A DNA stretch of 63,033 nucleotides, counting the filler, from Craspedostauros australis (taxonomy: Eukaryota), in NCBI GenBank assembly GCA_030167865.1. It is 6 parts of 6 records of this genome, joined end to end, with 100 filler letters (N's around TTAATTAATTAA, not from the genome) between each part and the next. Parts side by side here need not be neighbours in the genome. Positions count along the whole stretch, not along the records: positions 52,040 to 63,033 come from JALAGF010005358.1; 5 more parts are not named here. One strand, 5' to 3'. Below the pieces are notes generated by a model. The model ran no database searches. It was not told where the DNA came from and saw only the letters and a list, made by a program, of their open reading frames with translations. The translations under genes were made by a program, and so were the position numbers. Shown piece by piece: positions 1 through 63,033 of the stretch (its first letter is position 1; each line of letters starts with the position of its first letter).

Positions 1-584
1 AGTATGTAGCTCATGTGGAAGTGGGATCGAGAGTGGAAGAAGAAGCATGTCACACCAAGAACCCAAGCCATGCCAACAAACAATTCCCAACAACAAATAT
101 ACTCCAACACAACAGTCTCCCACCCTCTCATACTCAGCCATGCCATACTTGGCATTCAACAAACAACCATCCATCTATCCATCCCTGCCACACCATGCCA
201 TGCCAATGTGCCTCTAGAGATAGATAGTATCGACACCTGGGGGATGCTCCATCCTGTCTCATATCACACCAAACAAAGACTGTCCCAGCTGTAGTGGACA
301 ACCTGATGGGATCCGTCACACATTTCCTCACTGTAGCAAAGCAACAGAGTTGTCATTCATTGCAGAACCTCCTGTCTGTTGCAGATGTGCGGTGCGCCAA
401 GTTATGGGCTTGGCATGCTATGCTTATGTCACTGATCGTTTCAGCAATGCACCATCATCCTTTGCAACAATCGAAGTGGGCATGCATGGTGTATACATTG
501 TTCCTTTGCTCTGTCTTCACCATCTCATCAGACCNNNNNNNNNNNNNNNNNNNNNNNNNNNNNNNNNNNNNNNNNNNNNNNNNN

Positions 585-1363
585 TCACGGTAACCTACGA
601 TCGTGGAAGATGGTGTTGGTTGATAGTCGTCTGTTTACTATTTCATTACTTGGCTACTCCGATCCTCTCGGTGTACGCCCGTTCTCTTGCCCGATGCTCT
701 TGGCGCTTCAATCTGTTTTGTAGATTCAGTCTCCGACTATGAGTTGGTGTGCGAGATGCTCTCTCGATGCTCTTTGTATTCTCTCTGTCTCAGCATTATG
801 TGTTTTGTGCTACACCATGCTCCGTGTTCAATGCGTACTCCGCATTCGACACTCCATTCATTCACTTCTGGTTCCTACTCCATGAGTACTTACCATTTGA
901 AGTTCATCTCCTGTATCCATGATCTTGATGCCCTTCGGTCATTGGATCTTTGCCTCCTGCTCTGACTTGGAGACAGATGTCAACGTGGTGACACAATGAC
1001 ATCCTGTCAACGTCAGTAGGAGTCCTTCTGCGCTCCAGATGTCACGTTCCATTGGTGATGCAGTAGTCTGTCAGATGATATCGTCATCTGAGGTTTAGTT
1101 AGGAAGTACCTCAAGATTCTCTTGGTACCATTGATGGATGGACGGACGATATTTCCAATTCTCTCAGAAATCGTCGATTGCAAATTTCCTCCAGAAATTC
1201 TGCTCATTTTTGTGTGTTCCATTTCCACTGTGATTCTGACAAATCACAGTATACAATTGACACGAATGTAGTTGTACCGTCCGTACATGAATAAGAGATT
1301 AACAGGTGAACGATGCACATATACACGTACATCTTGACATATACACGCATGTACATGTCGACA
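585..1363 (-). mobile_element. LTR, family A (solo or terminal copy; left end lost in N gap)
   Basis: Colinear, diverged match to 31455-32238. Homology stops at ...TCGACA (1363), which is TGTCGA on the minus strand, the same boundary as 32238. Confidence 0.85.
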
Positions 1364-3579
1364 CAGCTGGATGCTTGAGGTTGAATGGAGTCCAATGGTG
1401 TCAAAGCTTCCTGTTGCTTGCGCAAGGCCACCACAACATTGCTCCAACACTCTTTCCAACACCAACAATCATACANTTTTCAAAGGATCTCTGCCCATTN
1501 AATGTAGAGGAAAGATCCCAACCTGGATGCCAANGCCGGAACTTGTACAAGGATGGATGATCTTCATGGATGAATAGATGGGTGGGTGGGTCCTGTGCTG
1601 CGGCCAATATGGCATGCCCACCACCAAGGCAGATGCCCCATGAGTGAAGTTGCCAAAGTTGCAATCTTGAATTCAACCCATATTGCAGGCCACAGTGGTG
1701 ACTGTGACCGACAGCAGCGTGTTTACACCATTGTAATCAGCATTGTCATTTTTGTTATTGGTTTGCTGTGATGTGCGCATGTGTTGCATATGGCCGGTGT
1801 GCCAAGCATTGCGTACATTTGTAGCGTGAGCTCATCCTGCTAGCGAGCACAGACCTGTGGGTACTTGTACTCGACGACAGCACCGATGCCATTGTCGATC
1901 TTGATGCCGATGTTGGTGTTGGTGTTTTCTGGTGTCACACAAAGACCCAGAATCTCACTCACAACTGTGTTCACAAAGTCACAGCCGACGACATGATACC
2001 AAAACGGATACTACCAACAGAAGTATCTCAACAGCCAACTGCTGTGTCGCCGTTCACATCAAAGGAACACTTCTGTCCTTGTTTTGTTGGGATTTTGTAG
2101 AAAACAATTTTGTCAATTTTGCGTATGTCTTGGTACTATTTGTGTAGTACTAGTATTAAGCGACAACAATACTGAGCATACTATAGTACCATCACAACAA
2201 TATCATGAACGTATCGGTCGGAATCGTCGTTCTGTTACGACAATGAAGTTTGTCGCGTAGAGATACTCAAACGGAGATACTGCACGTAAATAATTACAGT
2301 TTATTTGCTCAATACGTGATTTCTGAGAAAGTGTCAAAGTTCCACAATNCCTCGTGCGAAACCNACCACGCAATCCCACCGCCTCTGTCAGCGTTCACAA
2401 CGAGAATCGATCNGACANGGAACAGATCGTCTGCGTCACANGGTTCCAAATGAGAACCCCAAGCGCAACAAAGCTGGGGAAAATTGACCCAAACTCCCCT
2501 CAATTCACCCTTCAATGGGATGGCTTGCTCGTAACAATGATAAAGTCTAAGCCATTTGATTGGCTGGGGTCGCCGGCCATGCCAAAAAATAGCCACTCGA
2601 ACCCCTCTATTTATTGTGGTGGAGCGCGAACACAAAAAGAGAGAGGACGATTTGATGCGCTGTTGTTGGACGGAATGACTGGCGACAGCTGCGCCGATAC
2701 TTCACGAGTTGTGTGCAAAGACATGGCGCCATGATCGACACCATCACCGACGGTCGTCACGCTGTTGTGATTGACAGGACATCCGAGAAAACGAAGCGGA
2801 GTTATTCGGAGATGGCACAACCGAGAGACAGTAACAAGAAAGGACGACAGCAACAGCCAAGGGAGGCGGCAACAGAGTGGAAGCATCGGTCTGAACCCCC
2901 CATTCCATATAATCGATTGCATTGCGTTGCATCACAGATCGCAAAACAAGAAGGAGATTGGCAACACCGCCAACGACTCTGATTCGCAGTGGAGTGAAAG
3001 TTGTTGGACGAAGCGAATCGGCACTGGCGCAACGCCGTTTGGATCGACATCTGTGCCGCAGACGGACAACGAGAGTGTCACCGTGATCCATCACCGGCGC
3101 ACGCGGAGGCTCTTCCCAAACGTACGCAACCTTGCGCGGGGCAATCTGGGACGCGGGTCTCCCTCCAAGCCAAGGAGGATTTCGCACGTCCTGTTGCGTC
3201 CTCTCTCACAAGCAGCACCAAACAAAGAGGAAGAAAGAGGGTGTTGCCGTCTTTGGTGCTGGAGAAGAGCATAGTTGTACAATCCACTGGTATTGTACAG
3301 GACACACAACCACACAAGCACGTGCGAGAACGAGCAGACAGCTCGACATCTCTGACGACTTCGTCGAGAACATTCCGCATACGCTTCCAATCCACTTTGC
3401 TTCATCGTCAGCATCATCCGCAACATCCGCATCGTCAGGAAGAACTGGAACAACAACGGCACCAATCAAGAGTGTGGGCGGGTGAAACTCCATCCCTTCA
3501 TCGTCTCCATCTCCAACAATCGCAAGATCTATTGGCAATAGCAACAGCAGCACAATTCCAATTGTAACACTATTGCTCA

Positions 3580-6500
3580 ATGGGACAGACAATGTCCATA
3601 TGTCCGCCGACTCCATCAGCTCAAAGCGCAACGATGTCCAACATGGTGGCTTCCGAATCTCCTCCTGCTGCTGCTTCCACATCTGCCAAGTCTATGGCTA
3701 CTTCTGAGAGAGGAGAGGCAAAGCAACAGCCTCCATCCCATGATGGCAAGGATGTAACAGCACCTCTCAACGACACAACCACAGCTAAATATACTCCCAA
3801 TCAGCAGCAACAGCAGCAGCAGCAGCAACAGGAGTCAGCTCCCATCGACCAGACAGCCATCTCGCCTCTGCGCCTGGACTTCCTTCACAAATTTCGGGCA
3901 GCTGCGTGCGGCCCGACCTTACCGCCAGCCATCACCATTACTGCCCCCAACAGCGCTGCTTCTTTGTATTGTGATCAGCCGCATTCTGCCGATTCCATGG
4001 ATGATGAATCAGAGCATGAGCATCATGATGAATCAGAACATGACGATGCCCAACATATCCATCGCTATCCGCAACAGCAGCATGTTTGCGATCATCCCAA
4101 CAGCCAGCACACCAATCTAAGTGGGGACACGTACTCCTACGACGAAACGACGGATGCAAGCCACACCACCTACGCATCCGAAGCCATCACGCTCAGCGAA
4201 CGATCGGGAGGGCATGGTTCTAAGCTCATGCTGGAATCCATGTCCACCAATAGCAGTGCCAACAGCAACATCCTGGCAGGCATTCCGAATCTTGCAGCGC
4301 TGCGGAGCGGACAGCGCAACTCCACCTTTGCGGAAATGCCCAACAGGGTGCGCAGGAACGTCAGCACGGGGTCCGCACCCACCAACCTTCCCTTCCCAAT
4401 GGCAGCGACGCAGCAGTCACCATCTCCGCAGCATTCCGGCATTCTCAAGCATACCGCGAGTCCACCACAGGAGGACGCGCAGCATCTGCAGGCCATGCTG
4501 CAGGGATACCAGACGCGCATCAAGTACCTCGAGCAGAAGGAGATCCTCACCAAGCTTCAGCTCAAGGGATACGAATGCTCCATCGACGACTACAAGTGCA
4601 AGATGCAGACCATGCAGGCGCAGCTGCAGAAGCAGGAGGCCATCATCGCCAGGTACGAGGATCGTCTGCACCGCGGCAACGGACTCCTCACGGCCAACCA
4701 GTCCATGCACAGCGTCAACTCCATGGCCTCCATCTCGTCGTCAGCGTCGCAGCATCTGCAAACCGCCACGAACACGTCCTACATGAACCTCTCCAATCTG
4801 CAGCAGTGGCTCTTCGATGAGGGCACCAAATCGAACAAGGTGCAGCCCTGGATGATCCAGTACTGCCAGAAACTCAGAGATTACAACATACCCATCGACC
4901 GTCTCTTCATCACCAACGTCATTCCCCACGATCCCACCTTCTACATGTACGGCTGGGTCTGGGAGTACAACGAACCATTCACGCAGTTCAAGTACACCAA
5001 GCAACAGTTCGATGCCAAGCTCCACACAGCGCCGCAGGACGAATGCTTCCATCTTCTCTACACCAATCGCAAGAAACGGGCCAATCAGAAACGAAAGAAC
5101 ACGAAGAACCTCGACAGCGTCCTGCCCGGCAACCATTGGACGCAGGAGCAAGATCTCAAGCAGCGAGTTGGGTATAATACACAGCAGCGACGACACATGA
5201 GACGATCTTCCTTGGGTGACGTGCAACGACAGCAGTACACGCACTACTTCAGTCTGCCCATTTACCAAAATGACAAATTCATGGGCTCCATTTCCTGGGT
5301 CACCAAGAACATCACGGGATTCTCCAAGTACCATCTCCAATTCTTCCAGCAATCCATGGCCGGTCTGGCCCTCATCGTGCGCTACCAAACCAATGAGGCC
5401 AACCAGGAGACCCTCATGAAGCGCATGGAGGACACCGTCCATCAGCGCACGCAGGAGCTGGCGGCCGCCAACGCCAAACTGCAAAATGCCAACCGCCACA
5501 TCCAGCAGCAATCGCAGGCGCAGCTGCGGCATTTCGCCATGATGAGCCACGAGATCCGCACGCCGTTGAACTGCATCATTGGTCTGTCCGGACTCCTCGT
5601 CAAGGATGCCTCGTTGACGCAGGACCAGCAGGAGGCACTCAAGATGATCACGACGTCCGGCGATCTCCTGCTGCACGTCGTCGACGATGTCCTCAACTTT
5701 TCCAAATTGGCCGTCGGTGAGGTCGTCTTCCACATGGCGCCCATCTCGCTGCGCGATACCTTGCGCACTGTCTTTCACAACATCCAGCAGCAGCAACAGC
5801 ACGTGCGTCTGCGCGTCTCGACGCCGCAACCCTTGCCATGCCGCATCGTCATGGACACGCGGCGGCTGCAGCAGGTGCTGTACAATCTGCTGGGCAACGC
5901 CGTCAAGTTCGGTCGCGACGGCAAGTACGTGGATTGCACCATCACACAGGTCGGCATCATGATGGATGAAGCCTCCGATGAGCAGTCGGCCAATGTTCGG
6001 CGCGAGATGCAGATGCTGCAATTCGACATTCAGGATTACGGCGTCGGCATCCATCCCGATCATATGGCCAACATCTTCCAGCCCTTCCGACAGTTGTCTG
6101 TTGATACGGAACGCGAGTACGGCGGCACGGGGCTAGGTCTGGCGATCACGTCGAACCTGGTCAAGGCCATGGGCGGTCGCATCGACGTGCAGTCGGAGTG
6201 CGGCAAGTGGTGCAAATTCACGGTCCAGATGCCGTTGACGTTGCCGGATGAAGATATGGAAGGCAGCATGCAGATGGAAGATGTCGCGCCAGCATCCGCG
6301 CTGCGTCAGGATCGGTTCCAACTTTCCAACAACTTTTTGGAAATTCACGAGTTGTCCAAGATCGTTCAAATGGAAACAGACAAAGAGGAGTTGCCACCTC
6401 CTCCGCGCAGCACTCCCAACATGGTGGAACGCACGTCGTTGATAAGTTTGCCGCCACCCAACCATGAGCAGCTTTTGCAGGATTTGGATAAGATGCTGCA

Positions 6501-7266
6501 AGAACAGCAGGATGGTTCGTCGTCGTACACTGAAACCACCGCGCGGTTCGCACGTCCCGACGCAACAGCCACGCCCAAATCGCAAGCGCTGAACCACGAG
6601 CAGCTCATGAATTATTTAGATCGCATCGGCAAGCAGCAATCGCAACGTAGTTTGATTCCGGAGACGGCAAAGAACGAGGTGACGCCCGCGAGCGATGCAG
6701 AGAGCATGCCGAAGGAAGATGCGCCGACGGCAAAACCTCCGCCTGTTATCGTCACGTCCTCAAAGCCGATCAAATCGACACGACCCAAGATGGCGGCCGC
6801 CGACCAGCCCGTTCCGAAGAAGGCGCGTGCAGGCGACGGTGCGTCATCACCATGGAAGGCGCTGAAGGTTCTCGTTGCCGAAGACAACAAGGTGAATCAG
6901 AAGGTGTGCAAGCGCATTCTGACTCGCATCGGCATCACCGACATTGATATCATGGACAACGGGCAAAAGGCGGTCGACCAGGAGCAGAAGAAGGCGTACG
7001 ATTTGGTGCTGATGGATTTGGAAATGCCGGTCATGAACGGGCTGGATGCCACGAAGCACATCATCCGACGACGCAATGAACTGGCGGCGCCATTGCCTCG
7101 CGTGCTGTTCTTGAGCGCGCACGCGTTGGAGGAGTACAAGACACAGGCCCGCGAGGCTGGTGCCGATGGATTCCTGTCGAAGCCGTTTCGGATTGAAGCC
7201 ATCGAGACGTCGTTGAAGGAATTGAAGTTCGATGGCACGCAGGCGATGTGGACAACGGGCACGTGA
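3580..7266 (+). CDS. Hybrid sensor histidine kinase (coiled coil, GAF-like input, HisKA, HATPase, receiver)
   Basis: 1228-aa ORF. H-box MMSHEIRTPLNCIIG, N-box RLQQVLYNLLGNAVKF, G1 DYGVGI, F-box FQPFRQ, G2 GGTGLGLAI. Receiver motifs VLVAEDN...LVLMDLEMPVMNG...SKPF. Confidence 0.95.
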   Translation: MGQTMSICPPTPSAQSATMSNMVASESPPAAASTSAKSMATSERGEAKQQPPSHDGKDVTAPLNDTTTAKYTPNQQQQQQQQQQESAPIDQTAISPLRLDFLHKFRAAACGPTLPPAITITAPNSAASLYCDQPHSADSMDDESEHEHHDESEHDDAQHIHRYPQQQHVCDHPNSQHTNLSGDTYSYDETTDASHTTYASEAITLSERSGGHGSKLMLESMSTNSSANSNILAGIPNLAALRSGQRNSTFAEMPNRVRRNVSTGSAPTNLPFPMAATQQSPSPQHSGILKHTASPPQEDAQHLQAMLQGYQTRIKYLEQKEILTKLQLKGYECSIDDYKCKMQTMQAQLQKQEAIIARYEDRLHRGNGLLTANQSMHSVNSMASISSSASQHLQTATNTSYMNLSNLQQWLFDEGTKSNKVQPWMIQYCQKLRDYNIPIDRLFITNVIPHDPTFYMYGWVWEYNEPFTQFKYTKQQFDAKLHTAPQDECFHLLYTNRKKRANQKRKNTKNLDSVLPGNHWTQEQDLKQRVGYNTQQRRHMRRSSLGDVQRQQYTHYFSLPIYQNDKFMGSISWVTKNITGFSKYHLQFFQQSMAGLALIVRYQTNEANQETLMKRMEDTVHQRTQELAAANAKLQNANRHIQQQSQAQLRHFAMMSHEIRTPLNCIIGLSGLLVKDASLTQDQQEALKMITTSGDLLLHVVDDVLNFSKLAVGEVVFHMAPISLRDTLRTVFHNIQQQQQHVRLRVSTPQPLPCRIVMDTRRLQQVLYNLLGNAVKFGRDGKYVDCTITQVGIMMDEASDEQSANVRREMQMLQFDIQDYGVGIHPDHMANIFQPFRQLSVDTEREYGGTGLGLAITSNLVKAMGGRIDVQSECGKWCKFTVQMPLTLPDEDMEGSMQMEDVAPASALRQDRFQLSNNFLEIHELSKIVQMETDKEELPPPPRSTPNMVERTSLISLPPPNHEQLLQDLDKMLQEQQDGSSSYTETTARFARPDATATPKSQALNHEQLMNYLDRIGKQQSQRSLIPETAKNEVTPASDAESMPKEDAPTAKPPPVIVTSSKPIKSTRPKMAAADQPVPKKARAGDGASSPWKALKVLVAEDNKVNQKVCKRILTRIGITDIDIMDNGQKAVDQEQKKAYDLVLMDLEMPVMNGLDATKHIIRRRNELAAPLPRVLFLSAHALEEYKTQAREAGADGFLSKPFRIEAIETSLKELKFDGTQAMWTTGT

Positions 7267-8451
7267 GTGTTGTGGATCGTCCGACAACAACAAGGGGCGA
7301 ATAGAAAGGGGGAGATAGGGAGAGACAGAGTAGGGAGCGGTTTCTTTTTCATCTCTTGATCTCCACTTGTCTTGTCTTTGGCTTGCCATGCTTTGCTTTC
7401 GAGATGCTGTGTTTGCACGAGCCAAGTCGCTGCATCCTCTCATTATTGCACGATCCTCGTGATAACCAGCGACGTTGACCGTCTTTGCGTTCCCACCATA
7501 CGCGCACGCGAGTATTGTATTGGCGCGACCATCCGCTGCACCGCTCTGACTGGTACCACCAGTCGGATCGTCATTCAGCCATGGTGGCATGTGGCATTTG
7601 GTGTTTGGCATGACTGAGGTTCTCTCCCACAGATGGTATGGCACGACCCATGATACGCGGTAACCCCTTCCTCGACTTCAGCTCGCGCTCCATCCTGTTC
7701 CCATTCCCTTCTTCCTTGTGGACAGGACACGGATACTGCGACTCCCTGGTCACCACTTGCTTTCTCTTGGCAGTCTCATCTTTCCTGTCGTGCATAATTC
7801 GCGTTGTTGCCTTTCCCACTCGCATCGCGCACTCTTGGTACGCGGATAGCACAAGTCGTGGATCGTGACAAAAATAGGCACTGATACAGTACTTTACAGG
7901 CGACTGATTTGAATTTGGCATCCCAACCGTTCGTGAGCGATGCGGAAACTGTTCCCACGATTGTTTGTTGTTCGTGCGCGTTCTGGTTTCTGCGTGAGAC
8001 AGTGCCAACATCACTGGTGCTTGCGCACGATCACAATTTGTTGGCAAGGACATTCGCAGGTACGCTTCGGTGATGATGGCGATGATCGCTGCTACGGCGA
8101 TGATGACGATGGTGGTGGTTTGTTCGTGTGGAGATGACCGTTGATGCTTGAGCAGGGAGGGAGTGAGCTGGGCGCATGGTTGATGCGTTGACTGATGCGT
8201 TGATGGATTGGTGACCTCTTTGTTCCTTTGTGATGTGCATCACACGAGTCCCACTGTGCGAGCCTCACCTCACGCGTCCATGCCTGCTTCATCTGCTCAT
8301 ACTTCTCACGCTCGCCCACTCGCTCACTCATTCGTAATTGCTCACATTAGAACACAACGGTCCGTTTGCACCATCACTCCAAGCCCATACATCAGCTCGT
8401 TGACCCCACAATCGCAACACAGTGTAACCACACTTTCCACAACCTGCAATC

Positions 8452-10089
8452 ATGGGATGCGCACGATCCATCCCCGTTCAACCAGGCGGCCACCACCCAA
8501 CAGCGTCGCAACAACCATCCACGAATCAATGTGGCGATGGATTGGAAGGATTCCACAACGGCTACTCGCACACCAACAGCAACGCCAATGACGGCGTCGA
8601 CTGCAAAGAAGCCAAACATGGGCGCCGTGGTGTCTGGTCCAAGCTGCGTCGTTTCAACAAACGCAACAAGCATGTCAAGAGCAATGGCCGTGATGATAGC
8701 AACGGTGGCCTGCTCCAACACCAATATTCTCCAGCAGGCTCGTCAATGACGCAAGAACAGCAGCAGCAGTTGCGCCGTCATCAACACCTCCTTGCCTCGC
8801 GTGGAAACGGCAAGCGTCCAACGTTGGCAACGGCGTACTCTGGGTCGATGGAGTACAGCAATACATCGCAAAAGTCTCTCTACAGCTACGCAACATCGAC
8901 GGTCGCCGGAAGCCAAACCATCAGCAGCAGCATGTACAGCCTTGGCCAGCAGACCTACCTGCGCCAGCAACAGCAGCAGTACAACGCGTCGCGCCCTCGG
9001 ATGTACTCGCATGGCGCACAAGGCGAGAATGAGAGTCTGTTCAATTTCAGCCTTGACGGCTACACGGCCAACAACGATGACACAACCACCTTCACCGATT
9101 TCTCGTACGACGATACGAGCAGCCGCCTTCGTCCACACGACAGAAACAGCAATGTCAACAGCAACAATGATGGTGACGATGGTGATGACGACCAGTTCAT
9201 CTTCAATAAGACACAGAAGCATCACCCCGATCCCGCTGCGGATGGCGGCCACCAAGAGTCGCAACCCTTCGGAGAGATTTCGTACGAAGAAAGCACGGAC
9301 TGCGATGACCAGGTGAGCTTTCTCGGCCTGCCAACGGGTAGCACAATCGGGACCACCTCCCCGATGGTGGGAGGGTTCGATCTCGGCATGACCACACCGG
9401 AAGATCAAGCTGGCGTGCAGCTCCAGCTCCCCACGAATCTCATGAAGATGCCGACGCTGCTGAATGAAGGTCATATCATGAAGGGGCGTCGCTCCACCAC
9501 GTCGCCGACGCAGCGCACTGACGATGAACCGCGAGACCCACCTCCTGCACCCGTGCACAACGATCACCATGTGTTGCGTGACCCTGCAGGATTCAAAGCT
9601 GCCGCCGCGACATCCAAGCCGTTCGATCGACGCAAGGGTTTCGAATCCGAATTCTCCAGCATCTGGGCGTCCAAGTCCCATGCAACGTCCACCGGAGCAT
9701 GGTCGGCGCAGCCAGAACAATCGACCAACATCCTTGTGAGCACACGTGGCATCCTGGAATCGTTGGAGCAGCGGTACTTTGAACGCAAAGTCGAGGCACC
9801 AGCTGGTGAACTGGGCATCGCGTGTCGTCGCAAGGTGAAGAAGCAAGGTCTGCTGCCGGAAGAACAATGCATCGTCGTGGATGCCATGGACGAGGACAGC
9901 CCACTCAGCGGTGCTGTGCGACCAGGCGACGTCATCCTCGAGCTCAATGGCAAAGCCACAAGCGGCATGTCAGCAGTACAGTTCAGCCGTCTGCTGTTGG
10001 AGTCTCGAGAACGACCGCGAAGCCTGCTCGTGCAGACCGACACCATCAAGTCTCAAGCCTACGACTATTCGCTTCGTGCTGGTGAATGA
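8452..10089 (+). CDS. PDZ-domain protein with N-terminal MGC acylation motif
   Basis: 545-aa ORF starting MGCARS. C-terminal PDZ-like segment APAGELGI...DSPLSGAVRPGDVILELNGKATSGMSA. Low-complexity middle. Confidence 0.85.
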   Translation: MGCARSIPVQPGGHHPTASQQPSTNQCGDGLEGFHNGYSHTNSNANDGVDCKEAKHGRRGVWSKLRRFNKRNKHVKSNGRDDSNGGLLQHQYSPAGSSMTQEQQQQLRRHQHLLASRGNGKRPTLATAYSGSMEYSNTSQKSLYSYATSTVAGSQTISSSMYSLGQQTYLRQQQQQYNASRPRMYSHGAQGENESLFNFSLDGYTANNDDTTTFTDFSYDDTSSRLRPHDRNSNVNSNNDGDDGDDDQFIFNKTQKHHPDPAADGGHQESQPFGEISYEESTDCDDQVSFLGLPTGSTIGTTSPMVGGFDLGMTTPEDQAGVQLQLPTNLMKMPTLLNEGHIMKGRRSTTSPTQRTDDEPRDPPPAPVHNDHHVLRDPAGFKAAAATSKPFDRRKGFESEFSSIWASKSHATSTGAWSAQPEQSTNILVSTRGILESLEQRYFERKVEAPAGELGIACRRKVKKQGLLPEEQCIVVDAMDEDSPLSGAVRPGDVILELNGKATSGMSAVQFSRLLLESRERPRSLLVQTDTIKSQAYDYSLRAGE

Positions 10090-13000
10090 ACGCGGTGAAC
10101 GACGGGCGAACGATTGAATGGTGCTCTGTCTCCATGATCGCCCCTTCAAGCTGTTTTCGTTTGGCGGGGACATACCTTTGCCTCCCGCTGCATGGCTCCT
10201 GCGCAACAGCATCGCTTTGTCAGAAGCTCAATGAGCTGTCACTTGCAAGAGAGTGACATTGACAGCGATGACGAACGTGGCTATCTCAATGCTCTTTGTG
10301 TGCCAGCACCATTATGATAGATTGTGCGCCTTACCTGCGAGTAATCCAATAGTGAACCTCTCTGTTTCTGTGTGAAGGACTCTTGCGTCTTTTGGGTGGC
10401 AGAGACCTCTCTGTTCTGCTCTGTGTTCTGACGAGCAGCGACATCCTTTGGTTTCGTCCGTGTGGCTTGTTCCTGTGAGACATGCGGTTGCCGTCGCTGT
10501 GGTACCGTGCTGTGAACAGTGATAGAGGGTGCGTTGCCAGGTCGGTATAGCAATGCGATCGCCACAAACATCGCACAGACAGACTTCAAATGCAAGGAAG
10601 AGTCCGACCAGGCAATACAAGATGAGACTCCAACACGCATGTGCGTGCGTGGCAACGGCCAGGAAAGCTGATCTCTGCGCCTCTCCTCCAGAAAACAGCT
10701 TCCACATCCCAGAAACGTTGGATACTTTGTCATTTCTCTGACTCAAGGGAGCCATCGCAGTTGTGGATCCAATTTTGATAGAACAGAGAGACAACGCTAG
10801 CAGAGTGTCTCTGCTTCTCTGGGTGAAGGGTACATCCGCCTTCCCGTTTCTTTCTTGAACCTTGCGGAGCTCTGTGCCGAAATCCTGTCTCGAAGGCCTG
10901 ATTGTCCGCACCGTAGTACCGGCAACGCACAACTACGACAAAAATGCCGCCACAGAGCGTTCTCCTTCGTTCTCTACGCGCATGACCACGTGACAGATTG
11001 TTGTTCAAGTCGTTCGCATTTGTGACCGCGAGGCATGTTTCTTGGAGAAGTCAATCACGTCACGACACTCTGTGCTGGGTCGCACCTTAAAACCGATCAA
11101 GTTGAAGGCGGACTGTTCACAAAGCGCGTTTGTTGAGTTCTTGGCACACCAAAGCAACACGAAGGCAGCAGCGGTCTGTGGTTGCGTGGAAGAATCTCGA
11201 TACACGTCACGGCCACAAGATCCCCTCGGGTTATGTCTATGTCTGATGGGTCGGCTAATCGGTCAGGCAGTCGGTTCTCTCTTGATGTCTGCGAGCCGCG
11301 AATGGCTCCAGTGCACACAGACCAGAGTACACACGAAAGCAGAGAGAACAACGAAGCACGAGGCGGATGAAGCCAAGAGGTCAACGAGTATCAACCAAAC
11401 AGAAAGAAAGAGGGCCAACAGAGTGCACAGAGCAGTACAGTAGCACAGCATAGCGCAAAGCGAACTGCAATGTCGCGCATTCTTCGCGTTCTTGCTCTTG
11501 AGGCAGCACGACAAGAAAAGATAGGATGAGATAGTTGCTGTCATCTCGTCTGTGATGGACGACCTGTAAGAGCAACCAAGATCTACACTGGATGCGGCTG
11601 ATCTGAGAGAGCGATCCGTGAGCAGGGCGCTTGGAAGCTGCCTCTCCCTCCCTCCCTCCGTCCCTCTCTTTATCTAACAGCTATCTCGCTACCAATCTAT
11701 CATAGCTATGCTCTGCTCTGCTCTGCTCTGTGTGTGCGTAACAGTCTTGAAGATTTTGGCAAGAGTTCGTGGCTTGGCGTGGCACTTCGGTTGCTATCGG
11801 TCTTGCCAGAGAACAAGTTTCTCCTCTTTCTGCCTATTCCAGTCCGTCGTTTCTTCCTTCTCAATTCCCGGACGACTCTCAACACGATGGACATGAGCGC
11901 GTGTGACATCCTTCTCCATCGACCAAGTTACCTCTCGCTGTCGTCGCCTGTGCTGGTGAGTTTGTGCGAGCTGCGAGCAGGTCCCGCAGCATTCCTCCCC
12001 TCCCCTTTCGGGATCTCTTTTCTCGCTCCTCTGGGCAGCCATGGGATCCTTCGCTCATTCGAATTTCCGTTCCTCGGAAAGAGGCGACTGCGGTTAGCTC
12101 CTCGATTCACAAAAGCCCAACACCATCCTTCGTCGTTGTCGACATGCTCTGCATCGCGTGGTGCGAGTTCGTCAAGCAGGGCGCTCTGTGTGCTCTGCGA
12201 GTACGGGCAGCGGGTGGTGAAGGACCCGGCGGGGATGTTCTTCGGCAAGGCCGAAACCCAACGATGATTTCGCCTCCCAGGATCGGATTATGTCCGTTAG
12301 TGATCGTTGGGGGATCCCATTGTGATCTGTTTCTGTCCACATGTGATGTCATCGTGAAGTATGTTTCCGCTTTTGTTGCCGAGTCCGAAGCTCAATCGAG
12401 GTTTACGGGCGGTGCCACTAATGAAAGTGCGCCTCTGTTTCGTTACCGTGCGCGTACCTGCGTGACAAGATGCAGAGAGAGGACACACATCCACAAGCTA
12501 TTGGCGGTTTGCGTGGCTTCAACTGTACACGTACCCACCATGTTCCACGCAAGGCTCGTACTCCACGAGATCGTACTCCGTTGATGCTATCACCCACGCC
12601 CGCCAAACAGCGCGAAAGTGTGAGTGTCTGGGGGAGGAAAGCTCGCGCAGTTTGCTGTACAAGACCGTGCAGCCTCCCTTCCGCCGTGGTGTTCGGCGTT
12701 GTTGGGAAGGGAATGTTCTGCCGAGCCTTTCCACCAAATATTTGGTCCGTTTGACTGGTGTTCTCATTGCAACTTCAACTCCTTTGGGGAGGCTGGCAGT
12801 GCCCTGTGCTCCCCAAACAGAACGTGGCAACGTGGGCGTGAGTGCGCGAAAAGGCATGGTGCTGGTGAAGCCAAGCGGGGAGGAATGGACCACAACGAGT
12901 TTGCGGCAACGGAGTGCTGGCACGCTACCAGTACACGTACGAGGATGCGTGGAGAAGAGGGAGGTGGTGTTGTCTGTGTCCACCTCCTCCTCACAAAAAA

Positions 13001-13104
13001 CAAACTGCGCAAAAGCAAAAGCAATCAAAGCATCTACCACATTCACACGCACAGACACGCAAACCCAAACACGCTCACAACAACAACAACAACAACATTC
13101 AACA

Positions 13105-13980
13105 ATGACAACAGTAAACGCCACATACGAAAACACCATCGCGACCTTCCAGCCAGTGCTGGACGCCGCCAACAGAGGCGCCGAAGGGTTGGTAATGGGA
13201 CGGCACAGCGACGCAAGCCGATGCCTGTCCTGGGCACTCAGCACCGTGAAGCAGCAGCTGAAGGATGTGCGACAGAAGTCGCACCTGACACAGCTCAACA
13301 AGCAGGCACCTGAATGCGGTGATGCCACGAGCATGGAGACGGAGATGGACACGAGCATGGACGAAGCCACCACCGACGGAGCCATCCACCTATCGTGCAT
13401 CGACATCCCAGTGACCGCACTGCCAGCGCAAGACTACGTCCTGTACAACCAAGCGCTGACAGTCTCGTCCAGCAGCCCCGCCGCTGCCCATCCCCAGGAA
13501 CACCAGATGGAGGAGACTGCCGTCCAGGCCCTCTCTTTCGTGCTGCTTCACAACCTGGCCTTGCTGCACCACTTCCAAGCGCTGCAGACGAGAGAATGCG
13601 AAACCGCCAGACGACAGGCTCTGCTGTCCAGAGCAAAGACCCTGTACGAGAACACTATCCGACTTTGGTCGTCATCGTACATCCAGCCACCGGCACAGGA
13701 CGCCGACAGCAGCCACACTGTCACACAGTACGCAGGCATCTGGAACAACCTCGCTCACGTTTGCCTGCTCCTGGGAGAGCACGAGCTCGCGGATCGGTGC
13801 TGGGAGGAGATCCTCCGAGTTGCCAGAGAGGACAGGAGCCAGTCGCAGCATGCCTCGGCTGGCACTTCCGCAGGAAGCAACGCGAACAGCCAGGGCCTGG
13901 GACATGGTTCATACGGCATCTTCCTGGAGAACATCGTCCACATGATGTGCAAGAGTCATGAGGCAGCTGCCGCAGCGTAG
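13105..13980 (+). CDS. TPR-like helical-repeat protein (family common in diatoms)
   Basis: ATG at 13105 after a CAA-rich leader, inside ORF 12652-13980. Motifs NRGAEGLVMG..A...LSWAL, VLLHNLALLHH, IWNNLAHV and C-terminal AAAAA. Confidence 0.8.
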   Translation: MTTVNATYENTIATFQPVLDAANRGAEGLVMGRHSDASRCLSWALSTVKQQLKDVRQKSHLTQLNKQAPECGDATSMETEMDTSMDEATTDGAIHLSCIDIPVTALPAQDYVLYNQALTVSSSSPAAAHPQEHQMEETAVQALSFVLLHNLALLHHFQALQTRECETARRQALLSRAKTLYENTIRLWSSSYIQPPAQDADSSHTVTQYAGIWNNLAHVCLLLGEHELADRCWEEILRVAREDRSQSQHASAGTSAGSNANSQGLGHGSYGIFLENIVHMMCKSHEAAAAA

Positions 13981-16828
13981 ATCGCGCTGGTACCTGCTCT
14001 CTTCTGCTGCAACCACTAATGATGTATACATACCAATTAGCATACTAGCTTCACTACTCTATCAGTGCCAAACACAACTAGACTACCTGCTGTCCACGCC
14101 ATTTGGTGAAGTGTAGTGCGCTCTGATCCATCTACTCCGTCCTGTTCCGTGTATCAGAAAAGCTCGCGCGGAACGATGTGGCACCCGCTCTTTCTGTCCA
14201 CGAGCACCAGTACGGTACGAGGTAGGAGTCGCATCACCTGGATCTGATTCATCCCAATGTGCCATCCATCTGTATCTGTCTCCTGCGCAAATGGCTGTTT
14301 GAGCTAAGTCTCCTGCCGGCTGCGGCGGCTGTCGCCACTCCATGGACCATACTCTGCACACTTGCACCCATGGCCTGTACTACAACTATAATAGTATGGT
14401 ACTCAGCCTTGCACTGATATTCAGGTCCGCGGCTCATGCCCACGCTCGTGTCATCGACCATCTGCCAATTCACGCATCCACTCGCGCACCCCCGTGCATA
14501 CTCCAGAGGGAGTACAAACTAGGATAGGATGCGAACAAGGATCCTCCTCCCGACCAAGTAGGTACGAAAGGATCGCAAGGTCTTGTCTTCCTCGGTGTCT
14601 GCGAGGTTCCCAGAGCCTTTTCCCGCCTACACTGCCGCTTTCAGCTCCCCGAGGATGACGAACGAGACAATCGAGTGTTCGGATGATGGCGAGGAGCATC
14701 CGCGCTCCGCACAACTTCGGACCCAACCGACGGTACTGGTCTGAGATACGCGTGTGGGTGGCCAACGAGGCAGCCGAACTTGCATGTTCGAATGAGAAGC
14801 ATATGAAAGCTAGATCCTCCTACATACTTGTACGTACCCGTACTTGCACTCGCGCTGCGTGCAACAAGGAAACCTCTCACGCAACGCTTCCAGTTACTCC
14901 TTCTCCTCGACCCGTGGGAATCTCCGACAGGTTCTTCTGAGCCGCCATCGAGCAACTCGCGAGTGTCACGGAGCCGCTTCTTTGTCTTGCTACTCGCCTT
15001 GGCTGAGGGGGATGGGCTGGTCTGCGCGGCCGGGACAGGGTGCTGCTTCCAAAGAGAGAGAGAGAGAGGGCAGACGAGGGCATTGAGTGATGCGTCCAAG
15101 TTTGCGATAGCGTGTTCGTCCTTTGTCAATGCAGTCGTCGATGCAGTCAGTGAAGGTCAACGCGCTTGGCAAAACTTATCACAGTTCGTTATGACAAAAT
15201 CGGCTTCTGTCGCCCGCGTTGATCGCTCTGCACACCCTTCGTTTCTCCTAAAACAGCGACTTAACACAGAAGGCCCCATGCTCGCGACCATCCTTGCACA
15301 TTCACTAGTATTAGTACCAATGGGAAGTCTTTGTGTTGTGGCCGCGAAGGTTGAAACTGCTCCATGTCTGCTGCGGCGAATGGAAGTATCACGCGAGAGG
15401 CCATTTGCTTTGGAAGAAGAGGAGGGGAGCCCAAAGCGCTATGTCCACACCCAAGACACGCATTTCCATCCAATCTGTGCCCGGTTGTTGGTCCCAAGTC
15501 GACTGGCCTCCCCAGACACGACAACTGGTTGCGTCTCTAGAAATGGTTGCAAATGGTGGGTATTAGGTTGCCACACATAATAGTCTTCTGCTCACACGTG
15601 CGCGAACAATTCCATACCAAGCAACACATCCAAGGATCGTAATAGCACAATAACATGACAGAGCGTGGTGACAGAACAGAGCAATCTACTCCGGCCGATC
15701 CCGAACTTCCTTCTCCGCAGCAGAGCCCGATACTTCTGGACTCCCCGCAGAAGCCACGAAGGCGTAAAGAGACAGTTCTACCCGCACATCCACGTTAGTA
15801 GAAGTTGTTTCTTCCTTCCAACCTCAATCATCTCCGACCAAGCGCACCATATATAGATCGTACGAGCAATCAGCACCCACCAACACCACCCAGAGGCGGA
15901 TTGCGCAATAGTAGTACGTTCTATTTTCTGCAGAGCCTGTACTCAGCAATGCTCCAATTGCTCGTGGAATGTGAGCTTACAAGCTTATGGCAGCCCCATG
16001 CAAACTAACTCAAAGAAAGGTCGAATTGCGCTCTTCGCTTGGCTCTCTCGACGTGTGAGTTGTCCTTCGTCGTCCCTTGATCATTCGGCCGGCACCTTGT
16101 GACTGATTCTCCCTGCACAAAAGACCCTTCCGCAAACCAAATTCGCGGAGGCCGGTTGTGCGATCTGCTGGCGTAGCTGTTGTCCTGGTCCTTCTGGTGG
16201 GCAACCGATACAAAGACACATTGTGCATCAAGACGATGCATGTATTGCACGAGCTATGGTACGGAGCGGAGCGGATGACAATTTGGACGCACCGACATAC
16301 CTACTTGTAGTGTGGCCGCGCTTCCAACACGGAGATCAACTTCCACCTCTCCACAAGTATCACAAGATCGTCGTCAACCCTTTCGCGCGCTTGCGAGTAG
16401 ATGGTGGACCGGAGTAATGGAGCTTTTCTGGCATCGTGTGTTCTTCTTCCTTGGTGGATCTCTTCGTTCGTTGGTGCTCGACACACCAGGCGCGGGCCAT
16501 GACGACAACAGAACTGAGAAGAGGACTCTACTCTCAGTCGTACTCTACTTTCAGTCGTACTCTACTATCAGTCGTACTCTGCTCGATCTGACACCATGTC
16601 CCATGACACAGGCGGTCGAGTCGACGAAGTCCCGTGCGCAGCTGATTCTCCACAAGTCGAGGCCGTCCAACTGCCCTCACCACACAAACATGTATCTATT
16701 GTGTAGGTCGTGCTTTACGTAGAAGATGTACCACACATGTACATACACAGCACAGCAACAAAGATGAGGGCGGCAGTATCCACCATCTTCTCGTACATCC
16801 CATCCCATCCCATCCCATCACGAACACA

Positions 16829-16859
<31 letters not shown>

Positions 16860-16990
16860 CAACAACAAAAGTAAAGCCATCAACACTTCTCTCTACTTCA
16901 TGCATGCTGCATAGTGGACGAAGAGCAACACCAGCACCAACACCAACACCAACATCGATAGAAGCAGCAGAAATCAGGCTCAACATCAGC

Positions 16991-17938
16991 ATGATGAACC
17001 CAGCGTCCCTGATCAAGCACATCAACGACGGTGGTCAGCAGCTCAGCGACGGCGATCTCATGGGTGCGCACGCCACGTACCATTCCACGTTGGCAACGAT
17101 CGGAGATCTCCTGGACGAGCTGGCGAACTCACCACAGCGGCGCACCCGCGCTTACAGTCCAACGCCATCGGCCGATCAGAACGCATGCCCCTCCGGTCAG
17201 GACGTGATGGACGCGCTGCATTGCACGTACCTGCCAAACCATGATCTGCGGCCACGACGGCTATGCGTGAACATCTTCACGATTCATCCTTCGTACAGCG
17301 CAAGCCTCACGGCATGGTCGCCGTGGGAAGAGATGGTGTTTCTGAAGACCTTGTTTCAGATCATAATGTTCAACATCGCACTACTGCACCACGTACAAGC
17401 CGCGCAGATACTTCACGATTACGCTGCACAGCAGTGTACATCCAAGCAGACGACGAAAGGGGCGCAAGAGGAGAGCTGGGATGCGCCTGGCACAGATTTG
17501 TACGAGGCCGAACAAGACGTGGACCCCAATCCGGTTTGCATCCAACTGCTGCAACAGTCGATCGATCTGTATCGTGGCGCGTTGGCGCTTTCCGTGGCAA
17601 CACCATCGCGGGGCGACTGCCAGCCAGAATGGCAAACCTTGAGCGGACCTGGTCCATCCCATCCGAACGCAACGCCCCTGATCACATCCTCACTCAACAA
17701 TCTCATGGATATAAATCTAATGCTGGGCCGACGGAACGAGGCACATTGTTGCCTGGAGAAGCTGTTCATCGCGGTCCTTCACTTCGAGAAATTGAACACT
17801 GGTGTGCCATCGGCCTCGTCGTCAATACAAGCTGAGCACGTCGTTTGTGACCGATGCGACAACGTCCATGAACTGTTCTGGTGCAACATCAGCGAACTGC
17901 TTTGGGAGCACAAGCCATGCACGGCTCCTTGCGCGTAG
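16991..17938 (+). CDS. TPR-like helical-repeat protein, distant paralog of 13105-13980
   Basis: Same motif order: INDGGQQL..G, IMFNIALLHH, SLNNLMDINLMLG, F..NI, C-terminal TAPCA. Start could instead be 16904. Confidence 0.78.
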   Translation: MMNPASLIKHINDGGQQLSDGDLMGAHATYHSTLATIGDLLDELANSPQRRTRAYSPTPSADQNACPSGQDVMDALHCTYLPNHDLRPRRLCVNIFTIHPSYSASLTAWSPWEEMVFLKTLFQIIMFNIALLHHVQAAQILHDYAAQQCTSKQTTKGAQEESWDAPGTDLYEAEQDVDPNPVCIQLLQQSIDLYRGALALSVATPSRGDCQPEWQTLSGPGPSHPNATPLITSSLNNLMDINLMLGRRNEAHCCLEKLFIAVLHFEKLNTGVPSASSSIQAEHVVCDRCDNVHELFWCNISELLWEHKPCTAPCA

Positions 17939-19197
17939 CCTTGGGTCCTGTTGGTTTGGACTGAAAGCAACCAGGAGCAGGAGACGACATTGGGAGGGGA
18001 CATTCCAATACTCCAATAGACGCAACCTCATGTATTTACTTAGAAGAATGCAAGACGAGACAGACTCAATCGATTCCGTCCGAGTAAATGAGAGAGCAGA
18101 GAGTAGAAAAGAGTCCTCTATTTGTATTTCCCACAGGTGGTCGTATTTTGTATGTGCTCTCCAGTGGTAGTGGTTTGATGAGGAACGATCTGGGGGGAGA
18201 GTCTGCATTGGTATGTACAATCTATGGTACCCCTACACGTATGTACGCGCATGAACACGCTCCACTTGCGTGGAACAATGCTCCGCGGAGTACGATCGAC
18301 CACCAATGGCACATGTAGCTCGTACGCCAAACTCGCGCATCTGTTCTCTTCTTGATATGATCTATCTTTGATTCGTAGATTGACGTTGATGACGTCACCA
18401 ACGACAACCAGAACCTGATGCAGTTGAATGCGACAAATCATGACGTCATCAAGAACATTCATCCATCCAATGACATCCCTCGTGCTGTACGCTTGTCTGT
18501 GAACTTGGGAGACTGCCGATACGGAACGAAGTTCGGTGGCGTCAAGACGTGTCTGCGGTCGTGTCCGAAACACTCGACAGAGAAACAAACAAGGAAAAAA
18601 CGGTTGGAGATTACACGGGCGAACGAACACACGAGGCAAACCCGAAGTCGCCAGACGCGGGACATCAAGCCAAGGCGGAGGGAAGGAGATAGAGAGGGTC
18701 GCCATCTTGTTGTCTCTGGACGGAGGAGAAACACATCGCACACAACCATCACAACAAAACCACAATCCGCTCAGAACCAAAGTGAAGCGAAGCAACCCAA
18801 AGAAACCAAAGAAAGGGAAGACAAGAGCCAAAGGAAGCAAGGAAGAGGTGAACTATCATCATCATTATCATCAGCAACAACTGCAACAACCGCAACAGTG
18901 CCAACAGAGAGACAGAGAAAGAAAGAAGCATCCGCAATCAATCAAGCAGAAGATCGCCGTCAATCGCTGTGACTCGCACACACACGCACACACAAACAGG
19001 CAAGACCAGAGGATCCCATTTCGCGAAACACAATTCCGAGCACAAAACCCCAAAAAGCACGACACAACCACAGCCGCTCACGACACTTCGCAGAAACCAA
19101 CACAAACGCAAACACGATCGACGGTTGCCAGGCCTGACTCCCTCCAAGCGACAAGCCGCAAACGACAGACACAAACGACAGCAACCACAATAACAAC

Positions 19198-21493
19198 ATG
19201 TCCGGATCCGCTGCAATGGCGTCTGATGACGAAGAAGAGTACGAGTACGAATACTCGGATGACGAAGACAATGACTACGAGTACACAGACGACGATGATG
19301 TCGTCATGGGGAACTCCAGCAACCATCGCTCCAGCAAGGCGGCCAGCTACCTCTCCTCCCCAGACATGGATTGGAGCGCGACGAACAGCGGCGGCAACCC
19401 AAACGCGCCGCCCGTTTCAGGAGGTGCGTATCAATGTATGCTTGTGGAATGCTTGTGGAGGATAGCATGCAGAGCAACTAGAGAAAGCAGAGCTATTCCC
19501 TGCTCTGTGGTCATGGTCGCACTCATTGATCGGCGAAGCTGCGTACGCAGTTCTCCATCTGTCTGCGTTCAATTGAGTTGCTTTGCTTTGTGCGCCAGTG
19601 TTGCAATCCATGTGATCAGCCAACACAAGACCACACGTTGTGCATATACCTTTGTCCATGGTCAAGCATACTTCGTATCACAGCTCGTCGCTCACATTCC
19701 AATTCCGCATCCATTCCTCTTCCATGTTCTCCGTGTTGCGATTACTTCGCCACATTTTTGCATCGTATCTCACATGTGCGACCTGCTCACTCCATCATCA
19801 CTGCATACCCTACATACTGTACGACCATACACACTGATGCACACCGCATTGAAACAATCAACCGATCAACCGATTAAACAACAGCCCAAAAGTCAGGCAT
19901 CCGCATGTTGCCATCGGAGGAGTTGGTGCCAGAGATGCGCCGGCGGTTGAAGGACGTCATGGAGGTTCTGGACATCCCATCAGCCGCGGCCATGGTCCTT
20001 CTGCGGAAACACAAATGGTCCAAGGAGGCGCTGCTGGAAGTCTTCTACTCATCCGACAAACTCCTCAAGGAATGCGGCGTGCACAACCGATGCAGCCCAA
20101 AGCCACAACCCAAACCAGGCAGCTCCCTCGGCTCATGCGGAATCTGCTACGATGACATGACGACCGAATCATCGCTGACCATGCCGTGCGGCCACACATT
20201 CTGTCTCCTGTGCTGGAAGGATTTTTGCGCCAATGCCATCAACGAGGGACCAGCGTGCGTGGAAACCACCACCTGTCCGCAGGCCTCGTGCAACGAGCTG
20301 GTGACGGAGGTCGAGATGGAGGCAAGCCTCAAGTCGGGAGCAACGCCCTCGACGCAAGCCAGGACCGACAAGCTCCTGCAAAAGTACTCCACCTACCAGC
20401 TGCGATCCTTCGTCGAATCCAACAGACTCACCCGGTGGTGCCCTGGAAAGGGATGCGAATTCGTTGCCTGCGCCTCGTCGCAAGCCTGCTTGGAGACCAT
20501 CCAGGATCGGACCACCCAGTGCCACTCCTGCACGACCGCCTTCTGCGTTGTTTGCGGAGAGGAGCCGCACGCACCATGCGCATGCAAGGACGTCACGCGG
20601 TGGAAGGACAAATGCCGCAACGAATCCGAGACCGCCAACTGGATCCTCGCCAATACCAAATCATGCCCCAAGTGCGTTTCCAGAATCGAGAAGAATCAGG
20701 GCTGCAACCACATGACCTGCGGACGCTGCAAGCACGAGTTCTGCTGGATCTGCATGGGCGACTGGAACAACCACGGTGCCAACACCGGCGGCTACTACAA
20801 ATGCAACAAGTTCGATTCCAAGACCGGCGGCGGCGTCGAGGATCAGTCGGAAGCAGCGCGCGCCAAGCGAGAGCTCGATCGGTACCTGCACTACTACAAG
20901 CGCTATCATGCACATGACGAAGCCGAGAAATTTGCGCGCAAGCAGCTCCAGGAGACGGAGGCCAGGATGGTCATCCTCCAGGAATCGTCCAGCAACTCCA
21001 AGTGGGCCGACGTGGAATTCTTGAAAGCGGCCAACGAACAGCTTGTGGAATGCCGCCACGTGCTCAAGTACACGTACGTCTACGCCTACTACTTTGGCGC
21101 ATCGCCCAGCATGCAGAAGGAACGATTCGAATATCACCAGGAAATGTTGGAGCGATTCACGGAAACCCTGTCAGAGCTGTCGGAGAAGCCAGTGGCTGCG
21201 ATGGACCGAACCGAGGTCGTCAACACGGTACGTCGTGGTGGTAGTGTTGATCGTGTTGACCGTGTGTGTGCAGTGTGTGGAGTACGGTATTGGCTACAAG
21301 CTCATTTTCGCAACACATTGCAGAGACTGAGAATCAGATTCTCATCATTCTCACCAATTCGCCCTTCCTCAACTCGGCTCGGCTCTGTTTCACTTCCTTC
21401 TTGACTAAAACAACACACACACAGACACGCGTCGTTGATCGTTTCATGCGCAATATCCTCAAATACGTGGAGGAGGGCATGGAAGAGGCATGA
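19198..21493 (+). CDS. ARI: Ariadne-family RBR E3 ubiquitin ligase, 3 exons (19198-19423, 19885-21227, 21425-21493)
   Basis: Acidic N-terminus, RING1 CGICYDD...CGHTFCLLC, IBR WCPGKGC...CGEEPHAPC, RING2 CPKC...IEKNQGCNHMTC, Ariadne domain RYLHYYKRY. GT-AG introns 19424-19884 and 21228-21424 keep the frame. Confidence 0.95.
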
Positions 21494-21887
21494 GCAGGCA
21501 ACCGCTTGCGCGCTCTGTTATGCCAACAGCAACAACAATAATTCAAACTACATGCGGCACTGCCTTCTGCCAATGAAGAGGTGTGCCTTCATACCTTCAA
21601 TCCGAACAAAAATCGATATAGTATAGAATACCATACCATACCACAGAACCATTTTGGCCTCTGGTGATCGCAACATGTCCATTCGCGTTGAGTATGTATG
21701 GTTCGGTGCTTACTTCGTTTGCGAGCTGCCGAGCAAGTTATCGTCTGGGAAGATAGGTACTGGCGTTTGCGGCGCACTTCTTTCTTTTTCCGAAACAGCA
21801 CCACACAACAACGTGGACGGACAAATCGTGTTTCAAGTAAATAGTGAGTATAAACAATTCGAGTCATGGATACGACAACACGAACTA

Positions 21888-21959
21888 GTCTCCTTGGTCT
21901 AGAGGTATGATTTCTGCTTTGGGTGCAGAAGGTCCCGGGTTCGATTCCCGGAGGGGACC
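21888..21959 (+). tRNA. tRNA-Pro(TGG)
   Basis: Cloverleaf: acceptor GTCTCCT/AGGGGAC, anticodon arm TCTGC-TTTGGGT-GCAGA, T-arm CCGGG-TTCGATT-CCCGG. T4 run downstream. Confidence 0.96.
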
Positions 21960-22737
21960 CCCTTTTGCCAATCTTCACACTTTTACCTACAAGCTCAGCA
22001 AGTCACAAAATGCGTGGTGGCTGCTCGATAGATAGTCCCGCTCACACCTCTTCACCAACGCTCTGCTCACAAAAGCAGACGATCGAGTCGGAAGTACCAG
22101 AGAGACTGGGATCTGGCACGTGGTTTGGGTATCCGTCTCAGGAGCGAAGAATGTGAAAACGCAGCTTTGGAAGAGGAATGGGCGACTCCTTCGGCGACGC
22201 TGCGTGATTTCATTTGGTGAAGGCGCTGTGTCGTGATGGTGGAGATTCCCCGCTGGACCTGGCGACCCCATGGCAACTGGGGTGTGCAGTTGCTGCGAGT
22301 CACTCAGCCGTTCTGTTGGGCGCGTTGGCGCTTGTTCTTGTTGAATTGAAACCCAATCACCCTCTCGGACGATCGTGCTACACTGGACGCACGCCTGGTC
22401 GCAGATCGCGCTGTTCCCATCGAAAGGACACGAAGTCTGCCTTGCGACGCAGTCGCCTCACGAGCTTGGCGATCAACTTCGAGTTCCTGTCATCGTCCTC
22501 ATGGCAATTGGGCAGACCTCGCATACGATTATGAAATGCAGAGATGCGAGATCATCGTACAACTAACCTATTCCATCCGCCACCATTGGCGTTGGTGATA
22601 TCCATGACATCGGATGGCGAGGCGACGCATTTCCTTCCTGACAAACAAGAGATAAGCTGGCATTGATCTCAATTCATACCTTCAACAAACAAAACATATT
22701 ATAAAACACCATTTCTTCCCCACAGAAACAACGGACT

Positions 22738-22809
22738 GTCTCCTTGGTCTAGAGGTATGATTTCTGCTTTGGGTGCAGAAGGTCCCGGGTTCGATTCCCG
22801 GAGGGGACC
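22738..22809 (+). tRNA. tRNA-Pro(TGG), identical second copy
   Basis: 72 nt identical to 21888-21959. TATTTT follows. Confidence 0.96.
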
Positions 22810-23066
22810 CTATTTTACTGGTTTTGCAAATCCCACCGAGGAATGCGTATTCAATGAGAAGAGCAATCTGTTCTGCGATTGCTCTGCGCTTCTTCGAATG
22901 ATTGCAAGCAGCTCCGTGTCGTTCTATACATTATATAATATTATGTATTGCTATATTCTCGCATTGACCATACACAATGCTCTCTCACTCTGTAATTCAA
23001 TTTGATCCCTTTTGACCAAGATAACCCCGACGCAATTCCTCGAAGTCAACGGTTGCCTGGTCGCTC

Positions 23067-25352
23067 TCAAATCTCAAAGTCCTTCAATTTTCTCCCAAAA
23101 GTCTCCATGATGCCCAGATGCTGGCTCAGACCGGAACCGAGGTTGGAATTGCCCGAGGACAGCGAGTCCCCCACCCGAAGCAACGGCGCGCCCCCGATCC
23201 TTCCGTCTGTCGTTGCAGACATTGGAACAACGACGTCGTTGTAGATGTACGGCGTGAATGTGTATAGAGATGACACTGGGTGCGTCATCCCGGAATGGCT
23301 GGCAAAGAACACCACCGTGTAGGCCATGTTGTTCTTCTTGAATGCCTCCTTGGTCACCATGAATGTTAATGGGAGGCCCCGGACGGGTTCGGCCTTGCTG
23401 TTCAGCTCGTGGTAGATGTAGGCCATGAGGTCAAACTGATCGGCAGTCAGCGCGATCATCGCACTCATGGTCGAGACGTATGGCCAGGTGGTCTTTATTG
23501 CCTCGAAAATGTCGGGACGGTACCCGATGGAAGAGTCCCATCCAAAGGCGAGTGCGCAGTAATCATCGCAGAGGAAATCTTCAACGATGCCGCAAACATC
23601 TTCACCACAGAGAGGGTGGTCGGACTGCATGACGTCCCTCATGTGATTCTGCCACCCATCGAACATACCGCGAACGCGTCTCGAATATCTGAAATTGACG
23701 AATTCCATCGTGCGCAGTCGGAAGGAATGGCCTTGCGGGGTGACGGGATACATGATGGTGCCTTGCGCCGTCGTCTGAGTGGCGACCTTCGCCAGGAAGT
23801 TGCGATCTCTGAGGACTGGATAATCTTTCTTCTCCATGAAAAACCACGGGTAACGCTGAGCTTTGTCGACGACGCTCAGGTCCGGTGACCAATCCGACAC
23901 GGTGACCGACTGGCTCTCGCTGCTGAAACTTGGCATGCGATCGAAGAATGAAGAGGTGGACGACGCGGCCGTCTTTCCGGTTCTCTCCATCTTCTCGAGT
24001 CGATGGCCTGACGCATCAAAGACGACGAGGTTGGGGACCTGCCCGAGAAGATGCCGGTGCGTCTTGATGTTCTCGTAGATGAACTTGACACCCAAATTGC
24101 GGTTCGAAATGAGCAACAGCGTCTCAATCATCATGAGCGGGAGGTTCACCTTGCGGCGCGCCGAGTCATGAAAGATGTCGAACTCTTCGTCATAGTTGCG
24201 GACCTTCGTCGCGTTGTTCTTGCGCGGCTTCTCGTCATCTCGAACGATGATCTGATCAAAGAATTCGACAACGCGTGGATCGCCCCTTCGGAATGCATCG
24301 AACGATATGTGCGTGCACCAGTCTCTCGAGTACTCCTTCTTGCGACCCGGGTGATCGACTCGCTTCTCGAACATGAGGATGCGAATGGAATCTCTCGTCT
24401 TGAGATGGTTGAGGATGTTTGCGAGCTGCAATCCGACTGGCCCAGCGCCGATGATGACAATGTTCAATGTGTCATCTGTAAAATGCTGCTGAATCACTTG
24501 TTCCACCGTGTACTGTCGGACCGGCTCTGCCGGAGGCGCCGTTGATTCAGCTTCGTTGGTGCCAACCCAGTCGTCGGCGATATCCAGTGGGATCTTCTCG
24601 GACCGCTTTCCATCCGGCGGACCATTGCAAACGTAACGCGAATCCAGTCGCACCGTGCAACGAGGTCCTTCGATGAGTTCTATGATCGTTCCCCAACATT
24701 GGTGCATGAAATTGGAATCCTTGACTGCATGGATGGATCGTGAGCACCTCTCATTGATGATTTGGAAGTACCTGTTGATGGACTCCTCCTTATCCCATAT
24801 CACCGGCTCCATCGGCAGATCTCTTTTCGTCACGTTCCTCGCCATCATCTCGGCGTAGTCGCTGAGCTGATGCAGGTACGGAAACCGTTCGAACATGCGA
24901 TCGCCCTCCTGCTGCATCGCAACCTCGTCATCGGTTCTCACGTCCATGTCAGTCGCAATGATCCGATTCCACGACTGCGTGTGAATGTGGATCGATGGTG
25001 CTGCGGATTGGCGGTACAGCTTGACGAAATCATCGATGATCTTGGGCCAGTCCTTGCCTGGTGTGTTTCCGAAGATCCTTGGAACATCGGCTGTCTTCGT
25101 TGCATGCTGCTTTGGATCGCGAATGCCGTGTCGTTGTATTCTCGCATCGTCTCTCGTTTGGATCAACTCTGCATCAGCTGTCGCCGAGGACCTCACGGAA
25201 GAGTACTGGGCAAGCTCGGTGGCCTGCTGAGCAGCAGAGTAGGAAGTAATCAGAACGCGCACTGCTCCCATCGCGACCATGAATATCACCCACTTCATCC
25301 ACCAACGTCGCTGCTTCCGTCGGCCAGAGCGCCTCTCGAAAGAAGCCTTCAT
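23067..25352 (-). CDS. Membrane-anchored FAD/NAD(P)-binding oxidoreductase (flavin monooxygenase-like fold)
   Basis: Likely ATG at 25352 (MKASFERR, then a hydrophobic helix) within ORF 23067-25628. Rossmann motif IVIIGAGPVG...LMFEKR, VVFDASG, and GD motif LLRVGDS...LGSGL. Confidence 0.8.
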   Translation of the reverse strand: MKASFERRSGRRKQRRWWMKWVIFMVAMGAVRVLITSYSAAQQATELAQYSSVRSSATADAELIQTRDDARIQRHGIRDPKQHATKTADVPRIFGNTPGKDWPKIIDDFVKLYRQSAAPSIHIHTQSWNRIIATDMDVRTDDEVAMQQEGDRMFERFPYLHQLSDYAEMMARNVTKRDLPMEPVIWDKEESINRYFQIINERCSRSIHAVKDSNFMHQCWGTIIELIEGPRCTVRLDSRYVCNGPPDGKRSEKIPLDIADDWVGTNEAESTAPPAEPVRQYTVEQVIQQHFTDDTLNIVIIGAGPVGLQLANILNHLKTRDSIRILMFEKRVDHPGRKKEYSRDWCTHISFDAFRRGDPRVVEFFDQIIVRDDEKPRKNNATKVRNYDEEFDIFHDSARRKVNLPLMMIETLLLISNRNLGVKFIYENIKTHRHLLGQVPNLVVFDASGHRLEKMERTGKTAASSTSSFFDRMPSFSSESQSVTVSDWSPDLSVVDKAQRYPWFFMEKKDYPVLRDRNFLAKVATQTTAQGTIMYPVTPQGHSFRLRTMEFVNFRYSRRVRGMFDGWQNHMRDVMQSDHPLCGEDVCGIVEDFLCDDYCALAFGWDSSIGYRPDIFEAIKTTWPYVSTMSAMIALTADQFDLMAYIYHELNSKAEPVRGLPLTFMVTKEAFKKNNMAYTVVFFASHSGMTHPVSSLYTFTPYIYNDVVVPMSATTDGRIGGAPLLRVGDSLSSGNSNLGSGLSQHLGIMETFGRKLKDFEI

Positions 25353-27911
25353 CGTCAGATGCGAAGTGGTCGAGAGCGTGTGATTGAGGATGGAAGAGAT
25401 GCTCGCAGCAGTGATGGCGCTGTTGGTGATCAGATGCACGAGGAGTAGTGGCGGAGTCCGCTGGGGTAGCGCTTGTGTCATGTTATTGGAGCCGACCCAG
25501 ATCGCGCAATCGCGTGATGTGGCCGGTTCTTCAAAAACAGAGAGAAGATGCCCGTTGGAATAGAGTGAGCTCTTTTGCCAATCCAGATTGTCCATTTGGA
25601 CCCCCAAATTAGCGTAGTTCTTCACCAACTTTAACGCGATTTTTGTTAGCTCTTGCCCCAGTATGGTCTAGCGAGGCTCTAGAGAAAGAGGAGACTTCGT
25701 TGATGGCTCGTTTCGTCAGATTGCTGGAGGCTACACATGGTCAACATCTCTACTCCACTCTGCTCTCGCCTAATACCTCTTCCGACAAGCGGTCTATCGC
25801 CCACGGCCTGCCTCCAAGTCTTTCTTCCTCTGTCGGTCCAGAGAGAATGGAGCATCACGAAAACTTGTCAGTCTCGCAAGTTGGTGCGTCAATGCAGCAC
25901 CTCGCACATACTGCAATGGTCCATAGCAATATAGAATATTACATAATGCAATAGAGATTTGATGATTCGGACTCCACTTCTCGCTCTGGAGAGCTATCGC
26001 ACATGCGCGGCATACTGTAGTGCCAGGGGATGCGTCACATTGATTGCCCGCCATACGCTCAGGCAGTGGTTCGGCGTGTTTGTGTCCACTGGATGACCAC
26101 ATGTGCAACAAGATGCAAAGCAGGCGCACCAATGGTCGCAGAATGCAGATGTGGCCTCTTTCTGGGGAGCACGGAATGCCTTGAAATATAAGTTGGGTAG
26201 AGTCTGTTCGTGCTGCTGCTTTCGCTGCCATCTTCATGGATACCAAGGAGAAGGCCATCACCATGAAGGACGCGGTCGTCAAAAAGAGTGGAGCAAAGTC
26301 AAAGCTTCCATTGGCGCACCATCTCGCAACAGAACCGGCCAAGGAGTGGGGACTGCACATGCCAGTTGGTTGTCCGGATACTGCCCAACCCGGTGTGTGT
26401 TTCGGAACTGGGCCTGTTTGTGGTAGTCAGCAACACGAATTTGTTCTTCGAGGTGACACAGTCGGCGCCGTTCAGCCGTCCGAACATCGAGGAGTTGGTT
26501 GGCGGTCTCTCGTGGGCTTGCTTGAACTACTACCCAGCTTGCGATCAGATGTGCTGAACAGCACTGAATTGAAGACATGGGTGGGCCCCAGACGTTGCAT
26601 GCCGATGCGCGGGTATTTGGATCCTGATGCCGCAACGGATGGATTGAACAAGATGCAGGTGTGCACAATGCAGTTGACTAAGTGCTCCTGCATCCGTAGG
26701 TTGCATGTGTGCCATAGAATATTAGCACATAGACGACGGGATGTATGAATGAACAGACTGCCGGATGAGGCAGCGTAGGAATGACGCAATGGGACGACGA
26801 CGTAACAAATGAAGTACCATAAGAAACAATAACAGATATAGAGCATAGCACAATATAACAGTACGGATTATGCAATGTGTGGATTGGATTACCGTGCCGA
26901 TACTCAGATGCCTGCGAAAAGCGTGACGTCTCCAAACAAAGAGAGAAAGAAAGAAGAAGATGTCTAGGTCGTATTCGGCTAGACGGACCACAGTATCGAA
27001 TGGTCTCAGCAACTGCAAGAAACACGCAATTACCGCAACTCCGTGTATCCTCTTCTTTCCCGTCACCATGTTGTTTCGTTTGAGAATCCTCGGTCCCGAC
27101 CAGACACACATTGAAGTGTTCGGCAGGTACCCGCGATCAAGATGGTGTGGTGATCTCCGATGCGCAGCGAAGTGCGTCTCTAACGACGCATCGAGACTCT
27201 CATGGGACAAGGGCAAGATCAAAAGCAAGATCAAAGTCAAGTGCAAAGGCATAGAGAGGGGCATGGGCTGGGGTGGGCCAATGTCATTTTTGATTGGGTG
27301 AAGGTCCAGCAGTACCATGGGCAATGTTGCAAACGATCAAAACGTGATGTGGATGTATCCATCCTGCATCCTGCATGCAGAGGGCAGTCGGTGGTTTCCG
27401 ATGCTTCATTTCCAACTCGGAGATACGAACAGACATCAATCGCAGTCGAGATTGCGAGCATTTCAAGACTGTGCGAAGCATGGTGTTCCAAATACCATAC
27501 GACTACACATGCTCCCTCTTCAGCCACAGGTTCATTCTACTTGATACTCTCATCAGTTGGCAATCGCATTCACACGTCGTTTCTGAGTAAAGACGAGCTG
27601 AAAGAAACAAGGGATGAAAGAGGGATCCATCACTTGACGGAATGGCACGAACCAGGCAGAACCACGAACGGCACCAAACATGGGCTGCACCACTTCAACA
27701 GACGAGGCCTTGCTCTTTGGCATCGTTTGGAGGCAACACTGGAGGCAACACTGGAGGCAACGCTGGAGGCAAAAGGATTGTTACCACTGCTCTTTCCCAC
27801 AAAATCAACACACTCCAATTCGAATAGGAAAGAAAAGCAACAACAACATCACCACCAACAGCAACAACAATCTCCATCACTCAATCACAGAAGCACAACA
27901 CGAACATCAAG

Positions 27912-28115
27912 ATGATCGACACCAAGACAATCATCATCACCACTCTCCTTGTCGCCTTCATGACAATAGCAGAAGCGCGCCTCTCTGGAGATGACACTGC
28001 AGACACAGTCGGTGAGATGCACCTGGCGTTGCAAGCTACTCGCACCCTCAAGGCTGCTTTCGGCGCCGGCAACAACAAGGGAGCCAAAACAAACAAGAAC
28101 GGCTTCTTGGAACCC
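27912..28115 (+). CDS. Secreted protein, N-terminal fragment (cut by contig end)
   Basis: Signal peptide MIDTKTIIITTLLVAFMTIAEA, then an RTL motif and K/G/N-rich sequence. CAA-rich leader upstream. Confidence 0.6.
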
Positions 28116-28159
28116 NNNNNNNNNNNNNNNNNNNNNNNNNNNNNNNNNNNNNNNNNNNN

Positions 28160-28171
28160 TTAATTAATTAA
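28160..28171. other. Artificial contig linker TTAATTAATTAA (also at 43157-43168, 46691-46702, 50180-50191, 51984-51995)
   Basis: Identical six-frame-stop 12-mer flanked by 44 N on each side at five places. Confidence 0.97.
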
Positions 28172-28215
28172 NNNNNNNNNNNNNNNNNNNNNNNNNNNNN
28201 NNNNNNNNNNNNNNN

Positions 28216-28701
28216 ACACTCATCCGTGTTGTTCACTCACTCCTCTCACATGCTCATCGACAATCACACTTGGTCAGAACATGGAGTTCTGGCACGATCA
28301 GTCCAGTCCTTCGATGTTGTTCCAGTCCGCGCTTTGTTCTCCTTCGCTGGTTCTCTGTCGGTCANGTAATCATGTTCTGGGTTCCGAGCGATTCAATCCG
28401 TGATTGCGTTCTTGCATAGATGTTTCAGGTTAACTGGTCAACCCTCATGCTTGGAACACTTCGGTGTTCCAGTCTCCCTTTCACATCCATCGTTCGCCAT
28501 ACCAGTTCGTCAATCCACTCAAACCATGTCTCACGATTAGTCTGTCCGTCGTCCGTCATACTCTTGACACACAGAGGAGGAGGTCCACAATAGACTTGGG
28601 AGCGTGTCCGACTTTGATAGATCGGTGAGTCTAATTTTGGTATTATGGGAGGTGCGGCAATCTAGAATAATACGACATAGTCGTACCCTCGATTCCTGAC
28701 A
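28216..28701 (-). mobile_element. LTR, family B (5' part), inserted into the protease region of the family A element
   Basis: Minus strand starts TGTCAGGAATCGAGGGTACGAC...ATTGCCGCACCTCCC, as at 57626, 59164 and 60027. It interrupts the pol frame right after ALFNVRDI. Confidence 0.85.
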
Positions 28702-28823
28702 TTTATGTCTCGCACGTTGAAGAGAGCGGTGTCTGAATTGACGATGTGACAAGAAGCTCCGCTGTCGGCGAGCCAGGTGTCCTTGTTGACCTTGTCCTTG
28801 TGCTTGGTGCTCAGCTCGTGGAG

Positions 28824-31355
28824 CTACTCCATGGCTGCTGCAGCTATTTCATCGTCGAAGCTGCCGTCGTCTTCGTCTTCGTGAACTCCGTCTTCGTTGT
28901 ATGGATGATGGTGATCCTTATCATCCATGTCGTTGGGTAGTTGCGCGTAGTCCGATGGAATCGTACTGTTCCGATGTGATCCTGTGGCTGGATCATAAGG
29001 GTTGACGCGTGGTCGTTCGCGTAAGAGCACGCGCATGCATCCTCCAAGGATGTAGTGCAGATCCGTCTCTGGGATCGTTTCTGTGTCAGCCGCTTCCAAT
29101 ATGCGGTTGATGACGACCGAATTGGCGAGAATCTCTTCGATTGATCTGAAGTTCTCGGATAGGATGGATCCCATCATGTTCACCCATATTGGTCTGAGCA
29201 CTCCTTGTGCGACTCCTGGGAACAGTTTCACTCCTGCTTCCATTACGGCATCGAAGATGAGTTGCTTCTGGATTATCAATGCTGTTGTCATTCCGTATGG
29301 GATGGTATCATGACGATGGAGGTAGTTTGAGTTGTTGGGACTCTCAATCGGTGGGAATTCGATATTCCCTGGGTAGACAACACGCTCGTTTGGGTTGAAG
29401 CTGTCGTCTGGATGATTTTCGGTTTCGTCGCTGTCATCTTCATCGAAGATGCCTGATCTGTTGTTCCCCGCCACTGGAGGAGGCGGGGCCGCGCCGCCGT
29501 TCGTTTCGTCTTGGCCTCTATCATTCTTGTTGATCTCATCGTCGGCCTCTTCACTCATGGCCTCTTCGATGTCGCTATCGTTGGCCTCGTTGCCCATCTT
29601 GGCTCCGTTGCCGTATGGACCGATCAGGTCGTGCGCGTTGAAGCAGCATTCATAGCTCACTTCGCGTCTTGGATCCACTTCGTGGACGATTGGCTCTTCG
29701 CTGGGCCACTCCGGGACGATCTCATCGTCCTGCACTTCGTCGTCACTCCTGACGCACTCGAAGTTATCGAAGAAGGAGTCTTTGATGTAGTTGTCAGACA
29801 CCAACATGCAGAGCAGCATGTCCTTTGCCAAGAGTACCATCTCGTGCCCGCTCTTGTCGTGTCCTTCCGTTGCTGTGTTGGCCTGTTCGTCGGCCTTCTT
29901 CTTCTCGTTGAACTTCTTCTTTCGGCACTCCGCCTCGCGATGTCCGAAGATGCCGCAGTAGTTGCACTTCCCGTTGAAGCCGGTTCCCTTGTTGCGCTTT
30001 CCGTTCATTTTGTTGTTGTTGTTGTTTTTCTTGTTGTTCGGTTTCTTGCGTTCTGGGCAATCGGCGGATCTGTGACCATACACACCACAGTTGTGGCAGG
30101 TCCCCTTGAAGTTACCGGTGCTCGTGAAGCCGGTATTGTTGCTCTTCGCGTTGCTGTCTTGGAAATCGTCGATGTACGCCTTGCCTCCTTGATGAGTGGC
30201 ATGTGCTGTGCGGAGTACTCCTCTGATTGCATTGATGGTGACTACGTCTGGATTGAACATGAGTTGATGTTGGAAGTTCACGATGTGAGTTTTGTATTCC
30301 ACGCTCACCGTGCTGAGGATTTGCATGATCATCTCCTCGTCCGTGATCTCGTACTTGACATCGTGGAGACGCGATCGTAGACCCTCGAGTCGCGTGATGT
30401 AGATATCGGGGTCCGAGTCTCTCTTCATCTTTTCGTTGTTGAATTGACGCTTGAGTTTGATCTTCGTCACCGCATCGGATGGTCGGAACTTCTCCGCGAG
30501 AACGTTCCACGCTGCGTGTGGATCTCCTTTGGGATAATCGTCGGAGACGCATTGGTTGATGTACTGGATGGCCTGCTTGTCCTTTCCTTTCTCTGCATCC
30601 ATCATGAGGATCAGATTGCTGAAGCAGTCGCATCCCAGCTCGTAGATCTCCTCCATCGCTTCCTTGNNNNNNNNNNNNNNNNNNNNNNNNNNNNNNNNNN
30701 NNNNNNNNNNNNNNNNGAAGCAGTCGCATCCCAGCTCGTAGATCTCCTCCATCGCTTCCTTGTCTTCATCGGTGGCTGCCGCGATCTCGCTCACTGTTGG
30801 TATCTTGGTCTTGCCCAACATCACGTCTCTTGTCTTCTGTGCACGAGCGTATGCCTTCGCTTGGGACTCCCATGCGCTGTAGTCTTCTTGTTCACCGCTG
30901 AATATCGGCGCCTTGATGCGTCGCTTGTTCATGTTGGCTGATGTTGCCATGTTGGTTCGTTGTTTCGTTGTTGGTGCGCTCGCGCCCTTGATTTCCGTTT
31001 GTTTCTGTGTTGTCGATTCTTCGATTTTCGCTTGTTGTTTCGCGGAGGTTATTTTGCTCACAAATTCTCCTCCTGGTGGTGTCTCACTTTTCCCACTCTG
31101 TTTGGCTGTGCGAATGCTCTCCGTCACACCAGTCTCCTCTTGTTTGACCGCCTTGAGAATCCTCTTCTCTTCACGGTGTAGTCTTGCAGACCGTTCCTCT
31201 TCGGACTCGTCGATCGCGCTTGCCTCTGCGCCTGATAGGACAGTAGCCACGGCTGCTTCCTTCTCTTGTCGTGGTGGAGTCTCACTCGCACCTTCTTGTC
31301 TCTTGATAGTCGGGTTGGACAGAGGGATGTCTCTCAGTTCCTCTTCCTCGCTCAT
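28824..31355 (-). CDS. Copia gag polyprotein, ending at a premature TAG
   Basis: PIFSGEQEDYSAWE, AWNVLAEKF...KLKRQF, knuckles CHNCGVYGHRSADC and CNYCGIFGHREAEC. The TAG at 28824-26 is CAG in the copy near 47704. Confidence 0.9.
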   Translation of the reverse strand: MSEEEELRDIPLSNPTIKRQEGASETPPRQEKEAAVATVLSGAEASAIDESEEERSARLHREEKRILKAVKQEETGVTESIRTAKQSGKSETPPGGEFVSKITSAKQQAKIEESTTQKQTEIKGASAPTTKQRTNMATSANMNKRRIKAPIFSGEQEDYSAWESQAKAYARAQKTRDVMLGKTKIPTVSEIAAATDEDKEAMEEIYELGCDCFXXXXXXXXXXXXXXXXXKEAMEEIYELGCDCFSNLILMMDAEKGKDKQAIQYINQCVSDDYPKGDPHAAWNVLAEKFRPSDAVTKIKLKRQFNNEKMKRDSDPDIYITRLEGLRSRLHDVKYEITDEEMIMQILSTVSVEYKTHIVNFQHQLMFNPDVVTINAIRGVLRTAHATHQGGKAYIDDFQDSNAKSNNTGFTSTGNFKGTCHNCGVYGHRSADCPERKKPNNKKNNNNNKMNGKRNKGTGFNGKCNYCGIFGHREAECRKKKFNEKKKADEQANTATEGHDKSGHEMVLLAKDMLLCMLVSDNYIKDSFFDNFECVRSDDEVQDDEIVPEWPSEEPIVHEVDPRREVSYECCFNAHDLIGPYGNGAKMGNEANDSDIEEAMSEEADDEINKNDRGQDETNGGAAPPPPVAGNNRSGIFDEDDSDETENHPDDSFNPNERVVYPGNIEFPPIESPNNSNYLHRHDTIPYGMTTALIIQKQLIFDAVMEAGVKLFPGVAQGVLRPIWVNMMGSILSENFRSIEEILANSVVINRILEAADTETIPETDLHYILGGCMRVLLRERPRVNPYDPATGSHRNSTIPSDYAQLPNDMDDKDHHHPYNEDGVHEDEDDGSFDDEIAAAAME

Positions 31356-31437
31356 TCAGCCTGCTGCTCTTGAATGATGTTCGTCTTCCTTGCACAATCC
31401 GATCTGCGGGCTTGCCCTGATCTATTGTTTATAAACG

Positions 31438-32238
31438 TGTTGGCAAGTTCCGCTCACGATAACCTACGATCGTGGAAGATGGTGTTGGTTGATAGTTGTT
31501 CGTTTGCTATTTCATTACTTGGTTACTCCGATCCTCTTGGTGTACACCCGTTCTCTTGCCCGATGCTCTTGGTGCTTCAATCTGTTTTGTAGATTTGGTC
31601 TCCGACTATGAGTCGGTGTAAGAGATGCTCTCTCGCTGCTCCTCGTATTCTCTCTCTCTCTCTCTCAATATCGTGTGCTTCGTGCTACATGATACTCCGC
31701 GTTCGATGCGTACTCCGCATTCAACACTCCGTTCGTTCAGTACTGGCTTCTACTCCATGAGTACTTACCATTTGAAGTTCACCTTCTGTATCCATGATCC
31801 TGATGCCCTTTGGTCATCGGATCTTCGCCTCCTGCTCTGACTTGGAGACAGCTGTCGACGTGGTGACATGTTGACATCCTGTTGACGTCAGTAGGCGTCC
31901 TTCTGCTCTCCAGATGTCANNNNNNNNNNNNNNNNNNNNNNNCTGTCAGATGATATCGTCATCTGAGGTTTAGTTGGGAAGTACCTCGAGATTCTCTTGG
32001 TACCATTGATGGATGGACGGACGATATTTCTAATTCTCTCAGAAATCGTCGATTGCAAATTTCCTCCAGAGATTCTGCTCATTTTCGTGTGTTCCATTTC
32101 TGCTGTAATTCTGACGAATCACAGCATACTATCGACACGAGTGTAGTTGTACCGTCCAAGTGCGTATGAGAGAATAACGGGTGAACGATGCACATATACA
32201 CGTACATCTTGACATATACTCACATATACATCTCGACA
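31438..32238 (-). repeat. 5' LTR of family A (~801 bp, TGTCGAGA...TGCCAACA)
   Basis: TG...CA termini, ends 83 bp upstream of the gag ATG, and matches 585-1363. The inner boundary is inferred from its CCAACA end, which resembles family B. Confidence 0.8.
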
Positions 32239-32621
32239 CTCCAAGTCAGAGCAGGAGGCGAAGATCCGATGACCAAAGGGCATCAGGATCATGGATACAA
32301 GAGGTGAACTTCAAATGGTAAGTACTCATGGAGTAGGAGCCAGTACTGAACGAACGGAGTGTCGAATGCGGAGTACGCATCGAACGCGGAGTATCATGTA
32401 GCACGAAGCACACGATATTGAGAGAGAGAGAGAGAATACGAGGAGCAGCGAGAGAGCATCTCTTACACCGACTCATAGTCGGAGACCGAATCTACAAAAC
32501 AGATTGAAGCACCAAGAGCATCGGGCAAGAGAACGGGTGTACACCAAGAGGATCGGAGTAACCAAGTAATGAAATAGCAAACGAACGACTATCAACCAAC
32601 ACCATCTTCTACGATCGTAGG
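32239..32621 (+). repeat. 3' half of a family A LTR in the opposite orientation
   Basis: Reverse complement of 31463-31847 with a few substitutions and a shorter CT tract. Abuts the LTR terminus exactly. Confidence 0.9.
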
Positions 32622-32959
32622 CTTCCAATCATGGAACTTGCCAACAACCATCGCCGCACATTCGCAAGAGTCTGCAGGCACCATACCATACACAGGCGTT
32701 CTGGCCTATTCTTTGCGTTATATCGCTGTATGAAGCGATGGCGTTGGCAGCAACGAGCACTGAGCATCTCTTGGCGCCGTACGGGCGTTGCAACGCCTCA
32801 TAAAAGCAATCCCTGGCTGCCGAGCATCGCATTTTGCAAAATTGAGTAAGAGCGAACGTTTGCCACACGCTCTGATTGCATCGCCATCGCCAACGCCACC
32901 CATCCATCCATTTTTTGCCAACTAAGTTTCGTTCCTCCAATCCAACCAACGTCCCGAAC

Positions 32960-33755
32960 GCCATCATTGTGCAGCTGCTCTGCACCCTTCCAATCTTCGC
33001 TGTGCAGTTGCTTGCCAAGGGAGGAGGCGGCGGCGGCGGTGGCTCAAGCAGCGGTGGTGGAGCTGCGGGCAGTCACGGAGACGGTGGCCCGGCCGACCCG
33101 GCCTCGATCGGGATCATGGTGGGCATCTCAGCTGTCTTGGCGGGTATCAGCTTTGCCGTTCGGCGGTATTGCAGATCCCCGCAATGGATCTCCCAGATCG
33201 GCAACGGCCTCCTCCTTCGTGGATCAGAGCAAGCAGGCCAAGATCAACGTGCTGCAGAGCAGCGCCAACCATGTCGACAGCATGATCAACATTGCGATTG
33301 CCACGCCACCTAACAGCTGCTATTGATGCACCTACAACAAGAACGCCCGTGCCCATCAATCCGAGGAGCACCTCACCTTCGAACCGACCACCGTCAAGAA
33401 CGCCAGTTTTGATGGCACTAACGTCGACGACGAGATGGAGAAGCAGAACGCCATTGAAAGTGTCAGCGGTGGCACGACGCTGTGGAAGGTGACAGGCAAG
33501 GGTTCCGACAACGACGGCAACTTCCGCATCGACGAAGGATACGTCGCCGCCAACGGCGATGCGTTCTGGGTGGAGACCTCGGAAACGACGGTGGGCCTGG
33601 AGGTGTTGGTCACGGGCCGCTTTGACTTTGTCAACGGAAAGCTCAACTCCGCATCGTGGGTGTGTAACAAGGGGACTGGCGGAGAGCTGTTCCATTTCAA
33701 GTTGGACCAGACAGTGGAAGATGGCACGGTGATCACCAGCATGTCGGGCATGTAA
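32960..33755 (+). pseudogene. Disrupted single-pass membrane protein gene (Gly-rich, TM helix, beta-rich domain)
   Basis: Gly run and TM helix lie in one frame. The C-terminal domain (KVTGKGSDNDGNFRIDEG...AFWVE...VTGRFDF) lies in another frame with an in-frame TGA at 33324-26. No clear ATG. Confidence 0.55.
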
Positions 33756-33864
33756 ATGCGAACGTGCAGCGCAGAGCGGTTCAGCTCAGTTCGGTTCGGT
33801 CCGGGGCGTGCAGACAACCACAGCGATGGCAGATAATGTTCCGTGTGGCGCTCCACCAATACAA

Positions 33865-34101
33865 GTACGTGAATGTGTACGTGAATGTGTACGTGAATGT
33901 GTACGTGAATGTGTACGTGAATGTGTACGTGAATGTGTACGTGAATGTGTACGTGAANNNNNNNNNNNNNNNNNNNNNNNNNNNNNNNNNNNNNNNNNNN
34001 NNNNNNNNNNNNNNNNNNNNNTACGTGAATGTGTACGTGAATGTGTACGTGAATGTGTACGTGAATGTGTACGTGAATGTGTACGTGAATGTGTACGTGA
34101 A
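33865..34101. repeat. 12-bp minisatellite (GTACGTGAATGT)n
   Basis: Perfect tandem units on both sides of an N gap; true length unknown. Confidence 0.95.
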
Positions 34102-34631
34102 CGTGCACGATTCATACCCGCCCACTGCACTATACTCTGTTGTACGAGCTGCTCTGCTGCGCNNNNNNNNNNNNNNNNNNNNNNNNNNNNNNNNNNNNNN
34201 NNNNNNNNNNNNTGCTCTGCTGCGCTGGATGACATGCACTTCTTCGGAGACTCATACAGTTTTGATTTTCTTTTGGCAATGGAAGACATTAAAGTAGAGC
34301 AGTATAGCATTGTGTTTGAAGTGGAGGACCATGCGCATTACACCAATAGGGAGTATCCTTTGCAGAAGTCTCCCTCTCAGGGACTTCCCTATCAAGTTGA
34401 CCGACTCTTTCGTGTCCCCTTATCTCATCAATTTCATTCTGAATCTTGCAGCGCCTGCAGCTTCATGCTTGTACTTGGTCATTATTTTCGACTATCTCGA
34501 GAGCATTACTTTCTATTGGTAGAGTGATCGAGTTCGAGCCAATCTTGATCCTGTCGGTTCATCCATTTCTCGCTTCTGTGCACAACCCACCCCATCTCTT
34601 CCGCCACCTTCCCCTTCACCCTGCCGCGACT

Positions 34632-36329
34632 TCAGGTCATTGTACGATTCAGCCTGTCCAAGAGATCGTCCCAAGTTGACACGCCTTCAAACAAACGATC
34701 CAGATTCACTTCACAGAATTCACGCTTCTCGTAGACGGTGCGGTAGAATGCCTCGCGGTGTGCCGCTTCACCGTCAGGAGATGCATACCACTCAGGCATC
34801 CACTTCTCCTCCAACGTCAGCGACATGTTCAGGAGCTCTTGCAATTCATCCTCCGGCGGACAATCCAGCGGGAGATCCGCGAAGGTCTTGTTCAGAACAC
34901 TCGTATAATACTCCGCGAACTCGACTGTCACAGCCATCCTGGTTCGGTTGGCTTGTGTGGCTTGGCTGATCAAGCCACGCTTTGCTGCAGTAAAGATTAT
35001 CTTGCTGATTGCCAACCATATCATTGATCGGACGTTGGTCTTGGTGGGTTTCTCTCGTTGCTCGAGGTATTCACATGACTTGGGAGTGTCTGGAATGGTG
35101 TCGCACAGCAGCTGCTCAGAGATGTGCCGTTTGCTGTGGAAGTTCATGATGTGGATGGGATAGCCACTTTCTCTCCACGATTGGATCATTCCGTCTATGA
35201 AGACAAAACCTCCCGAAAGAGTCATGATCATGGGACCATCACCGAACGGCTTTGAACTGCTCTCCATCCGCTGACGAATAACTTTCCACAGGTTTGTGTC
35301 AAATACTTCACCTTTCATAGGCCAAGGAATTGAGGGCTGGCCTACTTTTGCCTGCCTCCCGACGTTTTGCTTCCAAGAGCTGAGCATCCAGTCAAAGGCG
35401 CGTCGGTAGGTGATGACCACCGACGCATCCCAGTCTTGGAGGAAGTGGCGCAAGTTGTTGAAGTACGTCGGACTCTGGAATCGTGTTTTGTCATAAAAGC
35501 GGGAAATGCCCTGGAGCTCGCTGCTGTACACCAACGAGATGTTCTGCTCTTTGGCCGCATCAAGTACTCGTTGTGTTTCCACTAATGGGGCTGGCAACTC
35601 CGGTGGCGGTGGCTGCCATGGTGAACCGAATACTGCTTGATCTGTGCTGTTCATGAGCGCTTGCTGTGCCAGTTGGTTCCTGTACTTGGAGTAAGGCTCA
35701 TGCAGGGCCACTTCGTGGAACAACTGTTCGATTGAACACAATTGCAGCTGTTGATCCGTAAATGGTTTTTTTCGGCATTTTAATCCTGAATCCCAGTAGT
35801 GGTCGCTGGCGAGGATCTGCTTGTTTCTGAGTTCCAACAAGTCCCTTTGCAGGGAGGTCGTGGCAGTCTTCAGTGGTCCCAAATGGAACACTATCCGGTT
35901 TTTCTTTTCTTTGGGAGCAGCCTTCATTGGTGGCTCCGCTGGTGGCTCCGTTGGTGGCGCTGTTGTCGAATCCATTCCTGATACATCTGTGCGAACGTTG
36001 GCTTCTGCGTGTTCCACAATGGGAGATGATCGCAGTCCCTCAATGATTGCAGATTCTGTCTTTGCATCACCCATTGTTGAGGATGAACACCGCCATGGTG
36101 AGATCTGCATCACGAAGCATTGGAAGGCCATGAAGGAATATGCCACTATTGCGAGTCTCGCGGTCTTGTTCGCCGTAGTCGACTGGCGACGACTGGTTCC
36201 ATCGCCATTGTTCATCTGTTTCGCCGAGGGAGTTGCGACCCTGCTATGGCCGGTTGCCAAGGTAGCCTTGTGGTTGGAGTGCTTGAGTCCACCATACTCC
36301 GCATGAAGTCCACCCGAAGAAGGATCCAT
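34632..36329 (-). CDS. Type II membrane sulfotransferase-like P-loop protein
   Basis: N-terminal TM helix, 5'-PSB-like FHLGPLKTATTSLQ, YSSE, 3'-PB-like ITYRRAFDWMLSSW. Confidence 0.8.
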   Translation of the reverse strand: MDPSSGGLHAEYGGLKHSNHKATLATGHSRVATPSAKQMNNGDGTSRRQSTTANKTARLAIVAYSFMAFQCFVMQISPWRCSSSTMGDAKTESAIIEGLRSSPIVEHAEANVRTDVSGMDSTTAPPTEPPAEPPMKAAPKEKKNRIVFHLGPLKTATTSLQRDLLELRNKQILASDHYWDSGLKCRKKPFTDQQLQLCSIEQLFHEVALHEPYSKYRNQLAQQALMNSTDQAVFGSPWQPPPPELPAPLVETQRVLDAAKEQNISLVYSSELQGISRFYDKTRFQSPTYFNNLRHFLQDWDASVVITYRRAFDWMLSSWKQNVGRQAKVGQPSIPWPMKGEVFDTNLWKVIRQRMESSSKPFGDGPMIMTLSGGFVFIDGMIQSWRESGYPIHIMNFHSKRHISEQLLCDTIPDTPKSCEYLEQREKPTKTNVRSMIWLAISKIIFTAAKRGLISQATQANRTRMAVTVEFAEYYTSVLNKTFADLPLDCPPEDELQELLNMSLTLEEKWMPEWYASPDGEAAHREAFYRTVYEKREFCEVNLDRLFEGVSTWDDLLDRLNRTMT

Positions 36330-36688
36330 CGTCGAGAATGCTGCCTTGGACTTGTGAGTTGTCGATGCTCGTGTGGTTGGTGTTGTTGGTGTGGTTGGTG
36401 GCTCCAGCGAGAGCGGCGTTCGCTAGTGTGTGGCGACTTTTGTTGTTGCGTTTGTTCCTGTCGTGATGCGATGCGAGCATGCGCGAAACCCTGTGGGCGA
36501 GAAAGCACTGTTTCATTTATTTCGCTTCGCCGTTTCTACATTTTTCGCAACTTTGCAACGTGTTGTCATTGGCGGTGTCTCAGGGGTTCCATTCCACGCG
36601 CCTGACTTGCTCTTCTGACGTCATGAGATCTGCGGCATTGAGCTAATCCATAGACACATAGCTTTTGTCTGCGTTGGGTGGTAGTGCT

Positions 36689-37654
36689 ACTAGTGCCTTC
36701 AAGAGCCGCCTGTAGCCAACGTTTTTGGCTACAGTTGGCTACAATTGGATCACAAAAAACTGCTCTGTAGAATGTAGTACATTTTCTACGTAAGTCCCGA
36801 ACGAAAACAGGCCAGAAACAGCATCAACCGTGGTCCAACTCTCCGCACTCAGCCCGTATGGGCCATCTTGTACTCATAGTGCAGTTCTAGTATCGCATAG
36901 TGTTTATATATACCATCGTAAAGTTTGGTGGCTGTTGATCTCTTGCTCGGCGAGCACTGATGTGGTCCGTCAAGCACCCCCATCATTCACGGACGCTTTT
37001 GGCTTGTGTTTGGCGCGTTTTCTTGTTCTGATTGGTCCAAAGCAGTATTCCATCCATCCATGACGTCACGATGACGCAATCATTGGAACCAGAATTCTCC
37101 AAACTTGCCACCGAAATTGAGGATCCGAGGGGTCAAATATCATTCCGACCTCCATGGGAGCACTAAACGCAAGCATAACTCCATACCATCGCACTCAAAC
37201 ATAATATAGACCACATGGGTGTGACCGCCTCGGAGAGATTATTCTGAAATGATATCTATTGTACAGATTGAGCCAAAGAATGCTCAGCGCCGAGACTTCA
37301 AAGATGGAGGGTCGAATTTCTCGAAAAAAGAGGCCAGATCCTACCGGACTCCTGTAGAATCCTACTTGTAGCCAACGAACAATCCGGTCCGTCCTTCGTC
37401 CGAAGGCAAAACCACACCAAGGGGGTCAACAAACACAAAAAGATCGACGAGATAGTAGTAACAACATTATAATGTTATTACTTTCCTGGATAGCCCTGAC
37501 TCTTAAGTTTACGTAGATGTGAAGAGATGTTGGATTGAGTGTCTGTAAAACGAAGGCGGAGTTTGGGAAAAACTGATCCAAAATCTGTAGCCAACTGTAG
37601 CCAATAATCGCCAATAATCGCCAATTTTTGGGTCCGTTTGTTTGAGGCACTAGT
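36689..37654. mobile_element. Putative non-autonomous TIR element (~960 bp)
   Basis: Terminal inverted repeat ACTAGTGCCT/AGGCACTAGT. Subterminal inverted block TTGGCTACAGTTGGCTACA..TTGGATCA (36725-36751) versus 37574-37604. No TSD seen. Confidence 0.55.
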
Positions 37655-37875
37655 CGTACGGATCAGACGCGGGCATGAACCAACAAACGCACGTGTCCAC
37701 AACGCTCGCCTGGCAGAGAGGAAAACAAAGTCAACACACGAAAACACAAACAAACAAACATCACACAATCACCACAACAAACCCAGTCACATCCAATAAC
37801 TCGCATAATATAGCGCACGCATAGTTGCTCGTACACGTGCAAACATCGAAGAACCTCCACATTGAGCTCTTCATC

Positions 37876-39627
37876 ATGGATGCCCATTCCAACAGAGTGG
37901 ATGGAATGACAGGCACGCGCAAGCGACTCAACCAGCCGAACCGAAACACTGTCGTCACACAGCGCCATCATGGCAGCAACCCAAATCTCTCTGGCCAACG
38001 GATGGACAATGACAACAGAATCGAAGGCCGCCAACAACCAAGGAAGCGCCGATCCATCACGACAGCCACGATGGTGGCGGTACTTGCTGTGGTGGTCGTT
38101 TTCTCTTGGTTCCTGGTATCCTATGAGATGCAGAGCATGAATTGGCAGACTTCGTCCTTCGCGATGGATGAGACACTGGCAGCAGCCGCTACCGTCGAGA
38201 TGGAGGGCTCATCTTCGACTGTCAAAGAGATCCAAGCTGACATGCGCATGGGCGTGCCAGGAATGGATACGGCAACGCTTCCACCGACTGAGAATATTCT
38301 CAAAGGAAGGAAGAACCGGCTGGTGTTTCATTTTGGTCCACCAAAGACGGCCACGACCTCGCTGCAACAGGACTTAGTGGAACTCAGAGAAAAGGAAATC
38401 CTCGCCGAAGACCACTATTGGGATTCAGGAATACTGTGCTCGAAAGATCCATTTACAGCTGAGCGCCTCGATTTATGCTCTTTGAATGTCGCATTCCACC
38501 GGGAAGCCATGCTTTGGGCATATACCAGGTACAGGAAGCGAATGAAAAGGCAGCAGTTGTTGATGAACAACCATGCACGCGCAGACGGCACACCCGCAGA
38601 AACATCAGCGCCGCAGCCGCGATCGCGATCGCTACCGAAGATACCATCCCAGCTGGTGGAAACACAAAGGCTACTTGACGCAGCAAGGCAACAAAACATC
38701 TCGCTGATATACAGCAGCGAATATCGGGGCTGCAGGTTAAATTACGGCCCAGCCGGGTTGTTCCAGAGCCCTGAGTACTTTGCCAACCTGCAACACCTGC
38801 TCAGAGGCTGGGATGTATCCATAATCGTCACCTACCGACGTGTCTTTGACTGGATGATCAGCACTTCGAAGCAAATATTTGGGATGGCGATAGAGTATAA
38901 CAGGTCAGCATCTCAGTGGCCCCGTGAAAATGGCACAATGCATGGAAATGCTTGGTCGTCGATACGGGCATGGATGAACATCAGTTCACACCCGTACAAG
39001 GGTGGCCCCATCACAATGACTATTTCGAACAATTACATTTTCATGGATGGCATCATCTCATCATGGAAACAAAGTAATTTCCCTATCCACATCATGAACT
39101 TCCATGACAAACGAGGTATCTCGAAGCAGTTCCTCTGCGACTTCATCCCGGACGCGCCCAGCTCGTGCGAATACCTACAGCAAAGGAAGACGACCACTCA
39201 CAGCAATTCCAGGACAATGATCTTTTTCATGCTCAACAACATTGTGTTTGCTGCAGCGCAACGAGGCTTGATCAGCGAAGCTGCGCAGGTCAACAATACC
39301 AGGCTAGACACGTCTATTTGGCTGCAGAACTATTTCAACGACGTCCTGAACAAGACCATGGTAGATCTTCCCTTGGATTGTCCGCCGAATCATGAACTGG
39401 AGGAGCTTCTGGAGATGTCACTTGAGATCGAGAAGAAGTGGATGCCGGAATGGTATGCCTCTCTTGATGGTGAAGTGGCACATCGCAAGGCATTCCATCG
39501 CACTGCGTACGTGAAGCGCGAATTCTGCAGTGTGGACGAAGAGCGATTGTTCGAGGGTGTTGTCACGTGGGGCGGACTTTTGGAAAAGCTGAACCGAACA
39601 TGGGGGGTGAGATGGGAAGCATCATAA
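37876..39627 (+). CDS. Type II membrane sulfotransferase-like protein, paralog of 34632-36329
   Basis: FHFGPPKTATTSLQ, YSSE, VTYRRVFDWMIS, and shared DLPLDCPP and EKKWMPEWYAS. First ATG of ORF 37825-39627. Confidence 0.82.
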   Translation: MDAHSNRVDGMTGTRKRLNQPNRNTVVTQRHHGSNPNLSGQRMDNDNRIEGRQQPRKRRSITTATMVAVLAVVVVFSWFLVSYEMQSMNWQTSSFAMDETLAAAATVEMEGSSSTVKEIQADMRMGVPGMDTATLPPTENILKGRKNRLVFHFGPPKTATTSLQQDLVELREKEILAEDHYWDSGILCSKDPFTAERLDLCSLNVAFHREAMLWAYTRYRKRMKRQQLLMNNHARADGTPAETSAPQPRSRSLPKIPSQLVETQRLLDAARQQNISLIYSSEYRGCRLNYGPAGLFQSPEYFANLQHLLRGWDVSIIVTYRRVFDWMISTSKQIFGMAIEYNRSASQWPRENGTMHGNAWSSIRAWMNISSHPYKGGPITMTISNNYIFMDGIISSWKQSNFPIHIMNFHDKRGISKQFLCDFIPDAPSSCEYLQQRKTTTHSNSRTMIFFMLNNIVFAAAQRGLISEAAQVNNTRLDTSIWLQNYFNDVLNKTMVDLPLDCPPNHELEELLEMSLEIEKKWMPEWYASLDGEVAHRKAFHRTAYVKREFCSVDEERLFEGVVTWGGLLEKLNRTWGVRWEAS

Positions 39628-40069
39628 TAGTTGTGGAATGGTGAATACCCTCCACGTGATGGGCCTTGATGTGTGTCGATTGGTGAGCTTTCTGCACACG
39701 TTTGGATCTCCGTACCTATGATGTGTGATGTGCGTGGAAAATCGGAACTTCGTCTTGTTGATGCAGAAAAAGGCCACGGTAGTCGTAGGCTTAGACTTTG
39801 ACTAGATGAAAGAGGTGGAGTATCATGTGTCGTGTGTGGCGTTTGGGGGAACGGCAGCGCCTCTGCTTGAGGGCATCATCAGCTTGCAACATCAATGGCA
39901 CAAGCTTTCAAGATATATCTAGCACCAGCCTTGTTTCTTCACATTCTATAATATTACAATAGAATATTCTACTCTGTTATGATGTGTTTTGGACTCCGAT
40001 GATGTTGACTTCTGTCAAGCTGCCGTTGATTTCAAGATCATTTACCGCGCAAACGCATGCAACCAGTTC

Positions 40070-41230
40070 TCAACACGTCAATCCGATGTCAATTCCGCCA
40101 AATGTGCTCATCTTTCCATCTAGAAATCGGAACGATCGAATCTGCGATGAGCCAGTGAAGATGGTGTGCACGAACATGAAGAGCCCCGGAACGTCTCCAA
40201 AGTCGTCGATGTGGTAGCAAGAGGTGGGGAGGCAGATTGAGAGAGACGATTGTTTGGAACCGAGAAAAGTGCCCACCTCCAATGAATGGACGTCTCCGGT
40301 CGTCGTATCTGTGAGGTTGAGCAGGACGGAATTGTCGGCCAGGCCTTCGTCTTCGCGCACGTCCAGGAAGAGCCGGTTCCCGTTTGGACAGTCGCCAGGG
40401 CAGTCGCTCCATCCCAAAAGATTGTTATCAGCCGTGCAATCGTACATTGTGGTGTCCAGGCAGGAGTCACCAGCGAGGCCAAGATACACGCGATCGCCTC
40501 CGAAAACATAGCTGATTTCGCGACTGTTGTCGTAGTGTGCTGTCACATCGAATTGTAAACCCAAGAGTGAAGAGTCGGGAGCATCGGGGGAAGGATCGAT
40601 TATGCCTGGGATATCTGCGAAGATGCAGGTTCTTGGGACGCATAGCGAGGCTTGCACGTATGTGTTGTCTTCGCCATACAAGCTATCCAGCGCGATGGAG
40701 AAAAGCTCCTCGTTGCGGTAGATATCCATGAACGAGATACTGAGGCCATCGTAGTTGACGCCAGCATCCGAGGTGATTTTGTAGTTGCCTTCATCCTGGC
40801 TGACTCTGACTTCGAGAGGCATCTCACGAAGTTGGCATTCGAGTGGTGTGGTAGGTCCGGATGTTGGTGTCAAAGTTGGTGGTGTGGTAGGTCCGGATGT
40901 TGGTGCCAAAGTTGGTGGTGTGGTCGGTGCGGATGTTGGTGCTGAAGTTGGCACGGAAGTCGGAGCCGTGGTCGATAGGCACCCGGTGATGTGGTTGCAC
41001 TCGATCCCGCACACTTCCGCAATCGGCTTGTCTCTGAATTCATCGGTCTTGATACATCTCTTCTGAGGATTGTTGGCAACATCGGCGCAGGTTTTCCCCA
41101 ACTTGTTGTTGTACTTCACCGGAGCAAAAGGTTTGTTGTTGCAATTGTAAGATACTGCAGAGCATTGTGTCAGCCCACCGAAGGCAAGGATCGAAAGAAG
41201 ATGGAGTGTTGGTGTCATGTGGATCTTCAT
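40070..41230 (-). CDS. Secreted Cys-rich protein with Pro/Thr stalk
   Basis: Signal peptide, 6-Cys module, 36-bp tandem PT repeats (~40845-40960), then two Cys-flanked beta-rich repeats (LCVPRTC / ICLPTSC). Confidence 0.8.
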   Translation of the reverse strand: MKIHMTPTLHLLSILAFGGLTQCSAVSYNCNNKPFAPVKYNNKLGKTCADVANNPQKRCIKTDEFRDKPIAEVCGIECNHITGCLSTTAPTSVPTSAPTSAPTTPPTLAPTSGPTTPPTLTPTSGPTTPLECQLREMPLEVRVSQDEGNYKITSDAGVNYDGLSISFMDIYRNEELFSIALDSLYGEDNTYVQASLCVPRTCIFADIPGIIDPSPDAPDSSLLGLQFDVTAHYDNSREISYVFGGDRVYLGLAGDSCLDTTMYDCTADNNLLGWSDCPGDCPNGNRLFLDVREDEGLADNSVLLNLTDTTTGDVHSLEVGTFLGSKQSSLSICLPTSCYHIDDFGDVPGLFMFVHTIFTGSSQIRSFRFLDGKMSTFGGIDIGLTC

Positions 41231-43292
41231 GATGGTGCCGATGATGATGGTGATGAACACAGAGGTGGCGGCAGTATTGGCGGGGTACGTGGTTGGGATA
41301 GGGTATATGAACTGGATGTATTCTGCGGCCTATAGTCGTAGAATAGGCAGCTATCACTGTGTTGATTTCGTTGTTGGTTTGCTTTGCTCGGCGTTGATTT
41401 TATGAATCAATGTGGCTGAGACCGGGCAGGATGAGTCCTCAAGTAACAACAACTCGAGAATACAATGAGTTCAATGGTGACAAATACACTGTGATGTGCG
41501 AAGTTCCTCTACTCAACGGTCGAGCAACACATGATTGGCGCGCTTCGATAGTCTCACAGGTTAACTTTCCTTGCCATCAAGTCCATGTGAGATGTAAGAG
41601 CCCCCCGAGTGAGTCGACCTGCACTCCGTTATTGGCCTCCAGAAATTTTCTCTCCTACATACTAACCAACCACATATTTGTAATCCTTGTAGGTCTAATA
41701 CAAATAATTAACCGATGGATTTTTGAGTTAGATCCTATTTTAAGTTTTATGGACCGATGGATATGCGCAATTTTCGATCTCTTTCGGGTTTCAGCCTTTG
41801 ACAACCGACTACATCGATCCAATTTAACCCTTTGCTGTTCTTTGTTTCAGCGACATTGTTCTGATTTTGAATTGTTTAGTCTCTTTTTCAGGTGTTCGGA
41901 TGGGACCACCCAACAGTCCATCCACGATAGCACTAGTTGTAGAATGTTGGGGGAAGCGGTGAATCCGCTTTTACATTCATTCCATCATGTGCTTATCCAA
42001 TCCGTCATCGACGTCACGCAACTAGATGCTTCGTCATGAAACACCAATGATATCACGATGCGAAACATCGTCAGGTTTGCTTCTTCGTGGCGAAGTGGTT
42101 GAGTGGGGTTGGTACTCCTCGAGTGTTTTGTGTCGTGGTCTTTTTGGACAGTCGAAACAACTGGAGGTAAATCTCCACATCCCCCAACATGTGAGGCTGG
42201 TCGAGAGCGGCAAACTCGACACACCAAGATGAAAATGGAGCCACACCAAAAAAATACCACAATGGCCGTCGAACGGTATGCTTGGCGCCGCACCAACCAG
42301 CCGGCCAATTCAAGATCCAAGCACATCGCCGTCATCTCCACGCAGCGTTTGGTGGGTGGACGAACGGAGGCGGGAAGAGGGGTTGATTTGGGGCCGTCGT
42401 AGGCCCCAGAAATACGGCCACAATTTGGCTCCAAATCGGCTCGTTGGTTTTGGCCTGTGTACGCCACACACAGGTCATATCAGCGCCTACAGATGGGCAA
42501 GACGCCTCAGGAAGGGCAAGAAGAAGGCCCCCTCGAAGTTCGAGGCTCGCAGAGCACCGGGAAGGTCTCCGCGCGGAGAGAAAGGTGGTTTTTGGGAGTT
42601 TTGGTTGGGGCTCGCCTGGCACCAGTCGCGTGGCTTTGGCGGTGAGGGGCGATGGGAAGACGCCCCTCAATCGCCAAGGTACCCATACAAGATGCGTGCG
42701 GCATCATTTGAAGATGCACGTCGTGAAGCGTGCGCCACAGAGACGGTGTACAAGAGGCTGCAGCCGACCATATCTGCAGAATGGTCGTTGTTGGTGGGAG
42801 CAAAAAATGCCCAACCACATCATCATATGGAGGTGTACCGCGTCAGCCATGCACTCCCAGCCCATTCTGGATGCATCTGCCTGTCGCCATGGAGCGTGGT
42901 AATGCACGAGGGGCACAAGGAGGGGCTGCAAGGATCGTATGGATGAGGTATGGATCCGTATCCATACCGCATCCGGATTGAAAATGATTTTTCGAAATCG
43001 CTCTGTTTCAGTGTGTGGCTGCATTGCTGCATGCAGAGCCGATGTCTGAGGCCAACCTTCATGGAGCGGATAGCTGGGGGGTATGCAGAGCGAATGATCT
43101 GATCAGTTTGCTNNNNNNNNNNNNNNNNNNNNNNNNNNNNNNNNNNNNNNNNNNNNTTAATTAATTAANNNNNNNNNNNNNNNNNNNNNNNNNNNNNNNN
43201 NNNNNNNNNNNNACTCACCAACCTACTGCACTACCACGGATTGATCACCCTTCGGCGTTCAGTAAGTTCACCTCGTTTTCATTATCGTTCTA

Positions 43293-43766
43293 TCATGTCC
43301 ATATCTCGATGACTAGCCGAGGTCGTAGGTTGACTTGGCAGTGGAGCACCCAGCTACGCCATTCTGTATTCTGGACCCCGTGGGCGACCAGAAAGTCCAC
43401 CGGAAGTTCGTTCAGAATCCGGTGGGACACTCTTGCCGTCGACCCAAGGAATTGGGTCGAGTCCGGGTACGTCCGAAGCGTGTGGGGCAAGCCGTCGTCA
43501 TGTGTGCAAAGGACATGCTCGAAAGCGGGCCAGATGCTGCTGGTCATGTGGAGACCGAAGTTCAGTGTTGCGTAGCGCAGTGAACAGGTAGAGGACGTGG
43601 GGAGTTGTTTCGTGGATAGTGCAACAATGTCTGCTAAGTTAGAGCTTAGTAGTATGTCGCTCGGGGCGTCCGGCTTGACGGTGTGCGTGTGTGTGATGTC
43701 TGGGATGGTCGGTGGTATCGGTGTTTGTTGGTTGGCGTTGAGGTGGGCACGAGTTGTAGGCAGCAC
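43293..43766 (-). pseudogene. Fragment of a second ORF downstream of the gag-like gene; possibly a degenerate C5-methyltransferase fold
   Basis: Starts about 30 bp after the ORF1 stop. PVDFLVAHG...LRPRLVIEIW loosely resembles MTase motifs IV and VI. Ends in stops near the contig end. Confidence 0.35.
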
Positions 43767-43796
43767 AGAGAAGAGAGAGACAAAGAAAACACAGGG

Positions 43797-46070
43797 TTAG
43801 GCATCATCCTCTTCTCCGCCTCCGCGCTTCGCGATTGCTTCCTGCAGGATGCGAGTGATAACGTCGGCGGCCTTTTCGCCTTGGTTCACACATTTCGCGA
43901 CCTGTTTGGCTTTCGCCATCGCCACCTTCTTCTTGAAGAGATACCCGAATGGGCATCCGCTGTCGCGGATCTCATGGACCTTGCTGGATCCTCCGCAGTG
44001 CTTGCACTTCTTCCGACCTGTTTCGGTTGGAGCGGTGTCAGTGTCATCCTTCGTTGCCGAGGATGGGCCGAGGGTGCCGATTGCGCGCTGCTGGAATTTC
44101 TCCAGGACCTTCAGGTTGCACCAACCCCCTCGTGCTCCTTCGCGTACGATGATGTACGTGCGAAAGATCATGAGGTTGCGGGAGGACGCGAAGTTACGTG
44201 CGTCGAAGAGAGCCTTGGCGTAGTGCTCAAGGTATACCTCGGCGGAGTCCTCCCATCCGTTGGCGGTCTTGAAGGCTTCCTCCTGGAGTTTGAGGAGGAG
44301 TTCGTGATAGTATGTCAAGAACAGCTTGAGGACGGCGACCCATCCTCCGCCTTGCTGGTAGAGAGTGATTTGCTCATCGGTGTAGCAACCGTGGTGGAGA
44401 ATGTGACCCACATCGTTGAGATAGCGAGTCATCACGTCGTCGCGGATGCTGTTGAAGTCACCCGCGAGTTCGCTGAGGTCTTCGGAGGTCTTGATGCGGC
44501 CGAGAGCGTGGCGNGTCTTGGTGCGCCAGTTGGAGTCGGTGGCGATGAGACCGGCAGATCGAGCGGTTTGGTTGCGGATGTCTCCGAAGGCGGAGGCGAG
44601 TTCTTCAATGGATGTGCGTTCATCGGTGACCTTACCTGGTTGGCTGGTGACGTCGATGGCGGCTTTAGCGAGTTCCGTCTGGATCTCTTGGCTGGCGTGT
44701 GGCGGGGCCAGATGTTTGAGCATGCGTCGTTCGTTGTCGATGGCCTCGCCGAAGATCTGTTTCTTGTCGCCCTTGGACGAGTCTTCGCCCAGGAACTGTT
44801 CGATGCCCATACTGGTGGAGCCAGATGGGGCCCGATCTGGGAGAGAGGCCGTCGCCGCTTGGGACTCGGCGGGTGTGTTTCCTGGGCGTGTCGCTCCTGC
44901 CGGGTGTGGACGGTCGTGTGACGTCGGCTGGCTGTAGGTGGGCGCGGTTGTCGTAGAAACACGGAGGTAGGCATCGGCTTCGGCGAAGGAAGCACACCGA
45001 AGAACTCGGGCGGTGCTTCCGGTGCCTGCTTGGGCGATGGCCTCGGCCGCCGAGGTGTATACCCCGGGGCGTCGTCCATCGATCGCCACATACCATTCAG
45101 TGTCAGTGGTTGGGGCAGGTGCGGGAGCGAGACTCGGGGAGGGACGGCCATGTTGGAGCAGTTGCGTGATTTGCGCCTGCTGATTCGCCAGTGCCCGCAA
45201 CATTGCTTGCGTGGTCTCCTCTGACTTGCGTTGGTGGAGCTCCATCGCTTCACGGTTGAGGGATGCCTGATGGCGCACCACATGCATGAGTTCGTCGGCT
45301 GCGGTAGTGGCCAGAGCAGGAGGAGAGTAGTGTGTTCCGTGCTGGGAGGAGAGGACCGGATGGGAGACGACCGGGACGGGGCGCATCAATGGGACCGGGG
45401 GTGTGCGACCGGATGCCACTGGCTGGGTGGTCGGTGGCGGGCCAGCGGGGTTGGTCTTGAGGCGGACGGGTGGCGTCGGCTGTACATCGATGCCGGGTCG
45501 TCCTGCTGGCTTGGTGTCGAGGTCGAATCCGACCACTCCGACGCTCTTGGAGTCGCTGTCGTTGCGGGCAGTGGCATCCGTGATATCCATCTTGCCGACA
45601 GCCTCGAGATCGCGGAGCGCGGCGGCACGAGTAGAGTCGTATGCGGCGCGGCTCTGGTGGCTGCTCTCGATGAGATCGCGTCGGGGTGCTCCGCCGAGCG
45701 TGGTTGTGTCGAGGCATTGGTACACTCCCGAGAGTCCACGGCGGTCAGGGTCGCGGCGAAGGGCGTGGTGGTTGCTGCGGCGGCACTCGCTGGCCAAGTT
45801 AGCACAGAGTAGAGTGTGGCCGTCCTCCGACTTGGAGGAGAGGCGGACCAGGCAGATGCGGTCGTCAGCCACGACATGTCCGATGGCCATCCCGATCCCA
45901 ACTTGGTCGAGGAGAGTGTCGCTGCCCATGTCACCAGAGCGGGCGGATCCGCTGGCTACCGAGGATACAGTCTCGACTGCGATCCCGGGCCCGGACGCCG
46001 CCGGAGGCATACTGGCGAAAGCGGAGGCTTCAGACGCAAGAAGCGAGGAGAGATTGGGTGGGTCGGTCAT
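43797..46070 (-). CDS. Gag-like ORF1 of a probable tyrosine-recombinase (DIRS/Ngaro-like) retroelement, with an RNase H1 N-terminal (caulimovirus viroplasmin) domain
   Basis: Intronless GC-rich 757-aa ORF. WYVAIDGRRPGVYTSAAEA...FAEADAYL (44964-45095), N-terminal C-C-C-H cluster, C-terminal CKHC-X6-H-X6-C knuckle. RT and recombinase are not in the window. Confidence 0.6.
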   Translation of the reverse strand: MTDPPNLSSLLASEASAFASMPPAASGPGIAVETVSSVASGSARSGDMGSDTLLDQVGIGMAIGHVVADDRICLVRLSSKSEDGHTLLCANLASECRRSNHHALRRDPDRRGLSGVYQCLDTTTLGGAPRRDLIESSHQSRAAYDSTRAAALRDLEAVGKMDITDATARNDSDSKSVGVVGFDLDTKPAGRPGIDVQPTPPVRLKTNPAGPPPTTQPVASGRTPPVPLMRPVPVVSHPVLSSQHGTHYSPPALATTAADELMHVVRHQASLNREAMELHQRKSEETTQAMLRALANQQAQITQLLQHGRPSPSLAPAPAPTTDTEWYVAIDGRRPGVYTSAAEAIAQAGTGSTARVLRCASFAEADAYLRVSTTTAPTYSQPTSHDRPHPAGATRPGNTPAESQAATASLPDRAPSGSTSMGIEQFLGEDSSKGDKKQIFGEAIDNERRMLKHLAPPHASQEIQTELAKAAIDVTSQPGKVTDERTSIEELASAFGDIRNQTARSAGLIATDSNWRTKXRHALGRIKTSEDLSELAGDFNSIRDDVMTRYLNDVGHILHHGCYTDEQITLYQQGGGWVAVLKLFLTYYHELLLKLQEEAFKTANGWEDSAEVYLEHYAKALFDARNFASSRNLMIFRTYIIVREGARGGWCNLKVLEKFQQRAIGTLGPSSATKDDTDTAPTETGRKKCKHCGGSSKVHEIRDSGCPFGYLFKKKVAMAKAKQVAKCVNQGEKAADVITRILQEAIAKRGGGEEDDA

Positions 46071-46746
46071 GGCGAGGACTCAAGAAGAAGGTGAAAGGCG
46101 TGAAGTGGTGTAGAAGGCGTTGTTTTGTTGCTAGGTTACCCCTGAGCAAGCGTTGCGNNNNNNNNNNNNNNNNNNNNNNNNNNNNNNNNNNNNNNNNNNN
46201 NNNNNNNGAAAGGCGTGAAGTGGTGTAGAAGGCGTTGTTTTGTTGCTAGGTTACCCCTGAGCAAGCGTTGCGGGAAGCGTTATCCGAAGCGGGGAGTGTG
46301 ACAATTCTGTCGTCTTTTCCAAATTGTGCGCATTTCGGGTGTTGCTTGTCGCATCGCTTCTCTGCTTGTTGTTCCTCTTCTCTCTTTCTCCTTTCTCTTG
46401 CAGGTTCCTCAATCTCCTCGTGTTCGACCTCCTTCGTTTCTCATTTGCTCGAAGCGGGTCTTGGTCCGGCTTCACTATCCGATTGCATCTTCTCTGATGG
46501 GTTTGCAATTGGTGTCATCGATAGCGCATTCCGTGTTTTTGAGTTTTTGTTTGTGTGTCGATTTTGTCGCCGCGGGCGATCATTTTGTGAGCTCCGCATT
46601 GCCATCAAATGGCCGTTGTCGCACATGGTTCGAATTGTCCTTACTTNNNNNNNNNNNNNNNNNNNNNNNNNNNNNNNNNNNNNNNNNNNNTTAATTAATT
46701 AANNNNNNNNNNNNNNNNNNNNNNNNNNNNNNNNNNNNNNNNNNNN

Positions 46747-49700
46747 CCAATCATCCACGAGGTGGATCCAAGACGCGAGGTGAGCTTCGAATGCTGCTTC
46801 AACGCGCACGACCTGATCGGTTCATACGGCGACGAAGCTGAGATGGACGACGAGGCCAGCGATAGCGACATCGAAGAGGCCATGAGCGATGACGACGACG
46901 ACGCCGACGAGGACGGCGCAGATGAAGACGACGAGGCGAATCGCGACGAAATGCCTCCTCCCCAAGTTGGGAGATACGAGAGAACGGGAANCTTCATCAA
47001 CCAAGGCCAAGGCGAAACGAACCGCGCAGCGGCGCCACCTCCTCCAGCGGCGGGGAANAACAGATCGGGCATCTTCGACGAGGATGACAGCGACGAATCC
47101 GAGGACGACAATCATCCAGACGACAGCTTCAATCCAAACGAGCGTGTCGTCTATCCAGCGAATATCGACTTCCCAGATATTGAGGATCCCAACAGTGTCG
47201 ACTATCTGCTCCGTCACACTGTCACACCAAACGCAACAGCAACAGCACTGACAATCCAAAAACAGCTCATCTTTGACGCCGTAATGGAAGCGGGGATGCG
47301 ACTGTTCCCAGTAACTACACGAGGAGCACTCATGCCAATATNNNNNNNNNNNNNNNNNNNNNNNNNNNNNNNNNNNNNNNNNNNNNNNNNNNNNNNNNNN
47401 NNNNNNNNNNNNNNNNNNNNNNNNNNNNNNNNNNNNNNNNNNNNNNNNNNNNNNNNNNNNNNNNNNNNNNNNTACATCCTTGGAGGATGTATGCGTGTAC
47501 TCTTGCGAGAGCGATCACGCGTGCACCCATACGATCCAGCCACAGGATCACACCGAAGCAACACGATTCCATCGGACTACGCGCAGCTATCCGATGAGAG
47601 CGACGACGGACATCACGCGAACCCATGGAACGAACATGGAGTCCACATCGACGAAGAAGACGAAGACAACTTCATGACCGATACAGCTGCAGCAGCTGTG
47701 GAGCAGCTCCACGAGCTGAGCACCAAGTACAAAGACAAGGTCAACAAGGACACCTGGCTCGCCGACAGTGGAGCTTCGTGTCACATCGTCAACTCAGACG
47801 CCGCTCTCTTCAACGTGCGGCACATCAAGTCATTCGTCCAAGTGNNNNNNNNNNNNNNNNNNNNNNNNNNNNNNNNNNNNNNNNNNNNNNNNNNATGGAA
47901 CGAATATGGAGTCCACATCGACGAAGAGGACGAAGACAACGTCATGACCGATACAGCTGCAGCAGCCGTGGAGCAGCTTCACGAGCTGAGCACCAAGCAC
48001 AAGGACAAGGTCAACAAGGACACCTGGCTCGCCGACAGTGGAGCTTCGTGTCACATCGTCAATTCAGACGCCGCTCTCTTCAACGTGCGGCACATCAAGT
48101 CATTTGTCCAAGTGGGAGACAGCACGAAGCTGGACTCTCCCAAAATGGGATCCATTCGCTTGAAGGTCAAGCAGCGAGACAACACTGGCCACNTCATCCG
48201 GCTNGATGANGTGAAGTACACACCNAAAATGGCGGTGAACCTTTTCTCCACGAACAAGGCTCTGTACAACGGTTACCAGCTTGGTAGCAACGGCATTCTG
48301 ATGGACATCATCAACGGATCCGGAACGAAGATTGTATTCGACCGAGTCTTCCCCACAGCCAACGGATTTATCACGGGAGTGCAGATGCATCCCATCATGC
48401 CAACGAACGACGACAAGGCTTGCACAGCCCTCGTTAAGAACCCATGCAAGGAGATCAGCGCAATGAACTTGCATCGAATGCTCGGCCACGCGCCACTCGA
48501 AACCATGAAGCGAACAGCTGCCAAATACGGATGGAAGATAATCGGCGAGATGCCGGTATGTCGCGACTGCGCGGTTGCGAACGCAAGAGTGAAAAACATT
48601 CCGAAGGCAACCATTCCGAGAGCAACTCGCCGCGGCGAACGACTTTTCATTGACATTAGTTACACTAAACACATAAGCTTCGGAGATAAACGCTACTGGA
48701 CCCTGATCGTGGACGACTGCACGGATCACTGCTGGAGTTTCTTTCTCAAGAACAAAAGTGATCAACCAGGATACATCAAACGATTCATGCAAACGATCAA
48801 GTCACAGACTGGTGACCAACAGATCATCTTCCGAGGTGACAACAGCGGAGAGAACAAAACCACGCAGGATATTNNNNNNNNNNNNNNNNNNNNNNNNNNN
48901 NNNNNNNNNNNNNNNNNNNNNNNNNNNNNNNNNNNNNNNNNNNNNNNNNNNNNNNNNNNNNNNNNNNNNNNNNNNNNNNNNNNNNNNNNNNNNNNNNNNN
49001 NNNNNNNNNNNNNNNNNNNNNNNNNNNNNNNNNNNNNNNNNNNNNNNNNNNNNNNNNNNNNNNNNNNNNNNNNNNNNNNNNNNNNNNNNNNNNNNNNNNC
49101 GGCAACGATCCACCATATGCGGATGCACTCCGTACATTCGGAGAGGTGGGTGTTGTGAAGACTACCTACGGCGGGATTACCGCGAAACTCAAGAATAGAG
49201 GAGAAGAGATGGTGTTCATCGGATATGCACGCCAACATGCATCAGGGGTCTACAACATGTACAGACCATCGACCAAGCCACTGATCTGTTCTTGCGACAT
49301 CAAGTGGCTCAATCAATCATACGGACAGTTCCGTGGCTGGGCACCAGCACCGAACATATCCAACGAAACAGGAACAACGGACGCAGACGGCTTCACAACC
49401 ATCGGACGGAAGGGAGCAACGCCAAGGATGGCAACGCGTCAAACATCGGAAGCGAAGAGAGTATCTTTCGCTGACAGCAACATGTACTATATCCTATCGG
49501 ACAGCGACGATGAGGATAATGAGAACGACGGAGCAGTAACTCAACTAGTCCATAACGACGAGGAAGATCGGAGCGAATCCAATCATGAGGATGACGAGAT
49601 CACACCATCCAGTGACGAAGCCGATGATGACACAGGCGTTACTCCTCCAAACACACCAGCGAGGTCTACACGTGACACACCATCCAGATCTCCACCAAAC

Positions 49701-50135
49701 AAGCCAAACAAGCGTGACATAGCTAGAAAGGAGAGGATCCGACGTCACGAAGCACGAGGCAGGAAGGGAGAAACTAATCCCACGTCAACTACAGGAAAGA
49801 GTATTCCCAGAGCTCTGCGTGAGCTCGCAGACTTCAACGAACGAGGTCGAAAGGAAGAAGGATATGAAAGCGATCCATCATCCAATGAAGACAGTGATGA
49901 ACTCAGCGACGAAATGGTCGACGACTCCAACAACGAAACTACAGATGACGAAGAAATTGCAGATGAAGGAGAGATTGAGATCACTCACTATAGCACAACA
50001 GGACTGTACGGAATGAATGCAATCATTACCGAGACACCAGCGATCGACATTGGACTGTCGATGCAGGACGAGAACAAGGAACCAGAGAAGCACATCGAAC
50101 CTACAACATTCGATGGAGCCTTCAATCATCCAGAT
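46747..50135 (+). mobile_element. Copia pol region, family A (linker, protease, GAG-pre-integrase, integrase, SH3, start of RT)
   Basis: WLADSGASCH, LHRMLGH...CRDC, LFIDIS...IVDDCTDHCWSFFLK...RGDNSGEN, KLKNRGEEMVFIGY, EPTTFDGAFNHP. The PR-IN-RT order is diagnostic of copia. Confidence 0.93.
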
Positions 50136-50235
50136 NNNNNNNNNNNNNNNNNNNNNNNNNNNNNNNNNNNNNNNNNNNNTTAATTAATTAANNNNNNNNN
50201 NNNNNNNNNNNNNNNNNNNNNNNNNNNNNNNNNNN

Positions 50236-51939
50236 AAGGAAGCAGCCGCGGCTACTGTCCTATCAGGCGCAGACGCAAGCGCAATCGACGAGACCGAAGA
50301 AGAACGGTCTGCAAGACTATATCGTAAGGAGAAGAGGATTCTCGAGACGATCAAGCAAGAGGAGACTGGTGTGACGAAGAGCATTCGCACAGCCACACAG
50401 GGTGGGAAAAGTGAGACACCACCAGGAGGAGAATTTGTGACGAAAACAATCTCCGCGCAACAACAGGCGAAAATCGAGGAATCGGCAACACAGAAACAGA
50501 CGGAAATCAAGGGCGCGAGCGCACCAACGACGAAACAACGAACCAACATGGCGACATCAGCCAACATGAACAAGCGACGCATCAAGGCGCCGATNNNNNN
50601 NNNNNNNNNNNNNNNNNNNNNNNNNNNNNNNNNNNNNNNNNNNNNNNNNNNNNNNNCACAGAAGACGAAGGACGTGATGTTAGGCAAGACCAAGGTGCCA
50701 ACGATGAAGGAGATCGCGGCAGCCGCCGATGAAGACAAGGAAGCGATGGAGGAGATCTACGAATTGGGATGCGACTGTTTCAGCGATCTGATCCTCATGA
50801 TGGATGCAGAGAAAGGAAAAGGGAAGCAGGCCATCCAGTACATCAACCAATGCATCTCCGACGACTACCCTGAAGGAGACGCACACGCAGCGTGGAAGGT
50901 TCTCGCGGAGAAATTCCGACCATCCGATGCGGTGACGAAGATCAAACTCAAGCGCCAATTCAACAACGAAAAGATGAAGAGAGACACGGACCCCGANNTT
51001 TACATCACGCAACTNGAGAGNCTACGATCGCGTCTCCACGATGTCAAGTACGAGATCACGGACGAGGAAATGATCATGCAGATTCTCAGCACGGTGAGCG
51101 TGGAATACAAAACCCACGTTGTGAACTTCCAACACCAACTCACGTTCAATCCGGAACTGGTTACCATCAACACGATCAGAGGAGTACTCCGCACTGCATA
51201 CGCTACGCACAGAGGAGGCAAAGCATACGTCGACGATTTCCAAGACAGTAACACGAAGAGCAACGACACCGGCTTCACAAGCACCGGTAACTTCAAGGGT
51301 ACTTGNNNNNNNNNNNNNNNNNNNNNNNNNNNNNNNNNNNNNNNNNNNNNNNNNNCCCGACATCTACATCACGCAACTCGAGAGTCTACGATCGCGTCTC
51401 CACGATGTCAAGTATGAGATCTCGGACGAGGAAATGATCGTGCAAATCCTCAGTACGGTGAGCAACGAATACAAAACTCACATCGTGAACTTCCAACACC
51501 AACTCACGTTCAATCCAGAACTGGTTACCATCAACACGATCAGAGGAGTACTTCGCACAGCATACGCCACGCACAGAGGAGGCAAGGCATACGTGGACGA
51601 CTTCCAAGACAGCAACACGAAGAGCAACGACACCGGCTTCACAAGCACCGGTAACTTCAAGGGTACTTGTCACAACTGTGGCGTGTATGGCCATAGATCC
51701 GCCGATTGCCCAGAACGCAAGAAATTGAACAACAAGAAAAACAACAACAACAACAACAAAATGAACGGAAAGCGCAACAAGGGAAGCGGCTTCAAGGGAA
51801 AGTGCAACTACTGCGGCATCTTCGGACATCGTGAGGCGGAGTGCCGAAAGAAGAAGTTCAACGAAAGCAAGAAGAACAACGAACAAGCCAACGCGGCTAC
51901 GGAAGGACACGACAAGAGCGGGCACGAGATGGTACTCTC
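50236..51939 (+). mobile_element. Copia gag, family A, second copy (gapped)
   Basis: Close protein match to 28824-31355, including both CCHC knuckles. Confidence 0.92.
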
Positions 51940-52039
51940 NNNNNNNNNNNNNNNNNNNNNNNNNNNNNNNNNNNNNNNNNNNNTTAATTAATTAANNNNN
52001 NNNNNNNNNNNNNNNNNNNNNNNNNNNNNNNNNNNNNNN

Positions 52040-55000
52040 TTTCCGCATCTTGAGCTCATCGGCCGTCGGAGCGACGATGCGGGATAGCAGCTTGATGACG
52101 GACATGGTCACGTGAGATGCATGCTCGAAGTTGTGGAAGGAGTTGCTCTCATTGTACAGTTGCGCGATGGCTGTGATAAAGGACCGGAGCTGCTTGGTCA
52201 CGGCAGTTGGAACTTCTACCGCCTCCCCGCCGAGCTCTTCGGTCGTCGCTTTCTCCACGTCTGGGTTGAACGGAGGGAGGTAGATGATCTCCTGGACCTC
52301 GTTGAGCGGGAACTTCATGGAGTCAATCCCAGATTGCTCCTGCTGCTCCTGCCGTTGCCGCAGTTGAAACTTCAACATGTGATCGGATGTGGAAGCCTTC
52401 TTCGTTGGAATCTTTGTCATGTGTCGACGGTACACCATGATGCGCTGCATCAGCGTCGTCATCATCTCAACATTCCAGTTGACCAACCGCATCGTCCGCT
52501 CACTCATGTCGTCATTCATCGCATCGGACGAGGCCCCACCCGTTCCTTTTGGACCGACCGAGTCAGACAGGCTGCTGTGTGTACCCACAGTTTCCGTGGC
52601 TACGCTAAGGCCGTCGGATCCCTGTTCTTGGATGCGCTTGATCCAAAATCTGTTGGGAGTAAACGTGAGCATAGGATGTGTAGAGTATCGTGGAAAAGTC
52701 GGAAAAGCAGAGAAGACGTTTGGATCAACAAAATGTGTGAGAGTGGCATGAATATGTGTATGCGTAGCAGAAGCGTTCTGGCATGCATAGCATGAGAAGA
52801 CCAATGGCGTCCGCCTTCTCCATCACACGAGCCAGCAAGGCATGGCGCAGCACATTACAGCACAACACAGCGCAACACGGCACAACAGCATCAAATATGC
52901 CATACGAGTACGTACGTTTGCATTTCCCCTTTGCCTTTGGCATGCACCAGCCCATCCCTCTTGGTAACCCAATGTCCCTTATCGCAAACAGTGAGACAGT
53001 CTGCCGTTTCTGCCGAAATGTGGATGCGGCCGATCTGGCCAGTACTCTCCATGCGCGAGGCCGTGTTCATCGTGTCTCCAAACAGCTGGAATCGAGCTCG
53101 TTCGCCGCGCAGCACACCAGCTGTCACCGGGCCCGAATGGATGCCAATGCGCAACGAGAGCTCGGCAGTGTCTGGCCCGTGAGAGATCTCCAAGTCCTTG
53201 GTCATGGCATCCATCCTGCGGAGGATGTCGTGTGCGAAGCGGACCATGACCACGGCGTGATCCTTCTTGTACTCGGGGATCCCAGTCGCTGCGACGTAGC
53301 AATCGGCTACAGTTTCAACCTTGAACACCCTGCGGGCCATTGCTAACCGGTCGAAGGACGAGAAGATAGCCTCCAGGAACGTGAATACCTGCGATGGCTC
53401 TCGGATGGAACTCCAGGCCGTGAAGCCTGCAATGTCGGCGAACATGATGCTCGTCTCCAGGAACAGATCAGCGATCGGCTGCTTGTTCAGGTCGCCGTCG
53501 TCCACGCGGCCTGCGAGGAAGTTCTTCATGTTGGCGATGCGCTTTTCCACGTCGCCATGCTCATTTGAGTCGTGTTGGATGATCCGGTCGCGGATGTTGG
53601 AGGGGATGAGACTTGAAACGAGAGCGTTGGACTGAGCCGCGCTGGCTACCAGCTTCTCGTTGCGGCGGTGCACGAACATGTCATAAATGTAGAAGATGAT
53701 CGCGACCATGAATATCACGGCTGATACGGCGCCGGCAAAGATCCTTGGAAGAGCATTGTAGAATTGGTCTTCGAATCTTCTGGAAGGGTAGGCGAACATT
53801 GTGTATTGACAATGGTTGGGAGTTGCTGCGAAGTCAGGATGATTGCTAAGTGACAGATCGATAGTGAATTCATACTTGTTATACTTCGGATCGTGAAAGT
53901 CACCTGTGCAAGTTGGGACAATGTTGAGGAGAGTAGAGCAGAGTATTGGTGTACACAGCAAGGTAGTCGGAATGGTGTGAGCGACAGTCAGCACGTGTGA
54001 ATATGTTGACGTGCACACAAGTGCGAATCGGGATACGCAGAGTTGCGCCATTTGTTCCTCTTCTGTGGCAGCACGAACATGGATTGAGCAACCCCAAGCA
54101 CAATCGCCAGGAATTGAGCTTGCAACAGAGCCAGCCAACCAATCTGCACACACTCACCTTCTCCTTGATAAAGTGCGTCGTTGCCATCAATGATGTAGGT
54201 GAACGTTTGACCACAGGTATTCTTGATGACTGCGATGATTCCCTTCATGTTAGTGGGAAGCAAGTTCCTGAGCGGCGCATCCAAGCTCACTGCGCCGCTC
54301 AGCAAACCAACAATCCTTGATGTCGGATCTGACGCATGCTGATGGACAGGATGGTACACGAAGGAATGCGGATGGTCTGTCTTTGATGCTCGGAGGCGGG
54401 AATGGTACTTAGCATGCTCTTGCTCGGTCATCACGACCTGTATTTGTTTCCTGATGTCGAATGCGCCAGTCATGAGGGTCTGGTTACGAAGATGCAAGAG
54501 CGCGTTGACGATTCTATCTGGTCTGGTGGCCATGTCTCTGTTGATCAACCCATATGTGAACGGCGGGGGGCCGAACTCCCAGGCAGGAAAACGTGAGTCA
54601 GGTCTATCAGGTGATAGGGTTGGATCGATGGCGTATACATGGGGGTTGTAGCCCACCGGCTTCAGCCTATTCGTATGACCGTACCTCTCCACGTGCCAGT
54701 CCTCGACCATCTTTTCGTAGCGCTCACTTGCGTACTTCTCCCACTCCTCTTCTTCGTCGCCTGGCTCCACTCGATGGAAGGCCCCAGCCAATTCCATCTG
54801 AGACAGCTGCAGGAAGTTGTCAACGTGGGTCTGGAAGGATGGCATGGTGATGAAGGGCCAGGTCTGATTAGTTGATTCGACATAGATAGACATGGAGTCC
54901 GCAAGTGTTTTGCAAGCCAACTGCAAGCGTCCAACATGGCCCAATGCATTGTCCTCAAGTGATTGTGTGACGCTTCGATACTATCGTAGGAGCATTCGGA

Positions 55001-55815
55001 CAGCGCAGGTGTGTAAGGCAAGCATGGTGTTGAGTCGGATCAATTGGGTGTGAGAGCATTGCTCGTACGATGGTGGACGAAGTGGCGAAGCGTAGGCAGG
55101 CAGGCATGGTAAACGATCGTCGACAGAGTATTGGTATACTACGAGTAGAGCTAACCACAGTACAAGAAGAAGAAGGTTCCCAGTCAGCTGAGCAGCGGCT
55201 TAGCAGCCAACCGGTCAAGCAAACGTTCTTGGTCAACACCGGGATGCTTATCTGGTCGACTTGTATGGTACATGCAACCACACAGCCCCAAAGCCTACAA
55301 GCCCCAAAGCCACGAAGACTCATAGTCGTAATCCCCAGCCGTACGAGCACAGCCGGTACTCACCGTGGCCTCCATGATCGAAGTTTGCTCATTGTCAAGC
55401 AGCTACGAGCATCGCCATGGTATGATACATATTGAAAGACGGGCAAGGACAAAGGGAGAAGCAACAGTCGTGAGAAAAGTATCGTGTCCGATCACCCGTT
55501 CTGCGTCGCCGGAGTATTCTGCGGTAGTTCCTCTCGCAACGTCGTGGCACTAGAGAGCAGACCGAAGTGAGAGAAGCAACGTACCATATAGGTGGTGAGG
55601 CTGACTGCCACCGCCGTGGCAAACAGCGCCCCCGTGACAATCCAGCGCCAGCATCGGACGCTCCTCGTGTCGCGTCTGGACACGTCGCGGATTTCCTGAA
55701 CCTCGTCAACCTTGGGTTCATCGTAGGAGCTGTGGAATGATGTCGCGTCCGAGCTGGGTACGTAGACGCTGCCATCCTCGATGGCGCCTGGTTTCCTGTA
55801 GTCTTCGTTGATCAT
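52040..55815 (-). CDS. Receptor-type adenylate/guanylate cyclase-phosphodiesterase fusion, 3' truncated (exons 55815-55585, 55402-55364, 54980-54158, 53903-52916, 52649-52040)
   Basis: Two TM helices around a CHASE-like region. Cyclase motifs IMFADIAGFTAWS, KVETVADCY, RFQLFGDTMNTASRMES. PDE start FHNFEHASHV. Four frame-preserving GT-AG introns. Confidence 0.9.
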
Positions 55816-57625
55816 CGTCACCTCCCTGCTCTGACCGTACTTGTGTGAGTGCTTGTCAAGAGTTGTTGTGGCAGCGAAATGATTGAGATTGTGGTTGAGA
55901 TTGTGGTTGTATTTATGACTGTGTCACTCCGCAACAGAGGAGAGGAGAGTAAAGTAGAGTAGGTCGCAGCGCAGAGTGCGCGTATCTGAACGTGTTGGCT
56001 TTGTGGATTGTGTTTGATCTTGTGGAGCCGCAACAAGTGGTTTGTGCAAGGCTTCACTTCATGTACGGATGGTGTGTCTTGGGCATGAAGTGCTTGTTCC
56101 GTACGATCTGCTCATGCAAACATTGTGAGAGAACCAGACAGAAGAAAACAGAGCACCGTTTCGCTAGTTTGTTGGACAAGGCCTTCCTGAATCATAGAGA
56201 GAGATCGCGACGCCGCTGCGAGTGCGAGACATGAGCAATTATGCTCTTCGAAGCAACTTGGGAGAGTCAAACGTGTGAACGGTTCGGTGAGTTGACGAAG
56301 CCAGCGGCTGAACGGACCACACGACTTTTATCAATGCATACACACAAACGCAAAGCGCAACATGCTCTTTGGTATCGTTTCCGCCTTCGTGCAACAAAAA
56401 CAGGAATCCTCATGTTGTTGGCACAATCGCCATGTTCCATGCGAAACAGTGATTCTTGTTCGCCTTTATCCATCATCACCAACGATCGTTCGTGAATACA
56501 AACTGAACTCACATCGTGGATACAAACAACAACACAGCCTCCTTGTGAACGAACTTCTTGTTTTCTGAGAGGTTGAACATGACAGCGACCATACCACTTT
56601 TTCTTGTTCTCAAGAAGGACCAAGATGATGCTGAGCGTTCCAAGGATGTGTCGAATGTGGTCCCGTGTGATGGTTGGGTGTCTTGCCACCTTTCCAAAGA
56701 GTTGTTCGGCACAATCGAACGATACTTCCGCCGCCTCGCCGCAGCGCGGGAGAATCCTGAAGTGTCTGTCCTCTTTAGCACGCTGACATCCCATGACGCA
56801 TCAATAGGCCTGCCAAAGAAAAGATGGGCTGCAGATACGTCGTCGCAGAGGATGCATGTGAGACATGGATACGACGTCTGTCAAGAGAAACGAATAAGCC
56901 TAAAGGTTGAGGGAAATATGATTCAAGGTGGTTAATCCAGTTGAGATTGCGACCTCGCACTGTGCGTAGACTGCATAGTAGAGTAGAGTAGAGTAGAGTA
57001 GTGCGGAGGAGCGCCAGGAAGAGCGCACCGCACAAAGTACGGTACGTACGGTCCTGAAATCTCGTCGAACAAAAACGAGACCAGCGCACCCTGATCCAGG
57101 CACATTTGTGGCTCGCAGAGCGGAGTTGAGTGCTCTGGGAGGCTTGTTTAAACCGCAGTACCAAATGCAGTACTAATTTATTAAAAGACAAAGCACATCG
57201 AGATTAGCCATCTTAGGATCAATGTGTGTGGACGGCATCACCAATCAACCAATACTTGTTGAGAATCCAGAGTAATAGTAGTATTCTAAGTTGTTGTTAG
57301 ATCGTGCTGTTTTTGAACTGAGAGATCAATCGTATTGTTTCCTCTCAACCCCAATTCAATAGCAAGCAAAATCCATAGCAGCACAACATGATCATATGCG
57401 TGCCCATGGTTGCTTTCATCTATATCATCATCTTGCTCTCTCTCTCTCTCTCTCTTGCCATCTCATGGTGCATTTCAGTAGCGTTGTTTCTCTTCTACAC
57501 TCATGCAGGACATCTTGTAGCCATGCAGGTACCTTGCCATGGGTCTCATGTCGATCGATCCCACATCATCATCAATACCTCAGTATTCCTCCCATGCTGC
57601 CACCACATTTTCTGTGATTGTCTTT

Positions 57626-59609
57626 TGTTAGGAATTGAGGGTACGACTTTGTCGTAATACCCGTGATTGCCGCACCTCCCAACATTGCTCGTCACAGCTT
57701 TGAATATTATTCGTCACATGTTCGGAGACTATTTGTCACACCTTTGTATACCATGTCATTATGACTATGACTAAGCATACGGACGCGATTGATACCTGTA
57801 TAACCGCGAGGAGGGTAGCCTGTCCTCTGGTAACGTAAGGATGACACCCATGGCGGATCAGGAGGTCCCGATACCATGCCAACCATGGCAACCATCCAGA
57901 CGACGACGTCGATCAGAACAGCATGTCCATGGGTGTTGGAAATCCGGGGTTAGGTAGTAGATTAATCTGTTATCAATCTGTACCAATTTAGAACTGTGAG
58001 AACAAACTCCTTGACTCTCCAATTCCAATTCAGCAGCAAGTGTAATCNNNNNNNNNNNACCATGATCATGCACTTGTCCATGGTTGCTTTCATCTGCTTC
58101 ATCAGCTTGCTCTCATGCTCTCTTCTGCAGATTCATCATGCATCCTCGTGGTGATTTGCATCTTCTACATTCGAGCAGCATCTCTCATAGACGCACAGGT
58201 ACCTTCAGCATGGGTCTCAGTCTGATCGATCCCACTGGACCTTCGGTTCCTCAGTATTCCTCCTGCGCCATCATCACATACTCACCGGTCATGTTCATTC
58301 CATGTCGCGTCGTCAATCGTGNNNNNNNNNNNNNNNNNNNNNNNNNNNNNNNNNNNNNNNNNNNNNNNNNNCAATCTGTACCAATTTAGAACTGTGAGAA
58401 CAAACTCCTTGACTCTCCAATTCCAATTCAGCAGCAAGTGTAATCTGTAGCAGTTTACCATGATCATGCACTTGTCCATGGTTGCTTTCATCTGCTTCAT
58501 CAGCTTGCTCTCATGCTCTCTTCTGCAGATTCATCATGCATCCTCGTGGTGATTTGCATCTTCTACATTCGAGCAGCATCTCTCATAGACGCACAGGTAC
58601 CTTCAGCATGGGTCTCAGTCTGATCGATCCCACTNGACCTTCGGTTCCTCAGTANTCCTCCTGCGCCATCATCACATACTCACCGGTCATGTTCNTTCCA
58701 TGTCGCGTCGTCAATCGTGCTCTTGAGCGGATAGGGGCATCGCTTCCGTTTCTCTTTCTCAGAGAAGCGATCCCTTGTCCGTCGATGTGCGTCGACATGT
58801 CTGACACATATCGACAGTTTTGTCCATAGTCTTGGCTCATGTGCGAATACATCCCTAGAGGTCGATCCATAGGTTCGCCCTCATTACAGCGGTGGTACAT
58901 GGATAGGNNNNNNNNNNNNNNNNNNNNNNNNNNNNNNNNNNNNNNNNNNNNNNNNNNNNNNNNNNNNNNNNNNNNNNNNNNNNNNNNNNNNNNNNNNNNN
59001 NNNNNNNNNNNNNNNNNNNNNNNNNNNNNNNNNNNNNNNNNNNNNNNNNNNNNNNNNNNNNNNNNNNNNNNNNNNNNNNNNGACCTCGTCGAGTTGTGAA
59101 GATATTATTGGGAGGTGCGGCAATCATGGGTATCTTAGTAAAAGCGTACCCCCGATTCCTGACACATGGGCAAATGACGCACCTTCTTCAGAGGACAACA
59201 CACGCCCCTCCTGCGGACAAGAACATCCGCAGGTTTGGAACATCAGAAAGGATCAGAACATCCACAGGTTTGGAACATCACCAAAGGTGACATCGGCTAT
59301 GAGACGATGGTGTCATGAGGATCAACNNNNNNNNNNNNNNNNNNNNNNNNGCTCAGGACTGCAGATCCCTACCATGCAAACGTAGACAGCTACGACAGTG
59401 CAGAGACAAGGAAGCAAGAACAGAGCATGATGAATAAAGGGGGAAGCACCTAAGAGACAACAGGACGCCCCGTGTCGTTACCGCGACAGATGCCTGCCAA
59501 GAAAACGAAAACGGAAGAGAAAGTGAGATTGTGCTCACAGTTCTAAAACGGTACAGTTTCTAACAGCAGATTAGAATTTAGTACTAACTATAACCCCGGA
59601 TTTCCAACA
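57626..59609 (+). mobile_element. Middle family B solo LTR with 6-bp TSD GTCTTT
   Basis: TGTTAGGAATTGAGGGTACGAC...CCCCGGATTTCCAACA. GTCTTT at 57620-25 and 59610-15. Confidence 0.88.
57934..59164 (-). mobile_element. Inner family B solo LTR with 6-bp TSD CATGGG
   Basis: Minus strand TGTCAGGAATCGGGGGTACG...CCCCGGATTTCCAACA. CATGGG at 57928-33 and 59165-70. Confidence 0.88.
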
Positions 59610-61404
59610 GTCTTTGTCACATGTCATGTCACCATTTGTGCTCTTGGGTGACTGAGGGATCGCCTCCATTTCTCTTCCTCAGTGGTTCTCCCTTTTGGGT
59701 GATTCCGGAGTGTCTCTTTCCATCGAGGCATGTTGACTTGTTAGAGATTTATTGTTTGTATCATTCATAGTCTTGGCTCATGCGCAGATGCATCCCTTGT
59801 GGTTGGATCCCAGGTTCGCACTCATTGTCGTGATAGACCATGGACAGACTCTGTTGCAGGGCATGACTGGGTGTGATGCCAGTCACAGATGGTCATCTGA
59901 GGTAGGACATGCTACAAGGTGGTCCGAGTGTGATCAACAATAGTTGAATCTATTGAGTCATCATGATGTATTGAGAGGTGCGGTAATCTTAGGTATCTTG
60001 ACAAAGTCGTCCTCCCGATTCCTCACAGTTTTCACAAAAGGGTCGCAGGGCCATGTAGCACCAGTACCACAGGTGGTTCCGTCCATTGGGATGGGAGCAT
60101 AGCAAAGGTCTACAATACAGGTTCCACGTCTTGCTGTTCCCTGGATCCGGCTGTCTTAGCCGGACATCGAGATTCCCATGGAAAGAGTTCCAATGACCTG
60201 GTCATTGGAATCCTTTTTCTTGGATCCGAGGGCCCAAAGATCTTCTTCAATGACTCATGCTTGCTCCAAACGTGGCTATCCAAGATGTGGTCCGGACCAA
60301 TCCGAGTGAGAGTGAGTCATGAGTGCCAGGAAATCCTCTCCTAACCTAAATGCTAGTTTAGCGTATTAGCATCCCAAACACAACATTGCATAGGTTTTAA
60401 TGCAAAGGTGTATAACTGGTACCAATTTGCAAGCAATGACGACACCAACAACAGCGATCGCGACAAGTCAAAGAGTGTTTTAGTCTTGGATGTTGCGGTA
60501 GATACTGATATGCCACACTTATTGAAATAGTGCCGACTGAATCGACTGGACCTTCCAACAGTACGATCACGAGGATACTCTGCGATGTGATGTTCATCAG
60601 GTGTTCCGATTCGCTCGTGACCTCGATACATAGGACTCAAAGTAGCCAAACAAAGATACGAAAACGCGTGCAGTTTTCGCGCGTTCGTTGGCAAACGGCC
60701 GTCGCGGAGGCGGGCGTTCCACTCTTCGCTCCACCCAGACGTTGTCCTGCCTTTTTGTCATCGACGATCAGGATCCGAAAAAGCTGCAGCACGGATCTTG
60801 TCTTCACGGGAGCGTTTTCGCCCATGTCACTTTGGGAGGCAGTGGATGTGGCACAAGGGAGGTCGGTCCAAACAAGAAACGGCCGCGCCATCAACAAGGG
60901 GCACTTTGGCACAGGGATGCATCTCTGTCGCTCGTCCAGTCTTGACTTTGATGCCATTCTCTCACCCGCCAGAGGGCAAGGCCCCCAACCTCTTGCTTGT
61001 TGGTGTGAAGATGTCATCAAGATCTGATGAGACGTCACAGTTTGTTTCGAAGCGGAAATGGCGCGAGCGGAATGAGAGGCGACGCTTTTTGGAAACAAGT
61101 CGCGCGATACCCGCCTCTTTCTGTTGGGTGGTCGACAGCGCAACAACCAAAAACAGACAATCAATCAAGCAAACAAGGAAATGCCATCATGCTTTTTTTG
61201 TTTCGCTATCAACAGCATCATGTGGCACCAACAGCGATAAAATCAAGTGACAGGGCCTCACTCCCTCAGCACTCCCAACTTCGCGGCTCCTGGCGATCTC
61301 GCGACAATCTTGTGGCAATCCACGCGCTGCTTTGCTCAAAGGTGAATGATCATTCTGCAAGAGAAGTTCGAAGGTCATAACATTGCCACCTTGGCCGAAA
61401 TCGA

Positions 61405-61407
<3 letters not shown>

Positions 61408-61437
<30 letters not shown>
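61408..61437. repeat. (CT)n microsatellite upstream of the ATPase gene
   Basis: Perfect dinucleotide run. Confidence 0.9.
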
Positions 61438-61441
<4 letters not shown>

Positions 61442-61493
61442 TATTACCACTCCACATCACATCACACCACACCACACCACATCACTTCGCACC

Positions 61494-63033
61494 ATGGAGA
61501 TCGAACAGGCCCAAATCTGTTTTGACAACCTCCCATCATCCATCGGAGAGTTCCAAAAGGACGGATACTCTTCCACGGAGGCAGAGGAGGAAGGAGAGCA
61601 GAACGTCAGCACCTCCTTCTCTTCCATCGACGATGGATCTGGCATGGCCAAAGACGACGCCAACCCTAACACCACCACGAACGACGATGGAGCTGGTGCA
61701 GTTGGCCCATCAAGTGGCGTCGCTCCCTGGAAGGATACATCGCAATTCCTCGGTCGAGAGGCAGAGCTCGAGCAGCTCAAAGCTCTGAAGGACAAGGTCA
61801 TCGGTGAGCACAAGAGCGATGCTACGACTAATCTTCCTTCTCCGCAGGAGCCATCGACTGATGAGGCAGACAACAAGGCCAAGACTGAACCATCATCAAC
61901 ACCAAAAGCAACCAAGAAGCTCGATGTGCATCCAGCTGTACTGGTCTGGGGTGTCAGCGGTACAGGAAAGTCCGCTCTCGTTGATCACTTCCTGGAGACA
62001 TGCTGCATTTGCAGCAAGGGCTCCAACCAGAAGCAGAAGCAGCAGAGCAACGAACAGGCAGCATCCTCGTCATCCTCTTGCTCCTGTTGCTACGTCCTGC
62101 GTGGAAAGTATGACGAGTACACAGGAAAGAGTGACCCATTCTCGGCCATCGTCCAGGCCATCCAAGACTTCACATCTCAACTCAAGAACGGACCCAAGGA
62201 AGAACTCGATCGGATGCGTGAATGCGTGCGAGCGGCATTCCCCAGCGGCGGGCTTCGTCCAATGGTGAAAGTGGTGCCATCTCTCTCCATCTTGACATCC
62301 AAGTCAGCACGAGGCGACGCTTCTGTTATGAGCCAATCCGTCAGCCAGCGCGATAACTACAGCACCAGCATGAACGGTAGCATCGCCAACGGTGAATCGC
62401 CTTCACCAGCGGCGGGCGGAGCCATGACAGAAAAGATGTGGAACCAACTCCAGTACATCTTCGTACAGTTCATTAAGGCAGTCTCGACGAAGGAACGACC
62501 CATCTACATGTTCCTCGACGATCTGCAGTGGTCTGCCGAGGTGGGCCTTAGCCTGATTGCCCGGTTGGTAGCTGATTTCGGGTTGCAAAACTTCCTTCTG
62601 CTTGGTGCCATTCGTCAGGACACCAACCCGCATACAGATGAACCACTGGATCTCACTCCAGACCACCCGCTGGCGCGGTGCCTCGTCACGCCGTTGTCGT
62701 CAGAGGAGGGTGAAGACGGCACCCACAAAGCAGGTGGTCCCGATGATGCATCCGTTGTGACTTCCACCACATCAATGTCCCAAGCCAGGAAGCGCCGCCC
62801 TCCGCGAACCCTCCAGCAGATCACGATCACCAACCTCGCGCTGGATGACATGACCGCATGGCTCTCAAGCATGCTGGACTGCAACGACATCGAAGATCTA
62901 TCCGAGAAGCTCCACGCCAAGACAGATGGAAACGTCTTCTTCACCCTGCAAGCTCTCGAAGAGCTGGAGAGAAAGGACATTCTCGCCTTCAACTCCATTT
63001 CCCAGCAATGGGAGTGGAGCCTTTCCAACCCAG
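61494..63033 (+). CDS. STAND-class AAA ATPase (AAA_16-like), runs off the window end
   Basis: Absent from the ORF track because it has no stop in the window. My translation gives FLGREAELEQL, Walker A GVSGTGKS, GKYD..PFSAI, Walker B MFLDDLQWS, and KTDGNVFF. Confidence 0.9.
   Translation, partial: MEIEQAQICFDNLPSSIGEFQKDGYSSTEAEEEGEQNVSTSFSSIDDGSGMAKDDANPNTTTNDDGAGAVGPSSGVAPWKDTSQFLGREAELEQLKALKDKVIGEHKSDATTNLPSPQEPSTDEADNKAKTEPSSTPKATKKLDVHPAVLVWGVSGTGKSALVDHFLETCCICSKGSNQKQKQQSNEQAASSSSSCSCCYVLRGKYDEYTGKSDPFSAIVQAIQDFTSQLKNGPKEELDRMRECVRAAFPSGGLRPMVKVVPSLSILTSKSARGDASVMSQSVSQRDNYSTSMNGSIANGESPSPAAGGAMTEKMWNQLQYIFVQFIKAVSTKERPIYMFLDDLQWSAEVGLSLIARLVADFGLQNFLLLGAIRQDTNPHTDEPLDLTPDHPLARCLVTPLSSEEGEDGTHKAGGPDDASVVTSTTSMSQARKRRPPRTLQQITITNLALDDMTAWLSSMLDCNDIEDLSEKLHAKTDGNVFFTLQALEELERKDILAFNSISQQWEWSLSNP

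Follow-up and report, generated by a model that had tools for sequence, protein, structure and literature searches.

Three LTRs with common ends lie stacked inside one another in alternating orientation, and we regard them as an ordinary nest (probability roughly 0.6) that would have arisen as three Ty1/copia-type LTR elements, related but distinct, were inserted one after another by integrase. The analysis covered a 63,033-nt stretch of Craspedostauros australis DNA (called the window for simplicity), in which an outer LTR on the minus strand (57257-60027) encloses a middle LTR on the plus strand (57626-59609), which itself encloses an inner LTR on the minus strand (57934-59164). The three tiers and their alternating orientation had been proposed in an earlier sequence-only reading, and all coordinates hold in the sequence. 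The outer LTR begins at 57257 with TGTTGAGAATCC and ends at 60027 with CCTCACA, the middle LTR begins at 57626 with TGTTAGGAATTG and ends at 59609 with TTTCCAACA, and the inner LTR begins at 57934 with TGTTGGAAATCC and ends at 59164 with CCTGACA. After de-nesting, the lengths are 781 bp (outer), 747 bp (middle) and ~833 bp (inner). The locus offers a clean, small example of nested putative solo LTRs whose lineage is uncharacterised and makes TSDs of 6 bp. These three units and a fourth, truncated copy elsewhere in the window are referred to below as B-type LTRs; their parts are listed in Table 1 together with the other nested insertions of the window.

Table 1. Parts of the LTR nest and further nested insertions, with positions counted along the window.
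Feature	Position	Strand	Remarks
Outer B-type LTR, 3' part	57257..57625	-	own positions 413-781; colinear with inner LTR once middle LTR is excised
GTCTTT TSD of middle LTR, left copy	57620..57625	.	exact at k=6 only
Middle B-type LTR, 5' part	57626..57933	+	positions 1-308; TGTTAGGAAT terminus, conserved 57-nt 5' block
CATGGG TSD of inner LTR, left copy	57928..57933	.	
Inner B-type LTR	57934..59164	-	true length ~833 bp; N runs of 11, 50 and 174
Scaffolding artefact in inner LTR	57974..58371	.	348-bp copy of 58372-58719 plus 50-N gap; 96-100% identity
CATGGG TSD of inner LTR, right copy	59165..59170	.	
Middle B-type LTR, 3' part	59165..59609	+	24-N gap 59327-59350
GTCTTT TSD of middle LTR, right copy	59610..59615	.	
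Outer B-type LTR, 5' part	59610..60027	-	positions 1-418; outer borders without TSD
Fourth B-type LTR, truncated by contig end after its first 486 nt	28216..28701	-	sense insertion in Copia-A coding region at 28701
LTR-A, 801 bp, 5' LTR of Copia-A element	31438..32238	-	
Second LTR-A, 3' part (positions 392-801), opposite orientation	32239..32646	+	95.4% over 414 nt

The flanks of each nested unit were compared at k=3-9 for TSDs. GTCTTT flanks the middle LTR and CATGGG the inner LTR on both sides, in each case exactly and at k=6 only, so that the exact TSDs claimed for these two LTRs in the sequence-only reading are borne out; by simple arithmetic, two exact matches of fixed-position 6-mers have a chance of ~(1/4096)^2. 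Projected onto the de-nested targets, the first TSD falls in the 781-bp outer LTR at positions 413-418, the second in the 747-bp middle LTR at positions 303-308, and both insertions are antisense to their target, in agreement with the offsets of ~412 and ~308 bp given earlier. At the flanks of the outer LTR (AATACT versus GTTTTC) no TSD was found at any k from 3 to 9. The short TSD of 4-6 bp by which solo LTRs are recognised is thus carried by the middle and the inner LTR but not by the outer one.

Removal of the middle LTR and of one TSD copy restores an outer LTR that aligns gap-free across the joint to the inner LTR. Identities amount to 68% for outer/inner, 50-51% for outer/middle and 45% for inner/middle, while shuffled controls averaged 44% and peaked at 52-53%; the interior of the middle LTR matches the outer or inner LTR no better than the shuffle level. 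What all three LTRs have in common is confined to the termini, where ~57 bp (5') and ~85 bp (3') are shared. Across the four B-type copies the ~57-nt 5' block has a mean column identity of 81%, and a 17-nt motif (GATTRCCGCACCTCYCA) occurs four times in the window (0.02 expected), each time 40-56 nt from a B-type 5' end. All three nested units start with TGT and end with ACA, the fourth copy shares the 5' end, and the units have the TG...CA ends and the short terminal inverted repeat that characterise solo LTRs. The boundaries, the TSDs, the colinearity of outer and inner LTR across the joint and the relatedness of the termini are read directly from the DNA. Members of one TE family share 80% identity over 80% of their length, and the nested LTRs stay below 80% identity over most of the LTR. 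Their earlier description as same-family LTRs is therefore apt for the termini and fails for the LTRs as a whole, with outer and inner LTR sharing 68% and the interior of the middle LTR lying at the shuffle level. Searched against the window by BLAST, the three LTRs yielded one further, cut copy and no direct pair around a gag-pol core; because no full-length paired-LTR B element was seen in the window, identification of the B-type units as LTRs rests on their anatomy. A scan for the 17-nt motif returned at least 118 metagenome stretches and 7 viral stretches, all of them chance 17-mers; relatives of the LTRs were sought among these 125 loci and rejected, as BLAST matched 2 of the 125 over 24-26 nt, a chance result.

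Four TE-in-TE events of more than one kind were counted in the window, one of them into a coding region. The latter is the insertion of the fourth B-type LTR, for which the empty counterpart of the site is found at 48098/48099 in the other Copia-A copy. The gag ORF of Copia-A (28824-31355; Retrotran_gag_2, 1.6e-13) is bordered by LTR-A, and the copia-type domains found with the LTR-A element comprise Retrotran_gag_2, zf-CCHC, Pol_BBD and SH3_retrovirus. The window contains no coding region of the B family, and the unrelated LTR-A is the only LTR seen next to a copia-type gag. The second LTR-A is broken exactly at the start of the Copia-A 5' LTR, and a third copy (585-1364) confirms this boundary. 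The insertion at 32238/32239 is thereby the third antisense mid-LTR insertion of the window, at 0.49 of an LTR-A of its own family. Homology of LTR-A to the B-type LTRs was considered and rejected, since the two are not alignable and their identity (39-47%) is that of shuffled sequence (mean 43-44%).

In the ordinary nest that we favour, a first element would have landed in an intergenic stretch of ~3.8 kb and been reduced to the one outer LTR, probably by recombination between two elements because this LTR carries no TSD. A second element, its LTR differing in the interior, would then have integrated antisense into the outer LTR, generating a 6-bp TSD, and LTR-LTR recombination would later have left it as a solo LTR. 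A third element would have repeated the antisense insertion and the reduction within the second LTR. Collapse to solo LTRs agrees with the retained TSDs. Insertions may persist in older LTRs because these are selectively free sites in a gene-dense, probably diatom-like genome, and a retention bias may contribute, in that recombination would erase same-orientation nests of similar LTRs. We infer this order of events, the path to solo LTRs and the safe-haven retention from the arrangement of the nest. The outer/inner identity of 68%, against a shuffle maximum of 53%, argues for such a nest, as do the de-nested lengths of 747-833 bp, which match the 801-bp LTR-A bordering a copia gag ORF. Against it stands an arrangement somewhat more orderly than pure chance would predict, with three of the four nested events antisense and at 0.40-0.53 of an own-lineage LTR. 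The alternating orientation and the mid-LTR offsets are most likely a coincidence helped by the retention bias; the bias requires high LTR identity, which fits LTR-A (95-99%) but not the B nest with its differing interiors.

Tethered integration is established for Ty1, Ty3 and Ty5, and Tf1/Tf2 belong to the Ty3/gypsy type. In yeast, pile-ups of Ty1 and Ty3 solo LTRs at tRNA genes are explained by Pol III targeting and show TSDs of 5 bp. They resemble the nest in having LTR-in-LTR insertions with readable TSDs and solo LTRs from LTR-LTR recombination, but differ from it in that the nest's contig is devoid of tRNA and other Rfam RNA genes. A search for Pol III genes (Rfam, ARAGORN) found none in this contig; the only RNA genes of the window, two tRNA-Pro at 21888 and 22738, lie on a different contig, and the nest thus lacks the Pol III adjacency typical of Ty1/Ty3-like targeting. 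In fission yeast, Sap1 guides Tf1/Tf2 integration to hotspots (10.1101/2021.11.29.470382), and the excerpted text describes sites that were hit repeatedly, with nested insertions and numerous solo LTRs, as here; the tethering of Tf1/Tf2 is a tested mechanism, whereas any tether or binding motif of the elements here would be putative. For plant LTR elements, nesting and "autoinsertion" are documented and target choice is reported as non-random (Jedlicka et al., 2019, PMC6911290); according to the excerpts of that paper, LTRs are the part of an element hit least and copia autoinsertion is slight. Newer elements within older copies of their own lineage are common to those nests and ours, but here LTR centres were hit, in a non-plant host and with n=3. 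In diatoms the main TEs are copia-type, and the CoDi Ty1/copia-like elements are found in other TEs, with nested copies noted and TSD-less copies explained by inter-element recombination (Maumus et al., 2009, PMC2806351; Filloramo et al., 2021, PMC8147415). The nest shares with them the TG/CA LTR ends, the TE-in-TE insertion and the TSD-less copies; the TSDs quoted in the excerpts of these two papers are 4 and 5 bp versus 6 bp here, and the same excerpts report no LTR-centre preference.

The regularity of the nest would also be expected if, in a widened form of the homing suggested by the sequence-only reading, integrases of these copia lineages were tethered to a factor at a central LTR zone (e.g. 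a promoter or a nucleosome-free zone), resulting in mid-LTR targets of the element's own kind, an orientation bias and later solo collapse. Three antisense LTR-in-LTR events in two unrelated LTR families, at fractions of 0.53, 0.40 and 0.49, point in this direction (P=0.042 for the offset range, post hoc; P=0.024-0.048 for the nest under a local target-size null, post hoc), as does the tally of insertions into LTRs in the window (3/7, P=0.013 post hoc if all DNA is permissive), and tethered, hotspot-forming integration of the kind needed is established for Tf1/Tf2 via Sap1 (10.1101/2021.11.29.470382, in excerpts). We nevertheless consider this explanation unlikely. The statistics are weak and post hoc, the locus was picked for its striking look, and n is 3; the two B-nest events on their own give P=0.23 for the similarity of offsets and P=0.25 for both being antisense, orientation reaches P=0.125 for all three LTR-in-LTR events and P=0.31 for at least three of all four nested events, and the P value of the tally climbs to 0.11-0.30 once selection is allowed for realistically by treating just 10-30% of the non-TE DNA as permissive. 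The fourth B-type LTR entered copia coding sequence rather than an LTR, and did so in sense orientation, the nested LTRs do not form a single family at the sequence level, and plant LTRs are the least-hit element part in the excerpts of PMC6911290. Inspection by eye of the contexts compared revealed no motif common to the three target sites, and palindromic hexamers within 15-40 nt of the sites are not enriched (P=0.09-0.27 versus random positions in the same LTRs). As LTR-A and the B-type LTRs cannot be aligned, their "same position" is one of fractional length only. A literature search found no report of an LTR-centre preference in copia elements of diatoms or other protists, and a preference of maize Sireviruses for their own LTRs, followed up as a possible precedent, is not stated in the excerpts of PMC4728375 or PMC3414828. 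A 63-kb window cannot demonstrate that elements seek their own LTRs. The more general proposal, that copia-type elements here prefer the central zone of own-lineage LTRs in antisense as a self-directed safe haven, with two or more unrelated LTR families behaving in this way and yielding stacks of solo LTRs, is quite unlikely. If the mid-LTR antisense pattern were true genome-wide, it would add a new target, the centre of an element's own LTR, to the few tethered LTR-retrotransposon integrations, and would account for the persistence of copia elements in compact protist genomes without gene hits. Alternatively, chromatin or a nearby promoter might draw integration to the intergenic stretch, the LTRs being hit only by location. 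Three insertions in ~6.6 kb of intergenic DNA, on an 11-kb contig otherwise free of TEs, are compatible with such a hotspot, but each newcomer hit the previous LTR centrally and missed the 3.8 kb of surrounding host DNA, and the search for a Pol III gene or another known landmark came up empty; we consider the hotspot very unlikely.

The nature of the units and the state of the assembly bear on two further explanations. Non-autonomous DNA transposons with a 6-bp TSD could combine conserved ends with variable interiors, and the B-type units show between-copy conservation limited to the ends, an imperfect inverted repeat of ~16 nt at the extreme ends and, in the window, no paired copy around a gag-pol core. 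Past ~16 nt, however, the two conserved end blocks differ from each other, the units have TG...CA ends and the CCAACA terminus also seen in LTR-A of the window's copia element, and their length equals that of LTR-A; we regard DNA transposons as highly improbable. An assembly artefact, in which repeat reads were joined into a chimera or one or more of the "solo" LTRs are full-length elements with collapsed LTRs, is decidedly unlikely. The nest contains N runs at 58048-58058, 58322-58371, 58908-59081 and 59327-59350 and three single Ns besides. Within the inner LTR, 57974-58371 is repeated as 58372-58769 at a spacing of 398 (348 plus 50 N), and the same pattern of a duplicate beside a gap was observed at 5/7 50-N gaps of the window. 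This 398-bp duplication is a scaffolding artefact, and the inner LTR therefore measures ~833 bp and not 1231 bp. The window consists of small contigs chained by 44N-TTAATTAATTAA-44N linkers, the internal regions of copia elements are found on small contigs of their own, and draft assemblies of diatoms under-represent LTR elements according to long-read work (PMC8147415, in excerpts). The "solo" label of the nested LTRs thus rests on a gap-rich draft, and full-length copies may have been collapsed by assembly. A chimera, on the other hand, would produce neither a pair of exact 6-bp duplications placed precisely at LTR ends on different pieces of contig nor an outer LTR restored without a gap, and all four LTR junctions lie in contiguous sequence. 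The ordinary nest is of use for TE annotation of this genome, and the false duplicates in the assembly of the region serve as a warning. Two other repeats were noted within the nest, a (CT)n tract at 57436-57457 in the 3' part of the outer LTR and a 35-bp tandem pair at 59215-59280 in the 3' part of the middle LTR.

Reading of positions 56900-60400 together with a scripted comparison of flanks (k=3 to 9) bore out the three-tier nest of alternating orientation described in the sequence-only reading, including the coordinates of all three units. These are B-type LTRs, a kind defined by termini common to the nest units, the 5' one recurring in a fourth copy elsewhere in the window. All three start with TGT and end with ACA. 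Exact target-site duplications (TSDs) had been claimed for the two inner units and were recovered as 6-bp repeats, GTCTTT flanking the middle and CATGGG the inner unit, each matching at k=6 alone; the flanks of the outer unit (AATACT and GTTTTC) matched at no k from 3 to 9. De-nesting, i.e. removal of the inner units with one TSD copy each and of a false duplicate, yielded LTRs of 781 bp (outer), 747 bp (middle) and about 833 bp (inner), and the de-nested outer LTR aligned to the inner one gap-free across the joint. The insertion offsets, previously put at ~308 and ~412, agree with TSD positions 303-308 of the middle LTR (inner unit) and 413-418 of the outer LTR (middle unit), both insertions being antisense. 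Subject to the assembly caveats, the nest is confirmed.

Coordinates of LTR units, the shared motif and assembly features
Feature	Position	Strand	Remark
Outer B-type LTR unit	57257-60027	minus	sequence reading and flank script
Middle B-type LTR unit	57626-59609	plus	sequence reading and flank script
Inner B-type LTR unit	57934-59164	minus	sequence reading and flank script
Fourth B-type LTR	28216-28701	minus	5' end at 28701; cut at 28216 by contig end
17-nt motif GATTGCCGCACCTCCCA	57665-57681, 59109-59125, 59972-59988, 28646-28662		two changes in outer copy
5' LTR-A of Copia-A	31438-32238	minus	adjoins opposed LTR-A exactly at own terminus
Second LTR-A, positions 392-801	32239-32646	plus	directly abutted at 32238
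44N-TTAATTAATTAA-44N linkers	28116-28215, 43113-43212, 46647-46746, 50136-50235, 51940-52039		
50-N gaps with post-gap repeat	30667-30716, 46158-46207, 47845-47894, 51306-51355, 58322-58371		

The window is six contigs and not one molecule, their adjacency is not physical, and the stretches of 44 N on either side of TTAATTAATTAA are six-frame stop linkers. The last contig (52040-63033) holds the nest, which contains N runs of 11, 50, 174 and 24 as well as three single Ns. Within it, 57974-58371 recurs at 58372-58769 with a spacing of 398 (348 + 50 N). Of the seven 50-N gaps in the window, five are followed by a repeat of the sequence that precedes them (46 to 348 bp, 92-100% identity); such repeats probably reflect overlaps between contigs or haplotypes that were left unmerged, giving false tandem duplicates. 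With the 398-spaced copy read as such a contig overlap, the inner LTR comes to about 833 bp instead of 1231 bp. All four nest junctions lie within uninterrupted sequence, and the location of the two TSD pairs on different contig pieces argues against a chimeric join. One or more of the putative solo LTRs (single LTRs remaining after LTR-LTR recombination) could be a full-length element that was collapsed during assembly.

The units had also been assigned to a single family, which holds for their termini but not for their whole length (45-68% identity). The four B-type copies share a conserved 5' block of about 57 nt (mean column identity 81%); a second conserved block, about 85 nt long, lies at the 3' end. 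The 5' block harbors a 17-nt motif that occurs four times in the window versus 0.02 expected and sits 40-56 nt from the 5' end in all four LTRs, despite differing interiors. Over the whole length, the outer and inner LTRs are 68% identical (shuffle maximum 53%), while the middle LTR shares 45-51% with either, which is shuffle level; the usual rule for a TE family is 80%. The interior of the fourth copy is again unlike the others. By these alignments, the B-type LTRs belong to related lineages whose integrase-facing ends are conserved and whose interiors have diverged; under the 80% rule they do not form one family.

None of the B-type units flanks a coding core in the window, so they are identified as LTRs by their anatomy, which combines TG...CA ends and a 6-bp TSD with end blocks that differ from each other and a 3' end reading CCAACA. 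Their length equals that of LTR-A (801 bp), the LTR of the copia-type element Copia-A, with which they were not alignable. LTR-A borders an element with copia-type gag (Retrotran_gag_2, 1.6e-13; zf-CCHC), and a second Copia-A copy carries Pol_BBD and an integrase SH3-like domain. Long uninterrupted ORFs (hybrid histidine kinase, guanylate cyclase, AAA_16 protein) give the host the look of a gene-dense protist; Bacillariophyta is the commonest known phylum in the Atlas cluster nearest to the AAA_16 protein, a weak hint of a diatom host.

Nesting was also found outside this locus. Over 414 nt the opposed LTR-A arms share 95.4% identity (95-99% for the inverted pair), and the differences near their ends exclude a fold-back artefact; the break falls at the LTR-A terminus as set by a third copy (585-1364). 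This makes a third case of antisense insertion into an LTR of the same family, at fraction 0.49, and the family is unrelated to the B-type LTRs. The fourth B-type LTR, in sense orientation, splits the Copia-A coding region between gag and Pol_BBD, and the other Copia-A copy has the empty site at 48098/48099. The window thus holds four nested events, three LTR-in-LTR antisense (fractions 0.40, 0.49 and 0.53) and one sense into coding sequence.

Ordinary sequential integration is the most likely mechanism for the nest. The 6-bp TSDs demonstrate integrase action; LTR-LTR recombination after integration would have left solo LTRs with their TSDs kept, and the outermost LTR probably lost its TSD via recombination between two elements, a route described in diatom copia-like elements (PMC2806351). 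Older LTRs are proposed to be free sites in a compact genome, which would let insertions persist within them. Where LTRs are nearly identical, recombination would remove nests in the same orientation and bias the survivors toward antisense, an argument more apt for LTR-A than for the B nest.

The homing to the middle of its own LTR proposed earlier would instead require a real preference for LTR centres, which we consider unlikely. All P values are post hoc, for a locus selected for its orderly look and data from TE-rich contigs. On this footing, the two nest insertions alone gave P=0.23 for offset similarity and P=0.25 for orientation, the three LTR-in-LTR events P=0.042 for offset range and P=0.125 for orientation, and at least three antisense among all four nested events P=0.31. 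For two hits in LTRs, with the target confined to the existing LTRs and 3.8 kb of host intergenic DNA, post hoc P was 0.024-0.048. Window-wide, three of seven visible insertions fell into LTRs, which make up 7.8% of bases (post hoc P=0.013 with all DNA permissive, 0.05 at 50% and 0.11-0.30 at 10-30%). Palindromic hexamers were not enriched near the three LTR target sites (P=0.09-0.27), no common motif was seen by eye in their contexts, and no Pol III gene lies near the nest. In plants, same-lineage nesting ('autoinsertion') and non-random nesting are known, with LTRs the least-hit part (PMC6911290), and Tf1/Tf2 provide a known case of tethered integration at hotspots, nested copies included (preprint 10.1101/2021.11.29.470382). 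The literature searched contained no report of copia elements favouring LTR centres in diatoms or other protists. The nest adds a new case to a well-known kind, and a modest lead comes from the three antisense mid-LTR events.

On the other contigs, two tRNA-Pro(UGG) genes (21888-21961 and 22738-22810) point the same way, 850 bp apart, with a duplicated stretch of 95% identity over 87 nt. A 760-aa open frame (43797-46079, minus) on its own small contig matched no Pfam family at E 0.001. A 12-bp tandem repeat with unit TACGTGAATGTG spans 33818-34145 across a 64-N gap. A 1.3-kb inverted repeat (34641-35916 and 38298-39600, 67% identity) carries ORFs without Pfam match, each about 600 aa long (34632-36422 minus, 37825-39627 plus), and may represent an unknown element or two inverted genes that have diverged.
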